NCBI GenBank assembly: GCA_964402565.1
Contig: CAYOCJ010000001.1
Location: 96,079-160,078, forward strand
Origin: an uncultured Gammaproteobacteria bacterium
GTDB taxonomy: Bacteria > Patescibacteriota > Patescibacteriia > UBA1558 > 2-01-FULL-52-15
Length of the DNA: 64,000 bases
Direction of reading: 5' to 3'
In this document: one piece after another, positions 1 through 64,000 of the stretch
Layout: the number at the start of each line of letters is the position of its first letter
Position numbering within the stretch: the stretch's first letter is position 1
Position numbers and translations under genes: made by a program
Notes under the pieces: generated by a model
The model's input: only the letters and a program-made list of their open reading frames with translations
Databases searched by the model: none
What the model was told of the DNA's origin: nothing

Positions 1-881
1 CCGATCTGATAGGGAAGAAGGTCATACTCGTCGACTTCTGGACCTATAGCTGCATCAATTGTCAGCGCACAACACCATACCTGAACGCGTGGTATGACAA
101 ATATAAAGATCAGGGCCTCGAGATCATTGGCGTGCATACACCAGAGTTCGATTTTGAAAAAGTGTATGACAATGTAAAGAAAGCAGTTGAAAAAGAAGGC
201 ATTAAATTCCCCGTTGTCCTCGACAATGATTATTCAACGTGGATGTCGTATCGCAACCAGTACTGGCCGCGCAAGTATCTGATCGATATCGACGGGTACA
301 TCGTGTATGACCATATCGGCGAAGGCGGATATGATGAGACCGAGCAGAAAATTCAGGAAGCGCTCGCCGAACGAATGAGCGCTTTACATGAACAGGGTAC
401 CGTGCAATCAGGCATGGTTTCTCCTGACCATGTGGAAGTGCCGAAAGCCCAGAGTCCTGAAACGTACTTTGGCGCAGGTAGAAATCATCTGGGTTCTGGT
501 GCATCACAATCAGTAGGCACACAAACCCTGTCGAGGCCGACAACATTGAATGATGATACTGCCTACTTGGTTGGTGATTGGGACTTTACTTCCGAATATG
601 CACGCACGACTGGCAACTCTGCGAGTATTCTCTTCCGCTATTCGGCTGAAAATGTGTATTTTGTCGCAAGCGGCGAGACGCCGGTTCGTGTGAAAGTATT
701 GATCGATGGCCAGCCAGCGGGCGATCGTGCTGGCGCGGATGTCGATAGCGACGGATATGCGACCATCAGCGGCGATTCGCTCTATGAATTGATCGCTGAT
801 CCGAAAGGCGTAGGCACGCACACCATTGAATTGCAGATAGAAAAACCTGGTCTCAAAGCATTTACATTTACCTTCGGTTAG
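1..881 (+). CDS. thioredoxin-fold thiol-disulfide oxidoreductase (redoxin/TlpA-like), 5' partial, with a C-terminal extension of unknown function
   Basis: The frame of ORF 132..881 stays open to the window edge. Translating from nt 3 gives DLIGKKVILVDFWTYSCINCQRTTPYLNAWYDKYKDQGLEIIGVHTPEF, with the CxxC (CINC) redoxin motif in the standard thioredoxin-fold context. About 150 aa of unassigned sequence follows. Confidence 0.55.
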   Translation, partial: DLIGKKVILVDFWTYSCINCQRTTPYLNAWYDKYKDQGLEIIGVHTPEFDFEKVYDNVKKAVEKEGIKFPVVLDNDYSTWMSYRNQYWPRKYLIDIDGYIVYDHIGEGGYDETEQKIQEALAERMSALHEQGTVQSGMVSPDHVEVPKAQSPETYFGAGRNHLGSGASQSVGTQTLSRPTTLNDDTAYLVGDWDFTSEYARTTGNSASILFRYSAENVYFVASGETPVRVKVLIDGQPAGDRAGADVDSDGYATISGDSLYELIADPKGVGTHTIELQIEKPGLKAFTFTFG

Positions 882-1177
882 AACAGCGGTATACTTATAC
901 CAGACCTGAGAGCAACGGGGGGAAAGATTAACCCTCACGCCAACCTCCGGGGAAATACCGCGCGATGTTCGCGTAGCCCGAACAGGCAGGCACAAGAATG
1001 GTTTCTCAAGCCCCTAACACTCTCATGTCCCCCTCGGGGCTGTTCGTTTTTTGGACAGCCCCAAATTTTTTGATAGTCTTGCGATTTTTTGACCTATTGG
1101 GTATGGTGTGCTGTGAACTTGTTTCACTTTGTACTTTTCACAATGAGGAATAATCGACCATACACAGGAGGTGTACG

Positions 1178-1981
1178 ATGGCGATGCCCATCAATCTGAT
1201 CCTCGTTCGGCACGGAGAGTCCGAAGGCAACCTTGCGAATGATTTGTCACGGAAGGGCGATCACAGCGCTTTCACAGAAGAATTCAAGAAGAGATCCAGC
1301 GCTCACTGGAGACTTACGGACCGGGGACGTTCGCAGGCACGCGCTGCCGGCCAGTGGCTCAGAATGAATTTTTCAGATCCGTTCGACCGGCGCTATAGCT
1401 CGGATTTCATCCGAGCTCTTGAAACGGCCGGCAATCTGGGCATCCCGGGGCCTTGGTTCAGGGAGGTATACCTGACCGAACGCAGCTGGGGGCAGCTCGA
1501 CGTCATGTCGCAGCAGGAGCGCGAAGAGCGCTTCGCCGAAGAAATGGCGCGTAGAGAGCGCGACAACATGTACTGGAGCCCGAGCGGAGGAGAGACAGCG
1601 ATTGATGTCTGTGTTCGCCTCTACCCGATCTTTCACATGCTGCACCGCGAGTGCAGCGACATGAACGTGCTGATGGTGTGTCACGGCGATGTCATCAGAC
1701 CGGTCATGTCGCGTCTCCAGAGGATGACCCAGCAGCAGTACGAAGCGATGTCGATGTCCAGAGATCCGCTGGATCGGATCCATAACTGCCAGATCGTGCA
1801 TTATACCAGACGCAATCCTGATACCGGCGAGCTTTCCAGGCATCTGAACTGGGTCAAGAAAGTATGTCCCTGGGATGCGAAGCTTTCGCGCGGCACCTGG
1901 CAGTACTTCGATCGCCCTCGGTACACGAGCGCCGATCTGCTCAAAGAGGTCGAGGCGTATCCTCAATTGGTCAACAGTTAG
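1178..1981 (+). CDS. histidine phosphatase superfamily protein (phosphoglycerate-mutase-like)
   Basis: N-terminus LILVRHGESEGN carries the RHG catalytic motif of branch-1 histidine phosphatases. An SD-like aggagg lies 6 nt upstream of the ATG. Confidence 0.55.
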   Translation: MAMPINLILVRHGESEGNLANDLSRKGDHSAFTEEFKKRSSAHWRLTDRGRSQARAAGQWLRMNFSDPFDRRYSSDFIRALETAGNLGIPGPWFREVYLTERSWGQLDVMSQQEREERFAEEMARRERDNMYWSPSGGETAIDVCVRLYPIFHMLHRECSDMNVLMVCHGDVIRPVMSRLQRMTQQQYEAMSMSRDPLDRIHNCQIVHYTRRNPDTGELSRHLNWVKKVCPWDAKLSRGTWQYFDRPRYTSADLLKEVEAYPQLVNS

Positions 1982-2024
1982 CTCATGCTTGTTTTCGGGA
2001 GAGGACAGACACTCTCCCGTTCCT

Positions 2025-2098
2025 GGGCCCGTAGTAAAGTGGTATTACATGGCATTCGCATTGCTAAGGCGGGAGTTCGATTCTCCCCGGGTCCACCA
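2025..2098 (+). tRNA. tRNA-Ala (anticodon CGC)
   Basis: I folded a cloverleaf by hand. The acceptor stem gggcccg pairs with cgggtcc and includes G3:U70, the alanine identity pair. D-stem gtaa/ttac, anticodon stem tggca/tgcta, loop ttCGCat, T-arm gggag-ttcgatt-ctccc, discriminator A and an encoded CCA. Confidence 0.75.
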
Positions 2099-2125
2099 GA
2101 GTGAAAATGTGATAGAATAGTAGTA

Positions 2126-2395
2126 ATGGCTTTTGAATTACCACAACAGCGAGTAGATGATCCAGCTTTTTTAGAGAAATTCCTCGATACTGTTGCTGAT
2201 GAATTGGAAGAATTAGCAACAAGTCCTGATCATCAATTTTCTGACAGCGAGCTCGATATTGTAAAGAATTTTCGCGAACATAAGAAACTACCGAGAGAGC
2301 ATCTCTGGTTCCACAATTTGCTCGTTCGAGTTGGACAAGATTTTCGATTAACGCCGGATGAGATAGAGGTATTGCGTGACAAGTTTTTGGAATAA
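2126..2395 (+). CDS. hypothetical acidic small protein
   Basis: 89-aa ORF starting 28 nt after the tRNA. No recognisable motif. Confidence 0.3.
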   Translation: MAFELPQQRVDDPAFLEKFLDTVADELEELATSPDHQFSDSELDIVKNFREHKKLPREHLWFHNLLVRVGQDFRLTPDEIEVLRDKFLE

Positions 2396-2665
2396 GCCTT
2401 TACTTTTTTTCGCTTTCTGATATCTTAACTATATTGTTCTTTAACATCAGCTAGTTATCCAGAGTGAGCCGAGGGATTTGGCCCTATGACGCTCCAACAA
2501 CCTATCCTGACTTTTATAAGTATGGATAAGGTGCTTCTTCCAACCGCGAAGTCTGCGGAAAGATAATCAACTGTGTTAAAGATGTCCCATCTCAAACAGT
2601 ACCATGCTTTCGCAGGGTATTTTTTGTTTCTATGATCGAGAGAAACTCGATCAAAAGGAGACGGT

Positions 2666-2893
2666 ATGCATGATTTGGCGACCTTGGCACGATTGAATTC
2701 AGAAGCAGTTGACCGCGAGGCGCGACGTGATCTGCGCTATCGAGAAGCTTCACAGCGATTGTCCGAAAAGGGCTATCGCGCGGAGCCGATTTTTGCAGAT
2801 GGACGACTCGTCGCAGTTCGTTACTTCATGCACGGAAAAGAGAATGGCATCATCTTTTTTGGCCTGGAGTCTTTCCTTGCTTCACAAAGCTAG
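2666..2893 (+). CDS. hypothetical small protein
   Basis: 75-aa ORF with aaaggag 6 nt upstream. It is followed by a perfect 14-15 bp hairpin at 2899..2932, which is terminator-like. Confidence 0.35.
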   Translation: MHDLATLARLNSEAVDREARRDLRYREASQRLSEKGYRAEPIFADGRLVAVRYFMHGKENGIIFFGLESFLASQS

Positions 2894-2898
2894 GAAGT

Positions 2899-2932
2899 TG
2901 CAGGACGGTCTTCTCTCGAAGACCGTCCTGCA
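2899..2932 (+). terminator. stem-loop, probable intrinsic terminator
   Basis: tGCAGGACGGTCTTC-tctc-GAAGACCGTCCTGCa is a perfect 15-bp inverted repeat followed by an A/T-rich stretch. Confidence 0.45.
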
Positions 2933-2971
2933 GGAATTTTAGTTTGCCTAAATTACGTAATAATAACGCGT

Positions 2972-3919
2972 ATGATTTTTCCTATTGAGAAAACATGTGA
3001 GTTTGTAACACCGAAGCATCCGGACAAAATGTGCGACTTTATTTCTGATTCGATCCTGGACGCTTTTCTAAGCGTCGATCACAAGAGCCGTGTGGCTATA
3101 GAAACGTTGGGCGGGCATGGCAGGATAGTGATTTGCGGCGAGGTGACCAGCAATGGCGTAGTGAATATTCAGGATGTGGTTCGTGGCATCGTCGGCGATA
3201 ATTTTATCATAGAGGTATACGTTACAGAGCAAAGTCCTGAGATAGCTGCCGGTGTAGATACCGGGGGCGCAGGAGATCAAGGTATTATGGCAGGTTATGC
3301 AACAGCGGAGACAAAGAGCTTATTACCATATGAGTATGAGCTGGCCCGAACTTTATGCCAGAAAATATATGAGCATTACCCCTATGATGGTAAGGTGCAG
3401 GTAACCGCTCGGGATGGAAATGTAGCGACGGTTGTTGCGAGCTTTCAAAATACACATACATCAGAACTTACTTCACTCGTAAAACAGTATATAGAAGCCC
3501 AGGAGTATCTGATCAATCCTGCAGGTGAATGGCAGCTTGGCGGTTTTGATGCAGATGCCGGGCTTACGGGAAGAAAAATAATTATCGATAACTATGGCCC
3601 GCAGATTCCTGTCGGTGGAGGAGCGTTCTCTGGCAAAGACTACACTAAGGTGGATCGCAGCGCAGCGTATATGGCGCGCTATATAGCAACAGAGTATCTG
3701 AAAAAAACAGGCGCCCAGGAAGCGAATGTGAAAATCGCCTACGCAATCGGAAAAGCTGAACCCGTGATGGCCACCGTCATTCTCGATGGAAGAGTGGAGC
3801 GCATTAACGGGTTTGATTTACGTCCAAGGTCCATTGCCGCGTTGCTTGATTTGGCACAGCCGAGGTATGCCAAGACCAGTCAGTGGGGGCACTTTGGTTT
3901 AAGCTTTCCCTGGCGATAA
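2972..3919 (+). CDS. metK: S-adenosylmethionine synthetase (compact form, 315 aa)
   Basis: N-terminal PKHPDKMCDFISDSILDA matches the GHPDKxxDxISDAxLDA motif. GAGDQGIMAGYA, LTGRKIIIDNYG and GGGAFSGKDYTKVDRSAAYMARY are MetK signatures. It is shorter than the ~384-aa E. coli enzyme through loop deletions. Confidence 0.8.
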   Translation: MIFPIEKTCEFVTPKHPDKMCDFISDSILDAFLSVDHKSRVAIETLGGHGRIVICGEVTSNGVVNIQDVVRGIVGDNFIIEVYVTEQSPEIAAGVDTGGAGDQGIMAGYATAETKSLLPYEYELARTLCQKIYEHYPYDGKVQVTARDGNVATVVASFQNTHTSELTSLVKQYIEAQEYLINPAGEWQLGGFDADAGLTGRKIIIDNYGPQIPVGGGAFSGKDYTKVDRSAAYMARYIATEYLKKTGAQEANVKIAYAIGKAEPVMATVILDGRVERINGFDLRPRSIAALLDLAQPRYAKTSQWGHFGLSFPWR

Positions 3920-3954
3920 TAGCAGTAGGCGCTTGACGTTTTTTATGACCATGC

Positions 3955-3982
3955 TAGTATGTGTATATAATACACTAAGTTA
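3955..3982. promoter_or_regulatory. palindromic operator-like site overlapping a sigma70-like promoter (TTGACG-N16-TAGTAT) upstream of the Nudix-wHTH regulator gene
   Basis: tagtatGTGTATataATACACtaagtta has a perfect GTGTAT/ATACAC core at 3961..3975. A TTGACG at 3933..3938 sits 16 nt before TAGTAT. Confidence 0.4.
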
Positions 3983-3987
3983 TACAC

Positions 3988-4662
3988 ATGAAGAATGTGC
4001 AGAAAAAGTACGATTTTGCGGTCATAGCTGTAGATACGGTTATTTTTACTGTTCGCGATAACGCCCTTCAGATATTACTCATGAAAATGAAAAAGGACCC
4101 GTACCAGAACTGCTGGGCTATTCCAGGAGGCTTGGTACAACCTGATGAATCCGTGGATACTGCAGCAGTCAGGCATCTCAAAGAAAAGACCGGTGTTGAT
4201 TCAGTCTATCTGGAGCAGCTTTATACGTTTGGCAAAGTGGATCGCGATCCATTTGGCCGAGTAGTGTCTGTCGCATACTATGCGCTTGTACCAAGTAATT
4301 CAATACATCTGAAGAAGCAAAGACAAGGGCCTGAAGTTACTTTCTTTCCGGTTAAAAAAGTCCCGCAGTTAGCGTATGACCATGCAACGATTTTGGATAC
4401 AGCAGTCAATCGCGTTAAAGCGAAATTGGCATATACCAATATCGTCTATAGCTTATTGCAGAAGGAGTTTACATTGCGGGACCTGCAGCAAACCTATGAA
4501 ATTATCTTAGGCAAGAAACTTGATAAGAGAAATTTTAGAAAAAAAATCTTTGCTTTGGATCTGGTCAGGAAGACAGGTCGCAGCGAGCGGGGAGCGGCAA
4601 ATAGGCCGGCTGAATTGTTTTCATTCAAGAGCACAAAAGCGCAGATAGTAGCGGTCCTTTGA
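3988..4662 (+). CDS. Nudix-domain plus C-terminal winged-helix protein, NrtR-like transcriptional regulator of NAD metabolism
   Basis: GGLVQPDESVDTAAVRHLKEKTGV is a degenerate Nudix box (RHLKEKTG in place of REUXEEXGU). The C-terminal ~90 aa, LRDLQQTYEIILGKKLDKRNFRKKIFALDLV, looks like the NrtR wHTH. The gene is flanked by two related palindromes and sits beside an NAD-gene island. Confidence 0.5.
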   Translation: MKNVQKKYDFAVIAVDTVIFTVRDNALQILLMKMKKDPYQNCWAIPGGLVQPDESVDTAAVRHLKEKTGVDSVYLEQLYTFGKVDRDPFGRVVSVAYYALVPSNSIHLKKQRQGPEVTFFPVKKVPQLAYDHATILDTAVNRVKAKLAYTNIVYSLLQKEFTLRDLQQTYEIILGKKLDKRNFRKKIFALDLVRKTGRSERGAANRPAELFSFKSTKAQIVAVL

Positions 4663-4674
4663 TATTTTTTTGTT

Positions 4675-4704
4675 CTTAGTTAGTGTGTAATTTACACTAA
4701 TTAA
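4675..4704. promoter_or_regulatory. second copy of the palindromic operator-like motif
   Basis: ttagttagtGTGTAAtTTACACtaattaa, core 4685..4697. It shares the half-site TACACTAA(G/T)TTA and a left arm TAGT(A)TGTGTA(T/A) with the site at 3955..3982. Confidence 0.4.
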
Positions 4705-4773
4705 CAATTAAGCTGAGTTTATTGGAAAAAATGAAATTAGATGGGTTCGTGTAACCTATACATTCTTTTCATA

Positions 4774-4799
4774 AAATTCAGCTTAAATTAGCTGAATTT
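4774..4799. repeat. perfect 10-bp inverted repeat AAATTCAGCT-taaatt-AGCTGAATTT
   Basis: Read directly in the AT-rich 290-nt intergenic region. Confidence 0.5.
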
Positions 4800-4951
4800 A
4801 ACTATAGTTCTTTGTTACGACAGTTGAACTTACAAAGAGTTGACTTTTTAGCCAATTTTTAGTAAGGTTTCGGGTCTTCAAAACGGCACATGCCATGTTT
4901 TTGAGGACCCACCGGTTCCTTGAAAACTTGGTTTCTTACTGAATTGAAAAA

Positions 4952-5911
4952 ATGAGGTGCACTGTGTTTTTCAGACGCGATAAAACCGAGGACGCAGTAC
5001 CGCCGCAAGCACGTAGTATCGAACAAGTACAGACAGAAGAAGTCTCGGCAGATCTCACCGGTCAATTCCAATGCGCAGGCGGCACCGTCATCGGACGGGA
5101 GCATCGTCTGGCCGGAAAGAACGGACATGATGCATTTTGCATCGCTGTGACACCAACAGCAGTCATCGCAGTCGTAACAGACGGATGCGGCAGCGGCAGC
5201 CACAGCGAAGTCGGAGCAAAATTGGGCGCGCAGCTACTTCTCAGAAGCGCGCAAGGTTTTCTGCATGTCCTGGACGATCAGAAGCTATCACATGATCCCT
5301 CGCTGCTCGGCGAAGCATTTTGGCTTTGCGTGCAGAAGGATGTTGCATCGCGGTTGTATCTCCTGGCGGATTCTCTGCCAGGAAATCAAGTCGCGGCCAT
5401 CAACGACTACTTCTTGTTCTCGACGATGGCAGCCCTGATCACACCACAACATTCGTATGTTGTTTCATTTGGAGACGGTGTCTATGCCGTTAACGGTGTA
5501 GTGAGCGTGGTGGGTCCGTATCCGGGAAACGCGCCTCCGTATCTGATGTACTCGATGCTTCGTTCCTCGCTCATGCAACAAGATCCTTCGCAATTGAAGT
5601 TCCAGATCCGACAGTATCTGCCTACTTATGAGTTGGAGTCATTACTCCTGGGCTCGGACGGTGTTGTTGATCTGATCAACGAACAGGACGCGACGCTTCC
5701 TGGGAAGGAAGAGCTGGTCGGCCCGCTGTCTCAATTTTGGTCGAGTGACCGCTACTTCAAGAATCCTGACATCGTACGCCGAAGGCTTACGCTCATTAAT
5801 CGTGATGCAAGCCAGAGCGGAACAGAGGGAAGGATCCATACGGTAGGGCGCTTGCCAGATGACACGACGTTGGCCGTTGTGCGGAGGACTTGTCTTCGCG
5901 AGGAGAGCTGA
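4952..5911 (+). CDS. PP2C-family serine/threonine phosphatase
   Basis: GTVIGREHRLAGKNGHDAFCI ... AVVTDGCGSGSHSEVGAKLG follows the PP2C pattern G..G..R..N.D then DGxGG...G. It overlaps the next gene by TGATG. Confidence 0.5.
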   Translation: MRCTVFFRRDKTEDAVPPQARSIEQVQTEEVSADLTGQFQCAGGTVIGREHRLAGKNGHDAFCIAVTPTAVIAVVTDGCGSGSHSEVGAKLGAQLLLRSAQGFLHVLDDQKLSHDPSLLGEAFWLCVQKDVASRLYLLADSLPGNQVAAINDYFLFSTMAALITPQHSYVVSFGDGVYAVNGVVSVVGPYPGNAPPYLMYSMLRSSLMQQDPSQLKFQIRQYLPTYELESLLLGSDGVVDLINEQDATLPGKEELVGPLSQFWSSDRYFKNPDIVRRRLTLINRDASQSGTEGRIHTVGRLPDDTTLAVVRRTCLREES

Positions 5912-7782
5912 TGGAAATTTACATCGGAGGAAAAAGGTTTCGCCTTGACCCGACCGATGCCATCGGCAAAGGCGGAGAGGCTGACGTGTTCAGGACTGTT
6001 CCTGGCCGCGTGGTGAAGGTCTTCAAGCAACCTGACCATCCCGATTATGCGGGGTCGCCCGTCGAACAAGCTGGCGCTCGTCGAAGGATCGACGTGCACC
6101 AGAAGAAACTTCCCGCATTTCCCGCTGGTCTGCCCGCTCAGGTGATAAGCCCTCTGCAGCTGGCCACTGACCGCTTGGGGACACGCATTCTCGGTTACGA
6201 GATGCAGTTCCTGGATGGAGCAGAGGTGCTGCTCAAATACGGCACTCGCAGTTTTAGAGATGCCGGAGTCGATAACGAGACCGTGCTGAAGGTTTTTCGC
6301 AGCTTGCATCAGACAACGGCCGGTGTGCATGGGAAACAGGTCGTGATCGGCGACAATAACGATCTCAATATCCTGGTTCACGGCACCGACGCATACCTGA
6401 TCGATGCAGATAGTTTCCAGTTCGGCCCGTTCACGTGCGACGTTTTTACTGTCGATTTCGTGGATCCGCTGTGCTGTGATCCGTCGCTCACGAACCTCAT
6501 GCTGAAAAAGCCGCATTCGGTCAATTCTGACTGGTATGCGTATTCTGTGATGCTCATGCGAAGCCTTCTCTTCGTCGGACCCTACGGTGGCATCTATCGC
6601 CCGAATGATCCGAAGAAGCGTCTGACCCAGCCTGAGCGTCCCCTGCATCGGGTAACTGTTTTCCATCCCGATGTTCGGTATCCGAAGCCGGCAGTTCCCT
6701 ATGGGGTTTTGCCGGATGAGCTTCTGCAACACTTTCACCTGACCTTCGAGAAAGACAAGCGCGGTGTATTCCCGCTTGCGATTCTCGAATCCATGCGTTG
6801 GACGCGTTGTATGAATTGCGGAATCGAACATGCGCGCGTTCGCTGCCCTGAATGTGCGGCAGCAGCGCCTGCAGCGGTGAAAGAAGCAGTACGAGTCCGC
6901 GGCACAGTCTCATCGGCCAGGATCTTCGCTACCACGGGTTCCATCGTGTACTCGACGGTGCAAGACGGGAAGATGCGATGGCTGTATCACGAGAACAACG
7001 CTTTTAAGCGAGAAGATGGATCGATCGCAATCGCGAGTTCCTTGGATCCCCAAATGCGTTTCCGCATCAGCGGAGACCGTACGGCGATCGGAAAAGGAAA
7101 TCAGGTTGCTGTCGTGAAAGGCAATTCGCTGCTAGAACGGAAAGCGGTCGATAGTTTCGGCAACATTCCCATGTTCGACGCGAATAGCTCTCACTTCTAC
7201 TGGAGCGCTGAGGGCGAATTACGACGCGACGATACCATAGCCGATCTCACGATCGGCGCGGTCTTGGCCAAACAGACCTTGTTCTGGGTCGGCCAGGAAT
7301 TCGGTTTCGGTCTATACCGAGCCGGGAATTACAGCGTTGCGTTCGTCTTCAATGCGGAAAGCCGAGGCATCAACGATTCGGTGAAGCTGCCGCCGTTGCG
7401 CGGACAGCTGGTGGATGCAATTTGTGCGTTCACGTCTCAACTTTGCTGGTTTTTCACTGCGACGCAGAATGCCGGCGTTACGACCCACGCGGTTACCGTG
7501 GTGGGACGCGACGGCAAGGTGCTTGCCACAGCGGAAAGCCCAGCAGATGACGAGGCGCATTGGTTGCATACGATCCGTGGTCATGCAGCGACAGGTAATT
7601 TTCTGTTCATTGCAACTGACGAAGGTATTGTCCGTTTGAAACTCGATAACGGACAGCTCGTCAGAGATAAGGAATATCCAGATACCGAACCGTTCGTGAA
7701 TGCGGGCTGCAGTTTGCATGTCAGTCCGAAAGGTTTGTATGTTGTTGATCGTAAGGAGGTTCGACTGCTGACAATATCGTAA
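5890..7782 (+). CDS. protein-kinase-fold protein (atypical Ser/Thr kinase) with a ~400-aa C-terminal extension
   Basis: AIGKGGEADVF is a Gly-rich loop. VVKVFK may hold the Lys. VVIGDNNDLNILV looks like a catalytic loop with D..N. LIDADSFQF is DFG-like. An alternative start at 5911 (MEIYIGG) overlaps the PP2C stop. Confidence 0.5.
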   Translation: MSSRGELMEIYIGGKRFRLDPTDAIGKGGEADVFRTVPGRVVKVFKQPDHPDYAGSPVEQAGARRRIDVHQKKLPAFPAGLPAQVISPLQLATDRLGTRILGYEMQFLDGAEVLLKYGTRSFRDAGVDNETVLKVFRSLHQTTAGVHGKQVVIGDNNDLNILVHGTDAYLIDADSFQFGPFTCDVFTVDFVDPLCCDPSLTNLMLKKPHSVNSDWYAYSVMLMRSLLFVGPYGGIYRPNDPKKRLTQPERPLHRVTVFHPDVRYPKPAVPYGVLPDELLQHFHLTFEKDKRGVFPLAILESMRWTRCMNCGIEHARVRCPECAAAAPAAVKEAVRVRGTVSSARIFATTGSIVYSTVQDGKMRWLYHENNAFKREDGSIAIASSLDPQMRFRISGDRTAIGKGNQVAVVKGNSLLERKAVDSFGNIPMFDANSSHFYWSAEGELRRDDTIADLTIGAVLAKQTLFWVGQEFGFGLYRAGNYSVAFVFNAESRGINDSVKLPPLRGQLVDAICAFTSQLCWFFTATQNAGVTTHAVTVVGRDGKVLATAESPADDEAHWLHTIRGHAATGNFLFIATDEGIVRLKLDNGQLVRDKEYPDTEPFVNAGCSLHVSPKGLYVVDRKEVRLLTIS

Positions 7783-7828
7783 GCTTCGAAAACGTCCGCA
7801 TGACGATTTCCGTCACAAGGAGTGCAGG

Positions 7829-9643
7829 ATGAACGTGCATGAGTTTGCCCGGTTGATCAGAAGCGGCCAGAGAACGACAAGCCAGATCAGCGGCCTATGC
7901 GGCAGGCTGATTCGCGGCAAAAAGCCCGAAGATTTCCTCACGCTGACCGATGATGCCGATCGCAAGATCGTGATGCTCATCGGCCCCGACGGGCTCCAGA
8001 AGATGCCCGGAAAAAACGGCTGGGATATGCTGATGGAAATCGGCTACGAACCCGATTACGCGAAGCACAAGATCGAAGAGGGCTGCCAGTTCAAGCTCGT
8101 GGTGTTCCCGGAAGGTGGACCCGCGAAGCTCGCGACCTGGGACAATGTCCTCGATGAGGTTGTCAGAATTTACCCTGACACTTTCGCTGCGGCGAGCGGC
8201 TACACTTCGGTACTGAAAGAAGAGTCGTTCGCAGTAATCGAGTCTCATGCCGGCTACAGCTTCCTCGAAGTGGAGAAGGCCGGTAAGAACGACCCGCGCT
8301 TCATGACCTACGAACGTTTCCAGCGGTCGAAGATGACATTGGTTGACTTCAGAGCATTCCTGTACTTCAGCGTGCATCTCCGTGAGCTCTTTCGCGGCGA
8401 CGGATACACCGACGCCCAAGGCAAGCGGGGGCCGATGGAATACATCGTCCCCAATCGCCCCCTCGCCGAACTTGGCGAGCTCGAGCTCATCGACATTCCA
8501 GTTTCCATCCCTTCCGCAACCGTCCCCACAGGAGGTTCGAAGATGAAGACGAAACAACTGCCGGTCCCGAGCTTCTATAACCCCGCGAACTCACGCAAGT
8601 GGAGTTACCAGCCTGATCAGGCTGCGCTCTTCCTCGCTGCCGACGCGTATCGCAAGCAGCATGACGTGAAGCCCAAGTCGACGTCCGGTTTCAAGACGCA
8701 CTTGCTGATCATCGACGCGCAACGCGACTTCTGTTTTCCGGAAGGATCGCTGTATGTCGGAGGCCGCAGCGGTACCGGCGCCATGGACGACAGCGATCGC
8801 CTCGCGCAGTTCATCTACCGCGAGGCAGGAACCATCACGGACATCACGACGACGCTGGACACGCACTTCGCGTATCAGATCTTCCAGCCCTGGTTCTGGG
8901 TCAACTCGAACGGGGCGCCGCTCTCCGCGCACACCTTGGTGGTGCTGTCATCGGACGAGCGGAAGCTCAACAATATCGGACTCGATGGCTCGCTCCTGAA
9001 CGAAGACGTGCGTCCGAATCCGGCGATCGCCGAGTGGCTCTGCAACGGCAACTACGGATGGCTCCTGAAGCAGTGCATGTTCTACTGCAAGAAGCTCGCG
9101 GAAGGCGGCAAGTACGTCCTGTACCTCTGGCCTCCGCATTGCATTCTCGGTTCGGAAGGCCATGCGCTCGCCGGTGTCATTCACGAAGCGCGCATGTTCT
9201 TCTCCTTCATCCGCGGCTCCCAGTCCTACTGCGAGGTCAAGGGTACCAATGCCTTGACCGAGAACTATTCGGTCCTGAGCCCCGAGGTGACGGAGCGGTT
9301 CGACGGCAACTCGCTGGATTCCCGCAATACCGATTTCATCAGAACGCTTCTCGAAGCTGATCGCGTCATCATCGCGGGTCAGGCATCGAGCCACTGCGTG
9401 AAGAGCTCGATCGGCGACTTGCTTTTGGACATCCTGAAGCAGGACCCGACGCTCGCGAAGAAGGTGTATATCCTGAAGGATTGCACCTCCGCGGTCGTCG
9501 TCCCGGACGGCAAGGGCGGTTTCGCTGTCGATTTCACAGCCGATGCGGACAAGGCCATGGCCGAGTTCGCCGCTGCTGGTATGAATCTCGTCGACAGTAC
9601 CGCTCCGATCGAGTCCTGGCCCACCGCGGCTGTCACGGCTTAG
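7829..9643 (+). CDS. two-domain protein: unknown N-terminal ~270 aa plus a C-terminal isochorismatase-family cysteine hydrolase (nicotinamidase-like)
   Basis: The C-terminal half has HLLIIDAQRDF (Asp), LDTHF and RVIIAGQASSHCVKSS (nucleophilic Cys), the Asp/Lys/Cys isochorismatase/PncA pattern. A hairpin follows at 9649..9686. Confidence 0.5.
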   Translation: MNVHEFARLIRSGQRTTSQISGLCGRLIRGKKPEDFLTLTDDADRKIVMLIGPDGLQKMPGKNGWDMLMEIGYEPDYAKHKIEEGCQFKLVVFPEGGPAKLATWDNVLDEVVRIYPDTFAAASGYTSVLKEESFAVIESHAGYSFLEVEKAGKNDPRFMTYERFQRSKMTLVDFRAFLYFSVHLRELFRGDGYTDAQGKRGPMEYIVPNRPLAELGELELIDIPVSIPSATVPTGGSKMKTKQLPVPSFYNPANSRKWSYQPDQAALFLAADAYRKQHDVKPKSTSGFKTHLLIIDAQRDFCFPEGSLYVGGRSGTGAMDDSDRLAQFIYREAGTITDITTTLDTHFAYQIFQPWFWVNSNGAPLSAHTLVVLSSDERKLNNIGLDGSLLNEDVRPNPAIAEWLCNGNYGWLLKQCMFYCKKLAEGGKYVLYLWPPHCILGSEGHALAGVIHEARMFFSFIRGSQSYCEVKGTNALTENYSVLSPEVTERFDGNSLDSRNTDFIRTLLEADRVIIAGQASSHCVKSSIGDLLLDILKQDPTLAKKVYILKDCTSAVVVPDGKGGFAVDFTADADKAMAEFAAAGMNLVDSTAPIESWPTAAVTA

Positions 9644-9648
9644 TCCGC

Positions 9649-9686
9649 GTGGCGCGGTGCAGTGCTTACGCGCAGCACCGCGCCAC
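9649..9686 (+). terminator. 12-bp perfect hairpin GTGGCGCGGTGC/GCACCGCGCCAC
   Basis: The inverted repeat was read directly. It is followed by ttaaccgactcatttctttt. Confidence 0.4.
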
Positions 9687-9736
9687 TTAACCGACTCATT
9701 TCTTTTAACGATCGCAACAGATAGAGGGAAAAGACG

Positions 9737-10531
9737 ATGAGCCAAAGTACCGCGAATCCGAAAGATCTCTTCGCTCAGGCAGCAGCCGACGGCATTCTGT
9801 CGCCGGCAGCGTCCCAGGTGATCACGGTCGCGAATGCCGGGACCCGCATCAAGGCGGCCCTCGGCATCAGCGTCGATGACGTGAAGGCAAGCGAGGTCTT
9901 GCTCGTCACGATCATGGTCGACGATTCCGGATCGATCCGCATGGCTGCGGGGAATACCGAAGCTGTTCGCGAAGGACACAATGGGGTCCTGGACGCACTC
10001 GGCGCTTCCAAACAGACGGATTCGATCCTGGTCTGCACCCGGCTTCTGAACGGTGAAGTGATCTGTCCGTACGCGCCGCTTTCAAGCGCCGTGCGTCTGG
10101 ACACTCACAACTACAACCCCGACAAAGGCACGCCTCTCTACGATGAGACGGTCGTGCTTCTGGGAACCGTCCTCGCCAAGGCTCAGGAATTCGTCAACAA
10201 CGGCGTCACAGTCCGTACAGCGACCCTGAACATCACCGACGGTTCCGATCAGCACAGCCGCAAACACGAAGCCGCCGACGTCGCCAAGATAGTCGCTGAC
10301 ATGCTTCGCGAAGAGACCCACATCATTGCCGGCATGGGTATCGACGACGGCTACACGGACTTCAGGAGCATCTTCTCCCAGATGGGCATCCGCGACGAGT
10401 GGATCCTCACGCCGAAGAAGACGCCTTCCGAGATCCGCAAGGCCTTCGCGGTCTTCTCGCAGAGTGCCGTGCGCGCCAGCCAGAGTGCTGCGCAGTTCAG
10501 CACGGTGAGCGTCGGAGGCTTCGGCGGTTAA
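9737..10531 (+). CDS. von Willebrand factor A (vWA) domain protein, TerY-like
   Basis: LLVTIMVDDSGSI carries the MIDAS DxSxS motif. A downstream T and NITDGSD fit the rest of the vWA pattern. Confidence 0.55.
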   Translation: MSQSTANPKDLFAQAAADGILSPAASQVITVANAGTRIKAALGISVDDVKASEVLLVTIMVDDSGSIRMAAGNTEAVREGHNGVLDALGASKQTDSILVCTRLLNGEVICPYAPLSSAVRLDTHNYNPDKGTPLYDETVVLLGTVLAKAQEFVNNGVTVRTATLNITDGSDQHSRKHEAADVAKIVADMLREETHIIAGMGIDDGYTDFRSIFSQMGIRDEWILTPKKTPSEIRKAFAVFSQSAVRASQSAAQFSTVSVGGFGG

Positions 10532-10560
10532 GCAGTTCTTTCAGTAAGTAACCACACTTG

Positions 10561-10606
10561 GGGAGAGGAGTATCCAAAAAACGGATGCTTCTCTCCCTCC
10601 TTTCTC
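10561..10606 (+). terminator. intrinsic terminator
   Basis: GGGAGAGGAG-17 nt-CTTCTCTCCC forms a 10-bp stem with one G:U pair, followed by tcctttctc. Confidence 0.5.
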
Positions 10607-10723
10607 AATAGAGATTTGCATCGAATATATTCGTTGCAGTTCTTTCTTCCCGAGAGACGAACGTTTTTCGGGAAGTGAACATTGAAAATGTTAGTGGAAA
10701 AACTTCGAAAAAAGGAGACCATC

Positions 10724-12109
10724 ATGAAAGAGATCATCAGGGTATTTGGAGGCGGCTTTAACCCTCCAGGTATTCATCATGTGGAAATCGCCCGTGCAGT
10801 ATCAGCGTTGACTCCGCGTGGCACGACCTATGTCATTCCATGCGGACCTCGTCCTGACAAGCAGACGGTGAACGACGTCGATCCTCTTTTCAGAGCAACC
10901 ATGAACGACATGGCCTTTCGAGGCATGCCGAACGTGGTCGTGGACCTTTTTGACCTCGAGCGAAACGTGTTTACGAGAACGCATGAGATCGAACGGCGCT
11001 ATGCTTCGCTGGGCGAAGTATGGCATGTCATCGGTTCCGACTGGTTTGTCGGCGGTGCAAGCAAGTCTTCGCGGATCCAGAAAGATTGGCGACATGGCGC
11101 AGAACTCTGGGATCGGCTGAATTTTCTGGTCGTTTCCCGAAGGGGATACGAGATAGCTCCTGCCGACCTTCCGCCGCACCATAAGCTGGTGACGATCGAT
11201 ACCGGGGTTGCATCGAGCTCGGACATCAGGCTGAAGGCTTTTCAGCGCGAGTCCATTCAGAGCTTGGTGCCTGACGGCGTGTTTCAGTACGTCGAGCGCT
11301 ACGGCCTGTATCGAGGCCGCGCACCGTCACATGCGACCACGCTCGTACTTCCTGAGATGCGGCCTCTGCTGGTATCCGACGCGGATAATCCCCGAGCGCA
11401 GATACTGGCTTCTCAATTCGCCTCTTTCAGCGAACATGAAGCAAACTGCATCGTCGTTGTCGGCGGCGACGGCATGATGCTGCGCGCAGTGAAGGAACAC
11501 TGGCGCAAGCGTTTGCCGTTCGTTGGCGTGAATGCCGGACACCGCGGTTTTCTTCTGAATGAACCATTCGCCAGCGCAAGCGTTTCCGAGTTCAAGATCT
11601 ACCATCTTCCGCTGCTGTCGGTGACCGTAACGTCAGTCGATGGAAGCGTACACAAGCACCTAGCGTTCAATGACGCATGGGTCGAGCGCTCGTCACCGCA
11701 AACAGCCTGGCTGTCCGTAACGGTGGATGGTGTTACTCGAATCGGAAAACTCATGGCAGATGGCGCACTCGTCGCGACCGCATCCGGCTCCACAGCCTAT
11801 GCTCGTGCGATGGGAGCAACGCCTCTTTCGATCGAATCGCCGAACATCGTTCTCGTCGGCAACAACGTGCTCGAGCCCTATGGCTGGAAGGCGGTTCAGC
11901 ATTCGCTGAACTCCGTCATCACGCTGACCTCGCTTGATCCGGTGAAGCGCCCGATCAGGGCCTGTGTCGACGGCTTTTCGATCGAACATGCGGTCGAAAT
12001 GACGATCGCGAAAAGCCACGTGGCTTCGGCGGAACTCGCATTCACCAACAATCGAGACATGGCCTCCAAGATCGCCGAACTTCAGTATCCCGGAGGGAAC
12101 TCGATATGA
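10724..12109 (+). CDS. bifunctional nicotinate/nicotinamide-nucleotide adenylyltransferase (NadD/NMNAT) fused to NAD kinase
   Basis: The N-terminal domain has FGGGFNPPGIHHVEIA (HxGH) and SSSDIRLK (the ISSTxIR motif). The C-terminal domain has IVVVGGDGMMLRA (GGDG), NDAWVER and DGALVATASGSTAYARAMGATP (NAD kinase signatures). aaggag sits 6 nt upstream of the ATG at 10724. The ORF track starts the frame at TTG 10682. Confidence 0.65.
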   Translation: MKEIIRVFGGGFNPPGIHHVEIARAVSALTPRGTTYVIPCGPRPDKQTVNDVDPLFRATMNDMAFRGMPNVVVDLFDLERNVFTRTHEIERRYASLGEVWHVIGSDWFVGGASKSSRIQKDWRHGAELWDRLNFLVVSRRGYEIAPADLPPHHKLVTIDTGVASSSDIRLKAFQRESIQSLVPDGVFQYVERYGLYRGRAPSHATTLVLPEMRPLLVSDADNPRAQILASQFASFSEHEANCIVVVGGDGMMLRAVKEHWRKRLPFVGVNAGHRGFLLNEPFASASVSEFKIYHLPLLSVTVTSVDGSVHKHLAFNDAWVERSSPQTAWLSVTVDGVTRIGKLMADGALVATASGSTAYARAMGATPLSIESPNIVLVGNNVLEPYGWKAVQHSLNSVITLTSLDPVKRPIRACVDGFSIEHAVEMTIAKSHVASAELAFTNNRDMASKIAELQYPGGNSI

Positions 12110-13179
12110 ATTCTCCAGAGCTTTTGTCTCGGATCAAAGGATGTCTCATGGGTGTTGCCATTGGCGACGCCATGGGGATGCCCTGGGAACTCATGACTCC
12201 TGAAGAGATCTCCGCGGCCACGAAGGGTAATGGGGTCAATGGTTTCGCTAACCCAGTTCAGCGCAAGATCAAAGGTACTGCTGCTCATCGGGCAGGCGAA
12301 ACAACCGATGATTGGCAGCTCACCGCTGCGATAACCCGTTCCCTCGTCATGTGCGGCAGCTTCGACACAATCTACGTTGCTCGCGAGCATGTGGTCGAAT
12401 TTGATCGCTGCCAGTTCGGCTGGGGCGGTACCACGAAAACGTCGCTCAGGAACATCAAGAAGTGGTTCGACAGCCGCGGACATGAAGGTCAAAATCCATG
12501 CCAGCCTGCTCCGGACCGAGGTCCGGGCAAAGGCTCTGGTAATGGGGTCGCGATGAAGGTCGCACCGCTTGGCCTCTTCTTCCAGCACGAGGAAGACGAT
12601 GCCATGGCTGAAGCCATTGCTGACCTGGGTCTCATGACGCATTCAGATCCCCGAGCCTGGATTACCGCGTATCTCGTCGCCCGCGTTATCGCAGATGCAT
12701 TGTACACCGGTTATGAGATCGGCCATCAGAAACAATGGGGCCTCGATGCACGGCAGCTTGTCGTCACTTTGATGACACGAGCTGCAGAATTCGAGGAGGT
12801 GACGCCATTTGGAGAAAATGGCGAAGTCGAGGGCAAGGTGACAGGCCGCTGTCTGCAGCTTGCAAGCCTCATTGATTCAAGCGAATTGTACGGCGACGCG
12901 GCGATCGCTCGCCGAACGTTCGGTACTGGCTGCTTCTGCATGGAGTCGGTTCCTTTCGCTCTCGCGACCTTCCTGAGGCATCCGACTGATTTCAAGACGG
13001 GCGTCCTGGAAGCAGTGAATGCCGGCGGTGACACTGATTCGACAGCCAGCATGGTCGGTGCCATGATTGGCGCTAATGTCGGCATCGAGGGCATACCGCC
13101 TGCATGGTGCAATTTCAATCCCAAGTTCCAGGAAGCGATCGACCTGAGCCAGCAGCTTTTCGAAGTAGTTACCCGCTAA
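12106..13179 (+). CDS. ADP-ribosylglycohydrolase family protein
   Basis: The N-terminus CLMGVAIGDAMGMPWE matches the ARH/DraG GxAxGDAxGxPxE motif. The start overlaps the upstream stop as ATGA. Confidence 0.6.
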   Translation: MNSPELLSRIKGCLMGVAIGDAMGMPWELMTPEEISAATKGNGVNGFANPVQRKIKGTAAHRAGETTDDWQLTAAITRSLVMCGSFDTIYVAREHVVEFDRCQFGWGGTTKTSLRNIKKWFDSRGHEGQNPCQPAPDRGPGKGSGNGVAMKVAPLGLFFQHEEDDAMAEAIADLGLMTHSDPRAWITAYLVARVIADALYTGYEIGHQKQWGLDARQLVVTLMTRAAEFEEVTPFGENGEVEGKVTGRCLQLASLIDSSELYGDAAIARRTFGTGCFCMESVPFALATFLRHPTDFKTGVLEAVNAGGDTDSTASMVGAMIGANVGIEGIPPAWCNFNPKFQEAIDLSQQLFEVVTR

Positions 13180-13194
13180 CACAACCCTAACCGG

Positions 13195-13228
13195 AGGAGC
13201 ATTCTAGAAAACTAGAGTGCTCCTCCCG
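13195..13228. terminator. 15-bp hairpin GGAGGAGCATTCTAG-aaaa-CTAGAGTGCTCCTCC
   Basis: Inverted repeat with one G:U pair and no clear T-tract. It may act as a terminator or an RNA-stability element. Confidence 0.35.
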
Positions 13229-13318
13229 AAAGAATATTTGCTGAATACTTTGGCACATGTTCTTTCGCCTATGAATGACGAAAACGTTCATCACAATTAA
13301 CAATAGAGAAAAAGGAGA

Positions 13319-13879
13319 ATGCAGATGAAGCGCGAAACGCTCCATAAGGGTTTTTTGACCGTCGAAAAGATCACCTACGACGGCGGAATCACCAGGGAGA
13401 TCATTCGGGCAAGCAATTCTGTGAACCTTTTGATCTTCGACCGGTCCAATGACGAAGTGATCCTGGTGCAGCAGCGTCGGGAGCCTATGCTCAGTGTACA
13501 CAATCCGACCGGCATGATCATCGAAACCGTCGCAGGACGGTTCGATGTGAATCTCGGCGCGCAGCAGCTCGCGGCAAAAGAGGCTTTCGAAGAGGCCGGC
13601 ATCGAGATCGACCCTTGGGACATCGAGCTCCTGAATAATGGTAAGCCGATGGCTCTTTCTGCGGGCGTTCTCACCGAGTGTGCGTACCTGTGTTTCGTGG
13701 AAATTGACGAGAGCAATAAGCGTCAGTCGGGAAATTTTTTCGGAACGGACCCGGGCGAGCACACCGAACCTGTGCGTATCCCGGTCGTGGCACTCGACAG
13801 AATCGATTTCCAGGATGTTCGCGTCTTCGCACTGGTGCAGTACCTGTTGCGGAAGCTCGAGCAAGAGCAGCGGGGGTAA
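13319..13879 (+). CDS. Nudix hydrolase, probable ADP-ribose pyrophosphatase
   Basis: ETVAGRFDVNLGAQQLAAKEAFEEAGIE fits the Nudix box GX5EX7REUXEEXGU. Confidence 0.6.
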   Translation: MQMKRETLHKGFLTVEKITYDGGITREIIRASNSVNLLIFDRSNDEVILVQQRREPMLSVHNPTGMIIETVAGRFDVNLGAQQLAAKEAFEEAGIEIDPWDIELLNNGKPMALSAGVLTECAYLCFVEIDESNKRQSGNFFGTDPGEHTEPVRIPVVALDRIDFQDVRVFALVQYLLRKLEQEQRG

Positions 13880-13880
13880 A

Positions 13881-15125
13881 ATGCCAACACCGATCATCGA
13901 ATCCCTCATGGACGTGGACTTCTACAAGTTCACTATGGGTTTGGTTGCCTTCAAGAAATATCGGGACGTGCCGGTCCGGTATCGCTTCAAGAATCGGACA
14001 ACGATTGCCGATGCTTCGATGGCAGAAGTCGTTCCTGAGGCACGGCTTCGCGAAGAGCTTGACCACGTCCGAACGCTGCGCTTCACGAATACGGACCTTC
14101 ACTACCTTCGCGGCACCAACGAATACGGCGACCGCATGTTCCCTGAAGACTACCTGCTGTTCCTGAAAGACTTTCAGCTGCCTCCCTATGAGCTCGTGTG
14201 GACTGAAGAACGAAAGGAGCTTGAGTTTTTCGGAGCATGGCCTGAAGCCATGCACTGGGAGACTATTGCCCTTTCGATCATCAACGAGCTGTACTTTAGC
14301 TATGTTTGTTCGGAAGGCAGTCAATTCCGTCGAGATCTGTATCGTGCTGAAGCGATAGGCAGACTCGCTGACAAGATCATGGTCTTGCGCGATCGTCCGG
14401 ATATCACGATAAGCGACTTCGGTACTCGCCGCCGGCTCAGCCGAAGCTGGCAGGAATACGCAGTCGCGTCGTTGGTGGCGGAACTTCCGCCTGGGCAGTT
14501 GCTTGGCACTTCGAATGTGAAGCTTGCCATGGACCTGGGGCTGCTGCCCATGGGTACTTCAGCCCATGAGATGCCCATGGTGCTGTACAGCATCCATCAC
14601 GATACGGATGAAGGAATCCTGAGTGTCCAGCAGCGGGTGCTTCACGATTGGTGGGATACGTACGGTGCAGGTCTTTCGATCGCGCTTCCGGACACATTCG
14701 GAAGCGAGTACTTCTTCCGGACTATGACTGCAGAGCAGGCAGCAGCATGGAAAGGTTTGCGCCAGGACTCCGGTGACCCGATCGTTTTCGGCGAACGCGC
14801 GATTCGGTTCTACGAGTCGCATGGGGTTGATCCGACCGAGAAGCTCATCGTCTTCAGCGATGGTTTGGATGTCCACACCATGCTGAAGATTGCTGACCAT
14901 TTCAAAGGCCGCATCAAGTGCACCTTCGGCTGGGGCACGAACCTGACCAACGACACAAGTATTCCGGCACTTTCGATGGTCATCAAGGTCGTCGAAGCCA
15001 ACGGTCGGCCTTCGATCAAGCTTTCGGATAACCTGGCGAAGGCAAGCGGCGACCCGGCTGAGGTCGAACGAGCCAAACGCGTGTTCGGCTATACCAACAC
15101 GCTGTCACAGGAATGCATCTACTGA
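13881..15125 (+). CDS. pncB: nicotinate phosphoribosyltransferase family protein
   Basis: The N-terminus MPTPIIESLMDVDFYKFTMGL carries the DxYKxTM motif. Length is ~415 aa. The ATG at 13881 falls 1 nt after the upstream stop. The longer track ORF from 13638 is a false 5' extension. Confidence 0.7.
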   Translation: MPTPIIESLMDVDFYKFTMGLVAFKKYRDVPVRYRFKNRTTIADASMAEVVPEARLREELDHVRTLRFTNTDLHYLRGTNEYGDRMFPEDYLLFLKDFQLPPYELVWTEERKELEFFGAWPEAMHWETIALSIINELYFSYVCSEGSQFRRDLYRAEAIGRLADKIMVLRDRPDITISDFGTRRRLSRSWQEYAVASLVAELPPGQLLGTSNVKLAMDLGLLPMGTSAHEMPMVLYSIHHDTDEGILSVQQRVLHDWWDTYGAGLSIALPDTFGSEYFFRTMTAEQAAAWKGLRQDSGDPIVFGERAIRFYESHGVDPTEKLIVFSDGLDVHTMLKIADHFKGRIKCTFGWGTNLTNDTSIPALSMVIKVVEANGRPSIKLSDNLAKASGDPAEVERAKRVFGYTNTLSQECIY

Positions 15126-15136
15126 TTTTTTCTCTC

Positions 15137-15214
15137 GCGGTGGAGGTTTGGACCACAAGTCCCCTCCACCGCTCCTTCTTCGAAAAACTGACTCCGTTGG
15201 TTCTTCGAAGAAGG
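15137..15214 (+). terminator. tandem hairpins after pncB
   Basis: GCGGTGGAGG-16 nt-CCTCCACCGC at 15137..15172 and CCTTCTTCGAA-19 nt-TTCGAAGAAGG at 15174..15214 are both perfect inverted repeats. Confidence 0.45.
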
Positions 15215-15277
15215 AATTGTTCTTTCACATTTCAACAGGAATATAAAACCATCGCAGTATTGCGACGGGGGTGATCT

Positions 15278-16246
15278 ATGCGTCGACATCCGGTTGTGTT
15301 CGCCTGTCCGCAAATGCATCCGATATGGACCGGCATGGCTGTTTCATCAGTCGGAGGTCCGTGCAGCGGAGGTAAGATCCGCTGGGATTCGTTCAACGAC
15401 GGTTGGCCGAACATCAAGATCGATGACACGAGCGTGGTCGAAGGACATGACATCGTTTTTCTCGCGTCATTCGCCAAGCCAGGGGACATTTTCGAGCAAT
15501 GCGGCATTCTGTATGCATTGCCCAGCTATGGCGCTCGGTCGCTTACGGTCATTCTTCCTTTCTTTTCGACCGGCACCATGGATCGTGTCGATCAGGACGG
15601 TGAAATTGCCACAGCAAAAACTCTGGCGCGGATGCTTTCTCAGATTCCGCATTGCCACGGTTCAGGGCCGGCGCAAATCATCATTCTCGATATCCATGCC
15701 CTGCAGGAGCAGTTCTACTTCAGCGACAATGTGCGCGTGAAGCTCATCAGCGCCATGCCGGCGATCCGCGATGCCATCGTTCACAAGCTCGGGCGCGACG
15801 TCAGGATCGCCTTTCCCGACGAAGGAGCGCGGAAGCGTTTCAAGAAATTCTTCGAAGGATTCGAACTCATCACGTGCGACAAGCGGCGCGAAGGCGACAA
15901 GCGCATCGTCACTATCAAAGACGGCGACCCTTCTGGTAAGAACGTTGTCATCGTTGACGATCTGATCATGAGCGGCGGAACAGCTATAGAGTGCGCTGCT
16001 GTTCTGCGTGCCGCAGGAGCATCTACGGTTAGTCTGGCTGCCACACATGCGGTTATGCCAGGGGATGCCCTGTACCGTATGAAGCAGTCGCCTCTCGATC
16101 ACATCTGGGTGACAGATTCATGTCCGCGGATTGCAGAGAATATTACTGTACTCACCGATCAAAAGATCGCACACCCGTTCACGATGATTCCTTTGAGCCA
16201 TCAGTTCAAGCGAGTCGTCTACGACGTCAGTGTGCGCAATCTCTAA
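15278..16246 (+). CDS. ribose-phosphate pyrophosphokinase family protein (PRPP synthetase-like)
   Basis: NVVIVDDLIMSGGTAIECAAVLRAAG is the PRPP-binding loop. The N-terminus is atypical for canonical Prs. Confidence 0.6.
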   Translation: MRRHPVVFACPQMHPIWTGMAVSSVGGPCSGGKIRWDSFNDGWPNIKIDDTSVVEGHDIVFLASFAKPGDIFEQCGILYALPSYGARSLTVILPFFSTGTMDRVDQDGEIATAKTLARMLSQIPHCHGSGPAQIIILDIHALQEQFYFSDNVRVKLISAMPAIRDAIVHKLGRDVRIAFPDEGARKRFKKFFEGFELITCDKRREGDKRIVTIKDGDPSGKNVVIVDDLIMSGGTAIECAAVLRAAGASTVSLAATHAVMPGDALYRMKQSPLDHIWVTDSCPRIAENITVLTDQKIAHPFTMIPLSHQFKRVVYDVSVRNL

Positions 16247-16259
16247 GGAAGGAGGAACT

Positions 16260-18287
16260 ATGACGAAAGCAGAACAGCGAAAGAAATTCCTCGACATTCG
16301 CGAACACAACTTCGCGCGCGTCGCAGTCGTGATTCCACGCGTGTACCTGTCTGATCCTGTACGCAATGCACAGGAGCACATCAGGCTGCTCGAAGCAGCA
16401 TACAATGCGGGCTGCGTGTACGCGGTGTGCCCTGAGCTGGGACTTACCGGCTATTCGAACGGCGACTTGTTCTTCAGCGATGCGCTGCTCGATGAGTCGA
16501 TGCAAAGTCTTCGGACCATCATGGAATGGACGAAGGGCAAGAACCTGCTTGTGTCTGTCGGGATGCCTTTGCGAGTCGGTGACGCACTCGCGAATGTAGC
16601 CGTAACCATTCGTTACGGTGTTCCGGCTGCGATCGCACCGAAATCCTACTTGCCGAATTACCGCGAATTTTACGAGGGGAGGCATTTCGCTCCGGCTCGT
16701 GATCTGCAGCTGATAAGCATGAAGTTCCTCGGCCACGATGTTCCGATCGGAAACAACATTCTGATCGATCTTGGCCGCGACCTGACCATCTTCACTGAAG
16801 TATGCGAGGATGGATGGGTACCGATTCCACCGAGCTCTCTGGCTGCGCTTGCAGGCGCGACGATCATCGCGAATTTGTCTGCGTCGAACATCACGATCGG
16901 CAAGGCTGCATATAGGCGAGATCTTTTCGTCGGAGCTTCCGGAAGGAATGTAGCTGCGCAGCTTTACTGTGCTGCCGGCTATGGCGAATCGTCGACCGAT
17001 CTCGCGTGGGATGGCGACGGATTCATCGCAGAACGCGGCGAACTCATGGCCGAAGTGAAGCGTTTCGAACGCGAGGGATCGTATATCATCCATGATGTCG
17101 ACCTGACGATGCTGCGGAATGACCGCATGCGCCAGACCTCGTTCTGGCAAAATGCGACCGACAACCGTCGCAATTTCATTCGAGTCATGGTCGATGAGGA
17201 AAGCGCGCTCAGCAGTTTCGGCAAGCCAATCGCTGACTACAGCACGCTCAAACGCTCGATAGCGCCGTTTCCGTTCGTACCTCAGAACGCTGCTTCGCGC
17301 GACGAGCGATGCCGTGAAACCTTCATGATCCAGGCTACGGCTCTTGCCCGCCGGCTCGAACAGATGCCGGATGCACAGCGGAAGGTCGTGATCGGGATCT
17401 CCGGAGGTCAGGACTCGACGCATGCTCTGCTCGTCGCAGTCCACGCGATGGATCTGCTGGGTCTGCCCAGAACCAAAGTCACGGGCATCACCATGCCGGG
17501 GTTCGGGACGACGAAGCGGACCAGAAACAATGCGGTTCAGCTGATGAAGGCGCTCGGCATCGTCCAAAAGCGCAAGTCGATCAACCGCATTGCCAACAGC
17601 TTCTTTTTTTCCGCCGAATACAACCCGAACGTTCATGGTACCGATCTTCTCGAGTTCGAGAACGCCCAGGCGTGGGCACGCATGCAGGTGCTCCTGAATT
17701 ACAGCTGCCGTCACGGCGGCATCGTGGTCGGCACCGGCGATCTCTCGGAGCTTGCACTCGGCTGGTGTACGTTCGGCGGCGACCATTTCAGCCACTACGG
17801 AGTGAATGGCGGAGTGCCGAAGACCTTGATCTCCTTTTTGATCGGTTGGGCTGCCGATAAGATCTTTTCGGACGAACCGGAAGCCCAGAAGGTCCTGAAG
17901 GACATTCTGGCGACGCCGATTTCGCCAGAGCTCAAGAAAGCTGCGGCAGACGGGACGATCGCTCAGCAGACCGAGTCGGTGATCGGACCGTATGCCTTGC
18001 ATGACTTCACGATTTACTACCTGATCCGCTTTGGTTTCCTGCCATCGCGCATAGCGAGGCTGCAGTATCACGCGTTTCGCGGTACGTACACGATGGCAGA
18101 GATCAAGAAGTGGATGCGTCTTTTCCTGAAGCGATTCTTCCAGACGCAGTTCAAGCGCTCGTGCCTCCCGGACGGACCGAAGGTCGGCCTGGTATGTATC
18201 TCGCCTCGGGGCGATTGGCGCATGCCGTCCGATGCGAATCCCGAAGCTTGGCTTCGGGATCTGGACACTGTTCCTGATGAGATCTGA
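16260..18287 (+). CDS. nadE: glutamine-dependent NAD+ synthetase (N-terminal CN-hydrolase domain plus C-terminal NAD synthetase)
   Basis: [11 protein letters not shown] is the PP-loop SGGxDS motif in the C-terminal domain. The N-terminal ~270 aa is nitrilase-like with [10 protein letters not shown]. aaggagga sits upstream of the ATG at 16260. Confidence 0.75.
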
Positions 18288-18313
18288 CGAGGAGTGACAC
18301 CTCGCAAAACCCA

Positions 18314-18356
18314 GGGTCCCCTGATAAGCGAAAGCTTTGACGGGGACCTTTTTTCT
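18314..18356 (+). terminator. intrinsic terminator after nadE
   Basis: GGGTCCCC-20 nt-GGGGACC followed by TTTTTTCTTC. Confidence 0.55.
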
Positions 18357-18439
18357 TCATTTGCATTTTTCTACGTCACACGTTAGGGTTGGAACGTAGA
18401 AGTTTTTTTTCAAACGTTCATTCAAAAGGGGTGGAGACA

Positions 18440-19579
18440 ATGTACGCAGCGCATGGCTTGATGAAACATGTATCGGATATCCCAACAATCGTGCTCACAG
18501 GGGGACCCTGTAGCGGCAAAACAACGGTTCTCGCCCACCTTATCAGCTGGCTTCGTGATCGCGGGTATCGGGTGTATGTCGTGCCTGAAACAGCCACACT
18601 CTTGATCAACGGGGGTTTCCCTGATCTGCCAAAGATCGCCGCAGAGAACTATCCGCGCTTTCTCGCCATTCAACGGCAGATCCTTTTCTTGCAGATGGCT
18701 TTTTTGAAAACCTTTCGCGAACTGTCGGACTCAGCGAACGGTGAATCGCAAGTCATCATCTGCGATCGCGGTCCCATGGATGGGCTTGCTTACGTCAAGG
18801 ATCGAAAAGATTTCAACTCTGTTCTAAAGTCGGTGCATCTCTCGAAGAAATCCGCGCTTGATTTCAAAGGGGTGATACACCTCGTTACAGCTGCGAATGG
18901 AGCCGAGGAGAGCTATACGCTCGAAAATAACACCGCACGTAGCGAGTCGGCTGAACAGGCGCGCATCCTGGACGACAAGACCCAGAAAGCATGGTGGGGG
19001 ACCGATCATCTCATAGTGATCGACGCATACCCGGATTTTGATCAGAAACTGCATCGCACGACTCAGGCGCTTGCGCGCATTCTGGGGATCCCGGTTCCGA
19101 TCGAGATCGAACGCAAGTACCTCGTTCAGTTGCCGATCGATTGGAGTCATCCGGTCCTGAAGGCGGCGGTTGCCTCAACGATCGAACAGCAATACGTATA
19201 TTTGTACGGCTCAGATGCCGTGGTGCGCATTCGTCGCCGCAAGCAGCAAGGTGGCTGGGTCTATACGCGGACGCGCAAGGAACGCCAGAGCGATCTTGTG
19301 AGAACGGAGATCGAAGCACGGATTACCCGTGAGGAGTACGACGCCTTGTCGGCATTTCGTGTACCGAACACGCGTATCATCCGTAAGCAGCGTCACTGCT
19401 TTGTTTGGGAGTCTCAGTATTTCGAGCTCGATGTTTTCGAGCAACCCTCAGGCAAAGCATTGCTCGAGAATGAGGCTACCGAAGAGAACGATCAAGTTAC
19501 CTTGCCGCCTTTTCTGAAGGTCTTAATGGAAGTTACCTCCGACCCCGCATACGAAAACCGAAACATGGCGAACTTGTAA
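18440..19579 (+). CDS. P-loop nucleoside kinase (NadR/ribosylnicotinamide-kinase-like) fused to a CYTH (triphosphate tunnel metalloenzyme) domain
   Basis: N-terminus VLTGGPCSGKTT is a Walker A, followed by YVVPETAT as in NadR-type RNK domains. The C-terminal ~180 aa starts IPVPIEIERKYLV, the ExExK signature of CYTH, with later YFELDVFE. Confidence 0.5.
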   Translation: MYAAHGLMKHVSDIPTIVLTGGPCSGKTTVLAHLISWLRDRGYRVYVVPETATLLINGGFPDLPKIAAENYPRFLAIQRQILFLQMAFLKTFRELSDSANGESQVIICDRGPMDGLAYVKDRKDFNSVLKSVHLSKKSALDFKGVIHLVTAANGAEESYTLENNTARSESAEQARILDDKTQKAWWGTDHLIVIDAYPDFDQKLHRTTQALARILGIPVPIEIERKYLVQLPIDWSHPVLKAAVASTIEQQYVYLYGSDAVVRIRRRKQQGGWVYTRTRKERQSDLVRTEIEARITREEYDALSAFRVPNTRIIRKQRHCFVWESQYFELDVFEQPSGKALLENEATEENDQVTLPPFLKVLMEVTSDPAYENRNMANL

Positions 19580-19597
19580 TACCGCCATAACCTAGCC

Positions 19598-19623
19598 GGG
19601 GCGAAGCGCTTGCGCTTCGCCCC
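19598..19623 (+). terminator. GC-rich hairpin GGGGCGAAGCGC/GCGCTTCGCCCC at the distal edge of the high-GC block
   Basis: Perfect 12-nt inverted repeat, followed by gcttcattt. Confidence 0.4.
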
Positions 19624-19668
19624 GCTTCATTTACCCTAGTCATAGAACTTCCTATCTGATATTCTGAT

Positions 19669-20166
19669 ATGCATATGGATTGGCATTTACTTTTCGGACA
19701 TAAGACAGTTGCCTTTTTCGACATCTGGACCATCGAACATATCGTGAGCGGCATTTCTTTCGGCTCGCTCGCTTTTTTGCATACGAGAAAGAAATTTTCG
19801 AATGTAGTCGCTCAGTTCGGCGCAAAGCTGGAGGAGCTTGCAGAAACGCATAAAGCAGTTCTCACTCGCTTCGATATCATTACTGTTCTGTTCATCGCTT
19901 ATTTTTGGGAGACGCTTGAGCATTATTTGGAGACTGGCTTGCTCGGCCCGAAAGTAATGTATTGGTTCCAGGGAGTTGAAGCATGGGACAATCGCTTCAT
20001 TTCAGATCCGCTCATGCTGCTGCTCGGTTATTGGATCGTGAAGCGCTGGCCAAAGCTGGTATGGCCGGCCCGCATTTTTTCATTTGTCTGGCTTTTTTTC
20101 CATATTTTCATCTTTCCGCATAGCATGTATCTCCAGGACAGTATCGCCCGCGCCTTCATGCATTGA
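19669..20166 (+). CDS. hypothetical integral membrane protein
   Basis: 165-aa ORF with several hydrophobic segments. No recognised motif. Confidence 0.35.
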   Translation: MHMDWHLLFGHKTVAFFDIWTIEHIVSGISFGSLAFLHTRKKFSNVVAQFGAKLEELAETHKAVLTRFDIITVLFIAYFWETLEHYLETGLLGPKVMYWFQGVEAWDNRFISDPLMLLLGYWIVKRWPKLVWPARIFSFVWLFFHIFIFPHSMYLQDSIARAFMH

Positions 20167-20240
20167 CACGAAGCTGATTTCCTGATAGATTGTTCCGTTC
20201 TAACGTGCATGTCGCATGTTAGTTTGTTCATGAAAGGAGC

Positions 20241-20561
20241 GTGCGGATGACGCCTGCGCTGGCGGTTGCCAATGTCGTGAATGTGAGCTTCGAGCCCGGT
20301 TACTTCGCAAAAGTGATTGCGGCTCTCTGCAACCTCGTTCCCGCTGACCGCTGGATGCGCCACGAACCGGTCACACCGGAAGAGATCCAGTTCATGCTGA
20401 GCTGCGGACAGACCAACTTCGCCGAAGTTCGCGGCAGGTTCATCAGCGTCAGAGTGAACGACGGTGTCCTCGACGTGTCCGATTTCGCGCGCATCCACGG
20501 CATGAAAAATCTCGACGACGCCCTGGCGGACGTCGCGGGTTGTCCGAACATCCGGGTCTGA
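20241..20561 (+). CDS. hypothetical protein (high-GC ORF)
   Basis: 106-aa ORF. The overlapping 188-aa antisense ORF has junk-like composition rich in R, H and C. Confidence 0.3.
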   Translation: MRMTPALAVANVVNVSFEPGYFAKVIAALCNLVPADRWMRHEPVTPEEIQFMLSCGQTNFAEVRGRFISVRVNDGVLDVSDFARIHGMKNLDDALADVAGCPNIRV

Positions 20562-20663
20562 CGACCGAGGTGCCACTTGCCCTGCTGTCTCCATTGAAGC
20601 GCATTGCTTCTGATGGAGCGGCAGGGCACTTTCTTTTTACTGAGGTCATGTTAGTATGCCAGT

Positions 20664-22016
20664 ATGAAAAAAATATTCGCAACTATTCTCCTGCAGTACT
20701 TTCGTTTTTTTGCCCGATTTGCCCTAGCAGCACACAGACCCGTGGTCATAGGCATTGCGGGTTCAGTCGGGAAATCATCGACGAAGGAGATTCTTCGCGC
20801 GGCTTTGCAGCCATTCGGGAAGACGCTGGCGACCGAAGGAAATTCTGAAACAGGGTTGCCGCTTTCTATGCTTGGCGTGCATGTAGAAGGGTATCGATTG
20901 CTCGATTGGATCCGATATGCAGCGCAAGCTCCATTCGGAATTTTTAATTTAGTCGGAGTGGATTTTCTTATCGCTGAGATGGGCATTGATAGTCCGCTGC
21001 CGCCGAAGAATATGGCTTACCTGCTCACGATCGTGGAACCAGATATTGCCGTCATCGTTCAGGAGTCAGCTGCGCATACCGAAAATTTTGAACCGTTGTT
21101 AACTGCGGAGGAGCGCGCAAACCTTTCTGATGAAAAACGCCTACAAAGGCTGATCGACCTGATCATCCAGGAGGACCTGAAAATGGCTATGACTGATCGA
21201 TGCACGACGCTCATCTATAATGCAGACAATGAGCAGCTTGCAAAATCTGTGAAAGCTCTGCAGGGCCAGGGTAAAAAGCTTTTTGCTTTCGGCTCATCGA
21301 ATCATCTGGATGTGTACTATCTAAAGTCGGCTATTTCTCTTGATGAAACGCGCTTTGATCTTATGGTTCTTGGCGCTCCGGTTACCGTGAAATATAATCA
21401 TGCGGTGTTGCCTGCGGAGTATCGTGAATTAACTGCTGCAGCGCTCCTGGCATGCTCAGCCGTCGGCGTCAATGTAAACCAAGCAGGCTCAGCAATCGAA
21501 AAAAACGTTGTATTGCCTAAGGGCAGGGCTACGATTCTGAAAGGAATCAATCATTCCGTCATTCTTGATTCATCATATAATGCATCGAAAGCCTCAATGA
21601 TCGCTTTTCTCGATCTGGTAGATCGTTTAAAGAAACAAACGAACAGAGTAGCGCTTGTTGTGCTTGGCGATATGCGCGAACTCGGCACTGAATCAAAAAT
21701 TGAACATGAGTCTGTCGCAAAAAAGATTCTTGAGGTTGCTGATCTTGCATACTGCGTCGGTGATCAAACGAAAGAATACGTCATGCCGCTCCTGAAAGAT
21801 AAAGTGCCGTCGAAGTGGTTTCAAAATTCAAAAGATCTGGGGAGCCATCTGAAAGAGCATATACCAGAACAAGCGATCGTGCTGTTCAAAGGATCGCAAA
21901 ATACCATTTTTTTGGAGGAAGCTATCAAATCGATCCTCGCAGATAAGCGAGATGCATCAGCATTGTGCAGACAAGAGGAGTATTGGCTGCGTACAAAAAG
22001 CAAGTCAGGATTTTAG
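20664..22016 (+). CDS. murF: UDP-N-acetylmuramoyl-tripeptide--D-alanyl-D-alanine ligase
   Basis: VVIGIAGSVGKSSTKE is the Mur ligase P-loop in its MurF-type context. Length 450 aa. Confidence 0.65.
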   Translation: MKKIFATILLQYFRFFARFALAAHRPVVIGIAGSVGKSSTKEILRAALQPFGKTLATEGNSETGLPLSMLGVHVEGYRLLDWIRYAAQAPFGIFNLVGVDFLIAEMGIDSPLPPKNMAYLLTIVEPDIAVIVQESAAHTENFEPLLTAEERANLSDEKRLQRLIDLIIQEDLKMAMTDRCTTLIYNADNEQLAKSVKALQGQGKKLFAFGSSNHLDVYYLKSAISLDETRFDLMVLGAPVTVKYNHAVLPAEYRELTAAALLACSAVGVNVNQAGSAIEKNVVLPKGRATILKGINHSVILDSSYNASKASMIAFLDLVDRLKKQTNRVALVVLGDMRELGTESKIEHESVAKKILEVADLAYCVGDQTKEYVMPLLKDKVPSKWFQNSKDLGSHLKEHIPEQAIVLFKGSQNTIFLEEAIKSILADKRDASALCRQEEYWLRTKSKSGF

Positions 22017-22030
22017 TCGTATCCTGAGGG

Positions 22031-23242
22031 TTAGAGCGTAAGCAATGCTTTTTCGACTGCTTTTTTTTCGTCCCATTGTATTTCACCGTCTGCCATTGCC
22101 AGAGATTGCTCATGTCCTTTACCGGCAAGCACCAGTGTGTCGCCTGGCTTCGCTATGCTCACTGCAAAGTTAATGGCCTCTTGCCGGTCGGGGATGTCGT
22201 AGAGTAATTTTGAATTCTGCGGCGCTATGACGGTTGGATTGAGCTTTGTAAAACCTGAAATGCCTTCCGCTATCATTGCATTGATATCAGTTACATTCTC
22301 ATCGCGCGGGTCATCGGCGGTCAATATGATGACATTGGCATGATGAGAAGCGGCACGACCCATATCAGGCCTTTTTTGCGAATCGCGCTTACCCGCAGAT
22401 CCGAAAAGTACGATAAGCCTATGCTTCGTCGTTTCTTTAGTCGCTTTCAGGATATTTTCCAAAGCATTCGGCGTATGAGCGAAATCAACGATGACCCGAA
22501 AGTCTTTGTCATAGACGATCTCTTGCCTGCCTTTCGGCGCAGTGAATGATTCCAAAGAATCTGCTATCGATTGTTTTGAAATACCGAGCGTGTCCGCAGC
22601 AGCATATGCAGCCAATGCATTCATCATATTGAACGATCCAAGCAGCCGAAGGTTGAAAGGATATTTTGCAGGCGTATAGCGGGCTTTCTGATTCACTGCT
22701 GAATAGCTGATTACATTTTTTGTGCGCAGGGTCCGTGCGAGCAACTCGTATGACTTGTCGTCATAGTTGATGATCGCCGTTTCCGCAGCTTTCAAAAGTA
22801 TCAATTTTGCCTGAGAGTACCGTTCAAATGTTTTGTGATAATCCAGATGCTCATTGCTGATATTGGTCAGAATGCCGATTTTGAAATGAATACCCGCAAC
22901 ACGATGCTGGTCAAGAGCATGAGATGTTGTTTCAATCACCGCATGCGTACAACCCGCCCTGGCCGCCATGTTTAACAGTTTTTGTATCGTGAATGACGAT
23001 GGCGTTGTAACATGCAATCCGAGCTCATAGGGCATATCATCGATGAGGGCCCCAACGGTTGTAATGACTATCGCTTTTTTCCCAGCGCCGCGGAGAATGC
23101 GATACAGCATATGCGCGGTAGTTGTTTTTCCGTCAGTTCCGGTGATACCTATCACCGTTAACTTCCGTCCCGGAAAACCAAAAAAAATGTTCGCGAGAGC
23201 CGCCTGGAGCAGGTGATAAAAATTTTTAATTTCTTGCAGCAT
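22031..23242 (-). CDS. murE: UDP-N-acetylmuramoyl-L-alanyl-D-glutamate--diamino-acid ligase (MurE-type, N-terminally short)
   Basis: TVIGITGTDGKTTTAHML is the P-loop. LFGSAGKRDSQKRP and ILTADDPRDE match the MurE GxGGxRDxxKR and DNPR motifs. Confidence 0.6.
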   Translation of the reverse strand: MLQEIKNFYHLLQAALANIFFGFPGRKLTVIGITGTDGKTTTAHMLYRILRGAGKKAIVITTVGALIDDMPYELGLHVTTPSSFTIQKLLNMAARAGCTHAVIETTSHALDQHRVAGIHFKIGILTNISNEHLDYHKTFERYSQAKLILLKAAETAIINYDDKSYELLARTLRTKNVISYSAVNQKARYTPAKYPFNLRLLGSFNMMNALAAYAAADTLGISKQSIADSLESFTAPKGRQEIVYDKDFRVIVDFAHTPNALENILKATKETTKHRLIVLFGSAGKRDSQKRPDMGRAASHHANVIILTADDPRDENVTDINAMIAEGISGFTKLNPTVIAPQNSKLLYDIPDRQEAINFAVSIAKPGDTLVLAGKGHEQSLAMADGEIQWDEKKAVEKALLTL

Positions 23243-23244
23243 TG

Positions 23245-25692
23245 TTATCGGGATCCTAGTGAGCGAGCGAATTTTTTGAATTCATTTCCTTTTGCGATAA
23301 AATTTTTCCAGAGTGAGTAGCTCGGCGATGCGGTAGACAGGAGGCAGATGCTGCCGGCCCGCGTGTGTTTAAAAGCGAACGTGACCGCTTCTTCCATGCT
23401 TTTTGTTTGGAGTAGCGTAAATCCTTTCCGGGATTTGAGCATCCGTTTGCCGGTGTCCGGGAACAGGACGATATTCCGTATCTTATACGAGCGCAGTGTT
23501 TTTTCAAGCGCTTTGAAATCATAGCCGCGGTCTTCGCCGCCCAGCAAAATGGTATCGACTTTTTTCAGTGTCCTGATGGCCATGATGGTGGAATCCGGCG
23601 TCGTTGATATGGCATCGTCATAGAAGGTGATCTTTTTGAACGTACCGATATTCTCTAAGCGATGGGGGAGCGGTTTGAATTTTTTTATGGCCGAACGGAT
23701 TGCTGAGTCTGAAACGCCCAGGTGTCGTACCACATGAATTGCCGCACGAATATTGTATATATTGTGTTGTCCGAGCAGAGGGATCTCTGAAATTTTGAGA
23801 GGAATGCGCTCTGTGAATGGAGCTCTCAATGCGATATCTTTTGGCCCCTGATATTTAAAAATGTTTTGCTTCGCTGCATAGTATTTTTCCAAGCTGCCGT
23901 GGTAGGTCATGTGATCAGGAAAGAGGTTGAGGAGTAGCGCAATATTCGGCGAGTATTCGATATCATCGAGCATATAACTTGATAGCTCAATGACAAAGAT
24001 GTTCTTCGGATCATTTTTTTGTGCAAGCGAAACGAGCATGGGATTGCCGATATTGCCGATCAGCTTGGTTTTCTTGCCGGCTGCTTCCAGCATCGCATAG
24101 ATCAAGGAGACAGTCGTGCTTTTGCCTTTGGTTCCCGTCACGCCGATCGTGAAGTTTTTATTTTGTGAAAAAAAGATATTCGTCGCAGTAGTATAGGCGC
24201 CAGTCACTCTTTCTTTTGGAATCCCAGGCGTTTTGATGATGAGATCATAGTCAGCTTGCTTTTCCAAATATCGGCGGTCCAGTTTTTCATCGCCTATGCC
24301 AATGCGAATGCCGGGATATTTTTTTTTCAGGTAGCGTTTTGTTTCTTTTCCCTCAGTGCCATAGCCGAGCACATATATATTCTTAATGCCCAAGAAACGG
24401 AACGGTGTCGGTAAAGTCGGAGCATGTGTGGTTCTGAATACGGTCTCGATGAGTTTTTCTCTATGTTTGATTTTCGGGAGGAATGTTTTGACTATCAAGG
24501 TATCTTTGAATTTTTTTGACGCCATGGCAAGAGCAACCTGAGCTTCTTCGAAGGTACCGACGCAATCAAAGGGTTTGAACGTGCCGAAACCCAAAGTATT
24601 TTTATACAGCGGCAGCAGCTTTGGATCATCAAGCAGATTTTTCTTGAAGATTCCTATCACTTTTTCTTTAGGCAAAAATGGAGCAAGTATCAAAAATACG
24701 AAAGCGCATTTCGGGCATTCGCCGCACCAGCGCTTTCCGTTTTTTTCACGCGCGATCTTAAAGCCGATATTGCAGCTGGAAAAAAGGTAATGGTATTTCC
24801 CGTGCTTTGCGAACATCTCGGCAATGCGGATCTCGTAGAATTGCCGCAAGAGCGAGAAATAGGAAATATCCGCCGTGATGTATTTCCGCGTATATTCCTG
24901 AAGCATGGATTCAAATTCAGAGGACTTGCTCCATTGATGATTAATTTCCATTCCGCGATAGCGCATATTACCGAAGTTTGCACTTTGCTCATTGCCGACA
25001 ACGATATAGCGATACCCATAGAGCGCCGCAGAGAACAGGCCCAGGAAAGCGTAAATAGCTGAAATAGGAATATGACCGTTATATGAGCCGGGGTGAGCTG
25101 CGAAAATTTGCGGATCCAGTTTCCGCTGAATGTGAAGTGAAGGGTTTCCGATTTTTCTAATGACATCTGATACAACAGCATCCTTTCGCTGCGTTTCGAC
25201 CGCGAATGACGTTACATCAAAAGATCTGAGGAGCTCGGCGGCAACTATGGAGTCTTTCCCCCCGCCGATGCCCAGAAGCATTTTTTCAGATCTTGGGAAT
25301 GATGCTGGAGTCTCGCGTCTGACCTTCGCATGCGGAAATTTCGCGATCTGGTCCGGACGGAGCTTATTGCGGTAGAGGAATTCGCCTAAGCCTTTGCGAT
25401 ACACCGTATTCCAGAATTCAGCCTGGTCAGGCGACAATGCAAATGGCAAGCTCATTTTCGGAGGACAGTACAGTTTATAGTAGCTGATCCCCAACATCAG
25501 ATGCAGCGGCTCGAGGAATTTTTTGACCGTTGACTCAGGAAGTTTTTTTGGTGCGCGCGGCAAGATGATCTTCTCGGTAAACGTGAGAGGTTCGCGATTT
25601 GCAAAACTGATGGCATACGAAAAAGAAACGGTGCGTTTTTTCTCATCGTACCAATAGCCCCGGAAGTGGAATGCTCTTGATTTCGGCTGCAT
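23245..25692 (-). CDS. murD: fusion protein: N-terminal PP-loop ATP-pyrophosphatase-like domain with a Cys cluster, plus C-terminal UDP-N-acetylmuramoylalanine--glutamate ligase (MurD)
   Basis: The C-terminal ~400 aa has IGVTGTKGKSTT and LGGEDRGYDF, MurD signatures. The N-terminal ~400 aa has LLGIGGGKDSIVAAELL (PP-loop SGGxDS-like) and WCGECPKCAFVF (a QueC-like Cys cluster). Confidence 0.6.
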   Translation of the reverse strand: MQPKSRAFHFRGYWYDEKKRTVSFSYAISFANREPLTFTEKIILPRAPKKLPESTVKKFLEPLHLMLGISYYKLYCPPKMSLPFALSPDQAEFWNTVYRKGLGEFLYRNKLRPDQIAKFPHAKVRRETPASFPRSEKMLLGIGGGKDSIVAAELLRSFDVTSFAVETQRKDAVVSDVIRKIGNPSLHIQRKLDPQIFAAHPGSYNGHIPISAIYAFLGLFSAALYGYRYIVVGNEQSANFGNMRYRGMEINHQWSKSSEFESMLQEYTRKYITADISYFSLLRQFYEIRIAEMFAKHGKYHYLFSSCNIGFKIAREKNGKRWCGECPKCAFVFLILAPFLPKEKVIGIFKKNLLDDPKLLPLYKNTLGFGTFKPFDCVGTFEEAQVALAMASKKFKDTLIVKTFLPKIKHREKLIETVFRTTHAPTLPTPFRFLGIKNIYVLGYGTEGKETKRYLKKKYPGIRIGIGDEKLDRRYLEKQADYDLIIKTPGIPKERVTGAYTTATNIFFSQNKNFTIGVTGTKGKSTTVSLIYAMLEAAGKKTKLIGNIGNPMLVSLAQKNDPKNIFVIELSSYMLDDIEYSPNIALLLNLFPDHMTYHGSLEKYYAAKQNIFKYQGPKDIALRAPFTERIPLKISEIPLLGQHNIYNIRAAIHVVRHLGVSDSAIRSAIKKFKPLPHRLENIGTFKKITFYDDAISTTPDSTIMAIRTLKKVDTILLGGEDRGYDFKALEKTLRSYKIRNIVLFPDTGKRMLKSRKGFTLLQTKSMEEAVTFAFKHTRAGSICLLSTASPSYSLWKNFIAKGNEFKKFARSLGSR

Positions 25693-25753
25693 AGTACTGT
25701 ATTGCTATATAGTGACGTACTTATCCTACTGTAGTTACTGGAATTTTCCAAGT

Positions 25754-26215
25754 ATGAAGAAAAAGTGCATTGTTGTGTGCGATAATATCCGCAGTACCCA
25801 TAATGTGGGCTCCATTTTTCGCACGGCGGATGGAGCTGGTATTGATCATGTGCACCTGTGCGGCATCACGCCACGGCCACCGCGCAAGGATATAGACAAG
25901 GTTTCGCTGGGCGCTGAAAAAACAGTTCCGTTCACGTATCGTAGAAGTACGCTGGAAGTGGTGAAAAAATTGAGGACGCAGGGTTATCATATTGTCGCAC
26001 TTGAGAACAATATCAAAGGAGCGCTTGATTACCGCGAGTTTAGGCCACAGTACCCGCTTGCGCTCATCGTCGGCAGTGAAGTAGGCGGTATTGATCAGAG
26101 AGTGTTACAGAAAGCCGCACAAAAAGTTTTTATCCCAATGGCCGGAAAGAAAGAGTCGCTGAATGTTTCCGTGGCATTCGGCATTATCGCCTATGCGATA
26201 AGCCCGAAGGTGTGA
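25754..26215 (+). CDS. SpoU/TrmH-family RNA 2'-O-methyltransferase
   Basis: IVVCDNIRSTHNVGSIFRTADGAG, LIVGSEVGGI and SLNVSVAFGIIAY are the SPOUT motifs. Confidence 0.6.
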   Translation: MKKKCIVVCDNIRSTHNVGSIFRTADGAGIDHVHLCGITPRPPRKDIDKVSLGAEKTVPFTYRRSTLEVVKKLRTQGYHIVALENNIKGALDYREFRPQYPLALIVGSEVGGIDQRVLQKAAQKVFIPMAGKKESLNVSVAFGIIAYAISPKV

Positions 26216-26242
26216 ACCCTCGGGCTTAGGATGATGGCCGCA

Positions 26243-26692
26243 TTATCGGTAGAGGCTGACATAAATGACCATGTGGTTTGATGTGTCGTTGATCGTGAAT
26301 TCCTCGAGCTCGACTTCCATTGCGTGAACGCTCTTGATGATGCTTTTGAGCGACGGTGCTTCCGGATGGATAGGGTGAATGAATTGGGCAAAGATCTCGG
26401 CGACCGTTGGCTCGGGCGATTTGCAGTAGATGAGGAGCGTGGTGATGATCGGCACGCTGATCAGGAGCTCGAGCGATTCTGCACGCGACGTGAGCTTTGG
26501 GTTGCGGGTGAATGGGGTTTCCCGCAAGTTGATCTGTGACTCATCGATGAACCACAGGCATCCGTCAGGTCCTCTGACCACGGGGCGAATCCTTCTCCAC
26601 AGAGCGTCGAGCGAGCTTGATTGGATCTCAGGGATTTTCGACACGAATGATCCCTCCTTATATAGAAAGGGCGCTATTGTATACGTTTCCAT
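26243..26692 (-). CDS. hypothetical protein
   Basis: 149-aa ORF on the opposite strand between plus-strand genes. No motif. Confidence 0.3.
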   Translation of the reverse strand: METYTIAPFLYKEGSFVSKIPEIQSSSLDALWRRIRPVVRGPDGCLWFIDESQINLRETPFTRNPKLTSRAESLELLISVPIITTLLIYCKSPEPTVAEIFAQFIHPIHPEAPSLKSIIKSVHAMEVELEEFTINDTSNHMVIYVSLYR

Positions 26693-26779
26693 TCAAGCAC
26701 AGGGCCAATATTAGCGCAATATGGATTTCGTATACGGTCAGTGCTATACTAGAGTCGTCTTATTTTTAAGAAAAAAAGT

Positions 26780-27004
26780 ATGGAAAACCTAGGTCCTATG
26801 GAGTTGTGGGCGATTTTAATCGCCATTTGGAGTCTCCCGTGGAAAGGAGTAGCGCTCTGGAAATCAGCCCGGGCTGAAGACAAGTATTGGTTCATCGCGT
26901 TGCTATTGATAAACTCGATCGGCATTTTGGATATTGTCTATATCTTCTTTTTTGCACCAAACCCTCAGCTGAAGAAAGGTTTTCACTGGCCTTGGAAGAA
27001 GTAA
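26780..27004 (+). CDS. small two-TM membrane protein (PLD-nuclease N-terminal-domain-like)
   Basis: 74 aa with a WxxxW...K pattern and two hydrophobic helices. Confidence 0.35.
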   Translation: MENLGPMELWAILIAIWSLPWKGVALWKSARAEDKYWFIALLLINSIGILDIVYIFFFAPNPQLKKGFHWPWKK

Positions 27005-27022
27005 TAGGGCCGCAGTCTCATC

Positions 27023-27748
27023 ATGAATAACGCTGTTACATTTCCTGCCATTGTCGCGCACCGTGGTTTCTGGATGCAATACCCGGAAAACACGGTGCCT
27101 GCATTTATCGAAGCCAAGCGCATCGGCGCTGACATGGTCGAATTGGATGTGCATGAGACCAAGGACGGTGAGTTTATAGTTTTTCATGACGCGGCGTATT
27201 CGCTTACCACTCCGCGATGGAGCCGGCTTACCTATGCTGAGATCCGGGATATGGTCGGCGACATTATGGCGCCGAGGCTTACCGACTGTGTCGCAGCAAT
27301 ACCAGGCCTCCCGATCAATATTAGTTTGAAGCGCATCAAACATCCTTCGAGTCTTGCGAAACTGCTGCAGACAATGCGTTTCGCAGAGGGAACCTTTATT
27401 TCCAGCCCGCAGTATTTTGACCTTCGCTCGCTGAATCGACTGAAGGTTGGTTTTCCTCTGTTCCTCATTCTGTCATGGCCGCCGCAGGCAAGTGCGAAGC
27501 TGTATGTTCAAATTACTTCAGCGTTGCGCGTTTTGCGATTTTTACCGACATTTTTATCCGGCGTTTCAATACAGCATCGTTTAATTTCAAAACGGCTGAT
27601 CGAACTATTGCATGAGAGAAAACTTAAGGTGCATGCATGGACTGTCAATAATCCAAAAAAAATGCAAAAATTGGTGGAGTACGGCATCGACGGCATCATC
27701 ACCAACCGGCCAGACATTTTGATGGATCTGAAACACACTATCGGATAA
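27023..27748 (+). CDS. glycerophosphodiester phosphodiesterase
   Basis: VAHRGFWMQYPENTVPAFIEAKRIGADMVELDVHETKDGEFIVFHD is the GDPD signature (HRG...ENT...E.D...DG..V.HD). Confidence 0.65.
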   Translation: MNNAVTFPAIVAHRGFWMQYPENTVPAFIEAKRIGADMVELDVHETKDGEFIVFHDAAYSLTTPRWSRLTYAEIRDMVGDIMAPRLTDCVAAIPGLPINISLKRIKHPSSLAKLLQTMRFAEGTFISSPQYFDLRSLNRLKVGFPLFLILSWPPQASAKLYVQITSALRVLRFLPTFLSGVSIQHRLISKRLIELLHERKLKVHAWTVNNPKKMQKLVEYGIDGIITNRPDILMDLKHTIG

Positions 27749-27752
27749 CGCT

Positions 27753-29411
27753 ATGAAGAGATTCGGAACTTTTGTGCTTGCAGGCATTTTTGTTTTTATT
27801 GTATTTTTAGTTTTTCCTGTATCGCATCACGGCGGCTTTGTTTCGGATGATTGGGATTGGCTCATGACTGCTTCCCAGAATACGGGCTTGTCGTCAATAT
27901 TTTTTTTGAATACGGTCGGCCAAATGTCAGGCGGGTCATATAATCCGATCAGCTCGCTCTGGATATATGTATTGTACAAAAATTTCGGCCTGAATCCGAT
28001 TCCGTATCATTATGCCAGCCTGTTGCTCCATGCATTCAATGCGTTGCTCCTTGCTCGGCTTACTGGTCTTATTCTTGATACCTTCTTCGCCCGAAAATCC
28101 AGATCGATACCGGTCGCGATCGGAACCCTCTTTCTGTTATGGCCAACGCATGTAGAAGCGGTGCAATGGATAGCCGCAGTGCCGCATTTGCTCTCGACAT
28201 GCTTCATGCTCCTGGCACTGATGACCTATATTTCGAGACGTTCGCGAGTAGTACGGCGCGGTACCTGGCTGGTAGTGCTATACAGCCTCTGCGCCTTTCT
28301 GAGCAAAGAAACCGCGCTTTCGCTTCCCATAATCCTATGTGTATTTGAATCCTGGTATCAGCGCGTGCATCTTAAAAAAATGTCGTTGAGCGGGTTTCTG
28401 ACCAGCATCGTTGTCGCATTGACTGCTGTCGGATGTTTAGCATTGCGTTTTTTCGTGACCGGACTTGTTTTCAGTACCTATGCTGCGCCCCTGGCACTGC
28501 GCCCCTGGCAATGGGCCAACACTTTTTTTACCTGTTTTGAAGAGTTTTTTACGATGGGCACGCTCAGAACTGAGTGGATGTGGTGGTTCTGGGCAAACCC
28601 CGTTGTTCTTACTGTAGCAGGCGCTGCCTTGATGCTTTTTATTATATGGCTCGTGTATCGGTCGCATAATATAACCTTGCAAAGCGCCAGCCTCATTCTT
28701 TTTGCCTCGCTTGCACCTTTTTTGGCTCTGGGTTTTAACCGTTTGTCGTCAGAGGGCGAGCGGTATACGTACCTGCCTTCAGTATTTTTTCTGATGCTGA
28801 TGGGCATTGCAGCGAGCGAGTTTATGAAACGCTTCGGTCGGCTGATTTTTATACTGCTGCTCATCGCAGCATTACCGATCCTAAGCCAAAAAAATGAAGC
28901 TTGGCTTCATGCATTTCAGGCAGCCGATATGATCGTCGCGCAAGCTGCGCAGTTGCCGCACATGCGGGACGCAAATCATCTTTTTGTATTTGTGGGTCTT
29001 CCGGATACGCTGAGCGGAGCGCAGGTGTTCCGCAATAATTTCAATCAGGCGCTCTCAATGACCGCGCCCGGACTTGCCGCCAAAGTAGCAGCGCTTCCGG
29101 TATACACGCAATATGAAATCTCTGACGAGCAAACTGCTTTGCTCGCATGGACCTATGATGAGAGAGGATTATATGCGAGGAATCGCGACCATAGGCTTGT
29201 GGTAACCGGCGCTGACCGGAAGGTGACGGAGCTTTTGACCTATGAACTCTGGGGCTATGACTATAATTTTTTTAGCAGCGATATGATCCGGTTATTGTAC
29301 GGTCACGAATTGAAAAATGCCGTTGCACAAGGCTCCGCGTCGATCATTTCCTGGCAGGACGGGGTATTGCAAGACGTGACGCATACAATGCCAGAGCCAA
29401 CTGCATTGTGA
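27753..29411 (+). CDS. polytopic membrane protein, possible GT-C-type glycosyltransferase
   Basis: 552 aa with at least 10 predicted TM helices and an Asp-rich first loop (VSDDWDW). Confidence 0.4.
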   Translation: MKRFGTFVLAGIFVFIVFLVFPVSHHGGFVSDDWDWLMTASQNTGLSSIFFLNTVGQMSGGSYNPISSLWIYVLYKNFGLNPIPYHYASLLLHAFNALLLARLTGLILDTFFARKSRSIPVAIGTLFLLWPTHVEAVQWIAAVPHLLSTCFMLLALMTYISRRSRVVRRGTWLVVLYSLCAFLSKETALSLPIILCVFESWYQRVHLKKMSLSGFLTSIVVALTAVGCLALRFFVTGLVFSTYAAPLALRPWQWANTFFTCFEEFFTMGTLRTEWMWWFWANPVVLTVAGAALMLFIIWLVYRSHNITLQSASLILFASLAPFLALGFNRLSSEGERYTYLPSVFFLMLMGIAASEFMKRFGRLIFILLLIAALPILSQKNEAWLHAFQAADMIVAQAAQLPHMRDANHLFVFVGLPDTLSGAQVFRNNFNQALSMTAPGLAAKVAALPVYTQYEISDEQTALLAWTYDERGLYARNRDHRLVVTGADRKVTELLTYELWGYDYNFFSSDMIRLLYGHELKNAVAQGSASIISWQDGVLQDVTHTMPEPTAL

Positions 29412-29441
29412 GTCGCCTATCAATCGGTTATACTGCATAGT

Positions 29442-30821
29442 ATGGATGAAGAAGAGCAGCCTATAAACCCAAATGCATCCCAAGGGCCGGCAAATCCTGA
29501 CCGCATGGCGCAAGAAGCTCGTATACGGATGGCGCTCCAGCGCAGGCTATCTCTCGGCGATGAGGCAACCTTGCTTTCCGAAAAAACGGCCCATCCCCGG
29601 CGGCGCCATCGAATTAGAAATCTCCTTGTTTTCATTTTGATTATTTTCGGAGGCGGCGCATTGATCATGCTCGGCCTGAATAAGATCGTGATACCGAAAT
29701 TGCTGGACAAGCTACCCGGGCTTCTGCATTCGCCATACCAGGAACTACCCAGCTATAAGCGGACCGTAAAAGGAATTGTTGATTATTATCCGCCGATCGA
29801 TGCGAATCAGAAGCATGTAGGCATTTCTGAATTTGATCATGGAGCTTCATTTACTCTGGTCTCAAGCGCTACGGTGATCCCGCATTCAGGGCTCGAAGGC
29901 GTCTTCAGGCTTGATTTTGAAAAAACAAAAACGGCTACTGCCGAAAGCGATATCGATGTGGGCTATAAGGTCCTCTTTCCGAAGACGAAGGATTCGAAAG
30001 ATGTCGGCATCTATTTCTTTTTTAATCATTGGCCCGCGTTCCTGCAGGCTATCGGTCTGAACGGCGAAAGCCGCGGCCAATGGTTCGGATATGATTCGAG
30101 CGATCCTGCGGTATCGAAGGAAGGGTTCAATGAGTTGATCAGCTTCCTGAACCCGGAGACCAACCGCGCAGAGACACAGAGCTTCATCGATGCGCTATGG
30201 CAATATGCCTCCCGGCATGACGCGGTACAATGGAAAGTCGAACACCTGGTGCGCAGTCTGACGGACGGCACGCAGGTTACTGATATTCGCGTTGCGATCA
30301 AACCTGAACAGTTCGTTTCTATGTTGGGTTCATTTGTGACTGATCCCATCTATACCGGTGACGTAAAAAAGATCGGCGAAGCAAAGATAGCAGGAACGAA
30401 CGTCATGGGACTCCTGGGTTCATTGCGGTCTTTAAATGGTTTAATAACGATCGGCATTCGGGACCGTTTCATGCATGAAGCCAGCTGGAACTTCGATTTG
30501 AATGATAAGTCAGCCGGAACTTATCGCGGTACTATTTCCTCGACATTAGATCTGATCGAGTCGAAAAAAGAGATCGCGAAACCTGAAGAATCGAAAAGCG
30601 CTGTCGACATATTAAATTTATTTGCGGTGGACGATGGTACGACAGTATCGACGACCACGCCTGCAGCCATTGATTCAGACGGTGACGGGCTGAGCGACGC
30701 GGACGAGGCAAAATATCATACAGATCCGCTTGTGACAGATACTGATAAAGACGGTTTTACTGACGGGGATGAAGTCCGCCGGGGGTTTAATCCGCTGGGA
30801 CCCGGAAAGTTGAAAAAATAA
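29442..30821 (+). CDS. membrane-anchored protein with C-terminal Asp-rich calcium-binding-type repeats
   Basis: One TM helix, LLVFILIIFGGGALIML. C-terminus DSDGDGLSDADEAKYHTDPLVTDTDKDGFTDGDEV carries Dx[DN]xDG repeats. Confidence 0.45.
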   Translation: MDEEEQPINPNASQGPANPDRMAQEARIRMALQRRLSLGDEATLLSEKTAHPRRRHRIRNLLVFILIIFGGGALIMLGLNKIVIPKLLDKLPGLLHSPYQELPSYKRTVKGIVDYYPPIDANQKHVGISEFDHGASFTLVSSATVIPHSGLEGVFRLDFEKTKTATAESDIDVGYKVLFPKTKDSKDVGIYFFFNHWPAFLQAIGLNGESRGQWFGYDSSDPAVSKEGFNELISFLNPETNRAETQSFIDALWQYASRHDAVQWKVEHLVRSLTDGTQVTDIRVAIKPEQFVSMLGSFVTDPIYTGDVKKIGEAKIAGTNVMGLLGSLRSLNGLITIGIRDRFMHEASWNFDLNDKSAGTYRGTISSTLDLIESKKEIAKPEESKSAVDILNLFAVDDGTTVSTTTPAAIDSDGDGLSDADEAKYHTDPLVTDTDKDGFTDGDEVRRGFNPLGPGKLKK

Positions 30822-30826
30822 ACCAG

Positions 30827-31360
30827 TTACGTTCGATAGACGTAGAGATTACGCCACTGTTCATGGAATTCGATGAGCGGTTTTTTGTTCGCGAATGAAA
30901 AATTATATGACACGACGTAACTTCCCGGACGCGCCTCGCGCTCGATCTTCGGGGCGAGTGTATCCTGAAAAGGCCCGGTCGATAGACCATAGACAAAAAT
31001 AATATCGAAATCCTTCAATGACTGTGTATAGAGATCCTTGAATGCAATATGAACAGGCTTTTTAAAATATTTGAGCTGCCGGATCTTTGCAATGATATAC
31101 GGCAGGATCGAGTATTCATATCCGGTCGCATCGAGCCCATATCGGCGATGCGCAAAGAAAACGATGCGTCCGTCGCCGCAACCCAAGTCCACGAAGCGCA
31201 TGCCTTCTTTCGGCTGGATTTCATCCAGTGCTTTTGCGACCATCGCAGTCTTACTGGGAATCCATGGCGCAAGCGACCGGCCTGCGAAGATCAGCGAATA
31301 GATAATGACACTCGCGATGATGAGAAACATAATACTGATCGCGAGTGTCAGCACATTCAT
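30827..31360 (-). CDS. membrane-anchored class I SAM-dependent methyltransferase
   Basis: N-terminal TM helix, then VDLGCGDGRIVF, which is methyltransferase motif I. Confidence 0.5.
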   Translation of the reverse strand: MNVLTLAISIMFLIIASVIIYSLIFAGRSLAPWIPSKTAMVAKALDEIQPKEGMRFVDLGCGDGRIVFFAHRRYGLDATGYEYSILPYIIAKIRQLKYFKKPVHIAFKDLYTQSLKDFDIIFVYGLSTGPFQDTLAPKIEREARPGSYVVSYNFSFANKKPLIEFHEQWRNLYVYRT

Positions 31361-31364
31361 AATG

Positions 31365-32756
31365 CTATCGGATATAATTCAGAGGATTGGTGACGCGGCC
31401 ATTGATACGTACTTCGAAGTGCAGGTGCGGGCCTGTCGATCTGCCGGTTGATCCTATCATGCCGATCTGCTGGCCGCGTGCAACTGTGTCGCCGGCCTTG
31501 ACCAAAATTTTCGATTGATGGCCATAGAGCGTTTGTATGCCATTGCCGTGATTGATAATGACATAGTTTCCATAGCCGCCATTATTCCATCCGGCGCGCT
31601 CTACTCTGCCATTTTCAGCTGCATAGATCGGATTGCCGATCTTGTCGCCGATATCGACGCCCGTGTGGCGCAATTTGAAGTATTGCGTGATGCGTCTGCT
31701 TAAAACCGGCCATAAGAATTTGCCGCCAAGCTCCTGTGAAATGCCGGCCTGTCCCGGTACCAGGATGTCCTGGATGATGCTGCCTAGACTTTGCTGCTGC
31801 CGGGGACGAGGTATGACGGTGGTCGGGTTAATGCCATTGGGAATGATCAGCACTTCGCCCACTTGAATATCAGCTGCGCTGGCCAACTTATTTCCCTCGA
31901 TGATTGTTGCCGGGTCAACTTGGTATTTCTTTGCAATTTGAGTCACCGTTTCTCCATTTTTCACTGTATGCGAAACGCCGCTGGTGGGCAGGATCGTTAT
32001 GCTTTGGCCTGGTTTGATGGTGCTTGATCCGGTCAGGCCATTTGCCCAAAGGATCGTGTTGATGCTCAGGTCAAACTTCTGTGCAATGGTGCCGATAGTG
32101 TCGCCCGCTTGTACGACATAGGTTTCAATCTTGGACCTGTTGGTGCCTGAAGTACCATGCGTATCAGTGATGACCGGCGCTATGATGGGCTGGTCATCCT
32201 CAGGGCTGTACATGATGTCATCATCAGTATCAGGCGCCGGCGCCTCGAGAGGATTGTCACTCATGACCGTATCAGTATCCAGATAGCTGACCTTGGTTGC
32301 TTGGTTCGCTTCATTGAGCGGCCCTTCCTGGATGAGCTGTACGGCTGTTTCATCGTTCTCGCTGGAGATGGTATTCAGCGGTATTTGCGAAGAAAGCTCT
32401 TCTGCATTCAAGGAAGTGGCCCATAGATTATGCGCCAGTGTGAGGAGCACGATGATGACCAAAGTTGCTTTATAGAGATAGCGATTGAGCCATGACAAGA
32501 TAGTGTGATTGCTTGATTGTGCGAGCGATTTTATTTTGCGCTGCAATTTGAGAACCAGGAAATATGAATTGAGTATCGTACCGAGAAAAATTTTTTTTAT
32601 GGTCTTGCGGGCCAGGCGATAAAGCGGCCATATGCCGCGCCTGAACAATTTTCCTATCGATACGAAAGCGTCGATCACGAGTATGATCGACTTCAATGCG
32701 ATGCGTCGAATTGTGAGATTCAGCTTGCGAATACAACTGTGGTTAGGACCAGTCAT
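31365..32756 (-). CDS. M23-family metallopeptidase with two LysM domains (cell-wall hydrolase)
   Basis: The C-terminus has HTGVDIG, NGGYGNYVIINHGNGIQTLYGH and GSTGRSTGPHLHFEV, the M23 motifs HxxxD and HxH. LysM motifs are YVVQAGDTIGTIAQKF and HTVKNGETVTQIAKKY. Start set at the Met at 32756 to avoid overlap with leuS. The track ORF extends to 32909. Confidence 0.6.
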   Translation of the reverse strand: MTGPNHSCIRKLNLTIRRIALKSIILVIDAFVSIGKLFRRGIWPLYRLARKTIKKIFLGTILNSYFLVLKLQRKIKSLAQSSNHTILSWLNRYLYKATLVIIVLLTLAHNLWATSLNAEELSSQIPLNTISSENDETAVQLIQEGPLNEANQATKVSYLDTDTVMSDNPLEAPAPDTDDDIMYSPEDDQPIIAPVITDTHGTSGTNRSKIETYVVQAGDTIGTIAQKFDLSINTILWANGLTGSSTIKPGQSITILPTSGVSHTVKNGETVTQIAKKYQVDPATIIEGNKLASAADIQVGEVLIIPNGINPTTVIPRPRQQQSLGSIIQDILVPGQAGISQELGGKFLWPVLSRRITQYFKLRHTGVDIGDKIGNPIYAAENGRVERAGWNNGGYGNYVIINHGNGIQTLYGHQSKILVKAGDTVARGQQIGMIGSTGRSTGPHLHFEVRINGRVTNPLNYIR

Positions 32757-32831
32757 ATATACCACAGAAAGTGCATTATGTAAATATCTAATGCGTTGAT
32801 TTTTATCATATGCTTTGTTAGAGTAAGGCCT

Positions 32832-35800
32832 ATGCCTGATACGCACTATCAACCAGAACGCTTCGAGAAACATTGGCAGGATGCTTGGGAGAAAGAAGGC
32901 ATTTATCATGCCAAAGATTTTGATGCTCGAGAAAAAAGATATATTTTGGTCGAATATCCCTATCCGTCAGGCGAGGGTCTGCATGTCGGGCACTGTTTGT
33001 CGTATATAGCACAGGACATCGTATCGCGGTACTTGCGCATGAAAGGATATAATGTGCTGTACCCGATCGGCTGGGATGCATTCGGCTTGCCTGCAGAGAA
33101 TTTTGCGATCAAACATAAGATCAAACCGCAAGAAGCGACAAAACGGAACACTGAAAATTATAAGCGGCAGATACAATCGCTCGGGATTTCTTTTGACTGG
33201 TCCCGCGAGCTGAATACGACGGATCCGGCCTACTATAAATGGACTCAATGGATTTTTTTGCAATTATTTAAAGCTGGCCTTGCGGAAAAGAAAGAAGTGC
33301 CGATCAACTGGTGCCCGAAAGACAAGATTGGTTTGGCTTTTGAGGAAGTCGTTAATGGCTGCTGTGAACGTTGTGGTACTCCGGTTGAACGAAGAAATAT
33401 CAAGCAATGGATTTTGAAAATCACGAAATACGCAGACCGGCTGATCGATGACCTGAAGACCGTCAATTTTTTGCCTGCGATAGCGCAGCAGCAGATCAAC
33501 TGGATTGGCAGAAGCGAAGGTGCTGAAATTGATTTTCCTATCTCCTCGCCAGCCGTGACCGAAGTAGTGTTTGCCTCAAATAATAAAGGGAAGGTAGAGC
33601 GCATGAAAAGGCTCTTCAAGGTCGCCGGCCTTGCGGTGAAACTGAGAACGCCAGAGGACATAGGCGTCAAAGATTTCGACGTGGTCGAAGATGCAGGAAC
33701 TCTTGCGGATAATGCTTTAAAGAAAGCTACCGCCTTAGCAAAGCACACCAAGCTGCCGGTACTCGCCGACGATACTGGTTTTTTTGTACAGGGAGCGAAG
33801 ATCGATCCAGTCATGGTCAAACGCAATGCGCTTGACGGAGAAGATGAAAAAAAATTGACGATCGAACAGATCGCCGCGAAGATGCAGGCATATTATCAGG
33901 ATATCGCTGATCACGCAGGTGGTAGAGTCGATGCTGAATGGCGCAATGCGCTGTGCCTGGTAGTCCATGGGGAGAAGCCTCGCATCATCGAAGCGCTGCG
34001 TCCTGTGATCCTCACAAATGAATCGCATGGCACAGTAGACCCGCATCTTCCGCTACGAGGTTTATATATTTCTAAAGCAACGAATAAATACGCCCTGGAA
34101 CAAACAGACGATGAAGAATTACAGGAGCTCGCGCCTATAACGGAAGGGCTCAGACAGATCATCGCTCCTTCGCTCAAGGTGTTCACGACAAGACCAGACA
34201 CCTTATTCGGCGCTACCTATATGGTGCTTTCGCCGGAACATGAGTTTATCGAAAGAAATAAGGATTCGATTAAGAACTTCAAAGAAGTTTTCAAGTATAT
34301 TTCTGTTGCTAAAAATAAATCAGAACGCGAGCGTCAGGAACATAGAGAGAAAACAGGTGTTGAGTTGAAAGGCATCAAGGCAATCAATCCAGCAAATAAA
34401 GAAGAAATTCCAATTTGGGTCGCTGATTATGTACTTTCTGGTTATGGAACCGGTGCTATTATGGCTGTTCCTGCGCATGATGAAAGAGATTTTGAATTTG
34501 CGAAGAAATTTGATTTGCCGATTGTTGATGTGATAAAAGGTGACAATGAATTACATGGAATGATACTCGATGGAGTTTTAATTAATTCTGAACAATTTAA
34601 TGGACTTGAAATCGATGAAGCAAGAAAAAAAATCACTGCATTCGTCGGCGGAGAAATGAAAGTACAATATAAACTCCGCGATTGGATTTTTTCACGCCAG
34701 CATTATTGGGGGGAGCCGATCCCGATCATTCATTGTGATCGATGCGGCGCTGTGCCGGTTCCGGAAAAGAATCTTCCGGTAACACTGCCAGATGTTGAAT
34801 TCTATGAGCCCACTGACACGGGCGAATCGCCATTAGCAAAGATAACTGACTGGGTGAATGTGCAATGCCCATCGTGTCATGGCCCTGCGAAGCGTGAAAC
34901 CGATACCATGCCAACCTGGGCCGGCAGCTCATGGTATTTTTTACGCTATACTGATCCGCATAATGACAAAGCATTTGCAGATAAGAAAAAAATAGGTTAT
35001 TGGCTGCCTATAGATCTCTATAATGGAGGAGCTGAGCATACCACCTTGCACCTACTGTATTCCCGGTTTTGGTACAAGTTTCTCTATGATCAAGGGTATG
35101 TGCCTACTCCCGAACCATATCAGGTTCGCGTTCAGCATGGCATGATATTGGCGCCAGATGGGCAGAAAATGTCCAAGTCGCGGGGGAATGTGATCAATCC
35201 TGATGAGATCGTCTCGGAGTATGGTGCGGATATTTTCAGGCTCTATATGATGTTCATGGGCGAATATGACCAGTATAAAAGCTGGAACGATAAAAATCTG
35301 CAAGGTGTTGCGCGCTTCATGCGGCGTTTCTGGGATTTTGTATCATCCGCGAACATAGGCGCATCAAGTGCAGCAGCTCGCACCGCTGTCCATCGGGCAA
35401 TTCGCGACGTTTCTGCAGATCTTGAACGCCGGTCATTCAATACTGCGGTTAGCAAATTGATGATCTGCCTGAATTCGCTTGAACAAGAAAAAGCACTGAG
35501 CACAGAGGACATGCAAGCACTGCTGAAAATTATTGCGCCATTTGCACCCCATATTTCAGAAGAGCTCTGGCATTCGAAGCTCTCCGAACAAGGAACCATG
35601 CATACTGCGTCCTGGCCTGTATACGACCCGAGCGTTATCAACGAAGAAGGGGTTACGCTTGGCATTCAGATCAATGGCAAGGTGCGAGCAGATATTCTCG
35701 TCACGCCTGACATGAGCGAGGCTGATGTGCGAACTGCGGTTTTAGCGCTGGAGTCGGTGCAAAAATACGTACCAAACCTCGGATCCATAAAAAAATTCAT

Positions 35801-35837
35801 CTATATTGAAAAAAAGATCATCAGTATTGTCGTATAG
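32832..35837 (+). CDS. leuS: leucyl-tRNA synthetase with a ~210-aa Ham1/RdgB-like insertion
   Basis: YPYPSGEGLHVGH is HIGH. QKMSKSRGN is KMSKS. WIGRSEG, VFTTRPDT and GTGAIMAVPAHDERDFEFA match the bacterial CP1 editing domain. The insertion lies between GRSEGAEIDF and VFTTRPDT. Confidence 0.85.
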   Translation: MPDTHYQPERFEKHWQDAWEKEGIYHAKDFDAREKRYILVEYPYPSGEGLHVGHCLSYIAQDIVSRYLRMKGYNVLYPIGWDAFGLPAENFAIKHKIKPQEATKRNTENYKRQIQSLGISFDWSRELNTTDPAYYKWTQWIFLQLFKAGLAEKKEVPINWCPKDKIGLAFEEVVNGCCERCGTPVERRNIKQWILKITKYADRLIDDLKTVNFLPAIAQQQINWIGRSEGAEIDFPISSPAVTEVVFASNNKGKVERMKRLFKVAGLAVKLRTPEDIGVKDFDVVEDAGTLADNALKKATALAKHTKLPVLADDTGFFVQGAKIDPVMVKRNALDGEDEKKLTIEQIAAKMQAYYQDIADHAGGRVDAEWRNALCLVVHGEKPRIIEALRPVILTNESHGTVDPHLPLRGLYISKATNKYALEQTDDEELQELAPITEGLRQIIAPSLKVFTTRPDTLFGATYMVLSPEHEFIERNKDSIKNFKEVFKYISVAKNKSERERQEHREKTGVELKGIKAINPANKEEIPIWVADYVLSGYGTGAIMAVPAHDERDFEFAKKFDLPIVDVIKGDNELHGMILDGVLINSEQFNGLEIDEARKKITAFVGGEMKVQYKLRDWIFSRQHYWGEPIPIIHCDRCGAVPVPEKNLPVTLPDVEFYEPTDTGESPLAKITDWVNVQCPSCHGPAKRETDTMPTWAGSSWYFLRYTDPHNDKAFADKKKIGYWLPIDLYNGGAEHTTLHLLYSRFWYKFLYDQGYVPTPEPYQVRVQHGMILAPDGQKMSKSRGNVINPDEIVSEYGADIFRLYMMFMGEYDQYKSWNDKNLQGVARFMRRFWDFVSSANIGASSAAARTAVHRAIRDVSADLERRSFNTAVSKLMICLNSLEQEKALSTEDMQALLKIIAPFAPHISEELWHSKLSEQGTMHTASWPVYDPSVINEEGVTLGIQINGKVRADILVTPDMSEADVRTAVLALESVQKYVPNLGSIKKFIYIEKKIISIVV

Positions 35838-35870
35838 AATGCTGCACGACTATCGTGTATACTGTAAAGC

Positions 35871-36485
35871 ATGAAGATCTTGCCGTATACACAAGAAAAT
35901 AAAGCCTCGATTCTTGCCGAAGCGCTGGTCGTATTATTGTCGGGCGGCACGATCGTCTATCCTACAGAAACGGCGTATGGTCTCGGCGCTGATTTTTTTT
36001 CGCCGAAAGCATACCGTTCGATCTTTTCGATTAAGAATCGCCACGCCGGAAAAGCATTACCGGTCATCGTGCCTGATATGCGCTATGCGACGACGCTTGT
36101 GGAGTTCGAGCCGCCGGCTTCGAAGCTCGCAGCACAGTATTGGCCGGGGCCTCTTACCTTGGTGCTACCTTTCCGCTATAGCAGACAATATGAATATCAT
36201 GCAGACCCGTATCTGGCGCTTCGCGTCAGCTCGAACCATTTTGCCGCGAGCCTGTCCCAGGCATTTGGCAAACCGTTGATAGCAACGTCGGCGAATACGA
36301 GTGGCAAGGCGGCTACCTATAGCGTGGATGAAATCATTCGGCAATTCGAAAAAAGCCGCATGCAGCCTGACCTCATTATTGATGCAGGTGAGTTGCCGAA
36401 AGTAATGCCGTCGACTATCGTGAAAGTAGACCGCAACGGCGTCGAAGTCATCCGTGAAGGAGCTATTCAACTCAAGACATTTTAG
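35871..36485 (+). CDS. tsaC: L-threonylcarbamoyladenylate synthase (YrdC/Sua5 family)
   Basis: IVYPTETAYGLGAD is the YrdC motif. Length 204 aa. Confidence 0.7.
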   Translation: MKILPYTQENKASILAEALVVLLSGGTIVYPTETAYGLGADFFSPKAYRSIFSIKNRHAGKALPVIVPDMRYATTLVEFEPPASKLAAQYWPGPLTLVLPFRYSRQYEYHADPYLALRVSSNHFAASLSQAFGKPLIATSANTSGKAATYSVDEIIRQFEKSRMQPDLIIDAGELPKVMPSTIVKVDRNGVEVIREGAIQLKTF

Positions 36486-37664
36486 ATGATCGACAAAACA
36501 GCAAATAGAATATTGAATTTTTTTCCGCATAATATGCGGCGCGAGATCCGCGAGCTCTATGTCTCGACAACGATATTGGATTTTGCTCTCGCGATGATCC
36601 TGATTTTTGAGCCCATCTACCTGTATACGATCGGTTATTCATTACAGCAGATCATTTTCTTTTTCCTATTGGTCTATCTGATATATTTTTTCATCATGCC
36701 GCTTGGTGCGTCGTTTGCAAAGCAAGTCGGGTATGAGCATAGCATCGCTTATAGCACTATCGTTTTTATCCTGTATTACCTGACTTTCTATAATATTGCG
36801 ACCATACCCTGGTTTTTTTACCTTGCGGCCGTTCTGTATGCAGTGCAAAAAACGCTCTACTGGCCGGCCTATCATGCTGATTTTGCGAGATTCGCTGACA
36901 GCGGGCAAGACGGAAGAGAAATAAGCATTTTGACGATCCTGGTATCTATAGTGAGTGTGGCTGCTCCGCTCATTTCAGGCATTGTATTGGAAAATTGGGG
37001 TTTTGCAGCACTGTTCATGTTCGTATCGATCATTTTTTTAATGTCGAATATACCGCTGCTGGTCACCAAGGAAGTTTTCAAGCCAGAAAAATTCGCCTAC
37101 CTCGATGCCTACAAGAATGTGTTCGCTCTCCAGAATAGAAAATCATTGATTGCCTATCTTGGATTCGGTGAAGAACTCATCGTTCTGGTCGTATGGCCCG
37201 TATTCATTGTTACCGTGATCTCCGATCTTCTCAATATTGGCATATTAACAGCACTGGCAACCTTCGTGAGTCTGTTGGTCACACTCTATATTGGCAGATC
37301 GTCAGATGCAGGTAATAAGCGCGGCATTTTGCGATTCGGAACGGTCGTCTATGCCTTTGCATGGTTTTTGCGCCTGATAGTACATGCCGCACCGGGAATT
37401 TTTCTTACTGACAGCTTGTCACGCGTTTCAAAGAATATCGTGAGCGTACCCCTGACCGCGATCACCTATGAGCGGGCAAAGCAGAGGAGTGTCATGCATT
37501 CCGTGGTTTCATTTGAGATGAGTCTGGTGCTTGGCAAGCTTATGGCTTTGATCATCGTGTATGTCGGCTTAGCGCTGCTTGCCGGCATTGTTTCGTCGAC
37601 CGTGCTCTATCAGGGTATCTTTATTTTGGCTGGCTGCATGACATTTTTCTATATGCTGCTCTAA
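36486..37664 (+). CDS. polytopic membrane transporter (MFS-like)
   Basis: 392 aa with 10-12 hydrophobic helices. The start abuts the tsaC stop and the stop overlaps the next start (TAATG). Confidence 0.4.
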   Translation: MIDKTANRILNFFPHNMRREIRELYVSTTILDFALAMILIFEPIYLYTIGYSLQQIIFFFLLVYLIYFFIMPLGASFAKQVGYEHSIAYSTIVFILYYLTFYNIATIPWFFYLAAVLYAVQKTLYWPAYHADFARFADSGQDGREISILTILVSIVSVAAPLISGIVLENWGFAALFMFVSIIFLMSNIPLLVTKEVFKPEKFAYLDAYKNVFALQNRKSLIAYLGFGEELIVLVVWPVFIVTVISDLLNIGILTALATFVSLLVTLYIGRSSDAGNKRGILRFGTVVYAFAWFLRLIVHAAPGIFLTDSLSRVSKNIVSVPLTAITYERAKQRSVMHSVVSFEMSLVLGKLMALIIVYVGLALLAGIVSSTVLYQGIFILAGCMTFFYMLL

Positions 37665-38515
37665 TGTCGAAAGCGACTGTCCAACATCTGCTCCAGCAAT
37701 GGCATATCAGGCCCGACGATGAACAGGGCCAGCATTTTTTGGTAGACGATACGGTGCTTGAACGGATAGCAACGAGCGCGAAGGTTTCAGCAAACGATCA
37801 TGTGCTGGAAGTAGGCCCTGGGATCGGGAATTTAACTGCATATCTTTCAAAAGCTGCAGGCCATGTAGCTATTGTGGAGATCGACCCGCAATTTAAAGCG
37901 TTACTTGAAGCTTTTATATCGGTAAATACGAATACGCGCCTGCTCTACGGAGATATTTTAAAAATGCCATTCGCTGAGATAGCAATCGCTCTTGGTCTGA
38001 AGCATGGTGATGCATATAAAATTGTGGCAAATATTCCGTATTACCTGACGTCGCGCTTTTTTGCTACAGTGCTGAAGTACACTACCTTGCCTGAGCGAAT
38101 CGTTGTCTTGATCCAGAAAGAAGTTGCCGAGCGGATCACTGCTGGAGCAGGAGACCAGACGAAACTTTCTCTCAGTATACAGATGTATGGCCGGCCGAAA
38201 ATTCTTTTTGGCGTTCCCCGCACCGCGTTCAATCCGACGCCTGCGGTCGACTCTGCGGTCTTGTCTATCGAAGATATCCACTCATGGAATTATTCGGTGC
38301 CTGAAAAGAAAATGTGGCAGCTCATCACGTTTGGCTTCAGCTCGAAACGCAAGAAGCTCATCAATAACCTCATGGCAGGCCTTCGCATCGAGCGGACTCA
38401 GGCATCAGAATTACTTGAAAAAGCTGGCATTTTTCTAGATATTCGGGCAGAAGATATGAAAATTGAAGAATGGATAGCCCTCACCGAGGCGGTCATATCA
38501 GGTTTGGGCAATTGA
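37664..38515 (+). CDS. rsmA: 16S rRNA (adenine1518/1519-N6)-dimethyltransferase
   Basis: GQHFLVDDTVLERI and VLEVGPGIGNLT are the KsgA motifs. Confidence 0.75.
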   Translation: MSKATVQHLLQQWHIRPDDEQGQHFLVDDTVLERIATSAKVSANDHVLEVGPGIGNLTAYLSKAAGHVAIVEIDPQFKALLEAFISVNTNTRLLYGDILKMPFAEIAIALGLKHGDAYKIVANIPYYLTSRFFATVLKYTTLPERIVVLIQKEVAERITAGAGDQTKLSLSIQMYGRPKILFGVPRTAFNPTPAVDSAVLSIEDIHSWNYSVPEKKMWQLITFGFSSKRKKLINNLMAGLRIERTQASELLEKAGIFLDIRAEDMKIEEWIALTEAVISGLGN

Positions 38516-38527
38516 AGACAAAATCAC

Positions 38528-38557
38528 TTGGTGATTGTCTATAAAATATGCTATAAT
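38528..38557 (+). promoter_or_regulatory. putative sigma70-type promoter for the giant-protein operon
   Basis: TTGGTG-N18-TATAAT. A 6-bp inverted repeat AATCAC-ttg-GTGATT overlaps the -35 element. Confidence 0.3.
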
Positions 38558-38629
38558 AATCCCGTTATTTAGCTACCGGAATTGGCTAATTTAGAATAAA
38601 TCAACTTCACATTTCGAATCAGGTTTGTT

Positions 38630-39382
38630 ATGCCGCAACGAGTCGGTGGTGAAACGAAAATCAGACATACATTTCGACGTCAGACGCTCGGGATCAAGGC
38701 GCTGCTCATCGTACTTTTTGTTTTTGGCGGCGGATCGCTCGTCTACGGCGCATACGTCGTACAAAATCAGGTAGTAAGTCCATTTAAGCTCGGGGGATTA
38801 AGCGCAGATACGATCGTCAATCAAATTCTCCCGAAACCGGACCAAAGCGATGCGCTCGCGTCAAAGACTAAGGACACTGACGGAGATGGTTTGACGGATT
38901 ATGACGAAGTTGCCTTGTATGGGACAAGCCCCTATTTGCCCGATACCGATGGGGATGGCATTTCAGACGGCCAGGAGATCAAGAATGGCACTGATCCTAA
39001 TTGCAAACCTGGCGAGACATGCGGCGGCTTGCGACTGGTGACACCGGATACAAAGATTTCTGATTTGTTCCCTCAATTTTCTACTTCGAATGTGACACTG
39101 AAAGACAAAACCGTACAAGAGTTCAGGCAGATCTTGGTCGAACAAGGATTCGATAAGTCCAAATTGGACAAGATCAGCGATAATACCCTGCTGATCATGC
39201 TCGAAGAGAGCCTCAAAGTACAAGATGAAGAAAATACAACCACACCGACGACCACTGATGCCATTACTGAGAAAGATTATGATGATCTCAGGCAATTATT
39301 GATTGATATGGGAGTGCCGAAGGATGAGGTCTATAGCATGAGCAATAAGGATGTAGAAGATTTGCTTAAAACTTTCAAATAA
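38630..39382 (+). CDS. membrane-anchored protein with Asp-rich Dx[DN]xDG repeats (paralogue of 29442..30821)
   Basis: TM helix LLIVLFVFGGGSLVYGA. Repeats DTDGDGLTDYDEV...DTDGDGISDGQEI. Its stop abuts the giant-gene ATG. Confidence 0.45.
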   Translation: MPQRVGGETKIRHTFRRQTLGIKALLIVLFVFGGGSLVYGAYVVQNQVVSPFKLGGLSADTIVNQILPKPDQSDALASKTKDTDGDGLTDYDEVALYGTSPYLPDTDGDGISDGQEIKNGTDPNCKPGETCGGLRLVTPDTKISDLFPQFSTSNVTLKDKTVQEFRQILVEQGFDKSKLDKISDNTLLIMLEESLKVQDEENTTTPTTTDAITEKDYDDLRQLLIDMGVPKDEVYSMSNKDVEDLLKTFK

Positions 39383-42300
39383 ATGGACCGAAGGCCGAAA
39401 ATTATCTTAACCTTCTTACTCAGCATTGTGCTGGCGAGTACTCTATTCTTTGCCGGCTCTGCGCGTCCGGTTCAAGCAGCCGGCGTCATCACATTCAGCC
39501 CGACAGAGTTCATGCAGACCATTAAAGAATGGATCACGAAGTTGAAAGAGATCGGCTGGAAAAAAGCAGCGATCACGGCTCTCGATAAAGTATCATCCAA
39601 TTTTATAAATAAGATCGCACAGGACGCAGGGAACTATCTGGCAACCGGAGGCAAGGGCCAGAGCGGTCTGCAGCGAAGAGAATCTTTCGGTGCGATTTTG
39701 CGCAAAGACGGCGAAGCCGCGCTCGGTGATTTCGTGCAGGATCTATCATCGGAAACTGCTCTTGATAAACTGGGATTGAATTTGTGCAACCCGACGGCTC
39801 AATTGAAAGCAAATGTAAGTTTACAGCTTCTGGATGCAGGAAATCCGGTGCCATTGGGCAAATCAGGCTGTAATATCCGCGATATTCAGCAGAATTGGCG
39901 TAATTTCGCGGAAGCGAATACCAACGGAAGTGGCTTAACTGCGAATGTCAGCTACGGAAATACGCTCGGTATCAATGGATCGTCGATCACCGGCCCTGGC
40001 TTAGTTGCTGGAAGCTGCCAGGGCACGACGCAAGGAAGCTGTGGATTTGAAAATCCAATAGCCTCGTCATTACCTGATACCGGTGTGTGTGATGTTACGA
40101 CATCAAGCTCGCAGAACCAGTTCGTTTCTTGTAAACAAACAGCAGACTGTATCGCCGCTGGCCTTCTCGGGGCTACCTGTCGCCAGATCGCTCAATTGTG
40201 TTCGTCGGATGCCGAGTGTACTGATGGCAGCAAATGTCTGAAAGCTGGCGGTTCGAGCGGTTCATGCTATAGCGATGCTGATTGCCCGGGCGATACCAAG
40301 TGCGTCGGTGCATCTGGCGCAAACTCAGGCGTACCGTATCTGCAGGTCACGTCGAATTTTTCCGCTGAAGAGAAATTAAAGTTTTTGACCGATCTTGAAA
40401 CGTCGCAATCTGACCTTACTTTTGCGTCGGCTATTCAGGCTAAAGCCGATGAGTTGAAGGCTGCGAAAGAAAAAGTAGCGACCATGGATGCAACGGCCTG
40501 TGGCAACTATAAAGACGTAGGTTCCAAGATCACAGATGATTATATTCACAAGAATTGTGCCGAGATCGAAGGTTTGAAAGCAAAAACAGATGCGCCGTCG
40601 TCACAAGACGAAGTAGCTCAGCTGAAAAGCGAAGGCGAGAATGCTTTCTGGTTGAATGCTGCAAAGATCTTCGGCCGATCGCTGATTTCCGGTTTGCTGA
40701 AGAAATATATCCGGGCAGGGTCATTCTCACTTGCTGAAGTCGGCCAGCGCACGGACGTGAATGCGGTCCGTGAAAATATCATCCAGCAGCTGCGCGGAGG
40801 AGTGACGTCTCCATTGAATGCGCTCAATGTGGTGAACAATGTCGCTGAGGCAAAAAAACCGTCTCTCGATAAGGTCGATAATTATGATTATTTATCGCTC
40901 TTCACCCAATGTCCTGATGATCGCAATCTCGTTGAGCTCGACAACTGCACCTTGGATGACAATTTCGCTTCAGCGATCCGCGACAAAAAAACACTTGCTG
41001 AAGCTTTGGCTGACGGAGTTATCCGCGGGGATTTGCCGCTCATCTCAAATCTGAATACCAGCTTGAATAGCGATCCATTCTGCGTGCGGAACGGGTATTG
41101 CCACAGCAATATTGTCCGCCTGAGGAAATATCGCATCATACCGATCGGCTGGGAAATCGCAGCTTCATTAAGCCCGATCGATGCTCCGGTGACATTGCAG
41201 CAGGTCGTTGATTGTTTCGAAAATGGCGGCGCTTGTAAATTTGATGCTGCATCCAACGTGTACTATCACCTCATAGACCCGAACTGGGTTTTGAAAGCGC
41301 CGGAAACAATTTGTAAAGCTGAAGGGTTTGGTCCGAAGCTTATCAGCACCGAAACGGCTGAACGCCAGCAATACTGTGCAGACGGCATCTCCTGCCTCGC
41401 AGAAGATGATGCGGGCAATTGCGTCGGCGGATATGGGTATTGCACCAAGGAAAATAATATTTGGCGCTTCAACGGCGAGCAATGCCCGGCACAATTTGCA
41501 AGCTGCACGGTCTTTACCTCGACTGAGGATCATAAATCTGTCTCCTATCTGGGCAATTCTGTCGATACCTGCGATGCATCTCAGAACGGCTGTAAATGGT
41601 ATTCGAAGAGCCAGGACAATGTCGGCACCGAATCGAATCCGAACTTAGTCTGGAACCCGAATGATCGTATCTATTTCAATAAGACAGTTGCAAAATGCGA
41701 TGCCGATCAGGTCGGTTGCACTGAATTCGTTTCATTGCTGACGCCGGGAGTCAACTTGATCACCAACGGCGATTTCGACTACTTCACGCCGAGCTCTACG
41801 ACGAATCTCGCAGATCCGAATTGGATGAATGATAATCTTGTCGATAAGTTCGATGGCTGGCAAGGTTCCGCAGACACCTATACGACCAGAGACAATGCGT
41901 ATTTCGGATCGGATGGATTGTCTGCAAAGAATGGAGGCCGCGTATCGACGAATGCTATCACTGGAATTCTCGCGGACAAGACATTTACGCTTTCGTGGTT
42001 TGCAAAATCCGGAACGGCGAACAACTGTGTCACGGATGTCGCTATCTCTTCTGCGACCACCGCTGCACAGAGCACGCCGGTGACCTATACGAAAGACTGG
42101 AAGCGCTTCGAGCTGACCAAGACATTCGATGTGAATACGCTGGATACATCGGTGAATATTTCGTTCTCAACCGCCTGTGATGATGTGCCTGTTGCGACCG
42201 CAGATGAAATATATATTGATGGAGTGAAGTTTGAATTGAACAGCCGTTCTTCGGGATTCACGCAATATGCTGAGAATGGCAAGGTGTATCTGAAATCGGG

Positions 42301-45300
42301 CAGCCGCTGCACGAAGGATGACGTCGGATGCGATCTCTACACTGCAACCGAGAGCGGCTTTAAAGTGCCAGGCAAGATCGACTCCGATGACCGCTGTCCG
42401 GCAGAGTGCGTTGGCTATCAGAGCTATCTTGAGTTGCCGAGCCAATTCGATGTGCTGGAGAAAATTCCGCTGCCTGCACCTGCGCCGCGCCCGGTCGATT
42501 TCATCGCGAAGACCGCAGCCGCATGTCCCGCGACCGAGGTGAATTGCGAAGAATTTACCAATGAAGAAGAAGTTGCTCAGGGCGGCGAAGGCAAGCATTA
42601 TTTCAGCTTCGTCAGGCAATGCGTGGAAGATGCGCTCGGCAGCACCTACTATACCCTGGAAGGGAGCGATACCGCAGGCTATCAGGTACGAACGTGGAGG
42701 CTCCTTGCTTCTGACCTGCCATCCGGCCAGCCATGCACCAATGTCGATATTGGCGCGAAGAATTGTATTGATGCAAGCAGTACGCCTGCAACCTGTACGG
42801 CAGCGGATATGGCGACCGATCTGAATTGCAGAGAATTTTTCGATATCAGCGGTATCCCGCATTATATCCAGCAAGATCATGTCATCGCCTCAAGCGCTGA
42901 TTGCCAGGCATTCAGGAGAACGTCCACTGGCACCACGTTCTATGCGCTTGGCAAAGACAGCCGTGCCTGCAGTGCTCAGAATAATAATTGCAGGGAGTAT
43001 CGGGGCAACCAGTCGAATAATCTGCGGACGTTATTCACGGATTATTTCGAACAGGGCAATACCGGCGAATGGAATACCACGAATGCGTCTCTCTCTACGG
43101 AGGCAGTCAGCACCGGCGGGCATTCGATCGTGAACAAAAATGCTTCTGATGTACTGACGACGACGCTGACTCGCAACGCTACCAATAAGACCTATAAGAT
43201 CGAAGCCGGACGTGAGATGTATATGGAATTCTGGATGAAGAATATCAATCCCGTACAGGTTGTCTTCCATGCTGACAGCACCTATTCATTCCCGACAACA
43301 ACCATGGCAGTACCGAATGACTGGCAGCAGTACCGCGTCGGCCCGGTCTATATCGGAAATGCAATTGATGCAGCTCCGTCGCTGACGATCATCCCGTTCG
43401 GAGGAAATCCGCTTGCCCCGGTGTACTTCGACAATATTATTTTGAGAGAATCGCTGTCGAATGTCTTCATTATAAAGGACAGCTGGAAGACTCCGGCAAG
43501 CTGCGATCAGCCGATACCAGGCGCTATGCTCGGCTGCCAAGAATATACCAATAAAGCAGGCACTGCCTATGACCTCCGTTCGTTCTCAAAATTATGTTCG
43601 AATGAAGTTATCGGCTGCCAGGCATTTATCAATACGCAAAATTCAACGAATCCGTTCCAAAAGATCTATAATGCGAATGATAAATCTGAAGTGATCGTGC
43701 CCGAAGATAATATTAGTTATCTCGTGTATAGCGAGCAGAACCGATGCTATAGCCAGAGCAAGGGCTGCAGCGCCTTAGGAGCTCCGCAGCTGAATTTGGA
43801 TCTGCCCGAAGATCATCCGAAGTATATCGACGGGTATAAAGTACTGACGCTCATTAATAATCCTGACACCTATGATACGACGCTTTGTACGGATGCAGGT
43901 CTTTTCTGCGAAGAATACACTGACAGCAAGGCTCAGACCGTCTATTTCAAGAATCCGCATGACCGAATCTGCGAGTATAAAGATAATATTAATATAAGCG
44001 GCCGTATCCAGTCGGGCTGGTTCCAGAAGAAGAGCCTCGAGCCTGGCCAGACGCCGGTCGGCTGCTCTGATGATGGTGTTCTGCCAATAGAAGATAAGGA
44101 TTTCAGGATTTATAAGAATGTTGACTATGATTATACCGGTTGGGCCGGAGAGTGCTCCGCGCAGTATGACCTCTGTACCGAATTCAAAGATCCGCTGGAT
44201 ACCCAAGGCGACAATGCGGTGACGAATGCTGACTTCGGCTTGGTCGATGCTTCGGGACAGCCATTGAACTGGAAAGACCATATCTGGAGCTGGCCATACT
44301 CAAGTACGCCGCCTGCGAGCTGGCTGCAAGCAAGCCCAGGCCAGCAGATAGCTATTTCCCGTCTGCAGCCATATGGATCAATATCATTCGGACAAGACTT
44401 CTCCAATGTCGACGGCACCGATGTATTTGCCTATAGCGTCGATGTGAATGTCCAGCGCATGACGCATGGCCTCAATCCTCAGATTGGCGTGAATTTGTCA
44501 TGCCACTTTGACTCACCACGCGATATAGATTTTTGCAGCACTTCTATACGAACTACGACGGAAAGTTGTACCAGTACGACAGATTGTAAGGCGGGCGGCG
44601 CCTGCTCAGCAGGCTTCTGCCAATACCCGAATGGAAATTATAATTATACCAAGCCATGCGGACCGAATAATTCCTGTGCCGCCGGCACTATGTGTTATAC
44701 CTTTTCATGGAGCGCATGCGAGGGACCTGGCCCTGACGGCAATTTCAACAACAGAAATGACGATGACTATACCAATATGCAGTGTGCAGGCGCAACAGGA
44801 ACAGATGACACGGCATGTGTGAACCGATTTGGCGCAGGATACCGATGTCTGAGCTGGCCGTATAAGAAGGACCTTGATCGGGACTATGTATTGGATTATA
44901 CGACCTATCTTTCGAATCCGTATCTGTATGACAAATGGCAGAATGTTCGCCGTGTCGTAGATCTGGGAGCTGACAGCGGACAGAGGAAGGTCTACGAATG
45001 CACACTCTGGTTGAATCTTTCAAACTGGTATGGATATAATCAACAAAGCAGGAATGATTACAATAATCCGGGAACAGGTGCTCCGCCAGGCCCGCGAGCG
45101 TGCGCGCCTGTCTCTACCTATGACTATGAAATGTCATGCGGCGACACCTACTGCACCATACCAGGACCAGACGGCATACCAGGAAATGCAGATGATACTG
45201 CTACGACAGTTCGTTGTACAACCAGTACCTCTACAGTTGCCCCGACAGTGGCAAATGGTGATGCAGGCTGTCGCTTGCCCGTGGGATCCGGTGGAACGGG

Positions 45301-48300
45301 GAATGCTACCGCGATATGCGGAAGCAATGTCGCATACCCGGCTGAGGTGTGGTGGAAGAACCCGCTCTTCAAGAAAGCAAAGAGTTATTTCTATCTGAAC
45401 AATGAAGAAGTAGATACCCAGAGCTGCAATGGCCAGGTGGGCAAGAAAGACGGCTGCCTGCTCTTCCTCGATATGAGCAAGCGCGATGTGAAGAGCTATG
45501 ATGCATTCTCGACCTATGACAAGAGCGCCGGCAATGGAGGAGGACTGGTGCAGCCGGTTACCTGCGTCGCAGGATCTACGACATGCAGTAATGACAGCAA
45601 TACGATCGTGAAGGTTCGCAGGGATCGCCAATGCGCAGAGTGGCTTGCCTGCAGATCTGCGACTGAGGTCTTCGATTCAGCGAACAATTCTTTCAGGCAG
45701 ATCTGCGATCAGGTCGGCACGTGCAATGAGTATAAGCCTGGCAGCGACATCATGAATTGTGCGAACTGGGTTGCGCCTTCGAAACAGAGATTGGAATATG
45801 GCTACTATGTGAATAGGTCGATCGATTTCGATGCGGCTGATTATTCCGGCTATTCTATCTATAATGACTATCAAGTGGGCACCTTGTCCTTGGTTGACGT
45901 CAGTACTCTTGGATCTCCGCCGACCGGACCTGATGGCAGAAACCCGGATTACCGCTTGGTACGCGTCATTGATACCTGTGATAGTTCGCAGCCGCCATAT
46001 GAATCGCCATGCGGCCCTGTCGATCCGTTGAATCCGGGAGAAAAACTTGGACGATGTTTTGCTACGAATAAGTGCGTTGTGGGCATTGACGGCAGCCGAT
46101 TCAGCAGAGATTCGGATTTCGTGATCAAGCGCTCGACCCGGGCATGGGCTGAGAAAGATTCTCCATTCCCGTATTCGGTCGTCGATAAAGACCAGGGCGA
46201 TACGCGCAAAGTGAAATTTGGATTCCAGGATGCGACCATTTGCGATACGAAGAATGCATCGTGCGAAGACCGGTACTATAAGTTCCAGTACGGATCCACC
46301 AACAGCGTTACTAAATACTTTTCAGCCGACGTGCAGCTGTCAGGGGGCGCCATCCCTGCATGCGTTTGCCAGGGCGGCGAATATGATAACCGCGAGTGCG
46401 GTACCAAGGATACTGGCGGCGCTTTGGTCTGTTCGAATAATATAACAAGGCATTGTACGGTAGACACTGATTGTCCGAGCGTTGTCGTCGCAGGTGTGCC
46501 GACCACTGGCGCATGTAAGGACGGTCCGGACGGCAAAATGTCTCCTGAAGAGCGCTGTCCAGACAATGGCTCGCCGCTGTATCTGCGAAAGTCAGACAGC
46601 TTCCTGAACTGGCCTGGTTTCTGCCTTGAACCTGATAATCGCGCCAACATCAACGGATCACAGACTGAACGCGCCTGTCTCAACTGGCTGCCAGTCGATA
46701 ATGCACCGGTCGGTTATGACTTTTTCAACCAAAATAGAGAAGCAGGGTATTCATATAAAGCACCCGCCTACTACTGTCTGGATGTAGGATTGTATGAGTT
46801 GCGCGTCAACCACTATTTCGGATGCAAGTGCGATTACCAGTGTAATAATAGCCTGAACCCCGATCCGACCGCGTATGCTATCAGACAAGGCGCGCAATGT
46901 GGATGCAAGTTCAATCCATTAGATCCAAATCCTCACACAAACTGTATTCTTGGATTTAATTTCGGTTTGCTGGGCTGCGGTTGGAGGCATCCTTTCGATA
47001 AAAAGAAAGATTGTTATGCAGTGCCGATACCGAATGGACCAGGATTGTATAGCTACAATAACAACACGATTGCCGGCTGGGAAAATCCGCCTGATCCGTC
47101 ATGCAGAGTATTAGCTCAGACGGTTGATGAGCGCGGTGAGAACGCTGCCATGACGAACCTATTCTGGTCAAACTATAACGGCGGCTCTGGATACGCCATC
47201 GGCGATATACCGATTGGAACGAGTACTGCGAAACTTGGGTATAAACTTGATAAGGATGATAAGCCTTTCGGCTCAGCTGTGCCGAATGGCCTTGGCTTCG
47301 TAACTGATAAGCTGCAGATACAAAAGCCGGGTACTATCCCGAGAGCAGGCAGTCCCTATGCTTGCTCCAGCAGCGTGCAGTCATGCAGTTATTTCGATCC
47401 GGCGAACTTGTCTTCGTTCGCGGTACAAGGCTGGACAACGCCGTATGTGGGCTGGGGCAATGAACCATATACGATCGGCGTCAGGCGCCTGAAAGAGATC
47501 TATAGAAAGATATTCAATCTCTATACCTGGCAGGAAGGAAATCTATGCGAGGATATGGTCTGCGGCCGCCCGAATGACCCGGATAGCCCGAACGTAAGCG
47601 AGAACGGAGGCTATTATGGCGGCCAGCCATGCAGCGCAGGAGACACTAATTCCTGCAATGAAAGCGCCGGAGCCACCTCCTGCGTTCATATTCAGGATAA
47701 ATGCGTAAACTCAGTATTCAATGACACTGATCCCGCTTCTGAACTGTATCAGGGCTGCGGCGTCTGTACGCGCGTCGGGTTTATCAGTGAATCAGCGCCA
47801 CAGAAGAGATGCATGAGCAATTGGGGCGACACGAATGGTGATAATGTGAACGATACAAGCGGACTCTTTGCAACTGCCGCTGCCTGCAATGCTGCTGATC
47901 TTGATCCTGGCGCTGCGACCGTGACCTGTTCTATCGCCTATCCGGCAGGCGGTTGCGCCCCTGACCCGAATGATCCGAGCGGCAGATTCCGCTGTTTCAG
48001 CGAGCCATTCGCAGGAAATGATTGCAAGATCCCGTTGAACCCGAATTATCTAAGTTGCGAAGGCACTCCGGCAACCTGCCATTATGGCTCAGGCGCTACC
48101 AAGGAAGACACCGGCGTCCCTTGCAATGGGGTAAGCGATTGTACCGGCACCATCACCTCAGATCCAGATTCACTGCAAGGCCTGCTCGATAATATTAATT
48201 CACAATCCTATTGCGCAGACATTAACCATAAAGAAGGAAGTTACGACTACGAAGCTGGCGATTTCTGCGTCGGCGAGCCATTCTCAGTTCGCATACAATC

Positions 48301-49408
48301 GACGAATCCGGAGCCATATATTTTCAGCGGGACGCCGGTTCATTGCGAGGTCGGCACGACGTATACGAATGCGCTTGGATACACCTTGCAAGGATATGGG
48401 CCGACCGCCGGGAACGAAGCTGACAATATTTGTACGAGCCATGGCCGGTGTATACCATCCTATCAGGTAAAGTATGCGCCGCCACCGGTAAGCACCGGCA
48501 AGGTCATGTGTGAACGGCAGCCGGATAAGGGTTATTTACCGCTCTGCAACCCGGATGTGGAGGATTGTACTGGTAAGAAGCCAGACCAGATCGTCGAGGC
48601 CCCTGCCTTGCCATTGGATCTGACGCCGTCATCGAGTTTGAATGGACTGACCTCGGTGCCAGGCTATGCGCCGTATATTATTCCGGCAAAATGTGATGAC
48701 ACCGGCACGAAGTGCAAGCAGTCCACCCCGATCTATCAATTCCATGTACCGAATGGCCCGCTTGGAGCCCCGAATGACAATGGCTTTAGCGTCAATAATG
48801 TTCTTGGCAGTGAACCGTCGCCGCTCAATGTGGTGACTGGTTTCCAGAATATGCTCGCGTCATTGAAGTTTTACATGGCAGCAGATAAGAACCATATTCC
48901 GATCAGATATGTTGATCTTGACTGGGGCGATGGGCTGTCCCAGACGCGCGTCGGCTACTATAAGAATCATCTCGAACAATGTGATCCGGCAACATTCGGA
49001 CCGCTCACGCCGCCTGCGCCTCAGACATCGCTTGATTATGCAGGTTCAGACCAGGCATGCCGCATCGCATTCAGGAATTATTTGCACGTCTATGCCTATG
49101 ATATCGCCTATACGTGCGGCCGATGTGATAATAATGCAGCTCGCTCATGCGGACGCGATGATGACTGTGCTACCGGCGGCAAATGTACGACGCGAGGCAT
49201 CGATGGAGCTGTGTCATGCTACAGGCCGCGCGTTATGGTCCAGGATAACTGGGGCTGGTGTACCAATGGCGTGTATGGAACGACCGGGGTAGGCTGTAAA
49301 GACACGCAGGTGGTCAATAGTGGCCAGCCGCCATCACCTCAAAGCGATGCGGACGGGTATGTCCAGTTCAAAGGATTGATCATGGTCTACAAGGATCCCA
49401 AGCCATAA
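39383..49408 (+). CDS. giant secreted cysteine-rich protein (3341 aa)
   Basis: Uninterrupted 10,026-nt ORF. The N-terminal signal peptide is LTFLLSIVLASTLFFAGSARPVQAAG. Hundreds of Cys residues occur in CxxxxC and GSC contexts, with no TM helix beyond the signal peptide. It is translationally coupled to both neighbours. Confidence 0.6.
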   Translation: MDRRPKIILTFLLSIVLASTLFFAGSARPVQAAGVITFSPTEFMQTIKEWITKLKEIGWKKAAITALDKVSSNFINKIAQDAGNYLATGGKGQSGLQRRESFGAILRKDGEAALGDFVQDLSSETALDKLGLNLCNPTAQLKANVSLQLLDAGNPVPLGKSGCNIRDIQQNWRNFAEANTNGSGLTANVSYGNTLGINGSSITGPGLVAGSCQGTTQGSCGFENPIASSLPDTGVCDVTTSSSQNQFVSCKQTADCIAAGLLGATCRQIAQLCSSDAECTDGSKCLKAGGSSGSCYSDADCPGDTKCVGASGANSGVPYLQVTSNFSAEEKLKFLTDLETSQSDLTFASAIQAKADELKAAKEKVATMDATACGNYKDVGSKITDDYIHKNCAEIEGLKAKTDAPSSQDEVAQLKSEGENAFWLNAAKIFGRSLISGLLKKYIRAGSFSLAEVGQRTDVNAVRENIIQQLRGGVTSPLNALNVVNNVAEAKKPSLDKVDNYDYLSLFTQCPDDRNLVELDNCTLDDNFASAIRDKKTLAEALADGVIRGDLPLISNLNTSLNSDPFCVRNGYCHSNIVRLRKYRIIPIGWEIAASLSPIDAPVTLQQVVDCFENGGACKFDAASNVYYHLIDPNWVLKAPETICKAEGFGPKLISTETAERQQYCADGISCLAEDDAGNCVGGYGYCTKENNIWRFNGEQCPAQFASCTVFTSTEDHKSVSYLGNSVDTCDASQNGCKWYSKSQDNVGTESNPNLVWNPNDRIYFNKTVAKCDADQVGCTEFVSLLTPGVNLITNGDFDYFTPSSTTNLADPNWMNDNLVDKFDGWQGSADTYTTRDNAYFGSDGLSAKNGGRVSTNAITGILADKTFTLSWFAKSGTANNCVTDVAISSATTAAQSTPVTYTKDWKRFELTKTFDVNTLDTSVNISFSTACDDVPVATADEIYIDGVKFELNSRSSGFTQYAENGKVYLKSGSRCTKDDVGCDLYTATESGFKVPGKIDSDDRCPAECVGYQSYLELPSQFDVLEKIPLPAPAPRPVDFIAKTAAACPATEVNCEEFTNEEEVAQGGEGKHYFSFVRQCVEDALGSTYYTLEGSDTAGYQVRTWRLLASDLPSGQPCTNVDIGAKNCIDASSTPATCTAADMATDLNCREFFDISGIPHYIQQDHVIASSADCQAFRRTSTGTTFYALGKDSRACSAQNNNCREYRGNQSNNLRTLFTDYFEQGNTGEWNTTNASLSTEAVSTGGHSIVNKNASDVLTTTLTRNATNKTYKIEAGREMYMEFWMKNINPVQVVFHADSTYSFPTTTMAVPNDWQQYRVGPVYIGNAIDAAPSLTIIPFGGNPLAPVYFDNIILRESLSNVFIIKDSWKTPASCDQPIPGAMLGCQEYTNKAGTAYDLRSFSKLCSNEVIGCQAFINTQNSTNPFQKIYNANDKSEVIVPEDNISYLVYSEQNRCYSQSKGCSALGAPQLNLDLPEDHPKYIDGYKVLTLINNPDTYDTTLCTDAGLFCEEYTDSKAQTVYFKNPHDRICEYKDNINISGRIQSGWFQKKSLEPGQTPVGCSDDGVLPIEDKDFRIYKNVDYDYTGWAGECSAQYDLCTEFKDPLDTQGDNAVTNADFGLVDASGQPLNWKDHIWSWPYSSTPPASWLQASPGQQIAISRLQPYGSISFGQDFSNVDGTDVFAYSVDVNVQRMTHGLNPQIGVNLSCHFDSPRDIDFCSTSIRTTTESCTSTTDCKAGGACSAGFCQYPNGNYNYTKPCGPNNSCAAGTMCYTFSWSACEGPGPDGNFNNRNDDDYTNMQCAGATGTDDTACVNRFGAGYRCLSWPYKKDLDRDYVLDYTTYLSNPYLYDKWQNVRRVVDLGADSGQRKVYECTLWLNLSNWYGYNQQSRNDYNNPGTGAPPGPRACAPVSTYDYEMSCGDTYCTIPGPDGIPGNADDTATTVRCTTSTSTVAPTVANGDAGCRLPVGSGGTGNATAICGSNVAYPAEVWWKNPLFKKAKSYFYLNNEEVDTQSCNGQVGKKDGCLLFLDMSKRDVKSYDAFSTYDKSAGNGGGLVQPVTCVAGSTTCSNDSNTIVKVRRDRQCAEWLACRSATEVFDSANNSFRQICDQVGTCNEYKPGSDIMNCANWVAPSKQRLEYGYYVNRSIDFDAADYSGYSIYNDYQVGTLSLVDVSTLGSPPTGPDGRNPDYRLVRVIDTCDSSQPPYESPCGPVDPLNPGEKLGRCFATNKCVVGIDGSRFSRDSDFVIKRSTRAWAEKDSPFPYSVVDKDQGDTRKVKFGFQDATICDTKNASCEDRYYKFQYGSTNSVTKYFSADVQLSGGAIPACVCQGGEYDNRECGTKDTGGALVCSNNITRHCTVDTDCPSVVVAGVPTTGACKDGPDGKMSPEERCPDNGSPLYLRKSDSFLNWPGFCLEPDNRANINGSQTERACLNWLPVDNAPVGYDFFNQNREAGYSYKAPAYYCLDVGLYELRVNHYFGCKCDYQCNNSLNPDPTAYAIRQGAQCGCKFNPLDPNPHTNCILGFNFGLLGCGWRHPFDKKKDCYAVPIPNGPGLYSYNNNTIAGWENPPDPSCRVLAQTVDERGENAAMTNLFWSNYNGGSGYAIGDIPIGTSTAKLGYKLDKDDKPFGSAVPNGLGFVTDKLQIQKPGTIPRAGSPYACSSSVQSCSYFDPANLSSFAVQGWTTPYVGWGNEPYTIGVRRLKEIYRKIFNLYTWQEGNLCEDMVCGRPNDPDSPNVSENGGYYGGQPCSAGDTNSCNESAGATSCVHIQDKCVNSVFNDTDPASELYQGCGVCTRVGFISESAPQKRCMSNWGDTNGDNVNDTSGLFATAAACNAADLDPGAATVTCSIAYPAGGCAPDPNDPSGRFRCFSEPFAGNDCKIPLNPNYLSCEGTPATCHYGSGATKEDTGVPCNGVSDCTGTITSDPDSLQGLLDNINSQSYCADINHKEGSYDYEAGDFCVGEPFSVRIQSTNPEPYIFSGTPVHCEVGTTYTNALGYTLQGYGPTAGNEADNICTSHGRCIPSYQVKYAPPPVSTGKVMCERQPDKGYLPLCNPDVEDCTGKKPDQIVEAPALPLDLTPSSSLNGLTSVPGYAPYIIPAKCDDTGTKCKQSTPIYQFHVPNGPLGAPNDNGFSVNNVLGSEPSPLNVVTGFQNMLASLKFYMAADKNHIPIRYVDLDWGDGLSQTRVGYYKNHLEQCDPATFGPLTPPAPQTSLDYAGSDQACRIAFRNYLHVYAYDIAYTCGRCDNNAARSCGRDDDCATGGKCTTRGIDGAVSCYRPRVMVQDNWGWCTNGVYGTTGVGCKDTQVVNSGQPPSPQSDADGYVQFKGLIMVYKDPKP

Positions 49409-49411
49409 ACT

Positions 49412-51940
49412 ATGATGCGGCTAAAAAACACAAAAAAAGTATTGCTTGCTCTGAGCGCTGTCGCGATCGTTTCGATCGGGATCTCGTTCGCACATCCGGT
49501 ATATGCACAAGAATGGGTGGCAAAAACATTCGGCCCTATTTTGCTGAATGTGGTCTTCTTTCCGTTCATTACGCTCCTCAACAAACTGACCTTCGCCTTG
49601 GTAGAGGTTGCAAAGTATAATACATTTGCCGATGCGCCCATCGTCGATAAAGGGTGGCCGATCATACGGAATATCAGCAATATGTTTTTCGTGCTGATAC
49701 TCCTGATCATTGCGATCGGTACGATCGTGAAATGGGAAAAGGTGAATTATCGGCAGAATTTGCGTCGGCTCATTATCATGGCCTTGCTCATAAACTTCAG
49801 CAAGACCATTGTCGTATTTTTCATTGATGTTTCACAGATTTTCACCCTGACCTTCATCACGGAGGTGAACAAGGTGCTGCAAGTAGGCATCATCACCGCA
49901 CTTGGACTTGATAAAATTGCAAATCCGGTCACACAGGGCGCACTTCAGACAACGGAACAAGCTAGTATAAATCTATTTACCTATATTATGGCTGGGGCCA
50001 TGGTCGCAGTCGCCTGCCTTGCGGTCGCGGTCATACTGCTTATTTTCCTGGTTCGCATCTTAGCATTATGGATGCTTATTATTTTCGCGCCGCTCGCGTT
50101 CATTTCAAGCGCATTGCCTCAGACGCGGGAATGGTATGACAGATGGTGGAAGCAATTAGGATCTAATGTAACATCAGCGCCGGTTTTGGCCTTTATGCTA
50201 TGGCTTGTTTTTGCTGTGATCGCAGATAATAGCGGCAAAGTTCCCGAGATCGTAGCACAAGGCGGCACTGGCAGCGGCGTTGATGCAAGCGATATTATTG
50301 GATTTGCGGTCGGCATCGGTTTGCTGATCTACTCGATCCGGATGGCTGTATCTATGGGTGCAGCCGGCGGATCTCTCGCATCGAAGCTCCAGAGCAGAGT
50401 TACCGGAGTTGCGAAATCCGTCGGTAACCGAGTTGCCTGGGGCAAGAGCGGACAGGGAGGAGCCTTGGGCCGTGCGAAAAGCGTTGGCCTTCGCGTGGGC
50501 GGTGCTACGGCTGCTGGCGCTGCTTTTTTGAGAGTGCCGCTGGCCGGCAGGCTTGCTGAGAGCGCCACGATCGCCCACACCAAGCAAATGAATGCACGCG
50601 ACGCGGCTGAGGAGGAGCGTCGCAAGTATATGACCCGGCCGCAGCGCGAAGCTCAACTTGAAAGATCCATCGGCCCTCGTTTCATCGCAGATGCGCTTGA
50701 GAAACGAGGCGGCATCCTAGGCAGAGTTGGCGGCGCATTGAAGACTGCATCTGCACCGCAACGTCGGGCTGCGATTATGGAAAGGGCCAAGCGAGGGCAC
50801 TATACTGAGAAAGATGAAACTGATCAGTTCATTGTTTCTGAAAAAGAGGCCAGCCTTGATAGACAGCATTTAGTTGCATCTGGCGCAAGCGAGAAGCAGC
50901 TCGAAGAGTATGATAAGAGCGTCGGCTTGCGCGGCTTAAATGCACAACGAAATGCGCAAGGTGACTTTGTAGACAAGTTCGAGGGTGAGCGCCATCAGCG
51001 CTTGATGAAAGAGATGTTCGATGAAGGTAAACTTAATAACGATATTAAAGCGCGAGACACAGACTATGCCTCTAAGCTGATCGGCAAACAAACAGAGAAT
51101 AAGATCGTTGAGTTTACTGAAAATGTACAAGGAGCTGCGAAAGATAGGATCGTTGATAACCTCGTAGCGCAATTACGAACAGTGAACGCTAATATTGCCG
51201 CCGCAGGCCCAGGCCGCGCATCAGCTGATGATCTGAAAAATAAAAAGAAACTCGATAATGCAATTTCACGGATCGACTATAAGAGAGCTATGGCCTCGGG
51301 TTTCATTGATATGAACACCATAGCGAATAAGATCGAAGATGATAAGCTCAACGATTTCTATGACGAAGTGAGTCGCGTTGATGCATCAACGGGCAAGGCA
51401 GATCAGACGCATGAGCTGAGCACGTCCAATATGAGCAGGATCTTAACCTCATCGAAGGTGCTTGATAATCAGAAAGAGACCCTCATGGATAATATGATGA
51501 AACTCGCGAATGATCCATCCGACGCGATCCGCCAGGCAGCTGCTCAGAAGAAGTTCAATGAATTACGCAAGGGAACTTCGACAGCTAAGATCGTGACCGA
51601 GCATGTAGATACCCGTTTAGCAGTGCCTACGCCGAACCCTGATGTTGTTGCATGGCAAACGTGGGAAGATAGCCATGATCAAGCGCAGGCGAAGAAATTA
51701 TCGACCAAGCAATTGACCGAAGCAAAAGGCCGCATGGATAAGTTTAAACCTGATCAAAATGTCAGGCACTTTGATAAGAACGGCAAGCTTCAGGAGAACT
51801 GGTCATACGAGAGTTTTGATCCTATATCTGGTATGATAAAAATCCGCATGGACAAAAAAGATAAAAGCGGCAAGATCATTGCCAAAGGCACGCCGATCGA
51901 AGTGCCGCTGGCAGAATTTACACAGAGGAATTACGTTTAA
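49412..51940 (+). CDS. VirB6/TrbL-like polytopic membrane protein with a Gly-rich linker and a charged coiled C-terminal half
   Basis: Signal-like N-terminus, at least 6 TM helices in the first ~300 aa, a Gly/Ala-rich segment GAAGGSLASKLQ...VGGATAAGAAF, then a ~500-aa hydrophilic K/E/D-rich region. It starts 3 nt after the giant-gene stop. Confidence 0.4.
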   Translation: MMRLKNTKKVLLALSAVAIVSIGISFAHPVYAQEWVAKTFGPILLNVVFFPFITLLNKLTFALVEVAKYNTFADAPIVDKGWPIIRNISNMFFVLILLIIAIGTIVKWEKVNYRQNLRRLIIMALLINFSKTIVVFFIDVSQIFTLTFITEVNKVLQVGIITALGLDKIANPVTQGALQTTEQASINLFTYIMAGAMVAVACLAVAVILLIFLVRILALWMLIIFAPLAFISSALPQTREWYDRWWKQLGSNVTSAPVLAFMLWLVFAVIADNSGKVPEIVAQGGTGSGVDASDIIGFAVGIGLLIYSIRMAVSMGAAGGSLASKLQSRVTGVAKSVGNRVAWGKSGQGGALGRAKSVGLRVGGATAAGAAFLRVPLAGRLAESATIAHTKQMNARDAAEEERRKYMTRPQREAQLERSIGPRFIADALEKRGGILGRVGGALKTASAPQRRAAIMERAKRGHYTEKDETDQFIVSEKEASLDRQHLVASGASEKQLEEYDKSVGLRGLNAQRNAQGDFVDKFEGERHQRLMKEMFDEGKLNNDIKARDTDYASKLIGKQTENKIVEFTENVQGAAKDRIVDNLVAQLRTVNANIAAAGPGRASADDLKNKKKLDNAISRIDYKRAMASGFIDMNTIANKIEDDKLNDFYDEVSRVDASTGKADQTHELSTSNMSRILTSSKVLDNQKETLMDNMMKLANDPSDAIRQAAAQKKFNELRKGTSTAKIVTEHVDTRLAVPTPNPDVVAWQTWEDSHDQAQAKKLSTKQLTEAKGRMDKFKPDQNVRHFDKNGKLQENWSYESFDPISGMIKIRMDKKDKSGKIIAKGTPIEVPLAEFTQRNYV

Positions 51941-51963
51941 TAAGACCATTTTGTATTCACTAG

Positions 51964-53241
51964 ATGCTCTATTCGTCGATCTCAGATTTACCGCTTGAAG
52001 TGCAGGAAGTGCTCATGAGCGAAGATGATGCTCAGAAGAACGAGCAGTTGAATGCTGATTTTCGATTATACAGGGGACAGTTCGTATTTCTCCTGGATTT
52101 GATAGTCGGTACGATCCTGGGAAAGTTCGAAGTGCTTGATCTGCCGACTCGGATTGCAAAAATGCCGGATGCAGACCGTGTTGATGTCCGTGCATTATCA
52201 TTGCGCATTGCACTCGATAAACTCTGGCCATTGCAGGATTTTCTGAAAAAAGTAGATGTGCTTATCAACCGGCTCGGCGGGCGAGTGCCCGCGAGGATCC
52301 CCTTGCCGTCTCCGGAGGCAGTATCCGAGGCAGAAGAGGCTGCTGAATCTGAATCACCAGAGATCGTCCAAGGTGCTGCGAAAGATATTCTCGTTCACTA
52401 TAAAGCGTTTTCAGATCTGTATCTGACGCAAAAACCTATCCGCGACAGTGAAGACAGACTGAAGGCACCGACTCTGAACAACTGGCTTCAGGATTATTTG
52501 CATACGGTCGGCGCAGAAGGGACCGGCAGCTTGAAACGGAGCAAGTACCTGAGCAAGAGCGCGAACGCATTGGCATTGAATGGCCCTGAGAAGCAAAATG
52601 TACTGAATTTTCTGATGTCCTATGAAGAGCAAATGCCGATGTATTGGCAGGTTGCGGAAACGCAATTCCTATTGATCGACAGCGAGATGCCCCAGGAACA
52701 GAAAACAGCGGTCCAGCAGAAGAAATCAACAGAGCAAATGTCAGAATTGGTGGCGCGATATCGAGCAGTGCAAGAAAAGTACTCTGCTATTTTTGCGGAT
52801 AAGAAGAATGGGCTGGAGCTCGAGATCAACGGCAATACGGGAAAAATTGCTGACATCGTTTGGGACGCTTTAGGCCTCGGCGATACGGACAGATGTTTAG
52901 CGGCGATCGATCTGCTCATCGATCATCATTGGCTCCTGGAGACATTAAAAACAGATCATCGGTTCCAGGGGATTGTCGGCCGCAGCATCGGTGTGCGGTA
53001 CGGCGTGGAAGCAAAAAACACCTGGAATGGGGATTTGACTTCGTCAGTAATGCTTGCAACATTCTGGAAATTAGTATTGGTCGAGAAATTAGGCATCGAT
53101 GAAACAACCGCTGCCATTCTCGCTGATCTGTATAGAAAAAAAATGGATCAAAAAATAAGCCCCATGTATCTGGATCTGAAGTCAGGCGCATTTCAGTTCA
53201 GAGAGATCGCCTATAAAGACAGAGTTTTGAATTTTGCATAA
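51964..53241 (+). CDS. hypothetical cytoplasmic protein, last gene of the giant-protein operon
   Basis: 425-aa ORF 23 nt downstream. No motif recognised. Confidence 0.4.
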   Translation: MLYSSISDLPLEVQEVLMSEDDAQKNEQLNADFRLYRGQFVFLLDLIVGTILGKFEVLDLPTRIAKMPDADRVDVRALSLRIALDKLWPLQDFLKKVDVLINRLGGRVPARIPLPSPEAVSEAEEAAESESPEIVQGAAKDILVHYKAFSDLYLTQKPIRDSEDRLKAPTLNNWLQDYLHTVGAEGTGSLKRSKYLSKSANALALNGPEKQNVLNFLMSYEEQMPMYWQVAETQFLLIDSEMPQEQKTAVQQKKSTEQMSELVARYRAVQEKYSAIFADKKNGLELEINGNTGKIADIVWDALGLGDTDRCLAAIDLLIDHHWLLETLKTDHRFQGIVGRSIGVRYGVEAKNTWNGDLTSSVMLATFWKLVLVEKLGIDETTAAILADLYRKKMDQKISPMYLDLKSGAFQFREIAYKDRVLNFA

Positions 53242-53257
53242 ATAAAAAAACAAAGAC

Positions 53258-53300
53258 GAACCGCGCCCGGAAGCCTACTGGCTTCCGGGCGCGGTTCTTT
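53258..53300. terminator. bidirectional intrinsic terminator
   Basis: GAACCGCGCCCGGAAGCC-tact-GGCTTCCGGGCGCGGTTC is a perfect 18-bp stem flanked by an A-run on one side and TTT on the other, between convergent genes. Confidence 0.6.
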
Positions 53301-53324
53301 GAATATTCAACTGTAGTAGCGCTA

Positions 53325-53885
53325 TTAGTTCGCGCGTTCAACGTACTCGCCTGTTTCTGTATTGAGGCGAATCGATTCTCCTGAGTCTATGAATAACGGC
53401 ACCCTGATCTCGATGCCGGTCTCGAGTGTTGCGGTTTTCGTAGCAGATCCCGATGTGTCGCCGCGAACTCCTGGAGGAGCGCTGGTGACCAACAAGGTGA
53501 TCTTCTTGGGCAATTCTATGATAAGCGCCTTGCCATTATAGAGCATCACGTCGACGTTCTGGCCCTCTTTCAGGTAGCCGGCGCGTTCAGCGATGATGTC
53601 TGAGCCGAATTCGTATTGCTCGAAATTCTCAGAATCCATGAAGTAGAATTTACCGCCTTCGGTATACAGGAAACTTGCCTTTCTGCGTGTCAGGTCGGCT
53701 TCCTCAGCCTTATCACTTCCTGAGAAGCTTTTTTCAAGCATCGCGCCGGTCAGAAGATTCTTCAATTTTGTACGCAATGTGGCGGCGCTTCTGGCAACCT
53801 TAATATGCTGCGTAAAAACAACTACGTACGGCTGCTCATTCAGCGTTAAAACGGTTCCTAATTTGATCTCACTCATTGAAAGCAT
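53325..53885 (-). CDS. efp: elongation factor P
   Basis: LNEQPYVVVFTQHIKVARSAATLRTKLKNLLTG aligns to the EF-P region GEPYxVxExxHVKPGKGxAFxRxKLxNLxTG. The C-terminal GDTSGSATKTATLETG and RVPLFI are conserved. The tip loop is atypical, KVARSAA in place of KPGKGQA. Confidence 0.7.
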   Translation of the reverse strand: MLSMSEIKLGTVLTLNEQPYVVVFTQHIKVARSAATLRTKLKNLLTGAMLEKSFSGSDKAEEADLTRRKASFLYTEGGKFYFMDSENFEQYEFGSDIIAERAGYLKEGQNVDVMLYNGKALIIELPKKITLLVTSAPPGVRGDTSGSATKTATLETGIEIRVPLFIDSGESIRLNTETGEYVERAN

Positions 53886-53905
53886 AGGATGGCGTTACGA
53901 ATTGG

Positions 53906-54136
53906 TTAGCGGGGAGTATACGGTATCAACGCCATGTAGCGGGCGCGTTTGATCGCGGTCGCCAATTTTCGCTGATGCTTCGAACAGACGCCCGATTTGC
54001 GCCGCGGGACGATCTTCGAGTACGAGGAAGTGAATCTGAGCAACCCCTGGCCATTCTTGTAGTCGATGGTCTTCATAGAGTTTACGCAGAAATCACATGC
54101 CTTTGTCCTGGGTTTCGTGGTATTGGTTGTTTGCAT
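53906..54136 (-). CDS. rpsR: 30S ribosomal protein S18
   Basis: IDYKNGQGLLRFTSSYSKIVPRRKSGVCSKHQRKLATAIKRARYMAL matches the S18 core. Confidence 0.75.
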   Translation of the reverse strand: MQTTNTTKPRTKACDFCVNSMKTIDYKNGQGLLRFTSSYSKIVPRRKSGVCSKHQRKLATAIKRARYMALIPYTPR

Positions 54137-54144
54137 ACTGTTGC

Positions 54145-54594
54145 TTAAAATGGAATGTCTTCGATATTAATTTCTTCTTCAGGTGCCGGACTTGCTTGCG
54201 GTGCCGGTTCATCAAATGATGGCTCATTCGATTTCGATGCATAGTTCTGAGAACCGCCGGACATGCCTGCTTTATCGAGAAGGATCATATTATCAGCGAT
54301 AATCTCAGTGCGATAGCGCTTGATGCCGTTTTGGTCATCCCAGCTGCGATTTTGCAATCTGCCTTCGAGGTAAATCTTGCTGCCTTTTTTGACATATTGT
54401 CCGACGATCTCGCCAAGTCTGCGCCAGGCTACAATATTGTGGAATTCAGCTTTCTTTTGCTGTTGGCCGCTTTTATCTTTCCAGACCAAGTTCGTGGCTA
54501 TCGAAAACGATGCGACTGATTGGCCGGACGGCGTTGTCCTCACTTCAGGGTCCCTGACAACGTTGCCGATGAGCATAACCTTATTCAGGTCCAT
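54145..54594 (-). CDS. ssb: single-stranded DNA-binding protein
   Basis: N-terminal OB-fold motif MLIGNVVRDPEVR and the acidic tail ending EDIPF. Confidence 0.8.
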   Translation of the reverse strand: MDLNKVMLIGNVVRDPEVRTTPSGQSVASFSIATNLVWKDKSGQQQKKAEFHNIVAWRRLGEIVGQYVKKGSKIYLEGRLQNRSWDDQNGIKRYRTEIIADNMILLDKAGMSGGSQNYASKSNEPSFDEPAPQASPAPEEEINIEDIPF

Positions 54595-54604
54595 AGGATT
54601 GATA

Positions 54605-55093
54605 TTAATTGATCATCTCAGTATCAAGGAGCTCATCGAGCTTCTTGTCGAGATCATCAAGGCTGATCTTTGCATCCTTCTTTGATTCGGTCGTCGAATC
54701 ATCCTGCGGAGGAGTATCTGATCGCTTGCCGCGTGCATCAGTGCCCTGCATGCGCGTGAGCGCCCGGCGCTTTGCATTCTCCTGCATGAGCAGTTCCTTT
54801 GCGGACATCGGCTTTTTATCCAAAAGCAAATACCGCAAAACGAGCTTATGCAGCCGGAGGTTTTTTTGCAGTTCAGCGATCGCTTCTGTCTCGATGTCAA
54901 ATTCGTTCAGCAGGTAAAAGCCGAACTTTTCTTTATTAACGGGGTAGGCAAGTTTTTTCCTTCCCCAGGATTCCTGCTTGGTGACAGTGCCGCCAAGCTT
55001 TTTCACCCAGCCAGAGATCTCGTCTTGGATAGGCTCTAACTGGTTCTCAGGCACATGGGCCGAAACCAGATAGAAGAGTTCATAATGCTTCAT
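54605..55093 (-). CDS. rpsF: 30S ribosomal protein S6
   Basis: MKHYELFYLVSAHVPE...GGTVTKQESWGRKKLAYPVNK matches S6 (MRHYEIVFMVHPD... in E. coli), with an acidic C-terminal tail. Confidence 0.7.
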   Translation of the reverse strand: MKHYELFYLVSAHVPENQLEPIQDEISGWVKKLGGTVTKQESWGRKKLAYPVNKEKFGFYLLNEFDIETEAIAELQKNLRLHKLVLRYLLLDKKPMSAKELLMQENAKRRALTRMQGTDARGKRSDTPPQDDSTTESKKDAKISLDDLDKKLDELLDTEMIN

Positions 55094-55375
55094 GAACACC
55101 TTACATTATTAATAATTAAGTAAGGACCCGTAGGACAAGGCCTATGGGTATGGTTGATTACGATGCCCGCAGTGTCGCGCCTGCTCGCAGGCTGGCACGG
55201 AGGGTCATTTAGGATAATCCCGCAAAGCAGGACTATCCTCGTAACGAGCCGGCTGTAAGGCCAGGCTCATACATGATCTGTTAACTATGTAAAAGAAAAC
55301 GTATCGGCGATTACCGTATCATAGAAGCCTCTCTTTGTCAATGATTCTGTGCTATACTATAGGCTATACATTCGT

Positions 55376-56581
55376 ATGCATACGTATCTCTGTATTTTAG
55401 GCCGCACACCAGAATTATCCATTGAAGAGCTATTGATCGTTGCGCGGAAGATAGGACATGTTGTTGAGGCAACTCCGCAGGCCGTGGTGCTGCAGGGATC
55501 TTTTGATCCTGTCGCATTGCTCTCACGGCTGGGCGGCACTATCAAGATTGCGCGAGTAGAGGAGACTATCGACCTCTGGAATAGGCTGACCAAGGATATA
55601 TGGCTTCGCATACTGCGAAGCGAATTGCACGATGTGCATGGAAAATTTTTGTTCGGCTATAGCGTGTATGGTGCCCCTGAACAGGCCAAAAAGCAATTCT
55701 ATGCACTCGGGCTTTCGCTCAAGAAACATCTGAAAGCCGCGAGGATCTCAGCCAGATTGGTCAGCTCGAAAGAGGATGCATTGTCATCGGTCGTCGTCAG
55801 AAAAAATAATCTCATCGGCCGCGAGCTGATCGTAGTACAGGGCCAGAAATGTTATCTCGGAAGAACGCTTGCGGTGCAGGATTTTGATTCATATGGCCTG
55901 CGTGATTACGGGCGTCCGTCGAGAAATATGGAACGCGGTTTGCTGCCGCCGAAACTGGCGCAAATTTTATTGAACCTTGCAGAGATTACCCATGAGTCAA
56001 GGCTTCTGGATCCTTTTTGCGGAGGCGGCACGGTAGTTCAGGAAGCGTTGCTCATGGGATTGACCAAGGTCTATGGCAGCGACATCGACCCGAAGGCGAT
56101 CGATGAGACCAAAAAAAATATTTCCTGGCTCTCTGAACAGTTCAAATTGCCTTCTCCGCACCTGTCAGCAGCGGATGCATTGGAGCTCTCCAAAGCATAT
56201 ACTGGACAAACATTCGATGCGATAGTAACTGAACCTTTTTTGGGCCCTGCTCGCATCTTACGCCAAAAAAGTTTTACCCGATCAGATCTGCAGCGTATTG
56301 TTTCTGATATTGGCCGCTTATACCATGATTTTTTCAGTTCAATGGCCGCAGTTTCTCATCCAGGCACCATAGCAGTCGTAGTTTTTCCGGTCATAGATCT
56401 CTTTGGTTCTCGTTATGAGGTTGGAGATTTTGCACAATTGGAGCATTTTGGGTGGAAATTACAGGATCCTGAGGTTACGCATAGGATTTCTCGGCCAAAA
56501 CTCTCTTCTCGCGGCCAATTGTTATATGCACGCGAGGACCAGATCGTATTGCGGGAAATAACCGTTTGGAAGAAGGTCTAA
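55376..56581 (+). CDS. THUMP-like N-terminal domain plus class I RNA methyltransferase (Trm11/RlmL-like)
   Basis: LLDPFCGGGTVVQEA is the xDPFCGSGT-type SAM motif I of RNA N2-G/N6-A methyltransferases. VTEPFLG is motif-IV-like. Confidence 0.45.
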   Translation: MHTYLCILGRTPELSIEELLIVARKIGHVVEATPQAVVLQGSFDPVALLSRLGGTIKIARVEETIDLWNRLTKDIWLRILRSELHDVHGKFLFGYSVYGAPEQAKKQFYALGLSLKKHLKAARISARLVSSKEDALSSVVVRKNNLIGRELIVVQGQKCYLGRTLAVQDFDSYGLRDYGRPSRNMERGLLPPKLAQILLNLAEITHESRLLDPFCGGGTVVQEALLMGLTKVYGSDIDPKAIDETKKNISWLSEQFKLPSPHLSAADALELSKAYTGQTFDAIVTEPFLGPARILRQKSFTRSDLQRIVSDIGRLYHDFFSSMAAVSHPGTIAVVVFPVIDLFGSRYEVGDFAQLEHFGWKLQDPEVTHRISRPKLSSRGQLLYAREDQIVLREITVWKKV

Positions 56582-56678
56582 TTGTTTGTCGATCAGGCCT
56601 TACTATGGTATACTATTTATCGTATATACTTATAGTATCATCGTAGGTTAGCTAAATTCGTGAACATAGTTTGCAAGG

Positions 56679-58058
56679 ATGGAAGAAAATAAAAATCAAA
56701 CGATATCTGCTGCACCGGATGACATTGTCGTCAAAGATCTTGACGGCAATTTTAAGGTTTTGAGTGACGGGGAGCTGAAAGATCTGGATGATCTCCTGTC
56801 ATCGACTCAAAGTGCCGCTACCATACCTCAGATCTCGAGCGTAAATCCGCCGCATGGAGGCGCCTTGGATTTTCCGAAATTCACCGACCTGGCGGCCGTC
56901 CCCGTAAATGAGCATTTTGAGGACCCTGCTGTTGCAAAAAAAGGCACTACGATCGCTGAGCACCAATTTCATCCAGACGACCAGGATGAAGTAGAGCGGG
57001 AGCTTGAGAAACTGAACACCGTTTTCGGATTGTCTCAGCAAAAGCAGTACAGCATCGTTAAGATCGCCCAAAAACTTGTCGATAAGCACGGATTGAAATT
57101 ATCTGAGAAGGATTTCATGACCTTCCAGAAGATCGTTTTGTCATATTTCAGGCAAGCGCGCAGTTCGGTAGAAACCAGGGCAATGTTTACCATGACCGTT
57201 GAAAGCGGCGGCGTAGGGATCAATTCCGATACGGCAGATCATATGATCGCGGTATTGAAACATCTTAAGTTAAAGATCGAAGAAACAGACGGCATTGTAG
57301 TAGAAGTAGATGACGCAATGCCGAGCATGGCGCAACCAGCTCCTGCTCCGCAGAACATGCCTGAGCCGAAACCAAGGCCAATGCCTCAGCCAGAGATGAA
57401 GCCGGCAATGGCCCCGATCCAGACCGCTACCCCTCCTGCACAGCCACTGAAGACTGTTGCTCCTATTGCAGCTGCGCCGATCCAGGAGAAAAAACCTGAG
57501 CCTATCATGCCGCCTGCGACCCCGATGAGCCCGCCGCAACCTACACCAGCAGGAATGCCTGAAGTTAAACCCGCACAGAATCCAGCCCCGGCAATACAGC
57601 CGATACCGGAAGCGCCGCAACCAGCCGTCGTCGCAGAAGAAATGCCAAAGATGAATCGACCGCAGATCCCTTCGTTCAAGCCTCCGATCGTCGAAATAAA
57701 GCGCCCGCAGTCCAATGCGGTCCGTTCAGGCAAACCAACCGGACGCGTCGAAGAATTGGCGCTCATGGACCTGGCGACATGGCGCATGCTTGACCCAGAT
57801 CCGCGCATTCGCGCAGGCAAGATCCTTGGCAAAATCCAGAACCTTGAGCAAGAATCGCTGACCAGGAAAAGCCAGGGCATCCAGGCATGGCGTTCGAATG
57901 AGGTCTATCAATATTACCTGATGATCGGGCAGATGAGCCTGGAGCATAAAAAAGAAGTGGCCGAGATCATTCAATCAATGATGCAGGAGGGACAGCAGAC
58001 GCTGACCTTGGATGAATTTGAAGCGGTCTCTGATCTGAACAGAATGTTACGCTACTAG
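56679..58058 (+). CDS. hypothetical protein with a central Pro-rich linker, first gene of the T4SS-like operon
   Basis: 459 aa. A ~110-aa P/A/Q-rich low-complexity region separates two globular parts. It ends 1 nt before the next gene. Confidence 0.4.
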   Translation: MEENKNQTISAAPDDIVVKDLDGNFKVLSDGELKDLDDLLSSTQSAATIPQISSVNPPHGGALDFPKFTDLAAVPVNEHFEDPAVAKKGTTIAEHQFHPDDQDEVERELEKLNTVFGLSQQKQYSIVKIAQKLVDKHGLKLSEKDFMTFQKIVLSYFRQARSSVETRAMFTMTVESGGVGINSDTADHMIAVLKHLKLKIEETDGIVVEVDDAMPSMAQPAPAPQNMPEPKPRPMPQPEMKPAMAPIQTATPPAQPLKTVAPIAAAPIQEKKPEPIMPPATPMSPPQPTPAGMPEVKPAQNPAPAIQPIPEAPQPAVVAEEMPKMNRPQIPSFKPPIVEIKRPQSNAVRSGKPTGRVEELALMDLATWRMLDPDPRIRAGKILGKIQNLEQESLTRKSQGIQAWRSNEVYQYYLMIGQMSLEHKKEVAEIIQSMMQEGQQTLTLDEFEAVSDLNRMLRY

Positions 58059-58059
58059 T

Positions 58060-58524
58060 ATGCAGAAATTTATCGTTCCGCAATTCATCGATGTAGAAAG
58101 CAAGATCTTAGGACCGATCACGGTCCGGCAGTTCGCGACGGTGGCCGTTGGCATGATCTTCATGTTCGCAGCGTATAAGCTTGCAGATTTTTCGCTGTTC
58201 CTGGTCTGGACCGTGGTCATTCTCGGAGCAACATTGCTGTTCGCTTTTTTTAAATTCAACGGCTTGCCGTTCCACATTTTCATGCTGAACATGATCTCTA
58301 CCTATAAGCGGCCCATGCTCCGCGTATGGCTGAAAGAGGAGTATAGAGGCTCGAGAGATGCAAAGAGCAAGGCAGCGAAAGGGAAAGAAGAAAAGTATCT
58401 GGTCCCGAAGAAGGAATTTTCATCTGAGAAATTGTCTGAATTAGCCTTGATCATCGATACCGGCGGCATCTATAAGGGTGAAGCTGAAGCAAACCGCATC
58501 AATAGATCAATGTACGTAAAATAG
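58060..58524 (+). CDS. PrgI/VirB3-like small membrane protein
   Basis: MQKFIVPQFIDVESKILGPITVRQFATVAVG followed by two TM helices. Its position is immediately upstream of VirB4. Confidence 0.45.
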   Translation: MQKFIVPQFIDVESKILGPITVRQFATVAVGMIFMFAAYKLADFSLFLVWTVVILGATLLFAFFKFNGLPFHIFMLNMISTYKRPMLRVWLKEEYRGSRDAKSKAAKGKEEKYLVPKKEFSSEKLSELALIIDTGGIYKGEAEANRINRSMYVK

Positions 58525-58531
58525 AACTCCG

Positions 58532-59212
58532 ATGAAGAGCAAGAAATTACAAGGCAATAAACCGAAGATCTCAACACAGCGTTTTTTGGATATTGCTGAG
58601 ATCCGTGACGATATGGTGGTCATGAAGGACGGCACGGTGCGCGCGGTGCTCATGGTGTCTTCGGTGAACTTCGATCTGAAGTCTGAAGAGGAGCAGAATG
58701 CTATGGTCGGATCCTATGTTCAGTTCTTAAATTCATTGCAGTTCCCGCTGCAGATCGTCGTACAGTCCAGGCCGCTCAATATTGACGAGTATATCCAGCG
58801 TCTGATCGTGACAGAGCGTGAGCATTCGAATGAGCTGCTGCGCATGCAGACGGCAGATTATCGCAATTTCGTCGACGATCTCGTGCATCTCGAGAAGATC
58901 ATGAGCAAGAAGTTCTTTATCGTCGTGCCCTATGCTCCCGGACAGGACAATAAATTGAAATTCACTGACCGCTTTATGGGTTTGTTCTCGACTGCTAAAG
59001 CAGTGACCCTGAGCCGCAAGAAATTCGAGAACTATGCGCGCGAATTGAATAAACGGTCCCTTTTCATATATTCAGGTACGACCAGTATGGGCCTGACCTC
59101 ACGCCGTTTGAATACGCAGGCGCTGATCGAGCTGTACTACAATAGTTATAATCCGGCATTGTCCCAGAACGAGCAGCTCGCAGATATTAATCAATTATCG
59201 ATCGACGAATAA
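58532..59212 (+). CDS. VirB4/TrbE-family ATPase, N-terminal domain (separate ORF)
   Basis: FLDIAEIRDDMVVMKDGTVRAVLMVSSVNFDLKSEEEQNAMVGSYVQFLNSL matches the CagE/TrbE/VirB4 N-terminal region. It ends in TAA overlapping the next ATG (TAATG) in a different frame. Confidence 0.55.
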   Translation: MKSKKLQGNKPKISTQRFLDIAEIRDDMVVMKDGTVRAVLMVSSVNFDLKSEEEQNAMVGSYVQFLNSLQFPLQIVVQSRPLNIDEYIQRLIVTEREHSNELLRMQTADYRNFVDDLVHLEKIMSKKFFIVVPYAPGQDNKLKFTDRFMGLFSTAKAVTLSRKKFENYARELNKRSLFIYSGTTSMGLTSRRLNTQALIELYYNSYNPALSQNEQLADINQLSIDE

Positions 59213-61131
59213 TGTTCAAGCCAAACGAAGCTATAGCAACCAAAAAGCAGGACGACCAGCCGATTCTGTCGTTTGAAGAGCAGAAGGCGATCGGGCAAGA
59301 CAGGGCAGAGACAGAAGCGGAATTGTTGCTCGCTGAAAAGGCCTTTCGAGAAGGCGTTGTTTCGATTACGGATATCATAGCGCCGGCCGCTTTCAAGGTG
59401 GACTCGAGTTTTATACGCTTAGGCGATCAATTTGTCCGTACGCTATTCGTTGTGGCATACCCCCGCTACATTACGATCGGCTGGTTCGCGCCGATCATCA
59501 ACTTTAGTTTGGCACTCGATATTGCCATGTTCTTCTATCCGGTCGACAGCGCCATCATTTTGAAAAAATTGCGCAACAAGGTCGGTGCCATCGAAGCACA
59601 GATCTCATCCGATCTTGAGAAAGGCGCTCCGCGCGATCCGGTCCAGGAAACAGCCTTGCGTGACATTGAATCCTTGCGCGACTCTTTGAGTCAGGGCACT
59701 GAACGCTTCTTCAAATTTGCTCTCTATATAACGCTCTATTGCAAGTCGAAAGAAGAGCTGGATACAAATACGGATAAGATCGAAAGCACGTTGGGAGCAT
59801 ACCTGGTTCTCTCACGGCGCGCTCTGTGGCAGGCTGAGCAGGGATTTAATTCTACGCTGCCTTTGGGTAATGATGAGATCGCGATCGCGAATAATATGTC
59901 GTCATCGCCTGCGGCGGCTTCATTTCCATTCATATCATCCGAACTCACGTCGGATAATGGCATCATGTACGGCATCAATCGCCATAATAATAGCCTGATC
60001 ATTTTTGATCGTTTTAGTTTGCAGAACGCGAACTCGGTTGTGTTCGCGACATCCGGCGCAGGCAAAAGTTATACCATCAAATTGGAAGTGCTTCGCAGCA
60101 TGATGTTGAATACTGATGTTATTTGCATAGATCCTGAGAAAGAGTATCTGCATTTATCCGATGCGGTAGGCGGAACCTACGTGAACCTGTCGCTCAACTC
60201 AGAAAGTAAATTGAATCCATTCGATTTGCCTACAAATTTAGGCGACAGCAAACCTGAGGATGTTCTCAGAAGCGCTGTCATTACTTTGAAGGGTTTGATC
60301 CGGCTCATGGTCGGGGAGTTGACCCATGATGAAGACTCGATCGTCGACCGCGCATTGCTCGAAACGTATGCAAAGAAAGACATCAGCTCGACGAGCGACT
60401 GGTCGAAAGCGGAAATGCCTCTGATGGCTGACTTTGAGCAGATTCTTGCCGGCATGATCGGCGGAGAAGATCTGGCATTGCGTGTCAAAAAATTCACTCA
60501 AGGAACGTTTTCTGGATTGTTCAACAGCAGGACGAATGTCGACATCAATAACCAGCTTGTCGTCTTCAGTGTTCGAGACCTGGAAGACGAATTGAGGCCT
60601 ATAGCCATCTATACCATCGTCAACTATATCTGGAATGTAGTCCGCTCGCATGTGAAGAAACGCATTCTCGTTATCGACGAAGCGTGGTGGCTGATGCAGC
60701 ATGAAGATTCAGCGAAATTTATTTATGCGTTGGTGAAGCGCTGCAGAAAATACTATCTCGGGGTGACGACTATCACCCAGGATGTGAACGACTTCCTGCG
60801 CTCGCCCTATGGCCAGGCCATCGTTACCAATTCGAGCATGCAGATCCTACTGAAGCAATCGCCGGCATCAGTGGCGCTCATTCAGAAAACATTCATTTTG
60901 ACCGAGGGTGAGAAATATTTGTTGCTGGAATCAGGAGTGGGCGAAGGCATTTTCTTTGCCGGCAACAAACATGCAGCTATCAAGGTGCTTGCCTCATATA
61001 CCGAAGACCAGATCATCACGTCAGATCCGAAGCAGCTCCTGCAGATCGAAGAATCAAAGAAGGAGTTTAAGCAGGCAATGCAATTGCAGCAGGCAGGCAG
61101 CGAGCCTGAGCCGGCACCAGCTAAAACATAA
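59212..61131 (+). CDS. VirB4/TrbE-family conjugative ATPase, C-terminal ATPase portion
   Basis: VVFATSGAGKSYTIKLE is Walker A. KRILVIDEAWWLM is Walker B. The N-terminal segment DIIAPAAFKVDSSFIRLGDQFVRTLFVVAYP is typical of VirB4. Confidence 0.7.
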   Translation: MFKPNEAIATKKQDDQPILSFEEQKAIGQDRAETEAELLLAEKAFREGVVSITDIIAPAAFKVDSSFIRLGDQFVRTLFVVAYPRYITIGWFAPIINFSLALDIAMFFYPVDSAIILKKLRNKVGAIEAQISSDLEKGAPRDPVQETALRDIESLRDSLSQGTERFFKFALYITLYCKSKEELDTNTDKIESTLGAYLVLSRRALWQAEQGFNSTLPLGNDEIAIANNMSSSPAAASFPFISSELTSDNGIMYGINRHNNSLIIFDRFSLQNANSVVFATSGAGKSYTIKLEVLRSMMLNTDVICIDPEKEYLHLSDAVGGTYVNLSLNSESKLNPFDLPTNLGDSKPEDVLRSAVITLKGLIRLMVGELTHDEDSIVDRALLETYAKKDISSTSDWSKAEMPLMADFEQILAGMIGGEDLALRVKKFTQGTFSGLFNSRTNVDINNQLVVFSVRDLEDELRPIAIYTIVNYIWNVVRSHVKKRILVIDEAWWLMQHEDSAKFIYALVKRCRKYYLGVTTITQDVNDFLRSPYGQAIVTNSSMQILLKQSPASVALIQKTFILTEGEKYLLLESGVGEGIFFAGNKHAAIKVLASYTEDQIITSDPKQLLQIEESKKEFKQAMQLQQAGSEPEPAPAKT

Positions 61132-61136
61132 CGACT

Positions 61137-61727
61137 ATGCAACAAGGACAAGGCAAATACAATAAAAATAGATTGCTCGCGCTCGGCGTGCTGATACTTC
61201 TGATCATCATTATTTTGTTGCTCATCTGGTGGTGGTTTATACCGCATGGCAACGGTATTCCGGGACCAAAACCGACAGCGACAGAGCCTGCTCACGATAC
61301 GGTCGTATTGCCGATACAAAAACCAGCCCCAGCGCCTGCTCCGGAGCCAACGCCTGCTGTAGTGCCAGGGGAAACTGAAGTTCGCTCGCTTGCGCGCAAT
61401 TTCACCGAACGGTACGGCAGCTGGTCTACCGACAGCAATTTCCAGAATTTGAAGGATCTATTCCCGCGTGTCACTGCGCGATTGAAAGCCTCGTTCCAGA
61501 GAACCATTGACTCATCATCAGCTCCGACTGAGTTCAAGAGCGCCGAGACGAGAGTGTTGCAGATCGATATCAAATCGCTTACCGACTCGAAAGCAGATGT
61601 CTTGGTCACTGCTCAGCAAACGACGCGCAATGACAAGCTTGAGTCGCAGGACAGCTTTGTGAAGCTCGCATTAACCATGGTGAAAGATGGACAGTTTTGG
61701 TACGTAGATAGTGCCGAGTGGAAATAA
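61137..61727 (+). CDS. membrane-anchored protein with Pro-rich linker and ~120-aa globular domain (VirB8-like by position)
   Basis: One N-terminal TM helix LLALGVLILLIIIILLLIWWWFI, a PAPAPAPEP linker, and a C-terminal domain ending FWYVDSAEWK. The VirB8 call rests on position and topology only. Confidence 0.3.
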   Translation: MQQGQGKYNKNRLLALGVLILLIIIILLLIWWWFIPHGNGIPGPKPTATEPAHDTVVLPIQKPAPAPAPEPTPAVVPGETEVRSLARNFTERYGSWSTDSNFQNLKDLFPRVTARLKASFQRTIDSSSAPTEFKSAETRVLQIDIKSLTDSKADVLVTAQQTTRNDKLESQDSFVKLALTMVKDGQFWYVDSAEWK

Positions 61728-61742
61728 CAACGATCAGCATTT

Positions 61743-62288
61743 ATGGCAGAAGCAGCACAGACTTTACCCCAATATGATGTCGTTGAGCGAGACATTGAAG
61801 AAGCTCAGCGAGCTCGTGAATTGCGGATGCAACGGCTCAGGACAGGTACATTTCGAGCAGAGCAGGGGCGGCAGAACGCATTCGGAGGTGCAGCTCAGGC
61901 TGCGCAGCATCTGCAGCAGATCAAAAAAAGCATCAGGAATATACGGAATATTACCACTGCGCTTGGTGCTGTGGCTTCGTTCACTGTGATCGGAATCTTA
62001 TGGACATTGTTACAATGGAATCTACAAATGGTTTGGCAGGTATTTCATCTTCCTGGCCATGATTACTTCGGACTCTCCTGGTGGCTGATACCGATCGTCT
62101 TGTTAGCCGATGTTCTTATTTTTATTCTTTACATCACCCTCACACTTATTGCTTATTTTTACGCGCATCCCGGGAGTGCTGCCTGTGCTGTTCCTGAACT
62201 TGCAAAAACCTTCAGCAGCAGCGGCATGTTCGGCTTCATCAAGTCATTAGGCTTATCAATCGTAGAGTGGACATGCACAGTGCTTTGA
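61743..62288 (+). CDS. hypothetical 3-4 TM membrane protein
   Basis: 181 aa with a charged N-terminal ~75 aa, then hydrophobic helices. Confidence 0.35.
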   Translation: MAEAAQTLPQYDVVERDIEEAQRARELRMQRLRTGTFRAEQGRQNAFGGAAQAAQHLQQIKKSIRNIRNITTALGAVASFTVIGILWTLLQWNLQMVWQVFHLPGHDYFGLSWWLIPIVLLADVLIFILYITLTLIAYFYAHPGSAACAVPELAKTFSSSGMFGFIKSLGLSIVEWTCTVL

Positions 62289-62292
62289 TCAT

Positions 62293-63525
62293 ATGGATAG
62301 AAAAAGAATAGCTTTGATCGTTTTATTCGTAGTCTCCATTGCTATATTTGGCTGGGGTTTGTATTCGTTTTTTTTCAAAGGCATCATTCCCGGCAATGAA
62401 ACGAATGGGAATGCCAATACCGTAGGCGTATTGCCGATACCGGGGCAAGGAGGACCCGGCCATGCGAATGAAAATCAAAACCAGCCCATACAGCTGCCTG
62501 GTTTTTCGACGACCATCGATGTTACAGCACCGACAGACATTGCCCAAGGCGGCTATACGAAGGTCGTTGATTATGGTGATACGAAAGTGGACGATTTTAC
62601 CTCGGGAGCCGAGGGGGCCTATTTCTATAATAAAGACGCCGGGCTTTTCTTTAAAGTGGACGGCGGCAAAAGCACCCCGCTCTCGGATAAGAAATTTTTT
62701 GACGTTGATAAAGTGACGTGGTCCAAGGATCAGAACAAGGCTATCATGGAATACCCTGATGGTTCGAATGTCGTGTATGATTTTAAGACCGATAAGCAAG
62801 TGACCTTGCCGAAAGAACTGACCGATTTTTCGTTCTCGCCCCAGGGCGACGCTATCGCCGGGAAATGGATGGGCAAAACGAATGACGAGAATTGGCTCAT
62901 GGTCGGCGATGCGAATGGCGGAAATTTCCAGCTTATCGAACCATTAGGCGATCGCGGGAACAATGTCCAAGTAGATTTTTCGAACAATAATCAGATCGTG
63001 GCACTGGTGAGAGACCCGGTCGATGCGAATACCCAGAGCGTCTTGCCCATCGGATTGAATGGCGAGAATTTTCCTGCGTTCAATGTCGAGGGTTTAAAGT
63101 TCGAGAGCAAATGGGCGCCGACGGATAATGCTCTTCTCTATAATGTTTCCACGCAGGACAATAACTATAATCCAAAACTATTGATCACGAGCGGCGACGC
63201 AGAGACATTAGGCACGAGTCATTTGGACCTGGAATTGAATACCTGGGCCAATAAGTGCACCTTCAACGCATCATCAACATCGATATACTGTGCAGAGCCG
63301 ACCAGTTTGCCGCGCGGTTCCGGGTTGTATCCGGAGCTCGCGAAAGGCATACCGGATGTTTTTTATCGTATCGATCTCCGCAGCGGCCAGAAGATCCCCT
63401 TAGCGGTACCGGTGGGCAACCGTTCGTCGTATAGCGCCTCGTCTGTCTTTTTATCCCAAGATGAATCATCGTTGTATTTCGTTGATGAAGTGACGAATCA
63501 GCTGCATTCGATACGTTTACGATGA
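62293..63525 (+). CDS. membrane-anchored protein with a probable beta-propeller (TolB-like) ectodomain
   Basis: N-terminal TM helix. Repeated motifs of the FSFSPQGDAIAG and VDFSNNNQIVALV kind. Confidence 0.4.
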   Translation: MDRKRIALIVLFVVSIAIFGWGLYSFFFKGIIPGNETNGNANTVGVLPIPGQGGPGHANENQNQPIQLPGFSTTIDVTAPTDIAQGGYTKVVDYGDTKVDDFTSGAEGAYFYNKDAGLFFKVDGGKSTPLSDKKFFDVDKVTWSKDQNKAIMEYPDGSNVVYDFKTDKQVTLPKELTDFSFSPQGDAIAGKWMGKTNDENWLMVGDANGGNFQLIEPLGDRGNNVQVDFSNNNQIVALVRDPVDANTQSVLPIGLNGENFPAFNVEGLKFESKWAPTDNALLYNVSTQDNNYNPKLLITSGDAETLGTSHLDLELNTWANKCTFNASSTSIYCAEPTSLPRGSGLYPELAKGIPDVFYRIDLRSGQKIPLAVPVGNRSSYSASSVFLSQDESSLYFVDEVTNQLHSIRLR

Positions 63526-64000
63526 TGAAGAGGTTCTTTGTTGCAGTCCTGATATGCAGTGTCCTGGCGATCGCAGCTATTGTCGGTATCAACATTTTGG
63601 AACAGCCATCAGCCGATAAGCAGCCGGCACAGCAACAACCAGCATTGACCGCAAATGACACTGATCCGTCGCAAGGCCCTCGCGATGCCAAAGTGACGGT
63701 GATGCAATTCGGCTCTTTCAATTGCCCGGCCTGTAAGACAGCAGCTACCCAGATGGACCAGCTCAGGGCTCTGTTTCCAGAGCAGGTAAGGATCGTGTGG
63801 AAAGACCTGCCTGAAGAAACCGGATTTCCGTATCAGGCCGCTATCGCAGCACGCTGTGCGCAGCAACAGGGGAAATTCTGGCAATACCACGACCTCTTAT
63901 ATGAAAAACAGGATCTCATAGCTTCTCGAGCGCTGTATACGGTCTGGGCGAAGGATCTTGGAATACTGACAGAGCGCTTCGATACATGTCTTGATAAAGA
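63522..64000 (+). CDS. DsbA-like thiol-disulfide oxidoreductase, 3' partial
   Basis: Translated by hand. MMKRFFVAVLICSVLAIAA is signal or anchor, then VTVMQFGSFNCPACKTAATQ carries the CPAC active site. The ORF runs off the window and overlaps the upstream stop (ATGA). Confidence 0.55.
   Translation, partial: MMKRFFVAVLICSVLAIAAIVGINILEQPSADKQPAQQQPALTANDTDPSQGPRDAKVTVMQFGSFNCPACKTAATQMDQLRALFPEQVRIVWKDLPEETGFPYQAAIAARCAQQQGKFWQYHDLLYEKQDLIASRALYTVWAKDLGILTERFDTCLDK

Follow-up and report, generated by a model that had tools for sequence, protein, structure and literature searches.

A predicted class II PRPP synthase and a nicotinate phosphoribosyltransferase in an NrtR-encoding NAD salvage cluster of a Patescibacteria bacterium

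Introduction

The locus described here comes from a small-genome bacterium that the relatives of its LeuRS place in the CPR/Patescibacteria. It pairs a gene of the Prs family with a neighboring gene for a type II phosphoribosyltransferase, and two genes for ADP-ribose-handling enzymes lie close by. A similar pairing, likewise tied to the recycling of ADP-ribose and nicotinamide, characterizes the phage NAD reconstitution pathway NARP1, which comprises the Prs-family enzyme Adps and Namat, a Nampt-family enzyme with an adenine-binding selectivity clamp, not PncB (Osterman et al., bioRxiv 10.1101/2024.02.11.579819; PMC12774641). Given that functional NARP1 is carried by some bacteria, the locus raises the question whether the host runs the same chemistry, which was the headline reading of the initial annotation, or whether the two genes are an ordinary pncB and prs belonging to an NrtR-type regulon, its fallback.

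An NAD gene array downstream of nrtR

We analyzed a 64-kb window, that is, the whole stretch of DNA around the pair. The layout originally proposed, with pncB (13881-15125) and the Prs-family gene (15278-16246) on the + strand downstream of the ARH and Nudix genes, was confirmed, and the region contains the following features:

3958..3978: NrtR operator-like 21-bp palindrome 1, TATGTGTATATAATACACTAA, with a GT-N7-AC core
3988..4662, + strand: nrtR, Nudix-related regulator with a degenerate Nudix box and an NrtR winged-helix domain
4680..4700: NrtR operator-like 21-bp palindrome 2, TTAGTGTGTAATTTACACTAA
4952..5911, + strand: PP2C-type protein phosphatase (PF13672, 4.8e-11), first gene of the array
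5911..7782, + strand: 623-aa protein, its N-terminal region resembling protein kinases, with a Zn ribbon and a C-terminal region of uncharacterised type
7829..9643, + strand: nicotinamidase-like protein of the isochorismatase fold (weak E-values, motifs)
9737..10531, + strand: 264-aa vWA-like protein (motifs alone, DDSGS...TDG)
10682..12109, + strand: fusion of NadD (NaMN adenylyltransferase) and NadK (NAD kinase), from NCBIfam models
12106..13179, + strand: ADP-ribosylglycohydrolase of the ARH/DraG family (PF03747, 3e-59)
13319..13879, + strand: Nudix hydrolase, probable ADP-ribose pyrophosphatase (TIGR00052 and Nudix box)
13881..15125, + strand: pncB, nicotinate phosphoribosyltransferase, 414 aa
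15137..15214, + strand: two adjacent GC-rich stem-loops between pncB and prs, from folding
15278..16246, + strand: predicted class II PRPP synthase (ribose-phosphate diphosphokinase), 322 aa
16230..18287, + strand: nadE, glutamine-dependent NAD synthetase (NF002730, 796.7 bits against a cut-off of 473)
18389..19579, + strand: AAA_28 P-loop domain (7.4e-18) fused to a CYTH domain (5.8e-5)
19597..19624, + strand: terminator-like hairpin at the array end, the strongest of the region (12-bp stem, 10 GC pairs)

The cluster, which encodes a full canonical NAD route (ARH, Nudix, Prs, PncA-like, PncB, NadD-NadK and NadE), is one of NAD salvage and recycling. The fusion protein matches both NAD kinase (NF003406, 2.6e-43) and nicotinate-nucleotide adenylyltransferase (1.1e-20) models. 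For the Nudix hydrolase, the best NCBIfam matches, TIGR00052 YffH/AdpP (1.3e-11) and ADP-ribose diphosphatase (6.8e-10), both score below cut-off, and its Nudix box has an intact KEAFEEAG core. The prs gene abuts or overlaps nadE, which has an alternative start at 16260. The AAA_28-CYTH gene, whose P-loop domain is of the family to which the ribosylnicotinamide-kinase domain of NadR belongs, closes a block with a GC3 of 0.56-0.78, compared with about 0.46 for leuS, metK and a Mur ligase gene (20664-22016). Rfam models at the gathering threshold detected only a tRNA and a SAM riboswitch in the 64-kb window, with no match in the pncB-prs spacer, and PADLOC assigned the cluster proteins to no defense-system family, returning only trivial PRT-loop or P-loop matches.

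The phosphoribosyltransferase is a predicted PncB

The product of 13881-15125 shows the NAPRTase_N plus catalytic domain architecture (PF17767, 4.2e-21; PF04095, 2.9e-49) and exceeds the curated PncB cut-offs of NF003704 (415.7 bits; cut-off 379) and TIGR01514 (325.2 bits; 269.55). An alternative start at 13908, as called in the Logan assembly, gives a protein of 405 aa. The closest solved structure is the Agrobacterium NAPRTase 1ybe (6.1e-97), and the PDB matches listed are exclusively NAPRTases, with Nampt and Namat chains absent among them. In BLASTP comparisons, E. coli PncB scored 209 bits, whereas five phage Namats reached at most 24 bits, which is not significant; given this absence of similarity to Namat, an alignment of the selectivity clamp onto PncB was impossible. 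The score with phrog_448 was also low (42.7 bits). E. coli His220, which we take to be the autophosphorylated phospho-histidine, aligns with the His of the GTSAHE motif. These family matches identify the protein as a normal nicotinate phosphoribosyltransferase, predicted to convert nicotinate and PRPP (with ATP) to NaMN.

The Prs-like protein belongs to class II

The Pfam domains Pribosyltran_N, Pribosyltran and Pribosyl_synth all match the product of 15278-16246 weakly (3e-9 to 3.5e-7), so that its original description as an atypical Prs is fair. The N-terminus that had been singled out as departing from canonical Prs, MRRHPVVFACPQM, is not aberrant, however, but represents the class II family-wide N-terminus (consensus xLFxCPQMxxLAExI). 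The one classical Prs model whose cut-off it exceeded is that of the TIGR01251 subfamily (136.7 bits; cut-off 113). In profile comparisons, the protein scored 401.6 bits with class II (the query having been left out of this profile before scoring), 129.0 bits with class I and 80.7 bits with Adps. In a neighbor-joining (NJ) tree including six class I sequences, five Adps sequences and three Gracilibacteria/Peribacteria genes translated with code 25, it fell inside the class II clade (98% bootstrap), with Adps forming a separate clade (100%). The placement that the initial annotation had proposed to check, Prs versus ADPR-PP synthetase clades, thereby falls on the class II side, apart from Adps. 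As for the housekeeping Prs grouping that had been named within the counter-case to NARP1, the Prs-like protein clusters with class II and not with the classical class I enzymes.

Identity to class II family members is 45-56%, compared with 22-27% (54-66 bits) for the five Adps sequences, including that of Bas63. A Branchiostoma lanceolatum homologue (P0167), which may not be the cloned isoform, is 51% identical (261 bits, 3e-90), and relatives carry names of the type "ribose-phosphate pyrophosphokinase 3/4(-like)". The class II enzyme of B. lanceolatum has been shown to convert ribose-5-phosphate to PRPP, and plant and amphioxus class II enzymes alike are PRPP makers, making class II a family of proven PRPP synthases; its biochemical criteria are phosphate independence, a broad range of diphosphoryl donors and the lack of allosteric inhibition by ADP.

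The sequence motifs follow the same division. Like the plant (PRS3/PRS4), amphioxus and bacterial class II enzymes (PMC13252144, PMC3380012), the protein lacks the FLAG-region Glu, carries a TMER-type motif, and retains the catalytic residues and the ribose-5-phosphate loop. The class I sequence FSDGE is represented by FNDGWPN, and the Glu, which is retained by class I and Adps, is missing in all 28 other family members in the alignment as well. The regulatory flexible loop reads STGTMDR, with GTMDR replacing ARQDR, where the family consensus is PTGTMER and the class II preprint spells the motif TTMER. The ribose-5-phosphate loop, DDLIMSGGT, retains the (S/T)GGT of class I DDMIDTGGT. GTMDR (with Asp for Glu) and MSGGT set the protein apart from its class II relatives. 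In Adps, the ribose-5-phosphate loop reads DDICDGGxT or DDLxSYGGT, and the FLAG-region Glu and an RQDR-type Arg are retained. Inspection of candidate residues for discriminating ribose-5-phosphate from ADP-ribose enzymes, the second check proposed initially, found none of the Adps-type loop changes and a class-I-like (S/T)GGT loop, which is indirect evidence against an Adps.

The weak scores with classical Prs models, of which TIGR01251 alone was passed, might also be expected of a catalytically dead regulatory subunit of the PRPS-associated type or another pseudoenzyme, and PRPS pseudoenzymes are reported to be common in eukaryotes. Yet His140, Asp181, Lys202/Arg204 and Asp227/Asp228 are conserved, the protein keeps every residue that does not vary among class I, class II and Adps (R103, H140, D181, R204, D227, D228, G233 and T235), class II enzymes sharing its motifs are active, and the 64-kb window contains no partner prs gene, so that we consider an inactive protein extremely improbable. 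The product of 15278-16246 is, judging from profiles, tree and motifs, a class II PRPP synthase and not an Adps, and a PRPP-making activity can be provisionally transferred to it from the plant and amphioxus enzymes at approximately 50% identity.

NARP1-type chemistry in the host is very unlikely

Under the NARP1-type reading, the Prs-like protein would make ADPR-PP, and the PncB-like protein would couple nicotinamide or nicotinate to it, yielding NAD or NaAD directly. Besides the gene neighborhood and the existence of bacterial NARP1, this reading draws on the divergence of the Prs-like protein from class I (the best solved Prs scoring 90 bits), on nadE directly downstream, which could amidate NaAD, and on the crude NJ tree, in which Adps and class II form a group that excludes class I (100% bootstrap). 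This last grouping may reflect long-branch attraction because the class I profile outscores the class II profile for 3 of the 5 Adps sequences.

Several lines of evidence weigh against it. Not only does the query fall outside the Adps clade, without either the Adps-type changes in the catalytic and ribose-5-phosphate loops or the Glu and Arg that Adps retains, but its partner is PncB rather than a Nampt-like Namat. Adps genes have a Namat neighbor in 97% of cases, whereas no Namat or Nampt homologue was found beside any of 80 related class II loci or anywhere in the 64-kb window. Moreover, the Nudix enzyme of the cluster would destroy the ADP-ribose substrate, the shortcut would make NadD redundant, yet NadD is encoded, and the characterized plant and amphioxus class II enzymes make PRPP. 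Collectively, we regard NARP1-type chemistry in the host as very unlikely, and rate just as low a nicotinate-based counterpart in which the CPR class II enzyme would pyrophosphorylate ADP-ribose, alone or besides making PRPP, with PncB then producing NaAD and NadE producing NAD.

The best explanation, which we consider highly probable, is that the locus encodes a bona fide PncB and a class II PRPP synthase within a same-strand, NrtR-encoding Patescibacteria NAD cluster of approximately 15 kb. The pair of pncB and class II prs adds to the kinds already known, a host copy of NARP1 not being supported, and a tempting false positive is removed: a Prs-like gene beside a gene of the NAPRT/NAMPT superfamily is insufficient to call NARP1. 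The discriminating features are the FLAG-region Glu and RQDR-type Arg, which Adps retains while altering the ribose-5-phosphate loop, class II doing the opposite.

Class II prs genes are recurrently linked to NAD genes in CPR loci

In 16 of 28 CPR loci, a gene for PncB, NadD, NadK or NadE occurs no more than 8 kb from class II prs, compared with 0 of 37 Desulfobacterota loci, where the prs orthologue stands alone amid unrelated genes. The gene order of the cluster recurs in Patescibacteria metagenome-assembled genomes (MAGs), one related locus (L008) having the identical NadK-ARH-Nudix-PncB-Prs order, and across CPR loci the linkage comes with differing gene orders. On this evidence, the gene for the recently defined bacterial class II PRPP synthase is, in Patescibacteria, a recurrent component of NAD salvage clusters that are linked to NrtR and also encode enzymes that degrade ADP-ribose. 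Such embedding of a class II gene is not described in the class II papers PMC13252144 and PMC3380012, and NAD salvage clusters of CPR bacteria were the subject of no paper found in our literature search.

An alternative is that the class II enzyme is the general, perhaps the sole, PRPP synthase of the cell, and that its position results from hitch-hiking on a laterally acquired block. The solitary Desulfobacterota orthologue, the absence of a class I enzyme in 47% of class II-bearing species, the distinct GC3 of the block and the two hairpins that may insulate prs from pncB are consistent with this possibility. However, the linkage to PncB, NadD or NadE is recurrent in CPR loci, NrtR boxes precede the prs operons in one of them (L056), prs abuts nadE in the source cluster, and prs paralogues with a dedicated role under NrtR control are known from elsewhere, so that we view this alternative as improbable. 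It can overlap with a PRPP synthase embedded in an NAD salvage cluster, given that production of PRPP for all uses is compatible with co-regulation with NAD salvage.

Predicted regulation by NrtR

The nrtR product matches NrtR_WHD (PF21906, 8.6e-23) and NUDIX (1.1e-15), and its Nudix box is degenerate (VRHLKEKTG). The two palindromes flank nrtR: the first overlaps the -10 element of a promoter-like site (3933-3960) just 5' of the gene, and the second lies approximately 250 bp 5' of the first gene of the array. Four strand-matches to the GT-N7-AC motif occur at these two sites, compared with 0.14 expected by chance. In orthologous loci, the motif is found directly 5' of pncB, nadD or nrtR: in L083 and L084 some 100 bp before pncB, on both sides of nrtR in L045, and in the divergent promoter region directly before the prs-containing operons in L056. 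The nrtR gene, the two predicted upstream operators and the presence of the motif before NAD genes in related loci support the fallback reading, in which pncB and prs are ordinary genes belonging to an NrtR-type regulon.

This organization resembles that of the NrtR NAD operons (Rodionov et al. 2008, PMC2330246), in which nrtR, likewise combining a Nudix-like and a winged-helix domain, adjoins NAD genes, sites are 21-bp palindromes with GT-N7-AC at their core, including one that overlaps the promoter of the regulator itself, and documented regulon members include pncA, pncB, nadD, nadE and prs. The same study demonstrated by EMSA, with Synechocystis and Shewanella proteins, that ADP-ribose relieves DNA binding by NrtR. 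Unlike those operons, the source cluster has a class II prs and a CPR host, its array adds the ARH, the Nudix hydrolase, the NadD-NadK fusion and the PP2C/kinase-like/vWA-like module, and the operator-like sites lie 9-10 kb 5' of pncB and prs, with hairpins between. As no palindrome is located directly 5' of either gene in the source window, control by NrtR would require read-through over about 9 kb. The prs-nadV operons predicted to be co-regulated by NrtR in Shewanella, Acinetobacter, Chromobacterium and Cytophaga (PMC2330246) similarly place prs beside the phosphoribosyltransferase that it feeds, but there the partner is NadV, for the nicotinamide route, instead of PncB.

Strong hairpins occupy nearly all intergenic gaps of the array. 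The two in the pncB-prs spacer (15137-15172 and 15174-15214), initially described as tandem terminators, are real stem-loops between the genes; the spacer folds at -63.9 kcal/mol, compared with -38.2 +/- 4.1 for shuffled sequences (z = -6.3). Both lack a clean U-tract at their 3' side and went uncalled in the terminator scan, so that a terminator role is plausible at most, and they could act as terminator, attenuator or RNA-stabilizing elements.

A proposed route of NAD salvage and recycling

We propose that NAD-consuming reactions would yield nicotinamide and ADP-ribose, the latter also being freed from modified targets by ARH, and that ADP-ribose would relieve repression by NrtR. The Nudix enzyme would cleave ADP-ribose to AMP and ribose-5-phosphate, from which class II Prs would make PRPP, while the PncA-like enzyme would deamidate nicotinamide to nicotinate. 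PncB would then combine nicotinate and PRPP into NaMN, to be converted by NadD to NaAD, by NadE to NAD and by NadK to NADP. In net terms the route may achieve what NARP1 does, rebuilding NAD from the products of its breakdown, but NARP1 takes two steps, whereas the cluster would follow a multi-step canonical route via ribose-5-phosphate, PRPP, NaMN and NaAD. For a dedicated role in pyridine salvage, a class II enzyme that is unregulated and phosphate-independent and receives ribose-5-phosphate derived from ADP-ribose would be suitable, and the cluster provides a concrete case for a question posed in 2008, namely what leads some bacteria to retain a PRPP synthase devoted to this purpose.

A conserved module adjoining the NAD genes

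The PP2C/kinase-like/nicotinamidase-like/vWA-like module adjoining the NAD genes is conserved, and is the less-explained part of the cluster. The product of 7829..9643 shares the IIDAQRDF and WPPHC motifs with the PncA structures 3pl1 and 3r2j and contains invariant D296, K471 and C523, with weak family E-values, and probably catalyzes the PncA step, nicotinamide to nicotinate. The 264-aa protein had no significant family match, its vWA label being given by motifs alone, and all PDB matches to profiles of the kinase-like, vWA-like and PncA-like proteins stayed below threshold. This protein is a conserved partner of the preceding nicotinamidase-like gene, in whose product residues ~240-604 are conserved and an extra 240-aa N-terminal region is found only in the source genome. 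The 623-aa protein is 53-54% identical to its orthologs, three of four of which match Pfam Pkinase (best 3.3e-4), and the PP2C gene is kept in three related loci (L018, L045 and L056).

Organization of the NAD gene array

The 4.9–19.6 kb region of the window is a single unbroken gene array on the plus strand, and the ORF map, Pfam and NCBIfam confirmed the coordinates and gene identities given in the initial annotation.

Genes of the array (families from Pfam and NCBIfam)
4952-5911, +, PP2C phosphatase
5911-7782, +, 623-aa protein, no family
7829-9643, +, 604-aa protein, C-terminus weakly isochorismatase/nicotinamidase
9737-10531, +, 264-aa protein, no family
10682-12109, +, NadD-NadK fusion
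12106-13179, +, ADP-ribosylglycohydrolase (ARH; 3e-59)
13319-13879, +, small Nudix hydrolase, top matches ADP-ribose/ADP-sugar pyrophosphatases
13881-15125, +, PncB-type gene, 414 aa
15278-16246, +, Prs-type gene
16230/16260-18287, +, glutamine-dependent NadE (796.7 bits, cut-off 473)
18389-19579, +, fusion of an AAA_28 P-loop domain and a CYTH triphosphate-tunnel domain, end of the array

The ribosylnicotinamide-kinase domain of NadR belongs to AAA_28; the flanks of 80 related loci yielded no homologue of the AAA_28-CYTH fusion. The block from PP2C to this fusion (4952-19579) has a GC content of 0.52–0.61 and a GC3 of 0.56–0.78, compared with a GC3 of about 0.45–0.47 in leuS, metK, nrtR and the Mur ligase gene at 20664-22016. 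Because of this difference in GC3, composition suggests that the enzyme block was laterally acquired or replaced, with nrtR retaining a host-like composition.

Strong GC-rich hairpins occupy nearly all gaps of the array (9644-9736, 10532-10681, 13180-13318, 15126-15277, 18288-18388 and 19580-19668), with T-rich tails following only the two at 18.3 kb and 19.6 kb. The 152-bp pncB-prs spacer had been described as carrying tandem terminators at 15137..15214. Two neighbouring stem-loops are present at exactly these positions (15137-15172 and 15174-15214), and the spacer folds far more stably than shuffled controls (z = -6.3), but neither hairpin has a clean U-tract and the terminator scan made no call at 15137-15214. 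The stem-loops stand, and a terminator function for them is plausible.

Assignment of the pncB and prs products

The product of 13881-15125 is, judging by its sequence, PncB. It exceeds the curated cut-offs of NF003704 (415.7 versus 379) and TIGR01514 (325.2 versus 269.55), its closest solved structure is the Agrobacterium NAPRTase 1ybe (6.1e-97), and all its PDB matches at E <= 1e-3 are NAPRTases. The histidine aligned with E. coli His220, which we take to be the phospho-histidine of PncB, is conserved (GTSAHE). BLASTP gave 209 bits against E. coli PncB versus at most 24 bits, not significant, against Namat from five unrelated NARP1 phages, Bas63, Skywalker, Stab22, LAh_9 and Vp_R1. Namat belongs to the Nampt family and has an extra adenine-binding “selectivity clamp”, and no Nampt-like gene was found at pncB-prs or elsewhere across the 64-kb window.

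The Prs-like protein (15278-16246) looked atypical because the broad TIGR01251 subfamily was the only model it passed (136.7 versus 113) and solved class I enzymes are distant (top score, 90 bits). Its nearest relatives, at 45–56% identity, belong to Desulfobacterota, Patescibacteria, and many invertebrates and protists, where they are named “ribose-phosphate pyrophosphokinase 4-like”, “KPRS4-like” or “ribose-phosphate pyrophosphokinase 3, chloroplastic”, names presumably derived from the plant class II isozymes. Self-built profiles, the class II one constructed without the query, scored it at 401.6 bits for class II, 129.0 for class I and 80.7 for Adps, the phage ADP-ribose pyrophosphorylating enzyme. 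In a bootstrapped NJ tree, the protein was placed not among Adps but within class II (98%), the five Adps sequences from phage loci L002-L006 forming a separate clade (100%). The same small tree grouped Adps and class II against class I (n=6 sequences; 100% bootstrap), a grouping that may reflect long-branch attraction, given that the class I profile outscores the class II profile for three of the five Adps.

Class II PRPS are found in plants, metazoans such as Branchiostoma, and bacteria; the reconstructed eukaryotic ancestor scored highest against Thermodesulfobacteria profiles, and the class is marked by absence of the FLAG-region glutamate and replacement of RQDR by a TMER-type motif (2026 preprint on PRPS evolution, PMC13252144). 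The Branchiostoma lanceolatum class II enzyme converts ribose-5-phosphate (R5P) to PRPP (PMC13252144), and a B. lanceolatum homologue shares 51% identity with the query (3e-90). Plant class II enzymes are defined by independence from phosphate, a wide range of donors and the lack of allosteric inhibition (PMC3380012).

Diagnostic motifs of class I, query/class II and Adps
FLAG-region Glu: class I, kept (FSDGE); query/class II, lost (FNDGWPN); Adps, kept
RQDR-type Arg: class I, kept (ARQDR); query/class II, lost (GTMDR; STGTMDR in the query); Adps, kept
Catalytic loop: class I, DKRRPxAN...; query/class II, short (DKRREGDKR); Adps, long (K-x-R-N/D-x-x-T-G)
R5P-binding loop: class I, DDMIDTGGT; query/class II, DDLIMSGGT; Adps, DDICDGGxT or DDLxSYGGT

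The threonine of the R5P-binding DTGGT loop is Gly or Tyr in Adps; in the query this loop is still of the class-I-like (S/T)GGT form, without Adps-type changes. All residues invariant across class I, class II and Adps (R103, H140, D181, R204, D227, D228, G233 and T235) are present, as is K202, and the N-terminus previously singled out as atypical is the conserved class II N-terminus. On these profile scores, motifs and tree, the product belongs with the class II PRPP synthases and not with Adps.

The initial annotation had first raised NARP1-type chemistry, in which Adps pyrophosphorylates ADP-ribose and Namat couples nicotinamide to it (bioRxiv 10.1101/2024.02.11.579819; PMC12774641). We rejected this reading on clade (class II, not Adps) and on partner (PncB in place of Namat). 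It is very improbable that the class II enzyme uses ADP-ribose as well and that PncB makes NaAD, because the cluster has an ADP-ribose-destroying Nudix enzyme and such a shortcut would make its NadD redundant.

NrtR and its operator-like sites

The NrtR-family regulator at 3988-4662 has an NrtR winged-helix domain (8.6e-23) and a degenerate Nudix box, and its gene is flanked by one palindrome on each side.

Operator-like sites
3958-3978, 21-bp palindrome TATGTGTATATAATACACTAA, overlapping the -10 element of a promoter-like site
4680-4700, 21-bp palindrome TTAGTGTGTAATTTACACTAA, ~250 bp ahead of the array's first gene

The pattern derived from them matches only these 2 sites in 64 kb (0.14 chance matches expected). 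Both contain the GT-N7-AC core of most NrtR operators; NrtR regulons include pncA, pncB, nadD, nadE and prs, and ADP-ribose frees NrtR from DNA (Rodionov et al., PMC2330246). TTAGTGT-N7-ACACTAA recurs in related bacterial loci: on both sides of nrtR in L045; in L047, immediately before an nrtR that is itself followed by nadD; in L083 and L084, ~100 bp ahead of pncB; and twice in L056, in the divergent promoter region between a PP2C operon and a nadD-nadK-nudix-prs-nadE operon. It was not found in Desulfobacterota loci encoding class II Prs. The second possibility raised at the outset, an ordinary pncB and prs in an NrtR-type regulon, is upheld by PncB, the class II PRPS, and nrtR with its two operator-like palindromes; the pair is assigned to an NrtR-type NAD cluster, all of already-known kinds. 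Both palindromes lie 9-10 kb upstream of pncB and prs, and control of the pair by NrtR would require read-through.

Conservation of the neighborhood

Linkage of class II prs to NAD genes differs by lineage among 80 GTDB loci.

Class II prs loci with PncB, NadD, NadK or NadE within 8 kb
CPR (Patescibacteria): 16 of 28 (PncB in 13)
Unclassified/Binatia: 3 of 4
Gammaproteobacterial MAGs: 2 of 11
Desulfobacterota: 0 of 37

In Desulfobacterota, the gene is solitary amid unrelated genes. The NadK-ARH-Nudix-PncB-Prs order of the window is identical in L008, a Patescibacteria MAG, and all named relatives of the window's LeuRS are from Patescibacteria, marking the host as a CPR bacterium. None of the 80 loci has a Namat or Nampt neighbour. 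That class II PRPS is repeatedly tied to NAD salvage in CPR is worth keeping.

Equally worth keeping is a conserved module beside NrtR, in which PP2C, the 623-aa protein, the nicotinamidase-like protein and the vWA-like 264-aa protein adjoin NAD genes in the same order in the window (4952-10531), L018 (177-4892), L045 (1034-5724) and L056 (883-5612), in the latter two next to NrtR boxes. In the 623-aa protein, a kinase-like N-terminal region (GKGGEADVF, GDNNDLNILV, IDADSF) is combined with a Zn ribbon and an unassigned C-terminus; its orthologs match Pfam Pkinase (3.3e-4) and TCAD9 (0.066). The module resembles a vWA/PP2C/kinase “ternary” signalling system, here wrapped round a nicotinamidase; PADLOC returned no match for it. 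The nicotinamidase-like ORF carries ~240 aa of extra N-terminal sequence (7829-8540) that matches no family and is missing from the three orthologs, whose starts correspond to residue ~240; it may represent a fusion specific to this lineage or a separate gene in the same frame.

A predicted NAD recycling route

Enzyme family assignments show all steps of a canonical NAD recycling route to be encoded. ARH and NAD consumers would release ADP-ribose and nicotinamide, and ADP-ribose would de-repress NrtR; the Nudix enzyme would yield AMP and R5P, which class II Prs would convert to PRPP, while the PncA-like protein (7829-9643) would form nicotinate for PncB to make NaMN, and NadD, NadE and NadK would complete NAD and NADP. 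We infer this substrate flow, the ADP-ribose response of NrtR, and transcription that starts at the NrtR promoter and continues over 9 kb through several hairpins. The end may be the same as in NARP1, NAD rebuilt from its own cleavage products, but the cluster would use ordinary intermediates and seven enzymes, whereas NARP1 uses two.

Other features of the window and of phages

Jumbo phages of Agrobacterium and Sinorhizobium encode closer homologues of the window's PncB (40-43%) than the uncultured 735-kb phage LR756501.1, which has a PncB homologue (430269-431429; 32% identity) and a class-I-like Prs (449227-450000) ~18 kb apart. The leucyl-tRNA synthetase (32796-35837) has a Ham1 (ITP/XTP pyrophosphatase) domain inserted at residues 257-391; its Patescibacteria relatives contain Ham1, Nudix and/or alpha/beta-hydrolase domains in varying combinations. 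A short S-adenosylmethionine synthetase gene (2972-3919; 315 aa) is preceded, ~400 bp away, by a SAM riboswitch (2452-2569; 64.5 bits), and an ATG-initiated stretch between them may be a small ORF. Pfam families of the Logan gene calls place three clustered Mur-ligase-family genes at 22031-25692 (minus strand) and 20664-22016, including an 815-aa MurL-type ligase/epimerase fusion. A 3341-aa ORF with no assigned function spans 39383-49408, bacterial TSP3-repeat proteins are encoded at 29442-30821 and 38630-39382, and a type IV secretion-like set at 58060-61131 comprises a PrgI-family protein and a TraG/VirB4-type P-loop ATPase.

Follow-up and report, generated by a model that had tools for sequence, protein, structure and literature searches.

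A P-loop kinase fused to a predicted triphosphate tunnel domain beside an NAD gene cluster is a member of a very large prokaryotic family

Three groups of described relatives stand closest to the protein reported here, together with the thymidylate and deoxynucleoside kinases taken up below. Arabidopsis TTM1 and TTM2 (PDB entry 7Z67) are P-loop kinases followed by a triphosphate tunnel metalloenzyme (TTM or CYTH) domain. They are the only kinase-TTM fusions that have been studied, and AtTTM1 is the one solved structure of this kind. The tunnel of this protein has no catalytic activity and serves as a regulatory module, and the kinase-TTM combination has been called unique to plants (PMC9582702). 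The second group comprises the single-domain tunnel proteins of about 150 residues, NeuTTM (NE1496, PDB entries 2FBL and 3TYP) and CthTTM. NeuTTM is a specific inorganic triphosphatase (PPPase) with a proposed catalytic dyad of Tyr-28 and Lys-52, and CthTTM has high PPPase activity as well (PMC3440374). The third is the ribosylnicotinamide kinase (RNK) domain of NadR (E. coli, H. influenzae, L. lactis and the NadR-like enzymes of phage NARP3). The RNK domain and the kinase described below have the Pfam family AAA_28 and a thymidylate-kinase-like fold in common (PMC7221760). The first-pass annotation of this locus had pointed to kinase-CYTH fusions in the CYTH literature, and a passage of PMC8233210, citing the founding CYTH paper, indeed states a fusion with a nucleotidyl kinase. 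The present protein adds to this already known kind of fusion.

The gene lies in a 64,000-nucleotide stretch of contig CAYOCJ010000001.1 (assembly GCA_964402565.1), referred to as the window. It occupies positions 18440..19579 of the forward strand, stop codon included, and encodes 379 amino acids according to the list of open reading frames and the checked translation. An identical 379-residue protein is present in public records (P0001), where a contig of 633 kb carries it. The enclosing reading frame extends from 18389 to 19579 (+). The ATG at 18440 is favoured over the TTG at 18389 because a Shine-Dalgarno-like sequence, GGGGTGGAG, can be read directly at 18428..18436 (+), 3 nt ahead of the ATG. 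The TTG start was rejected on this ground and because homologues and the public gene call begin at the ATG.

Genes for an NMNAT-NADK fusion (6 kb upstream), ARH, NUDIX, NAPRTase, Prs and NadE precede the fusion gene on the same strand. Its GC3 of 0.62 is like that of these NAD-island genes and unlike that of the flanking genes. The gene had been placed at the end of the NAD island; it does adjoin the cluster, yet between it and NadE lies a terminator-like hairpin that runs into six T residues (18313..18356, +; RNA fold −21.3 kcal/mol, z −2.9, then UUUUUU). This hairpin was overlooked by a simple terminator scan owing to its internal loop. The scan did report a GC-rich hairpin of 12 pairs with a weak T-tail (19597..19624, +; fold −26.5 kcal/mol, z −4.6), which begins 18 nt past the stop codon. 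Flanked by the two hairpins, the fusion gene looks monocistronic and seems to be transcribed as a unit of its own. The 165-residue reading frame downstream has no match in Pfam or NCBIfam.

The proposed architecture of a P-loop kinase followed by a CYTH domain is borne out by the AAA_28 match, the CYTH and NeuTTM profile matches and the AF2 model, which agree with each other. The motifs on which it had been based (GGPCSGKTT, VPETAT, EIERKY and YFELDVFE) are all present at checked positions of the translation. In profile searches both AAA_28 and CYTH lie above their cut-offs, and AAA_28 is the only kinase family to do so. The outcomes named beforehand as refuting the assignment, a match to an unrelated kinase family or a failure against CYTH profiles, did not occur. 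The kinase domain spans residues 15–215 (18482..19084, +), as supported by profile match, AF2 model and Foldseek. AAA_28 scores 65.9 bits (cut-off 27, E = 6.4e-18), with profile positions 2–158 of 164 aligned to residues 17–197. Thymidylate_kin (19.6 bits, cut-off 27) and DTMP_kinase (23.3 bits, cut-off 83) remain below threshold. In the model the domain has alternating β-strands and α-helices in a Rossmann-like arrangement. Its best structural matches in Foldseek are thymidylate kinases (TMK), dCK and dNK, with target-normalised TM scores of about 0.7; viral dNK and dTMP kinases are also found.

Conservation was evaluated in 262 homologues, 150 of which are representatives of 50%-identity clusters. 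The Walker A motif GGPCSGKTT (residues 21–29; 18500..18526, +) contains K27 and T28. K27 is kept in 99% of the homologues, and the cysteine of the P-loop GGPCxGKT is conserved at 92%. The motif VPETAT follows strand 2 (residues 48–53; 18581..18598, +). Its Glu50, conserved at 100%, is a candidate for the catalytic base or for an acceptor ligand. The motif DRG (18764..18772, +), with Asp109 (98%) and Arg110 (100%), closes strand 3 in the position of Walker B or DR(Y). A lid-like segment, HLVTAANGAEESYTLENNTARSE (18878..18946, +), carries Arg167 (100%), Asn164 (97%) and Glu169 (97%). We liken VPETAT to a motif of deoxynucleoside kinases, PE(P), and the PE and DR motifs presumably resemble the PEP and ERS motifs of dNK and the DRY motif of TMK. 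The lid sequence NNxARxE, in contrast, differs from the Arg-rich lid of dNK.

The C-terminal domain (residues 219–379; 19094..19576, +) is of the NeuTTM type, as identified by profile, BLASTP and Foldseek. The Pfam CYTH model is barely passed (23.5 against 23.2 bits), with its first half alone covered. Despite this marginal score the domain is a complete CYTH/TTM domain. A profile of 35 family sequences matches NeuTTM over the full chain (2fbl and 3typ, E = 1e-16), the pairwise identity to NeuTTM in BLASTP is 31%, and NeuTTM holds the first Foldseek rank for the AF2 model. In this model (pLDDT 89.7) the domain comprises eight long strands, a short ninth strand (residues 361–364) and a C-terminal plug helix. 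The first-pass annotation had let the domain end at YFELDVFE (residues 327–334, 19418–19441). It continues through LLENEAT and the plug helix to residue 379.

The tunnel retains the functional residues of NeuTTM. The ExExK motif EIERK (residues 222–226; 19103..19117, +) consists of Glu222 (97%), Glu224 (98%) and Lys226; extended by one residue, EIERKY covers residues 222–227 (19103–19120). The acidic strands YFELDVFE (Glu329, Asp331) and LLENEAT (Glu343, Glu345) at 19418..19480 (+) lie opposite FELDVF and LVEVEF of NeuTTM, with Asp331 conserved at 100%, Glu343 at 99% and Glu345 at 98%. Arg263 (99%), Arg265 (100%), Lys280, Glu290, Glu292, Lys316 (100%), Arg318 (100%) and the four acidic residues of these strands are all present and conserved at 95–100%. 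In the HMM alignment Tyr252 (99%) and Lys280 (97%) are opposite the NeuTTM motifs QGY and TLK, although BLASTP moves Lys280 by one residue; they are the equivalents of the Tyr-28/Lys-52 dyad. A C-terminal EVTxDxxYxN helix is also common to both proteins. In contrast to the single-domain NeuTTM and CthTTM, the tunnel is fused behind a P-loop kinase. Conservation of 95–100% in 262 homologues therefore indicates strong purifying selection on both sites.

CyaB and YpAC-IV cyclases also belong to the CYTH family, and an earlier suggestion for this gene had been a signalling role. The tunnel domain would then be a class IV nucleotide cyclase, perhaps using the nucleotide made by the kinase. Such an activity is hardly credible. 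No CyaB-type cyclase is among the nearest PDB relatives of the family profile: besides the match to the PPPase NeuTTM, the only CYTH-fold chain is the unnamed archaeal entry 2dc4 (E = 0.05). The Tyr/Lys dyad of NeuTTM is conserved, and there is no linked effector or receptor gene. Searches with the PADLOC defence models gave matches of P-loop length only, all with E ≥ 1.6e-4. Furthermore, cyclase activity has been shown for only two bacterial CYTH proteins and is absent from NeuTTM and CthTTM (PMC3440374).

The first-pass annotation had assigned the kinase to the NadR type. Comparison by hhalign with E. coli NadR alone aligned 25 columns, confined to the P-loop. With an alignment of 10 NadR-RNK sequences, 166 columns were aligned (probability 72%, E = 3.4e-5) at 17% identity. 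P-loop, the glutamate after strand 2, the Walker B aspartate and the lid arginine can be aligned between the two proteins. Glu50 is opposite the glutamate of the NadR motif EYGR, DRG is opposite a DT motif, and the lid-like segment is opposite the region PWVDDGxR. In the NadR set Glu33, Arg36, Trp122, Asp125 and Arg128 are invariant or nearly so. EYGR and PWVDDGxR are not present in the fusion family, which has VPExAT, DRG and NNxARxE instead; within these motif regions the glutamate and one arginine alone can be aligned. No NadR chain was found in the PDB with the family profile at E ≤ 1, and NadR is absent from the top 50 Foldseek matches of the AF2 model. Kinases of the dNK and dTMP types precede the first viral protein named AAA_28, which has rank 36. 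Phage sequences gave a similar picture: tblastn of the window protein against 50,697 phage records yielded no match, and none of the 723 records matching the NadR RNK domain was recovered. The kinase domain is a remote relative of the NadR RNK domain, and structurally it stands no farther from thymidylate and deoxynucleoside kinases than from NadR. The NadR-type assignment finds no support at 17% identity, with the NadR motifs missing and NadR absent from the PDB matches of the profile and from the top 50 of Foldseek.

The domain composition differs as well. The window protein has no fused NMNAT domain (none was detected by profile search) and no PnuC partner, and E. coli NadR lacks the CYTH domain that follows the kinase here. 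An N-terminal HTH_3 domain, as in NadR, is found on some members of the fusion family.

Inspection of the family showed at least 2,866 clusters when sequences are grouped at 50% identity (E ≤ 1e-30), with a steady protein length of about 365–375 residues. Carriers include MAGs of Patescibacteria (CPR), one Nanoarchaeia MAG, gut and rumen Firmicutes, and Bacteroidales. HTH_3-AAA_28-CYTH variants occur. One member has an intein at its P-loop; the usual places of inteins are catalytic sites that a protein cannot do without. A literature search for the combination of AAA_28 and CYTH and for the COG numbers returned no paper on the family and no assayed member. Judged by its sequence, the window protein is an ordinary member of this very large prokaryotic family of kinases joined to an inorganic-triphosphatase-like domain.

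The gene neighbourhood was surveyed at about 170 homologue loci. Neither unbiased clustering of the neighbours nor Pfam counts, the latter covering 84 operon-like neighbours, revealed a conserved neighbour. The commonest are an AraC-type regulator, found at 9 loci, an S component of an ECF transporter adjoining the fusion gene, at 8 loci, and a VTC-domain protein, at 5 loci. The S components resemble the FolT and RibU families of NCBIfam only below threshold, so their substrate cannot be deduced from this resemblance. No riboswitch was found upstream of the fusion gene in 48 homologue loci; the lysine and cobalamin riboswitches in these loci are situated behind it and pertain to the genes that follow. 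The searches of neighbourhoods, riboswitches and defence models thus yielded no clue to function.

Linkage to NAD genes was screened by tblastn with the NAD-island proteins of the window in 164 loci of homologues, drawn from collections of genomes and metagenomes. In one locus (L085) NAPRTase, Prs and a NadE fragment are located 2–4 kb from a close homologue, and in another (L082) an isochorismatase lies at 0.9 kb. Three further loci contain single weak matches to NAD proteins at 2–4 kb. L085 is not independent of the window since the two have synteny in common. Among eight Pfam-annotated contexts of close homologues two show NAD linkage; four of the eight, additional to the 164 loci (43–51% identity, two of the records named Patescibacteria or Parcubacteria), contain no NAD genes. 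In total, of about 170 loci one to three have NAD genes in the vicinity of the homologue, and linkage is missing in about 160. NAD linkage was therefore rejected as evidence for the family as a whole, real linkage being limited to L085 and L082.

These results bear on the proposal that the kinase phosphorylates ribosylnicotinamide or nicotinate riboside and feeds NMN or NaMN into the adjacent NAD pathway, with the CYTH domain acting on a pyridine nucleotide-related triphosphate or by-product. The RNK domain of NadR falls into Pfam family AAA_28, which E. coli NadR matches with 106.7 bits; the cut-off of this family is passed by the window protein too, and hhalign aligns the whole domain. The preceding NAD genes, the matching GC3, the contexts of L085 and L082 and the HTH_3 variants point in the same direction. 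Nevertheless, we consider this role quite unlikely. In addition to the low identity, the missing motifs, the absence of NadR from the structural matches and of NadR-RNK phage records from the search, the hairpin lies between NadE and the fusion gene, and the linkage is rare. The downstream 165-residue reading frame, the only one inspected in this respect, has no Pfam or NCBIfam match and so does not point to a transporter of the PnuC type. Finally, the island already contains a complete nicotinate salvage route, which needs no RNK. That the fusion gene lies beside NAD genes is a local coincidence in this lineage and tells little about the substrate. A pyridine substrate, which had been suggested from this position, finds no support given the rarity of the linkage and the apparent separate transcription, and a survey of orthologous neighbourhoods, which had been proposed as a check, gave no conserved partner. 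In annotation, neither the name ribosylnicotinamide kinase nor membership of the NAD pathway should be given to the fusion gene.

With the plant proteins the module order is shared. Entry 7Z67 holds Foldseek rank 5, with a match spanning both domains. It is conceivable that the protein is a regulated kinase, as proposed for TTM1 and TTM2, in which the tunnel mainly senses tri- or polyphosphate and gates the kinase, or, in the HTH-fused variants, DNA binding. The TTM domain of AtTTM1 packs into the acceptor site of the kinase and is thought to control it (PMC9582702). The pTM of 0.78 for the two-domain model suggests a defined interface, and HTH_3-AAA_28-CYTH variants do exist. However, AtTTM1 and AtTTM2 have Gln in place of the ExExK glutamates and their tunnel, which lacks the metal-binding glutamates, is inactive, whereas Glu222, Glu224 and the other acidic and basic tunnel residues are kept in the fusion family at 95–100%. 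This conservation argues for catalysis and not for binding alone. Superposition of the model on 7z67 is poor (TM 0.26, r.m.s. deviation 20 Å), which indicates that the domain packing differs. The plant kinase is uridine/cytidine-kinase-like (PMC9582702), and the window kinase belongs to AAA_28 and not to UCK/PRK. The plant proteins are tail-anchored to mitochondria; the window protein has no membrane segment and ends in the plug helix without a hydrophobic tail. A mainly regulatory tunnel is unlikely.

The reading we tentatively prefer, although it falls somewhat short of probable, is that of a bifunctional enzyme that combines a nucleoside- or nucleotide-type kinase with a NeuTTM-type triphosphatase and is not specific to NAD. 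The protein would be soluble, and both halves would be catalytically competent. By analogy with related folds and motifs, the kinase half would most likely bind ATP-Mg through GGPCSGKTT and transfer the γ-phosphate to a small nucleoside- or nucleotide-like acceptor placed by Glu50, Asp109/Arg110 and Arg167 of the lid. Given the nearly complete conservation of the functional residues of NeuTTM, the tunnel would hold a triphosphate between Arg263, Arg265, Lys280, Lys316 and Arg318. The terminal anhydride would be hydrolysed with the aid of metals bound to Glu222, Glu224, Glu329/Asp331 and Glu343/Glu345, with Tyr252 and Lys280 as the probable counterpart of the dyad proposed for NeuTTM. A likely role would be salvage of a nucleoside, nucleotide or phospho-metabolite, coupled to the removal of inorganic triphosphate (PPPi) or a triphosphorylated by-product. 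Its setting would be auxotrophic, salvage-dependent organisms, and the enzyme would not be dedicated to the NAD pathway. The constant architecture across phyla, including the Nanoarchaeia MAG, fits a general metabolic role. The variable gene context is as expected of a stand-alone housekeeping enzyme, and the adjacent ECF S components are compatible with salvage of an imported compound.

A point against the preferred reading is that it gives the fusion of kinase and tunnel activities no reason. As the tunnel of AtTTM1 is a dead regulatory module, cooperation rather than two independent reactions is possible. PPK2 is structurally akin to thymidylate kinase, and a concerted chemistry may be imagined in which PPPi or a short polyphosphate in the tunnel is donor or product in a PPK2-like manner, or in which a nucleoside is processed jointly with PPPi from an NTP triphosphohydrolase. 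The obligate fusion of constant length in thousands of lineages speaks for such a scheme, and in five loci genes for VTC domains (the polyphosphate-polymerase type of CYTH) are directly downstream. These five, however, are out of about 135 loci with usable flanks, and no HD-domain partner is among the 25 most frequent families of the 84 operon-like neighbours. We know of no precedent for a PPPi-dependent AAA_28 kinase. Fusions of CYTH to HD domains and to exopolyphosphatase have been reported (PMC8233210). The idea is speculative and very unlikely to be correct. We regard it as equally doubtful that the two active sites serve one reaction, for example by exchange of phosphoryl groups between the kinase and PPPi or short polyphosphate held in the tunnel.

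The family to which the preferred bifunctional reading applies occurs in CPR and DPANN MAGs, lineages that are reduced and depend on salvage, and also in bacteria abundant in gut and rumen. It shows that kinase and TTM domains are combined outside plants as well. A bacterial version that is soluble and has an intact, NeuTTM-like predicted tunnel would offer an easy experimental entry to the purpose of kinase-TTM coupling. A second question would become approachable, namely whether inorganic triphosphate truly exists as a metabolite in cells, as posed in PMC3440374. If the two sites did serve one reaction, the phosphotransfer chemistry would be of a new kind, and PPPi would gain a defined metabolic role in CPR, DPANN and gut anaerobes.

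The AAA_28-CYTH gene lies on the + strand within an ORF that extends from TTG 18389 to 19579, and translation from ATG 18440 yields a protein of 379 residues. GGGGTGGAG stands three bases 5' of this ATG. The homologues start at the same point in the alignment and an identical 379-residue protein appears in a public record (NCBI assembly, 633-kb contig). The motifs read in the first-pass annotation are all present, namely GGPCSGKTT (residues 21–29), VPETAT (48–53), EIERKY (222–227) and YFELDVFE (327–334). The Pfam profile AAA_28 matches over almost its entire length (65.9 bits, cut-off 27, E 6e-18) and the CYTH profile over its first half only (23.5 bits, cut-off 23.2); a search of NCBIfam gave no match above the cut-off. 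In the AlphaFold2 model (pLDDT 89.7, pTM 0.78) both domains are predicted to be well folded. The proposed combination of an AAA_28 kinase domain with a CYTH domain is confirmed.

A profile of 35 homologues matched the entire inorganic triphosphatase NeuTTM of Nitrosomonas europaea (2FBL/3TYP) in the PDB with an E-value of 1e-16, and the pairwise identity of the tunnel domain to NeuTTM is 31% across the whole protein. Beyond residue 220 the AlphaFold2 model consists of eight long strands and a terminal helix, and NeuTTM is the first-ranked Foldseek hit. Thus, the marginal Pfam score is no sign of a weak CYTH domain. The domain itself was recognized correctly in the first-pass annotation but its end was not: it continues past YFELDVFE to the C-terminus and takes in LLENEAT (E343/E345) and the plug helix. 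By alignment, all functional positions of NeuTTM have equivalents. These are the ExExK motif (E222, E224, K226), the tyrosine of QxY (Y252), RxR (R263, R265), the lysine of TxK (K280), ExE (E290, E292), KxR (K316, R318), ExD (E329, D331), a second ExE (E343, E345) and EVTxDxxYxN in the terminal helix. In the HMM alignment Y252 and K280 fall on the proposed Tyr-28/Lys-52 dyad of NeuTTM. The tunnel would hydrolyze a triphosphate, most likely inorganic triphosphate (PPPi), by the two-metal mechanism of NeuTTM. The stand-alone enzyme CthTTM is a PPPase too, and neither it nor NeuTTM has cyclase activity (PMC3440374); that the tunnel domain is a cyclase is extremely improbable.

In the kinase domain the Lys of the P-loop is combined with a Glu behind strand 2, an Asp-Arg pair behind strand 3 and an Arg in the lid, a catalytic layout typical of kinases that act on nucleosides and nucleotides. 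With ATP as donor, the domain would phosphorylate a small acceptor resembling a nucleoside or nucleotide, and E50, D109/R110 and R167 may act as in the dNK, TMK and NadR enzymes. The ribosylnicotinamide kinase (RNK) domain of E. coli NadR also scores on AAA_28 (106.7 bits) and thus belongs to the same Pfam family. The relation is remote. No NadR chain was found in the PDB with the family profile at E≤1, the top P-loop matches being an archaeal adenylate kinase and thymidylate kinases (~1e-3). With E. coli NadR alone, hhalign aligned 25 P-loop columns and nothing more; with an alignment of E. coli NadR and nine phage NadR-like RNK domains it aligned 166 columns with 17% identity (probability 72%, E 3.4e-5). 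Where this NadR set has invariant residues (E-Y-G-R following the P-loop, W-V-D-D-G-x-R within the lid), the AAA_28-CYTH family has VPExAT, DRGxMD and NNxARxE instead. Thymidylate kinases and deoxycytidine kinase lead the Foldseek hits of the kinase domain (target-normalised TM ~0.7). Among viral models deoxynucleoside and dTMP kinases lead, and the first protein named NadR or Ttd14 is found at rank 36. Since PMC7221760 describes the fold of NadR RNK, too, as thymidylate-kinase-like, this ranking is still compatible with NadR kinship. The model-based comparison lends no support to specificity for nicotinamide riboside (NR), and we conclude that the kinase domain represents a distinct AAA_28 subfamily.

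The suggestion of a pyridine substrate came from the genes upstream, all on the + strand. A 604-aa ORF (7829–9643), possibly a divergent nicotinamidase at the head of the island, has as its sole family signal a weak isochorismatase-like C-terminal stretch (residues 500–556, E 1e-3, below the cut-off). It is accompanied by a 264-aa ORF, an ADP-ribosylglycohydrolase, a NUDIX protein, an NAPRTase, a divergent Prs-like protein (only 27–30% identical to phage Prs-like proteins) and a glutamine-dependent NadE (stop 18287). A further single ORF (10724–12109) joins a cytidylyltransferase-like NMN/NaMN adenylyltransferase domain (N-terminal GGGFNPPGIHH) to an NAD kinase domain and supplies the NadD step apparently lacking from the island. 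To our knowledge, no such fusion exists among characterized enzymes. The gene set may serve to recycle ADP-ribose into NAD via ribose-5-phosphate and PRPP; a NARP1-like route, with the Prs-like protein as Adps and an NAPRT-family transferase, is the alternative. A 614-aa antisense ORF opposite NadE (16227–18071, − strand) is most likely no gene but a side effect of the sense gene's high GC3.

GC3 is 0.62–0.78 in these upstream genes compared with 0.46–0.53 in the flanking genes, and the same-strand block of high GC3 (7829–19579, also 20247–20561, + strand) is therefore probably an acquired island. The AAA_28-CYTH gene, with a GC3 of 0.62, may share this block. It looks monocistronic because hairpins are present on both sides: one with a GAAA-capped inner stem followed by T6 between the NadE stop and the ATG (18313–18356, −21.3 kcal/mol, z −2.9) and a GC-rich 12-bp hairpin on the 3' side (19597–19624, −26.5 kcal/mol). 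Directly downstream, a 165-aa ORF (19669–20166, + strand) with several hydrophobic stretches probably encodes a membrane protein; it had no match in Pfam or NCBIfam and no homologue adjoining other family members in 80 genome loci. Elsewhere in the window, a tRNA-Ala(cgc) (2025–2098, + strand) lies just ahead of a SAM riboswitch (2452–2569, + strand, 64.5 bits, cut-off 44.4), which is followed by an ORF at 2972–3919.

Homologues of the NAD genes adjoin the family gene in none of the 80 genome loci. In a set of 164 loci (these 80, 80 metagenome loci and the contigs of close homologues), NAPRTase, Prs and a NadE fragment are present 2–4 kb upstream in L085, an isochorismatase lies 0.9 kb upstream in L082 and three loci have single weak NAD-protein matches at 2–4 kb. 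Four additional contexts of close homologues contain no NAD genes. L085 has the gene order of the window and thus represents one inherited arrangement, not independent evidence. Clustering of all neighbours within 3 kb revealed no conserved partner. The commonest are an AraC-type regulator (9 loci), an ECF-transporter S component (8 loci; below the FolT and RibU family cut-offs) and a VTC-domain protein that brings partners of its own (5 loci). The latter, a polyphosphate-polymerase-type CYTH protein, is located directly downstream in Lachnospiraceae-type loci (L025, L029, L041, L058, L151) and precedes a large repetitive surface-like protein. No riboswitch was found upstream of the family gene in 48 loci. 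The NAD association is lineage-restricted and offers no basis for predicting the substrate. Given this, the remote relation to NadR and the replaced motifs, the NadR-type, NAD-specific interpretation is not supported, and an NR kinase serving NAD metabolism is quite unlikely.

The family is large. A word-indexed search yielded 678 proteins of shared length and architecture, and an exhaustive profile search yielded 2,866 representatives of 50%-identity clusters at E≤1e-30 (9,490 at 1e-10). Genome hits come from Patescibacteria/CPR (Azambacteria, Saccharibacteria, Lloydbacteria, Niyogibacteria), many Lachnospiraceae, Oscillospiraceae, Clostridia and Bacilli, Prevotella, Segatella and other Bacteroidales, one deltaproteobacterial MAG and one Nanoarchaeia MAG. 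The kinase-tunnel fusion is constant across these phyla. No homologue was found in phage records, and PADLOC models matched the P-loop only. Five variants of ~435–445 residues (P0112, P0114, P0119, P0128, P0247) carry an N-terminal HTH_3 (XRE-type) domain of the same type as in enterobacterial NadR, a hint of an additional role as ligand-responsive regulator in some members. One member of the representative library, P0140 (866 residues), is a normal AAA_28-CYTH protein except that its P-loop is interrupted by an intein carrying a LAGLIDADG homing endonuclease.

In an alignment of 262 sequences the key residues of both sites are 95–100% conserved. Both catalytic constellations are thus maintained by selection for catalysis. 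A generic bifunctional enzyme, a nucleoside/nucleotide-type kinase with a triphosphatase tunnel, is our tentative reading, at somewhat under an even chance; the fusion could then unite independent salvage and clean-up functions. A concerted reaction of both sites involving PPPi or polyP is very doubtful. That the tunnel regulates the kinase, as has been suggested for Arabidopsis AtTTM1, is unlikely; the AtTTM1 tunnel has lost its metal-binding glutamates and reaches into the acceptor site of the kinase (PMC9582702).

The window protein is a typical family member, and its architecture is in itself already known. Fusions of CYTH with nucleotidyl kinases were noted already when the superfamily was defined, as cited in PMC8233210, and JGI records annotate family members with a CYTH domain and a predicted ATPase or thymidylate kinase. 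Our literature search found no paper on the AAA_28-CYTH family. The only characterized kinase-TTM fusions are plant TTM1/2, which differ in having another kinase family, an inactive tunnel and a membrane anchor. Their combination of domains is described as unique to plants (PMC9582702), a statement that is qualified by the large prokaryotic AAA_28-CYTH family. This family offers an experimentally easy way into kinase-TTM coupling and PPPi metabolism.

Follow-up and report, generated by a model that had tools for sequence, protein, structure and literature searches.

The Fusion Gene and Its Neighborhood

The window analyzed here is the whole 64-kb stretch of DNA (64,000 nucleotides), which comes from a bacterium of the candidate phyla radiation (CPR). 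Its minus strand carries a single open reading frame of 815 amino acids, with an ATG start and no internal stop, that joins a MurL module to a Mur ligase module. The locus is laid out as follows:

23245..25692, minus strand: MurL–MurD2 fusion, 815 aa plus stop codon; an identical (100%) database protein lies on a 633,461-bp contig
24418..25692, minus strand: MurL module, aa 1–425, assigned from NF041275, Pfam MurL_N and MurL_epimerase_C, an AF2 model, and Foldseek
24385..24417, minus strand: junction between the modules, aa 426–436 (TLPTPFRFLGI), placed by conservation in 69 fusions and by the model
23248..24384, minus strand: predicted MurD2-type Mur ligase module, aa 437–815, assigned from TIGR01087, PDB matches, and catalytic residues
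22031..23242, minus strand: murE, 403 aa, for the step that follows in the pathway; TIGR01085 score 387.9 bits (cutoff 257.3)
20664..22016, plus strand: MurF-like ligase of the Mur family, 450 aa, in convergent orientation to murE; TIGR01143 score 174 bits, below the 288.6 cutoff

No MurD-like domain other than that of the fusion occurs in the window. The start codon of murE lies 2 nt past the fusion stop (TAA-CA-ATG), an arrangement shared with the closest relative (70% identity), where the position of the MurF-like gene is also conserved. The N-terminal domain is missing from this MurE, and the neighboring MurF-like ligase is atypical.

The fused architecture is real and common in CPR bacteria. 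The best 120 database matches, which comprise the window’s own protein (100% identity) and 119 relatives at 60–70% identity from independent assemblies, are 782–861 aa long, cover 94–100% of the query, and are all fused. At the junction, Pro428 and Gly435 are invariant and Phe431 is nearly invariant among 69 aligned fusions. The full-length model (pTM 0.85) has an ordered junction, with pLDDT values of 93–96 over residues 420–440 and a short helix at residues 429–433. An earlier sequence-only reading had named a missed stop codon between two genes as the finding that would undo the fusion. The continuous reading frame and the full length of all 120 best matches speak against one, and the same gene order in the closest relative contradicts it as well.

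The sequence-only reading had also seen no murI in the window, and a phmmer search agrees, with a best E-value of 1.4 for MurI homologues across the 64 kb. MurI is said to have been described in Ca. Saccharimonas by Peñalver in 2024. Among the 44 open reading frames of at least 90 aa in the window, none matches the Asp_Glu_race or Aminotran_4 families; the absence of MurI and of a D-amino-acid aminotransferase holds for these 64 kb, out of a contig that measures at least 633 kb. A reference cited in PMC11974145 is given there as reporting an active MurI for at least one CPR bacterium.

The MurL Module

On the evidence of profile matches, residues 1–425 belong to the MurL family. The NCBIfam model for MurL, NF041275, matches residues 5–419 (415 aa) with an E-value of 1.9e-106 over profile positions 7–427 of 447, and precomputed Pfam assignments on the identical database protein place both PF26299 (MurL_N) and PF26298 (MurL_epimerase_C) there. 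The comparison of the N-terminal domain with MurL, proposed from the letters alone, comes out in favor of the reading that proposed it. The NF041275 score of 356 bits is under the curated equivalog cutoff of 700. For reference, the MurL of Micromonospora scores 396 bits and that of S. maltophilia 825 bits, and only the latter passes. A MurD2/MurL pair from the genus Micromonospora has been confirmed in vitro. Since Micromonospora MurL fails too, the low score is best explained by a clade-specific cutoff tuned to Xanthomonadales.

Homology to characterized MurL (UDP-N-acetyl-alpha-D-muramoyl-L-alanyl-L-glutamate epimerase, EC 5.1.1.23; X. oryzae XOO_1319) extends over the full length, and the domain is ~35% identical to both S. 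maltophilia and Micromonospora MurL. Known MurL is a separate protein of ~450 aa, whereas the MurL of the window is covalently fused to a MurD2-type ligase. When 91 MurLs spanning many phyla are compared, 45 positions are at least 95% conserved, and the window protein keeps every one of them. This retention, confirmed with 60 representatives picked by similarity only, argues against the module being a relic. The family motifs GGG-DS, GH-P, NHQ-SK, SCN, WC--C-KC, and KP--CVG are all present. The principal ones are located as follows:

25249..25272, minus strand: PP-loop GIGGGKDS, aa 141–148, predicted from conservation and the model to bind the ATP alpha-phosphate and pyrophosphate
24925..24942, minus strand: NHQWSK, aa 251–256, family-invariant motif (conservation)
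24769..24777, minus strand: SCN, aa 306–308; Cys307 is the first Cys of a putative four-Cys metal site (conservation)
24706..24729, minus strand: WCGECPKC, aa 322–329; Cys323, Cys326, and Cys329 form a CxxCxxC cluster (conservation)
24556..24576, minus strand: KPFDCVG, aa 373–379, with invariant Cys377 (conservation)

The GGG-DS residues of the PP-loop vary in none of the 91 MurLs, which span many phyla. Asn251, His252, Gln253, Ser255, and Lys256 are at least 95% conserved in those 91 proteins and invariant or nearly so in the 60 representatives chosen by similarity. The motifs WC--C-KC and KP--CVG served as the search pattern for a set of 120 loci, where their conservation is circular, and both were rechecked on the unbiased set of 60. 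There, WCGECPKC is at least 90% conserved, and Pro374, Cys377, Val378, and Gly379 are invariant. SCN, conserved in the 91 MurLs and in the 60 representatives, lies outside the search pattern and hence carries no ascertainment bias. Cys377 is a candidate catalytic thiol or base.

A Predicted PP-Loop Fold for MurL

The N-terminal domain is predicted to adopt the fold of PP-loop ATP pyrophosphatases. Its AF2 model is confident (pLDDT 94.1, pTM 0.93), and all seven Foldseek matches in the PDB at E ≤ 1e-3 are PP-loop ATP pyrophosphatases (probability 0.93–1.00), a set made up of Cap9, argininosuccinate synthase, and TtuA. Most matches just above this threshold, up to an E-value of ~1e-2, are PP-loop enzymes as well: LarE, MnmA, ThiI, and NAD synthetase. 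The best match is Cap9, a QueC-like protein. In the model, GGGKDS comes after strand 138–141, and it aligns to SGGQDS of E. coli QueC.

The first reading had pointed to GIGGGKDS and to the cysteine cluster CGECPKCAF (aa 323–331), both of which are present, and had likened the domain to adenylating enzymes of QueC type. The PP-loop part of that likeness stands. The QueC label was too specific and has been dropped, as an hhalign comparison of E. coli QueC with the MurL profile pairs 34 columns, those of the PP-loop only, with a probability of 6.5%. Window MurL shares with PP-loop ATP pyrophosphatases an alpha/beta core with the loop after the first strand and, in expectation, a chemistry in which a substrate oxygen is adenylated and PPi is released. 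Its CxxCxxC cluster is reminiscent of the zinc site of QueC. It differs in having an additional N-terminal subdomain (aa 1–130), the loop GGGKDS in place of SGGxDS, no detectable sequence similarity past the PP-loop, and a predicted outcome of epimerization rather than group transfer.

The predicted fold fits the published stoichiometry of MurL, which converts ATP to AMP (PMC8788868, PMC5808125). Reviews describe MurL as a protein without recognizable domains, and a sequence search of the PDB returned no MurL structure among its matches. The confident PP-loop model accounts for the AMP-forming chemistry of MurL and suggests catalytic residues that can be tested.

The Ligase Module

Residues 437–815 appear from their sequence to be a Mur ligase of MurD2 type. 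The curated murD model TIGR01087 (cutoff 211.95) scores 251 bits on the whole protein and 255.6 bits on residues 437–815, in agreement with the description of this half as a clear MurD. TIGR01087 does not separate MurD2, however, as MurD2 of S. maltophilia scores 293.5 bits. The best PDB matches of the module are MurD structures. The catalytic residues, with the P-loop Lys, the carbamylated Lys, and the His among them, are in place: Lys524, Asn547, Glu569, His594, Lys608, Thr697, Ser791, and Phe798 are conserved and align to Lys115, Asn138, Glu157, His183, Lys198, Thr321, Ser415, and Phe422 of E. coli MurD, for which numbering follows the literature (Met1 omitted). The positions that bear on ATP binding and substrate choice were located by alignment:

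24115..24135, minus strand: Mur-ligase ATP P-loop GTKGKST, aa 520–526, aligned to E. coli MurD GSNGKST (Lys115)
23914..23916, minus strand: Asp593, at the position of E. coli MurD Asp182 and X. oryzae MurD2 Glu197
23608..23610, minus strand: Ile695, at the position of E. coli MurD Lys319
23527..23529, minus strand: Arg722, at the position of E. coli Lys348 and MurD2 Arg358
23317..23325, minus strand: Pro790-Ser791-Tyr792, at the position of E. coli Ala414-Ser415-Leu416 and MurD2 Pro433-Ser-Phe435

The module has the fold and catalytic machinery of canonical MurD (EC 6.3.2.9; E. coli b0088; PDB 1e0d, 3lk7, 7sy9), and it is ~31% identical to the E. coli enzyme (117 of 377 aligned positions), with which it has the Asp at position 182 in common. 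Unlike canonical MurD, it lacks Lys319 and Ala414, has Arg at position 348, and is attached to MurL. In common with MurD2, the E. coli positions 348 and 414 are occupied by Arg and Pro, position 416 is aromatic, and position 319 is not Lys; also shared are the motifs NLFP(D/E)H, DDxISTTP, GGxDRGxD, and SPS(Y/F) and the Mur-ligase catalytic residues. The module is shorter than MurD2 (379 aa against ~460), has a deletion in domain 2, forms the C-terminal half of a fusion, and has Asp593 where MurD2 has Glu197. Its domain 1 is compact.

Published specificity residues of MurD2 are Glu197, Arg358, Pro433, and Phe435, and substitution K319T makes E. coli MurD accept L-Glu (PMC8788868). Solved canonical MurDs keep Lys319 and Ala414, where the window protein has Ile and Pro. 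Every one of the 120 fusion proteins has Arg at the Arg722 position, as do all 79 MurL-linked ligases, which also have Ile, Leu, or Phe at the Ile695 position without exception. The Pro790 state occurs in 68 of the 79 MurL-adjacent ligases, and the Tyr792 position is Tyr or Phe in 75.

Alignment to the two subfamilies, as had been proposed, favors MurD2, with MurD2-type residues at four of the five discriminating positions and the canonical state at Asp593. That position is Glu in 99 and Asp in 21 of 120 aligned fusion proteins, the window protein being among the latter, and Glu in 56 and Asp in 23 (mainly Acidimicrobiales) of the 79 MurL-linked ligases. The X. oryzae MurD2 single mutant E197D has an altered stereospecificity, shifted toward use of D-Glu. 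Asp593 is a real difference from characterized MurD2, yet not a disqualifying one, as Asp is also found in those 23 ligases next to murL. Because Asp593 is the canonical state and E197D altered stereospecificity, a preference for L-Glu is less certain here than in the 99 fusions that carry Glu.

Proposed Mechanism

One polypeptide very probably joins MurD2-type addition of L-Glu to MurL epimerization of that residue to D-Glu. The proposal of a MurL–MurD2 route gains support from the MurL match, the MurD2-type residues at four of five positions, and the intact fusion. In this scheme, the ligase module (aa 437–815) would add L-Glu with conversion of ATP to ADP and Pi. MurL would next use its PP-loop to transfer AMP from ATP to the alpha-carboxylate of the L-Glu just added at the terminus, with release of PPi. 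Activation as the adenylate would acidify the alpha-proton and so permit a one-way inversion to D-Glu, after which the adenylate would be hydrolyzed. MurE, encoded 2 nt downstream and presumably on the same transcript, would take the D-Glu product. The fusion probably prevents escape of the L-Glu intermediate, a putative form of channeling.

Alternative Explanations

The ligase could instead be a canonical, D-Glu-specific MurD, with the MurL module either secondary, such as for correcting L-Glu misincorporation, or a relic. Asp593 matches E. coli Asp182, the E197D mutation moves X. oryzae MurD2 toward D-Glu use, the TIGR01087 cutoff is exceeded, and MurI, according to the reference cited in PMC11974145, occurs in some CPR bacteria, all of which would suit this reading. 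It is nonetheless unlikely: TIGR01087 is non-discriminating, with S. maltophilia MurD2 itself at 293.5 bits; Lys319 and Ala414 of solved MurDs are replaced by Ile and Pro; and 23 of 79 ligases adjoining murL have Asp at the 593 site. Retention of all 45 MurL-conserved residues tells against the relic version in particular. A related thought is that L-Glu, or another amino acid, is added and epimerized to build a non-standard stem peptide specific to CPR. The peptidoglycan chemistry of CPR bacteria is essentially unmeasured, and the missing N-terminal domain of MurE and the atypical MurF-like protein may hint at such a stem, but by its score of 387.9 bits the protein is still an ordinary MurE, and we regard this reading as quite improbable.

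An assembly or annotation artefact, in which a frameshift or lost stop merges two genes, is very improbable in view of the continuous frame, the ordered junction in the model, and the fused length and common Pro428, Phe431, and Gly435 of relatives at 60–70% identity in many independent assemblies. It draws what plausibility it has from the coexistence of fused and split versions in one Roizmanbacteria cluster at 90% identity and from Peribacteria, where one genome is split and another fused. Hardly credible at all is an unrelated PP-loop enzyme of nucleic-acid modification (QueC-, TilS-, or TtuA-like) fused to MurD, for which the CxxCxxC motif and the presence of TtuA, MnmA, ThiI, and Cap9 among the Foldseek matches could be cited. 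The full-length MurL match (E-value 1.9e-106), the 45 conserved residues, and the restriction of the QueC match to 34 PP-loop columns at 6.5% probability effectively refute it, and the Pfam and NCBIfam matches include no other PP-loop family.

Distribution and Evolution

Outside CPR, murL and murD2 are separate genes, adjacent in nearly all of 120 loci, with murL preceding murD2 in the same direction and often overlapping it. In CPR the two are often one open reading frame, as in all 120 closest proteins, the window’s own included. One Roizmanbacteria cluster at 90% identity holds both an 865-aa fused version and a split version of 448 aa and 417 aa. A neighbor-joining tree of MurL domains, which is crude and built from representatives without taxonomy, scatters the fused forms, with 15 parsimony changes. 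The fusion probably originated by joining of two genes that are adjacent and co-directional (murL then murD2) in other phyla.

The published distribution of MurL covers Xanthomonadales, a few Alphaproteobacteria, and rare actinobacteria, with CPR not listed (PMC8788868). The family counts 2,628 representatives at 50% identity, and its members were found in no fewer than eight groups of phylum rank, a far wider spread than the literature states. Literature searches on MurL/MurD2 in Patescibacteria or CPR, on EC 5.1.1.23, and on CPR glutamate racemase found no paper on the fusion. UniRef names the relatives “Multifunctional fusion protein”, and the architecture is thus already recognized in databases.

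Possible Implications for D-Glu Supply

A broader reading, which we offer only tentatively and hold to be possible rather than probable, is that MurL/MurD2, and not MurI, chiefly supplies the D-Glu of peptidoglycan throughout much of CPR and in many other lineages, among them Solirubrobacterales, Acidimicrobiales, Oscillospiraceae, Chloroflexia, and Myxococcota. In the same reading, the fusion would be a channeling machine, and its PP-loop, four-Cys site, and invariant Cys377 would set apart a mechanistically new class of peptide epimerases that work through an adenylate. If true, a main role for MurL/MurD2 in D-Glu supply would overturn the published confinement of the route to a few genera. 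Apart from this broader reading, the fusion assigns the D-Glu step of wall synthesis in a large and mostly uncultivated radiation to a probable ATP-dependent MurD2/MurL route, one that standard pipelines hide by calling the fusion proteins plain MurD (D-glutamate ligase). The compact natural fusion may also serve as a handy single-protein target for structure determination, for complementation of a D-Glu auxotroph with one gene, and for studies of channeling.

The fusion and its two halves

The sequence-only reading had described a MurD fused to an N-terminal domain with two motifs, and the window holds both motifs in one unbroken frame:

23245..25692, - strand: ATG-initiated, uninterrupted ORF of 815 aa (the fusion)
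aa 141-148 of the fusion: GIGGGKDS
aa 323-331 of the fusion: CGECPKCAF

An identical protein is present in a public collection, on a contig of 633,461 bp. The proposed relationship of the N-terminal domain to MurL is borne out by NF041275, the NCBIfam model for UDP-N-acetyl-alpha-D-muramoyl-L-alanyl-L-glutamate epimerase, which matches aa 5-419 over profile positions 7-427 of 447 (E 1.9e-106, 356 bits). Local Pfam search returned Mur_ligase_M and Mur_ligase_C only; the Pfam entries precomputed for the identical protein also include PF26299 (MurL_N) and PF26298 (MurL_epimerase_C). The C-terminal half belongs, as had been read, to the MurD family, with TIGR01087 (the murD equivalog) scoring 251 bits on the whole protein and 255.6 bits on aa 437-815, above the cutoff of 211.95.

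The 356 bits against NF041275 lie below the NCBIfam cutoff of 700. This cutoff is tuned to Xanthomonadales, because S. maltophilia MurL scores 825 bits and a Micromonospora MurL just 396, and Micromonospora is a genus for which a MurD2/MurL pair was confirmed in vitro (PMC8788868). Judged by score, the N-terminal half is within the range of MurL from Micromonospora. The fusion is very probably a bifunctional MurL-MurD2 enzyme.

Integrity of the junction

The fusion is not the product of a missed stop codon between two genes. The ORF is uninterrupted, and the best 120 matches to the fusion are all full-length fusions, comprising the identical protein and 119 relatives at 60-70% identity. Of the junction residues (aa 426-436), two are invariant (P428, G435) and F431 is almost so. 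The full-length structural model has pLDDT 90.5 and pTM 0.85, with 93-96 pLDDT at the junction; such a conserved, well-modelled junction points to a fixed arrangement of the modules over a loose tether. Channelling between the two sites may occur.

The MurL module as a PP-loop enzyme

Reviews describe MurL as an AMP-releasing protein that "lacks known conserved domains" and requires ATP and Mg (PMC8788868, PMC5808125). Modelled with AlphaFold2 from 69 sequences, aa 1-432 give a confident structure (pLDDT 94.1, pTM 0.93) in which loop 313-317 alone is uncertain. In a Foldseek comparison with the PDB, each of the seven matches at E<=1e-3 is a PP-loop ATP pyrophosphatase, namely Cap9 (E 1.4e-4, target TM-score 0.70), argininosuccinate synthase, or TtuA. 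Slightly above this threshold are LarE, MnmA, ThiI, NAD synthetase, and YcfA. GGG-DS, unchanged in 91 of 91 MurLs, is matched to SGGQDS in the alignment with E. coli QueC; outside the PP-loop, hhalign found no similarity to that protein (probability 6.5%). By its predicted fold, the MurL module belongs with the PP-loop enzymes at the superfamily level, and the motif marks the probable adenylation site. The earlier proposal of a PP-loop thus stands, and its "QueC type" was too specific.

Across phyla, 45 positions of the MurL alignment are at least 95% conserved, and the fusion keeps all of them, including NHQ-SK, Cys307, Cys323, Cys326, Cys329, and Cys377. Conservation of the cysteine motifs was rechecked on 60 representatives picked by similarity alone, and is therefore free of the circularity of using these motifs as a search pattern. 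QueC has a zinc site, which the putative metal site formed by Cys307 and CxxCxxC would resemble. Cys377, or the His or Lys of NHQWSK, are candidates for proton exchange on an adenylated alpha-carboxylate.

The ligase module: MurD or MurD2

Residues that discriminate the two ligases are Asp182, Lys348, Ala414, and Leu416 in E. coli MurD and, at the corresponding sites, Glu197, Arg358, Pro433, and Phe435 in X. oryzae MurD2; the MurD2 double mutant E197D/R358K switched to D-Glu, and K319T in E. coli MurD makes L-Glu acceptable (PMC8788868). Literature numbering of E. coli MurD omits Met1, and residue mapping was adjusted for the offset. In the alignment the fusion carries Asp593, Ile695 (corresponding to Lys319), Arg722, Pro790, and Tyr792, and its general Mur-ligase catalytic residues are all intact. 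The comparison set was 79 ligases whose genes adjoin a murL gene.

Residues at discriminating positions (E. coli MurD numbering) in 79 murL-adjacent ligases
Position 182: E 56, D 23
Position 319: I 42, L 36, F 1
Position 348: R 79
Position 414: P 68, A 10, S 1
Position 416: Y 38, F 37, H 3, P 1

At these five positions Xanthomonadales ligases have E-I-R-P-F, equal to the published residues, and the Micromonospora ligase E-L-R-P-Y. Canonical MurD, in contrast, keeps Lys319 and Ala414 in E. coli, 3lk7 (S. agalactiae), and chains 7sir and 8dp2. Aligned in this way, the fusion ligase is of MurD2 type at four of five positions, so that the comparison with MurD2 proposed earlier is favourable at Ile695, Arg722, Pro790, and Tyr792 and unfavourable at Asp593, the canonical state. 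Asp at this site is common to 20 of 119 aligned relatives of the fusion and occurs in 23 of the 79 murL-linked ligases, mostly Acidimicrobiales. The module would add L-Glu, which the MurL module would convert to D-Glu. TIGR01087 is unable to tell MurD from MurD2, since S. maltophilia MurD2 scores 293.5 bits, and pipelines therefore label these proteins "D-glutamate ligase".

Distribution of murL-murD2 pairs and fusions

A 2021 review considered the MurL/MurD2 pathway restricted to relatively few genera. One genome per species was scanned with a DNA pattern for WCxxCxKC and KPxxCVG in high-GC codons, giving at least 120 loci, whose ORFs were classified with two HMMs, one for each half of the fusion from the candidate phyla radiation (CPR). 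The loci listed include the published clades Stenotrophomonas, Pseudoxanthomonas, Frateuria, Dokdonella, Lysobacter, Micromonospora, Actinoplanes, and Devosia. New to the published distribution among them are Solirubrobacterales/Thermoleophilia, Acidimicrobiales, Geodermatophilaceae, Mycolicibacterium arenosum, Bifidobacteriaceae, Oscillospiraceae, Lachnospiraceae, Ruminococcus, Solobacterium, Chloroflexia, Myxococcota, Thermoanaerobaculia, Ca. Saccharibacteria, and Ca. Peribacteria. In nearly all listed loci a MurL ORF adjoins a MurD-like ORF in a different frame, and in the majority murL precedes murD, co-directional and with overlapping ends. The genes are divergent in Micromonosporaceae, and their order is reversed in Geodermatophilus and a Saccharibacteria genome. 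The sole clean single-ORF fusion among the loci listed is in a Ca. Peribacteria genome.

An exhaustive phmmer search with the MurL module against 1.84 billion cluster representatives gave 2,628 proteins at E<=1e-3, 1,241 of them at E<=1e-30. Among the best 150 of the 2,628, 21 have at least 790 aa and the majority 440-460 aa; domain classification of 145 of these 150 found 24 to be fused and 120 split, with 1 ambiguous. Fused members with assigned names are from Uhrbacteria, Moranbacteria, Pacebacteria, Campbellbacteria, and Kuenenbacteria of the Parcubacteria group and, outside it, from Roizmanbacteria and Peribacteria.

Fused and split forms coexist at close range. In the Ca. Roizmanbacteria 90%-identity cluster of protein P0147, near-identical proteins appear as an 865-aa fusion or as adjacent genes of 448 and 417 aa, and of two Ca. 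Peribacteria loci one is split (L047) and one fused (L068). Fused forms are scattered in a crude tree. From this coexistence and scatter, fusion and fission look easy, as expected of overlapping co-directional genes. Some split versions may be sequencing frameshifts; for the Roizmanbacteria and Peribacteria cases the two readings are genuine fusion/fission polymorphism and assembly frameshifts.

Gene neighbourhood and the source of D-Glu

The fusion gene lies among the following ORFs:

25712 (listed GTG start), divergent from the fusion: SpoU-family methyltransferase
22031-23242, - strand: MurE, 403 aa
20664-22016, + strand: MurF-like Mur ligase, 450 aa

Two bases separate the fusion stop codon from the murE ATG (TAA-CA-ATG), and MurE would carry the pathway onward. 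This MurE lacks the N-terminal UDP-binding domain 1, as its TIGR01085 match starts only at profile position 70; with the end of the fusion gene just 2 nt away, murE has no room for a start farther upstream. In GCA_964422585.1, the closest relative at 70% identity, the order SpoU / fusion / MurE / MurF-like is the same, and a 411-aa MurE occupies the same place. The MurF-like ligase, convergent with murE and kept in position in that relative, scores 174 bits on TIGR01143, well under the cutoff of 288.6. In more distant relatives the fusion lies beside mraY-ftsW-murG or elsewhere. The listed SpoU start is 19 nt from the fusion ATG. A more plausible start seems to be an internal Met (MKKKC...) 14 codons farther downstream, in which case the two genes would share a divergent promoter region of ~60 nt (25693-25753).

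The absence of murI from the window, noted at first reading, was confirmed: the best MurI match in the 64 kb has E 1.4, and the 44 ORFs of at least 90 aa have no match to Asp_Glu_race or Aminotran_4. Apart from that of the fusion, the window has no MurD-like domain. According to a reference cited in PMC11974145, MurI activity is reported for Ca. Saccharimonas aalborgensis, so CPR as a whole is not MurI-free.

Other features of the window

~3988-19579, + strand: NAD salvage/regulation block
29442-30821: TSP3-repeat protein
32796-35837, + strand: leucyl-tRNA synthetase, 1013 aa
38630-39382: bacterial TSP3-repeat protein
39383-53241, + strand: region of a giant ORF, 3341 aa
58060-61131, + strand: type IV secretion-like genes

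The leucyl-tRNA synthetase has a Ham1p_like (ITPase, PF01725) match at aa 257-391 (E 1.2e-14), an insertion unusual for this enzyme. It separates the initial part of the catalytic core from the editing domain (aa 459-615). In the NAD block an NrtR-type Nudix regulator is accompanied by a cytidylyltransferase/NAD-kinase-like fusion, an ADP-ribosylglycohydrolase, NAPRTase, PRPP synthetase, a glutamine-dependent NAD synthase, and an AAA_28+CYTH protein. Between 6 and 18 kb the GC content is 0.55-0.59, versus 0.46-0.50 elsewhere, and this GC-rich stretch may be a horizontally acquired island. The giant ORF, directly preceded by the second-listed TSP3-repeat protein, and the ORFs of 842 and 425 aa after it have no Pfam match. 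Of the secretion-like genes, 58060-58524 encodes a PrgI-family protein and 59212-61131 a TraG/VirB4-like P-loop ATPase; the flanking ORFs have no family matches.

Novelty and significance

Both enzyme families are known, and MurL models exist in Pfam and NCBIfam. The automatic UniRef name of some fused members is "Multifunctional fusion protein", stand-alone CPR members bear the epimerase name there, and JGI names one fused member as epimerase; databases thus already show the architecture. Adjacent pathway genes commonly fuse, so a MurL-MurD2 fusion is unsurprising to specialists. A literature search found no paper describing the fusion or placing the MurL/MurD2 pathway in CPR. Annotation stands to gain from the fusion, as do work on the mechanism and structure of MurL and the understanding of how CPR bacteria build their cell walls.
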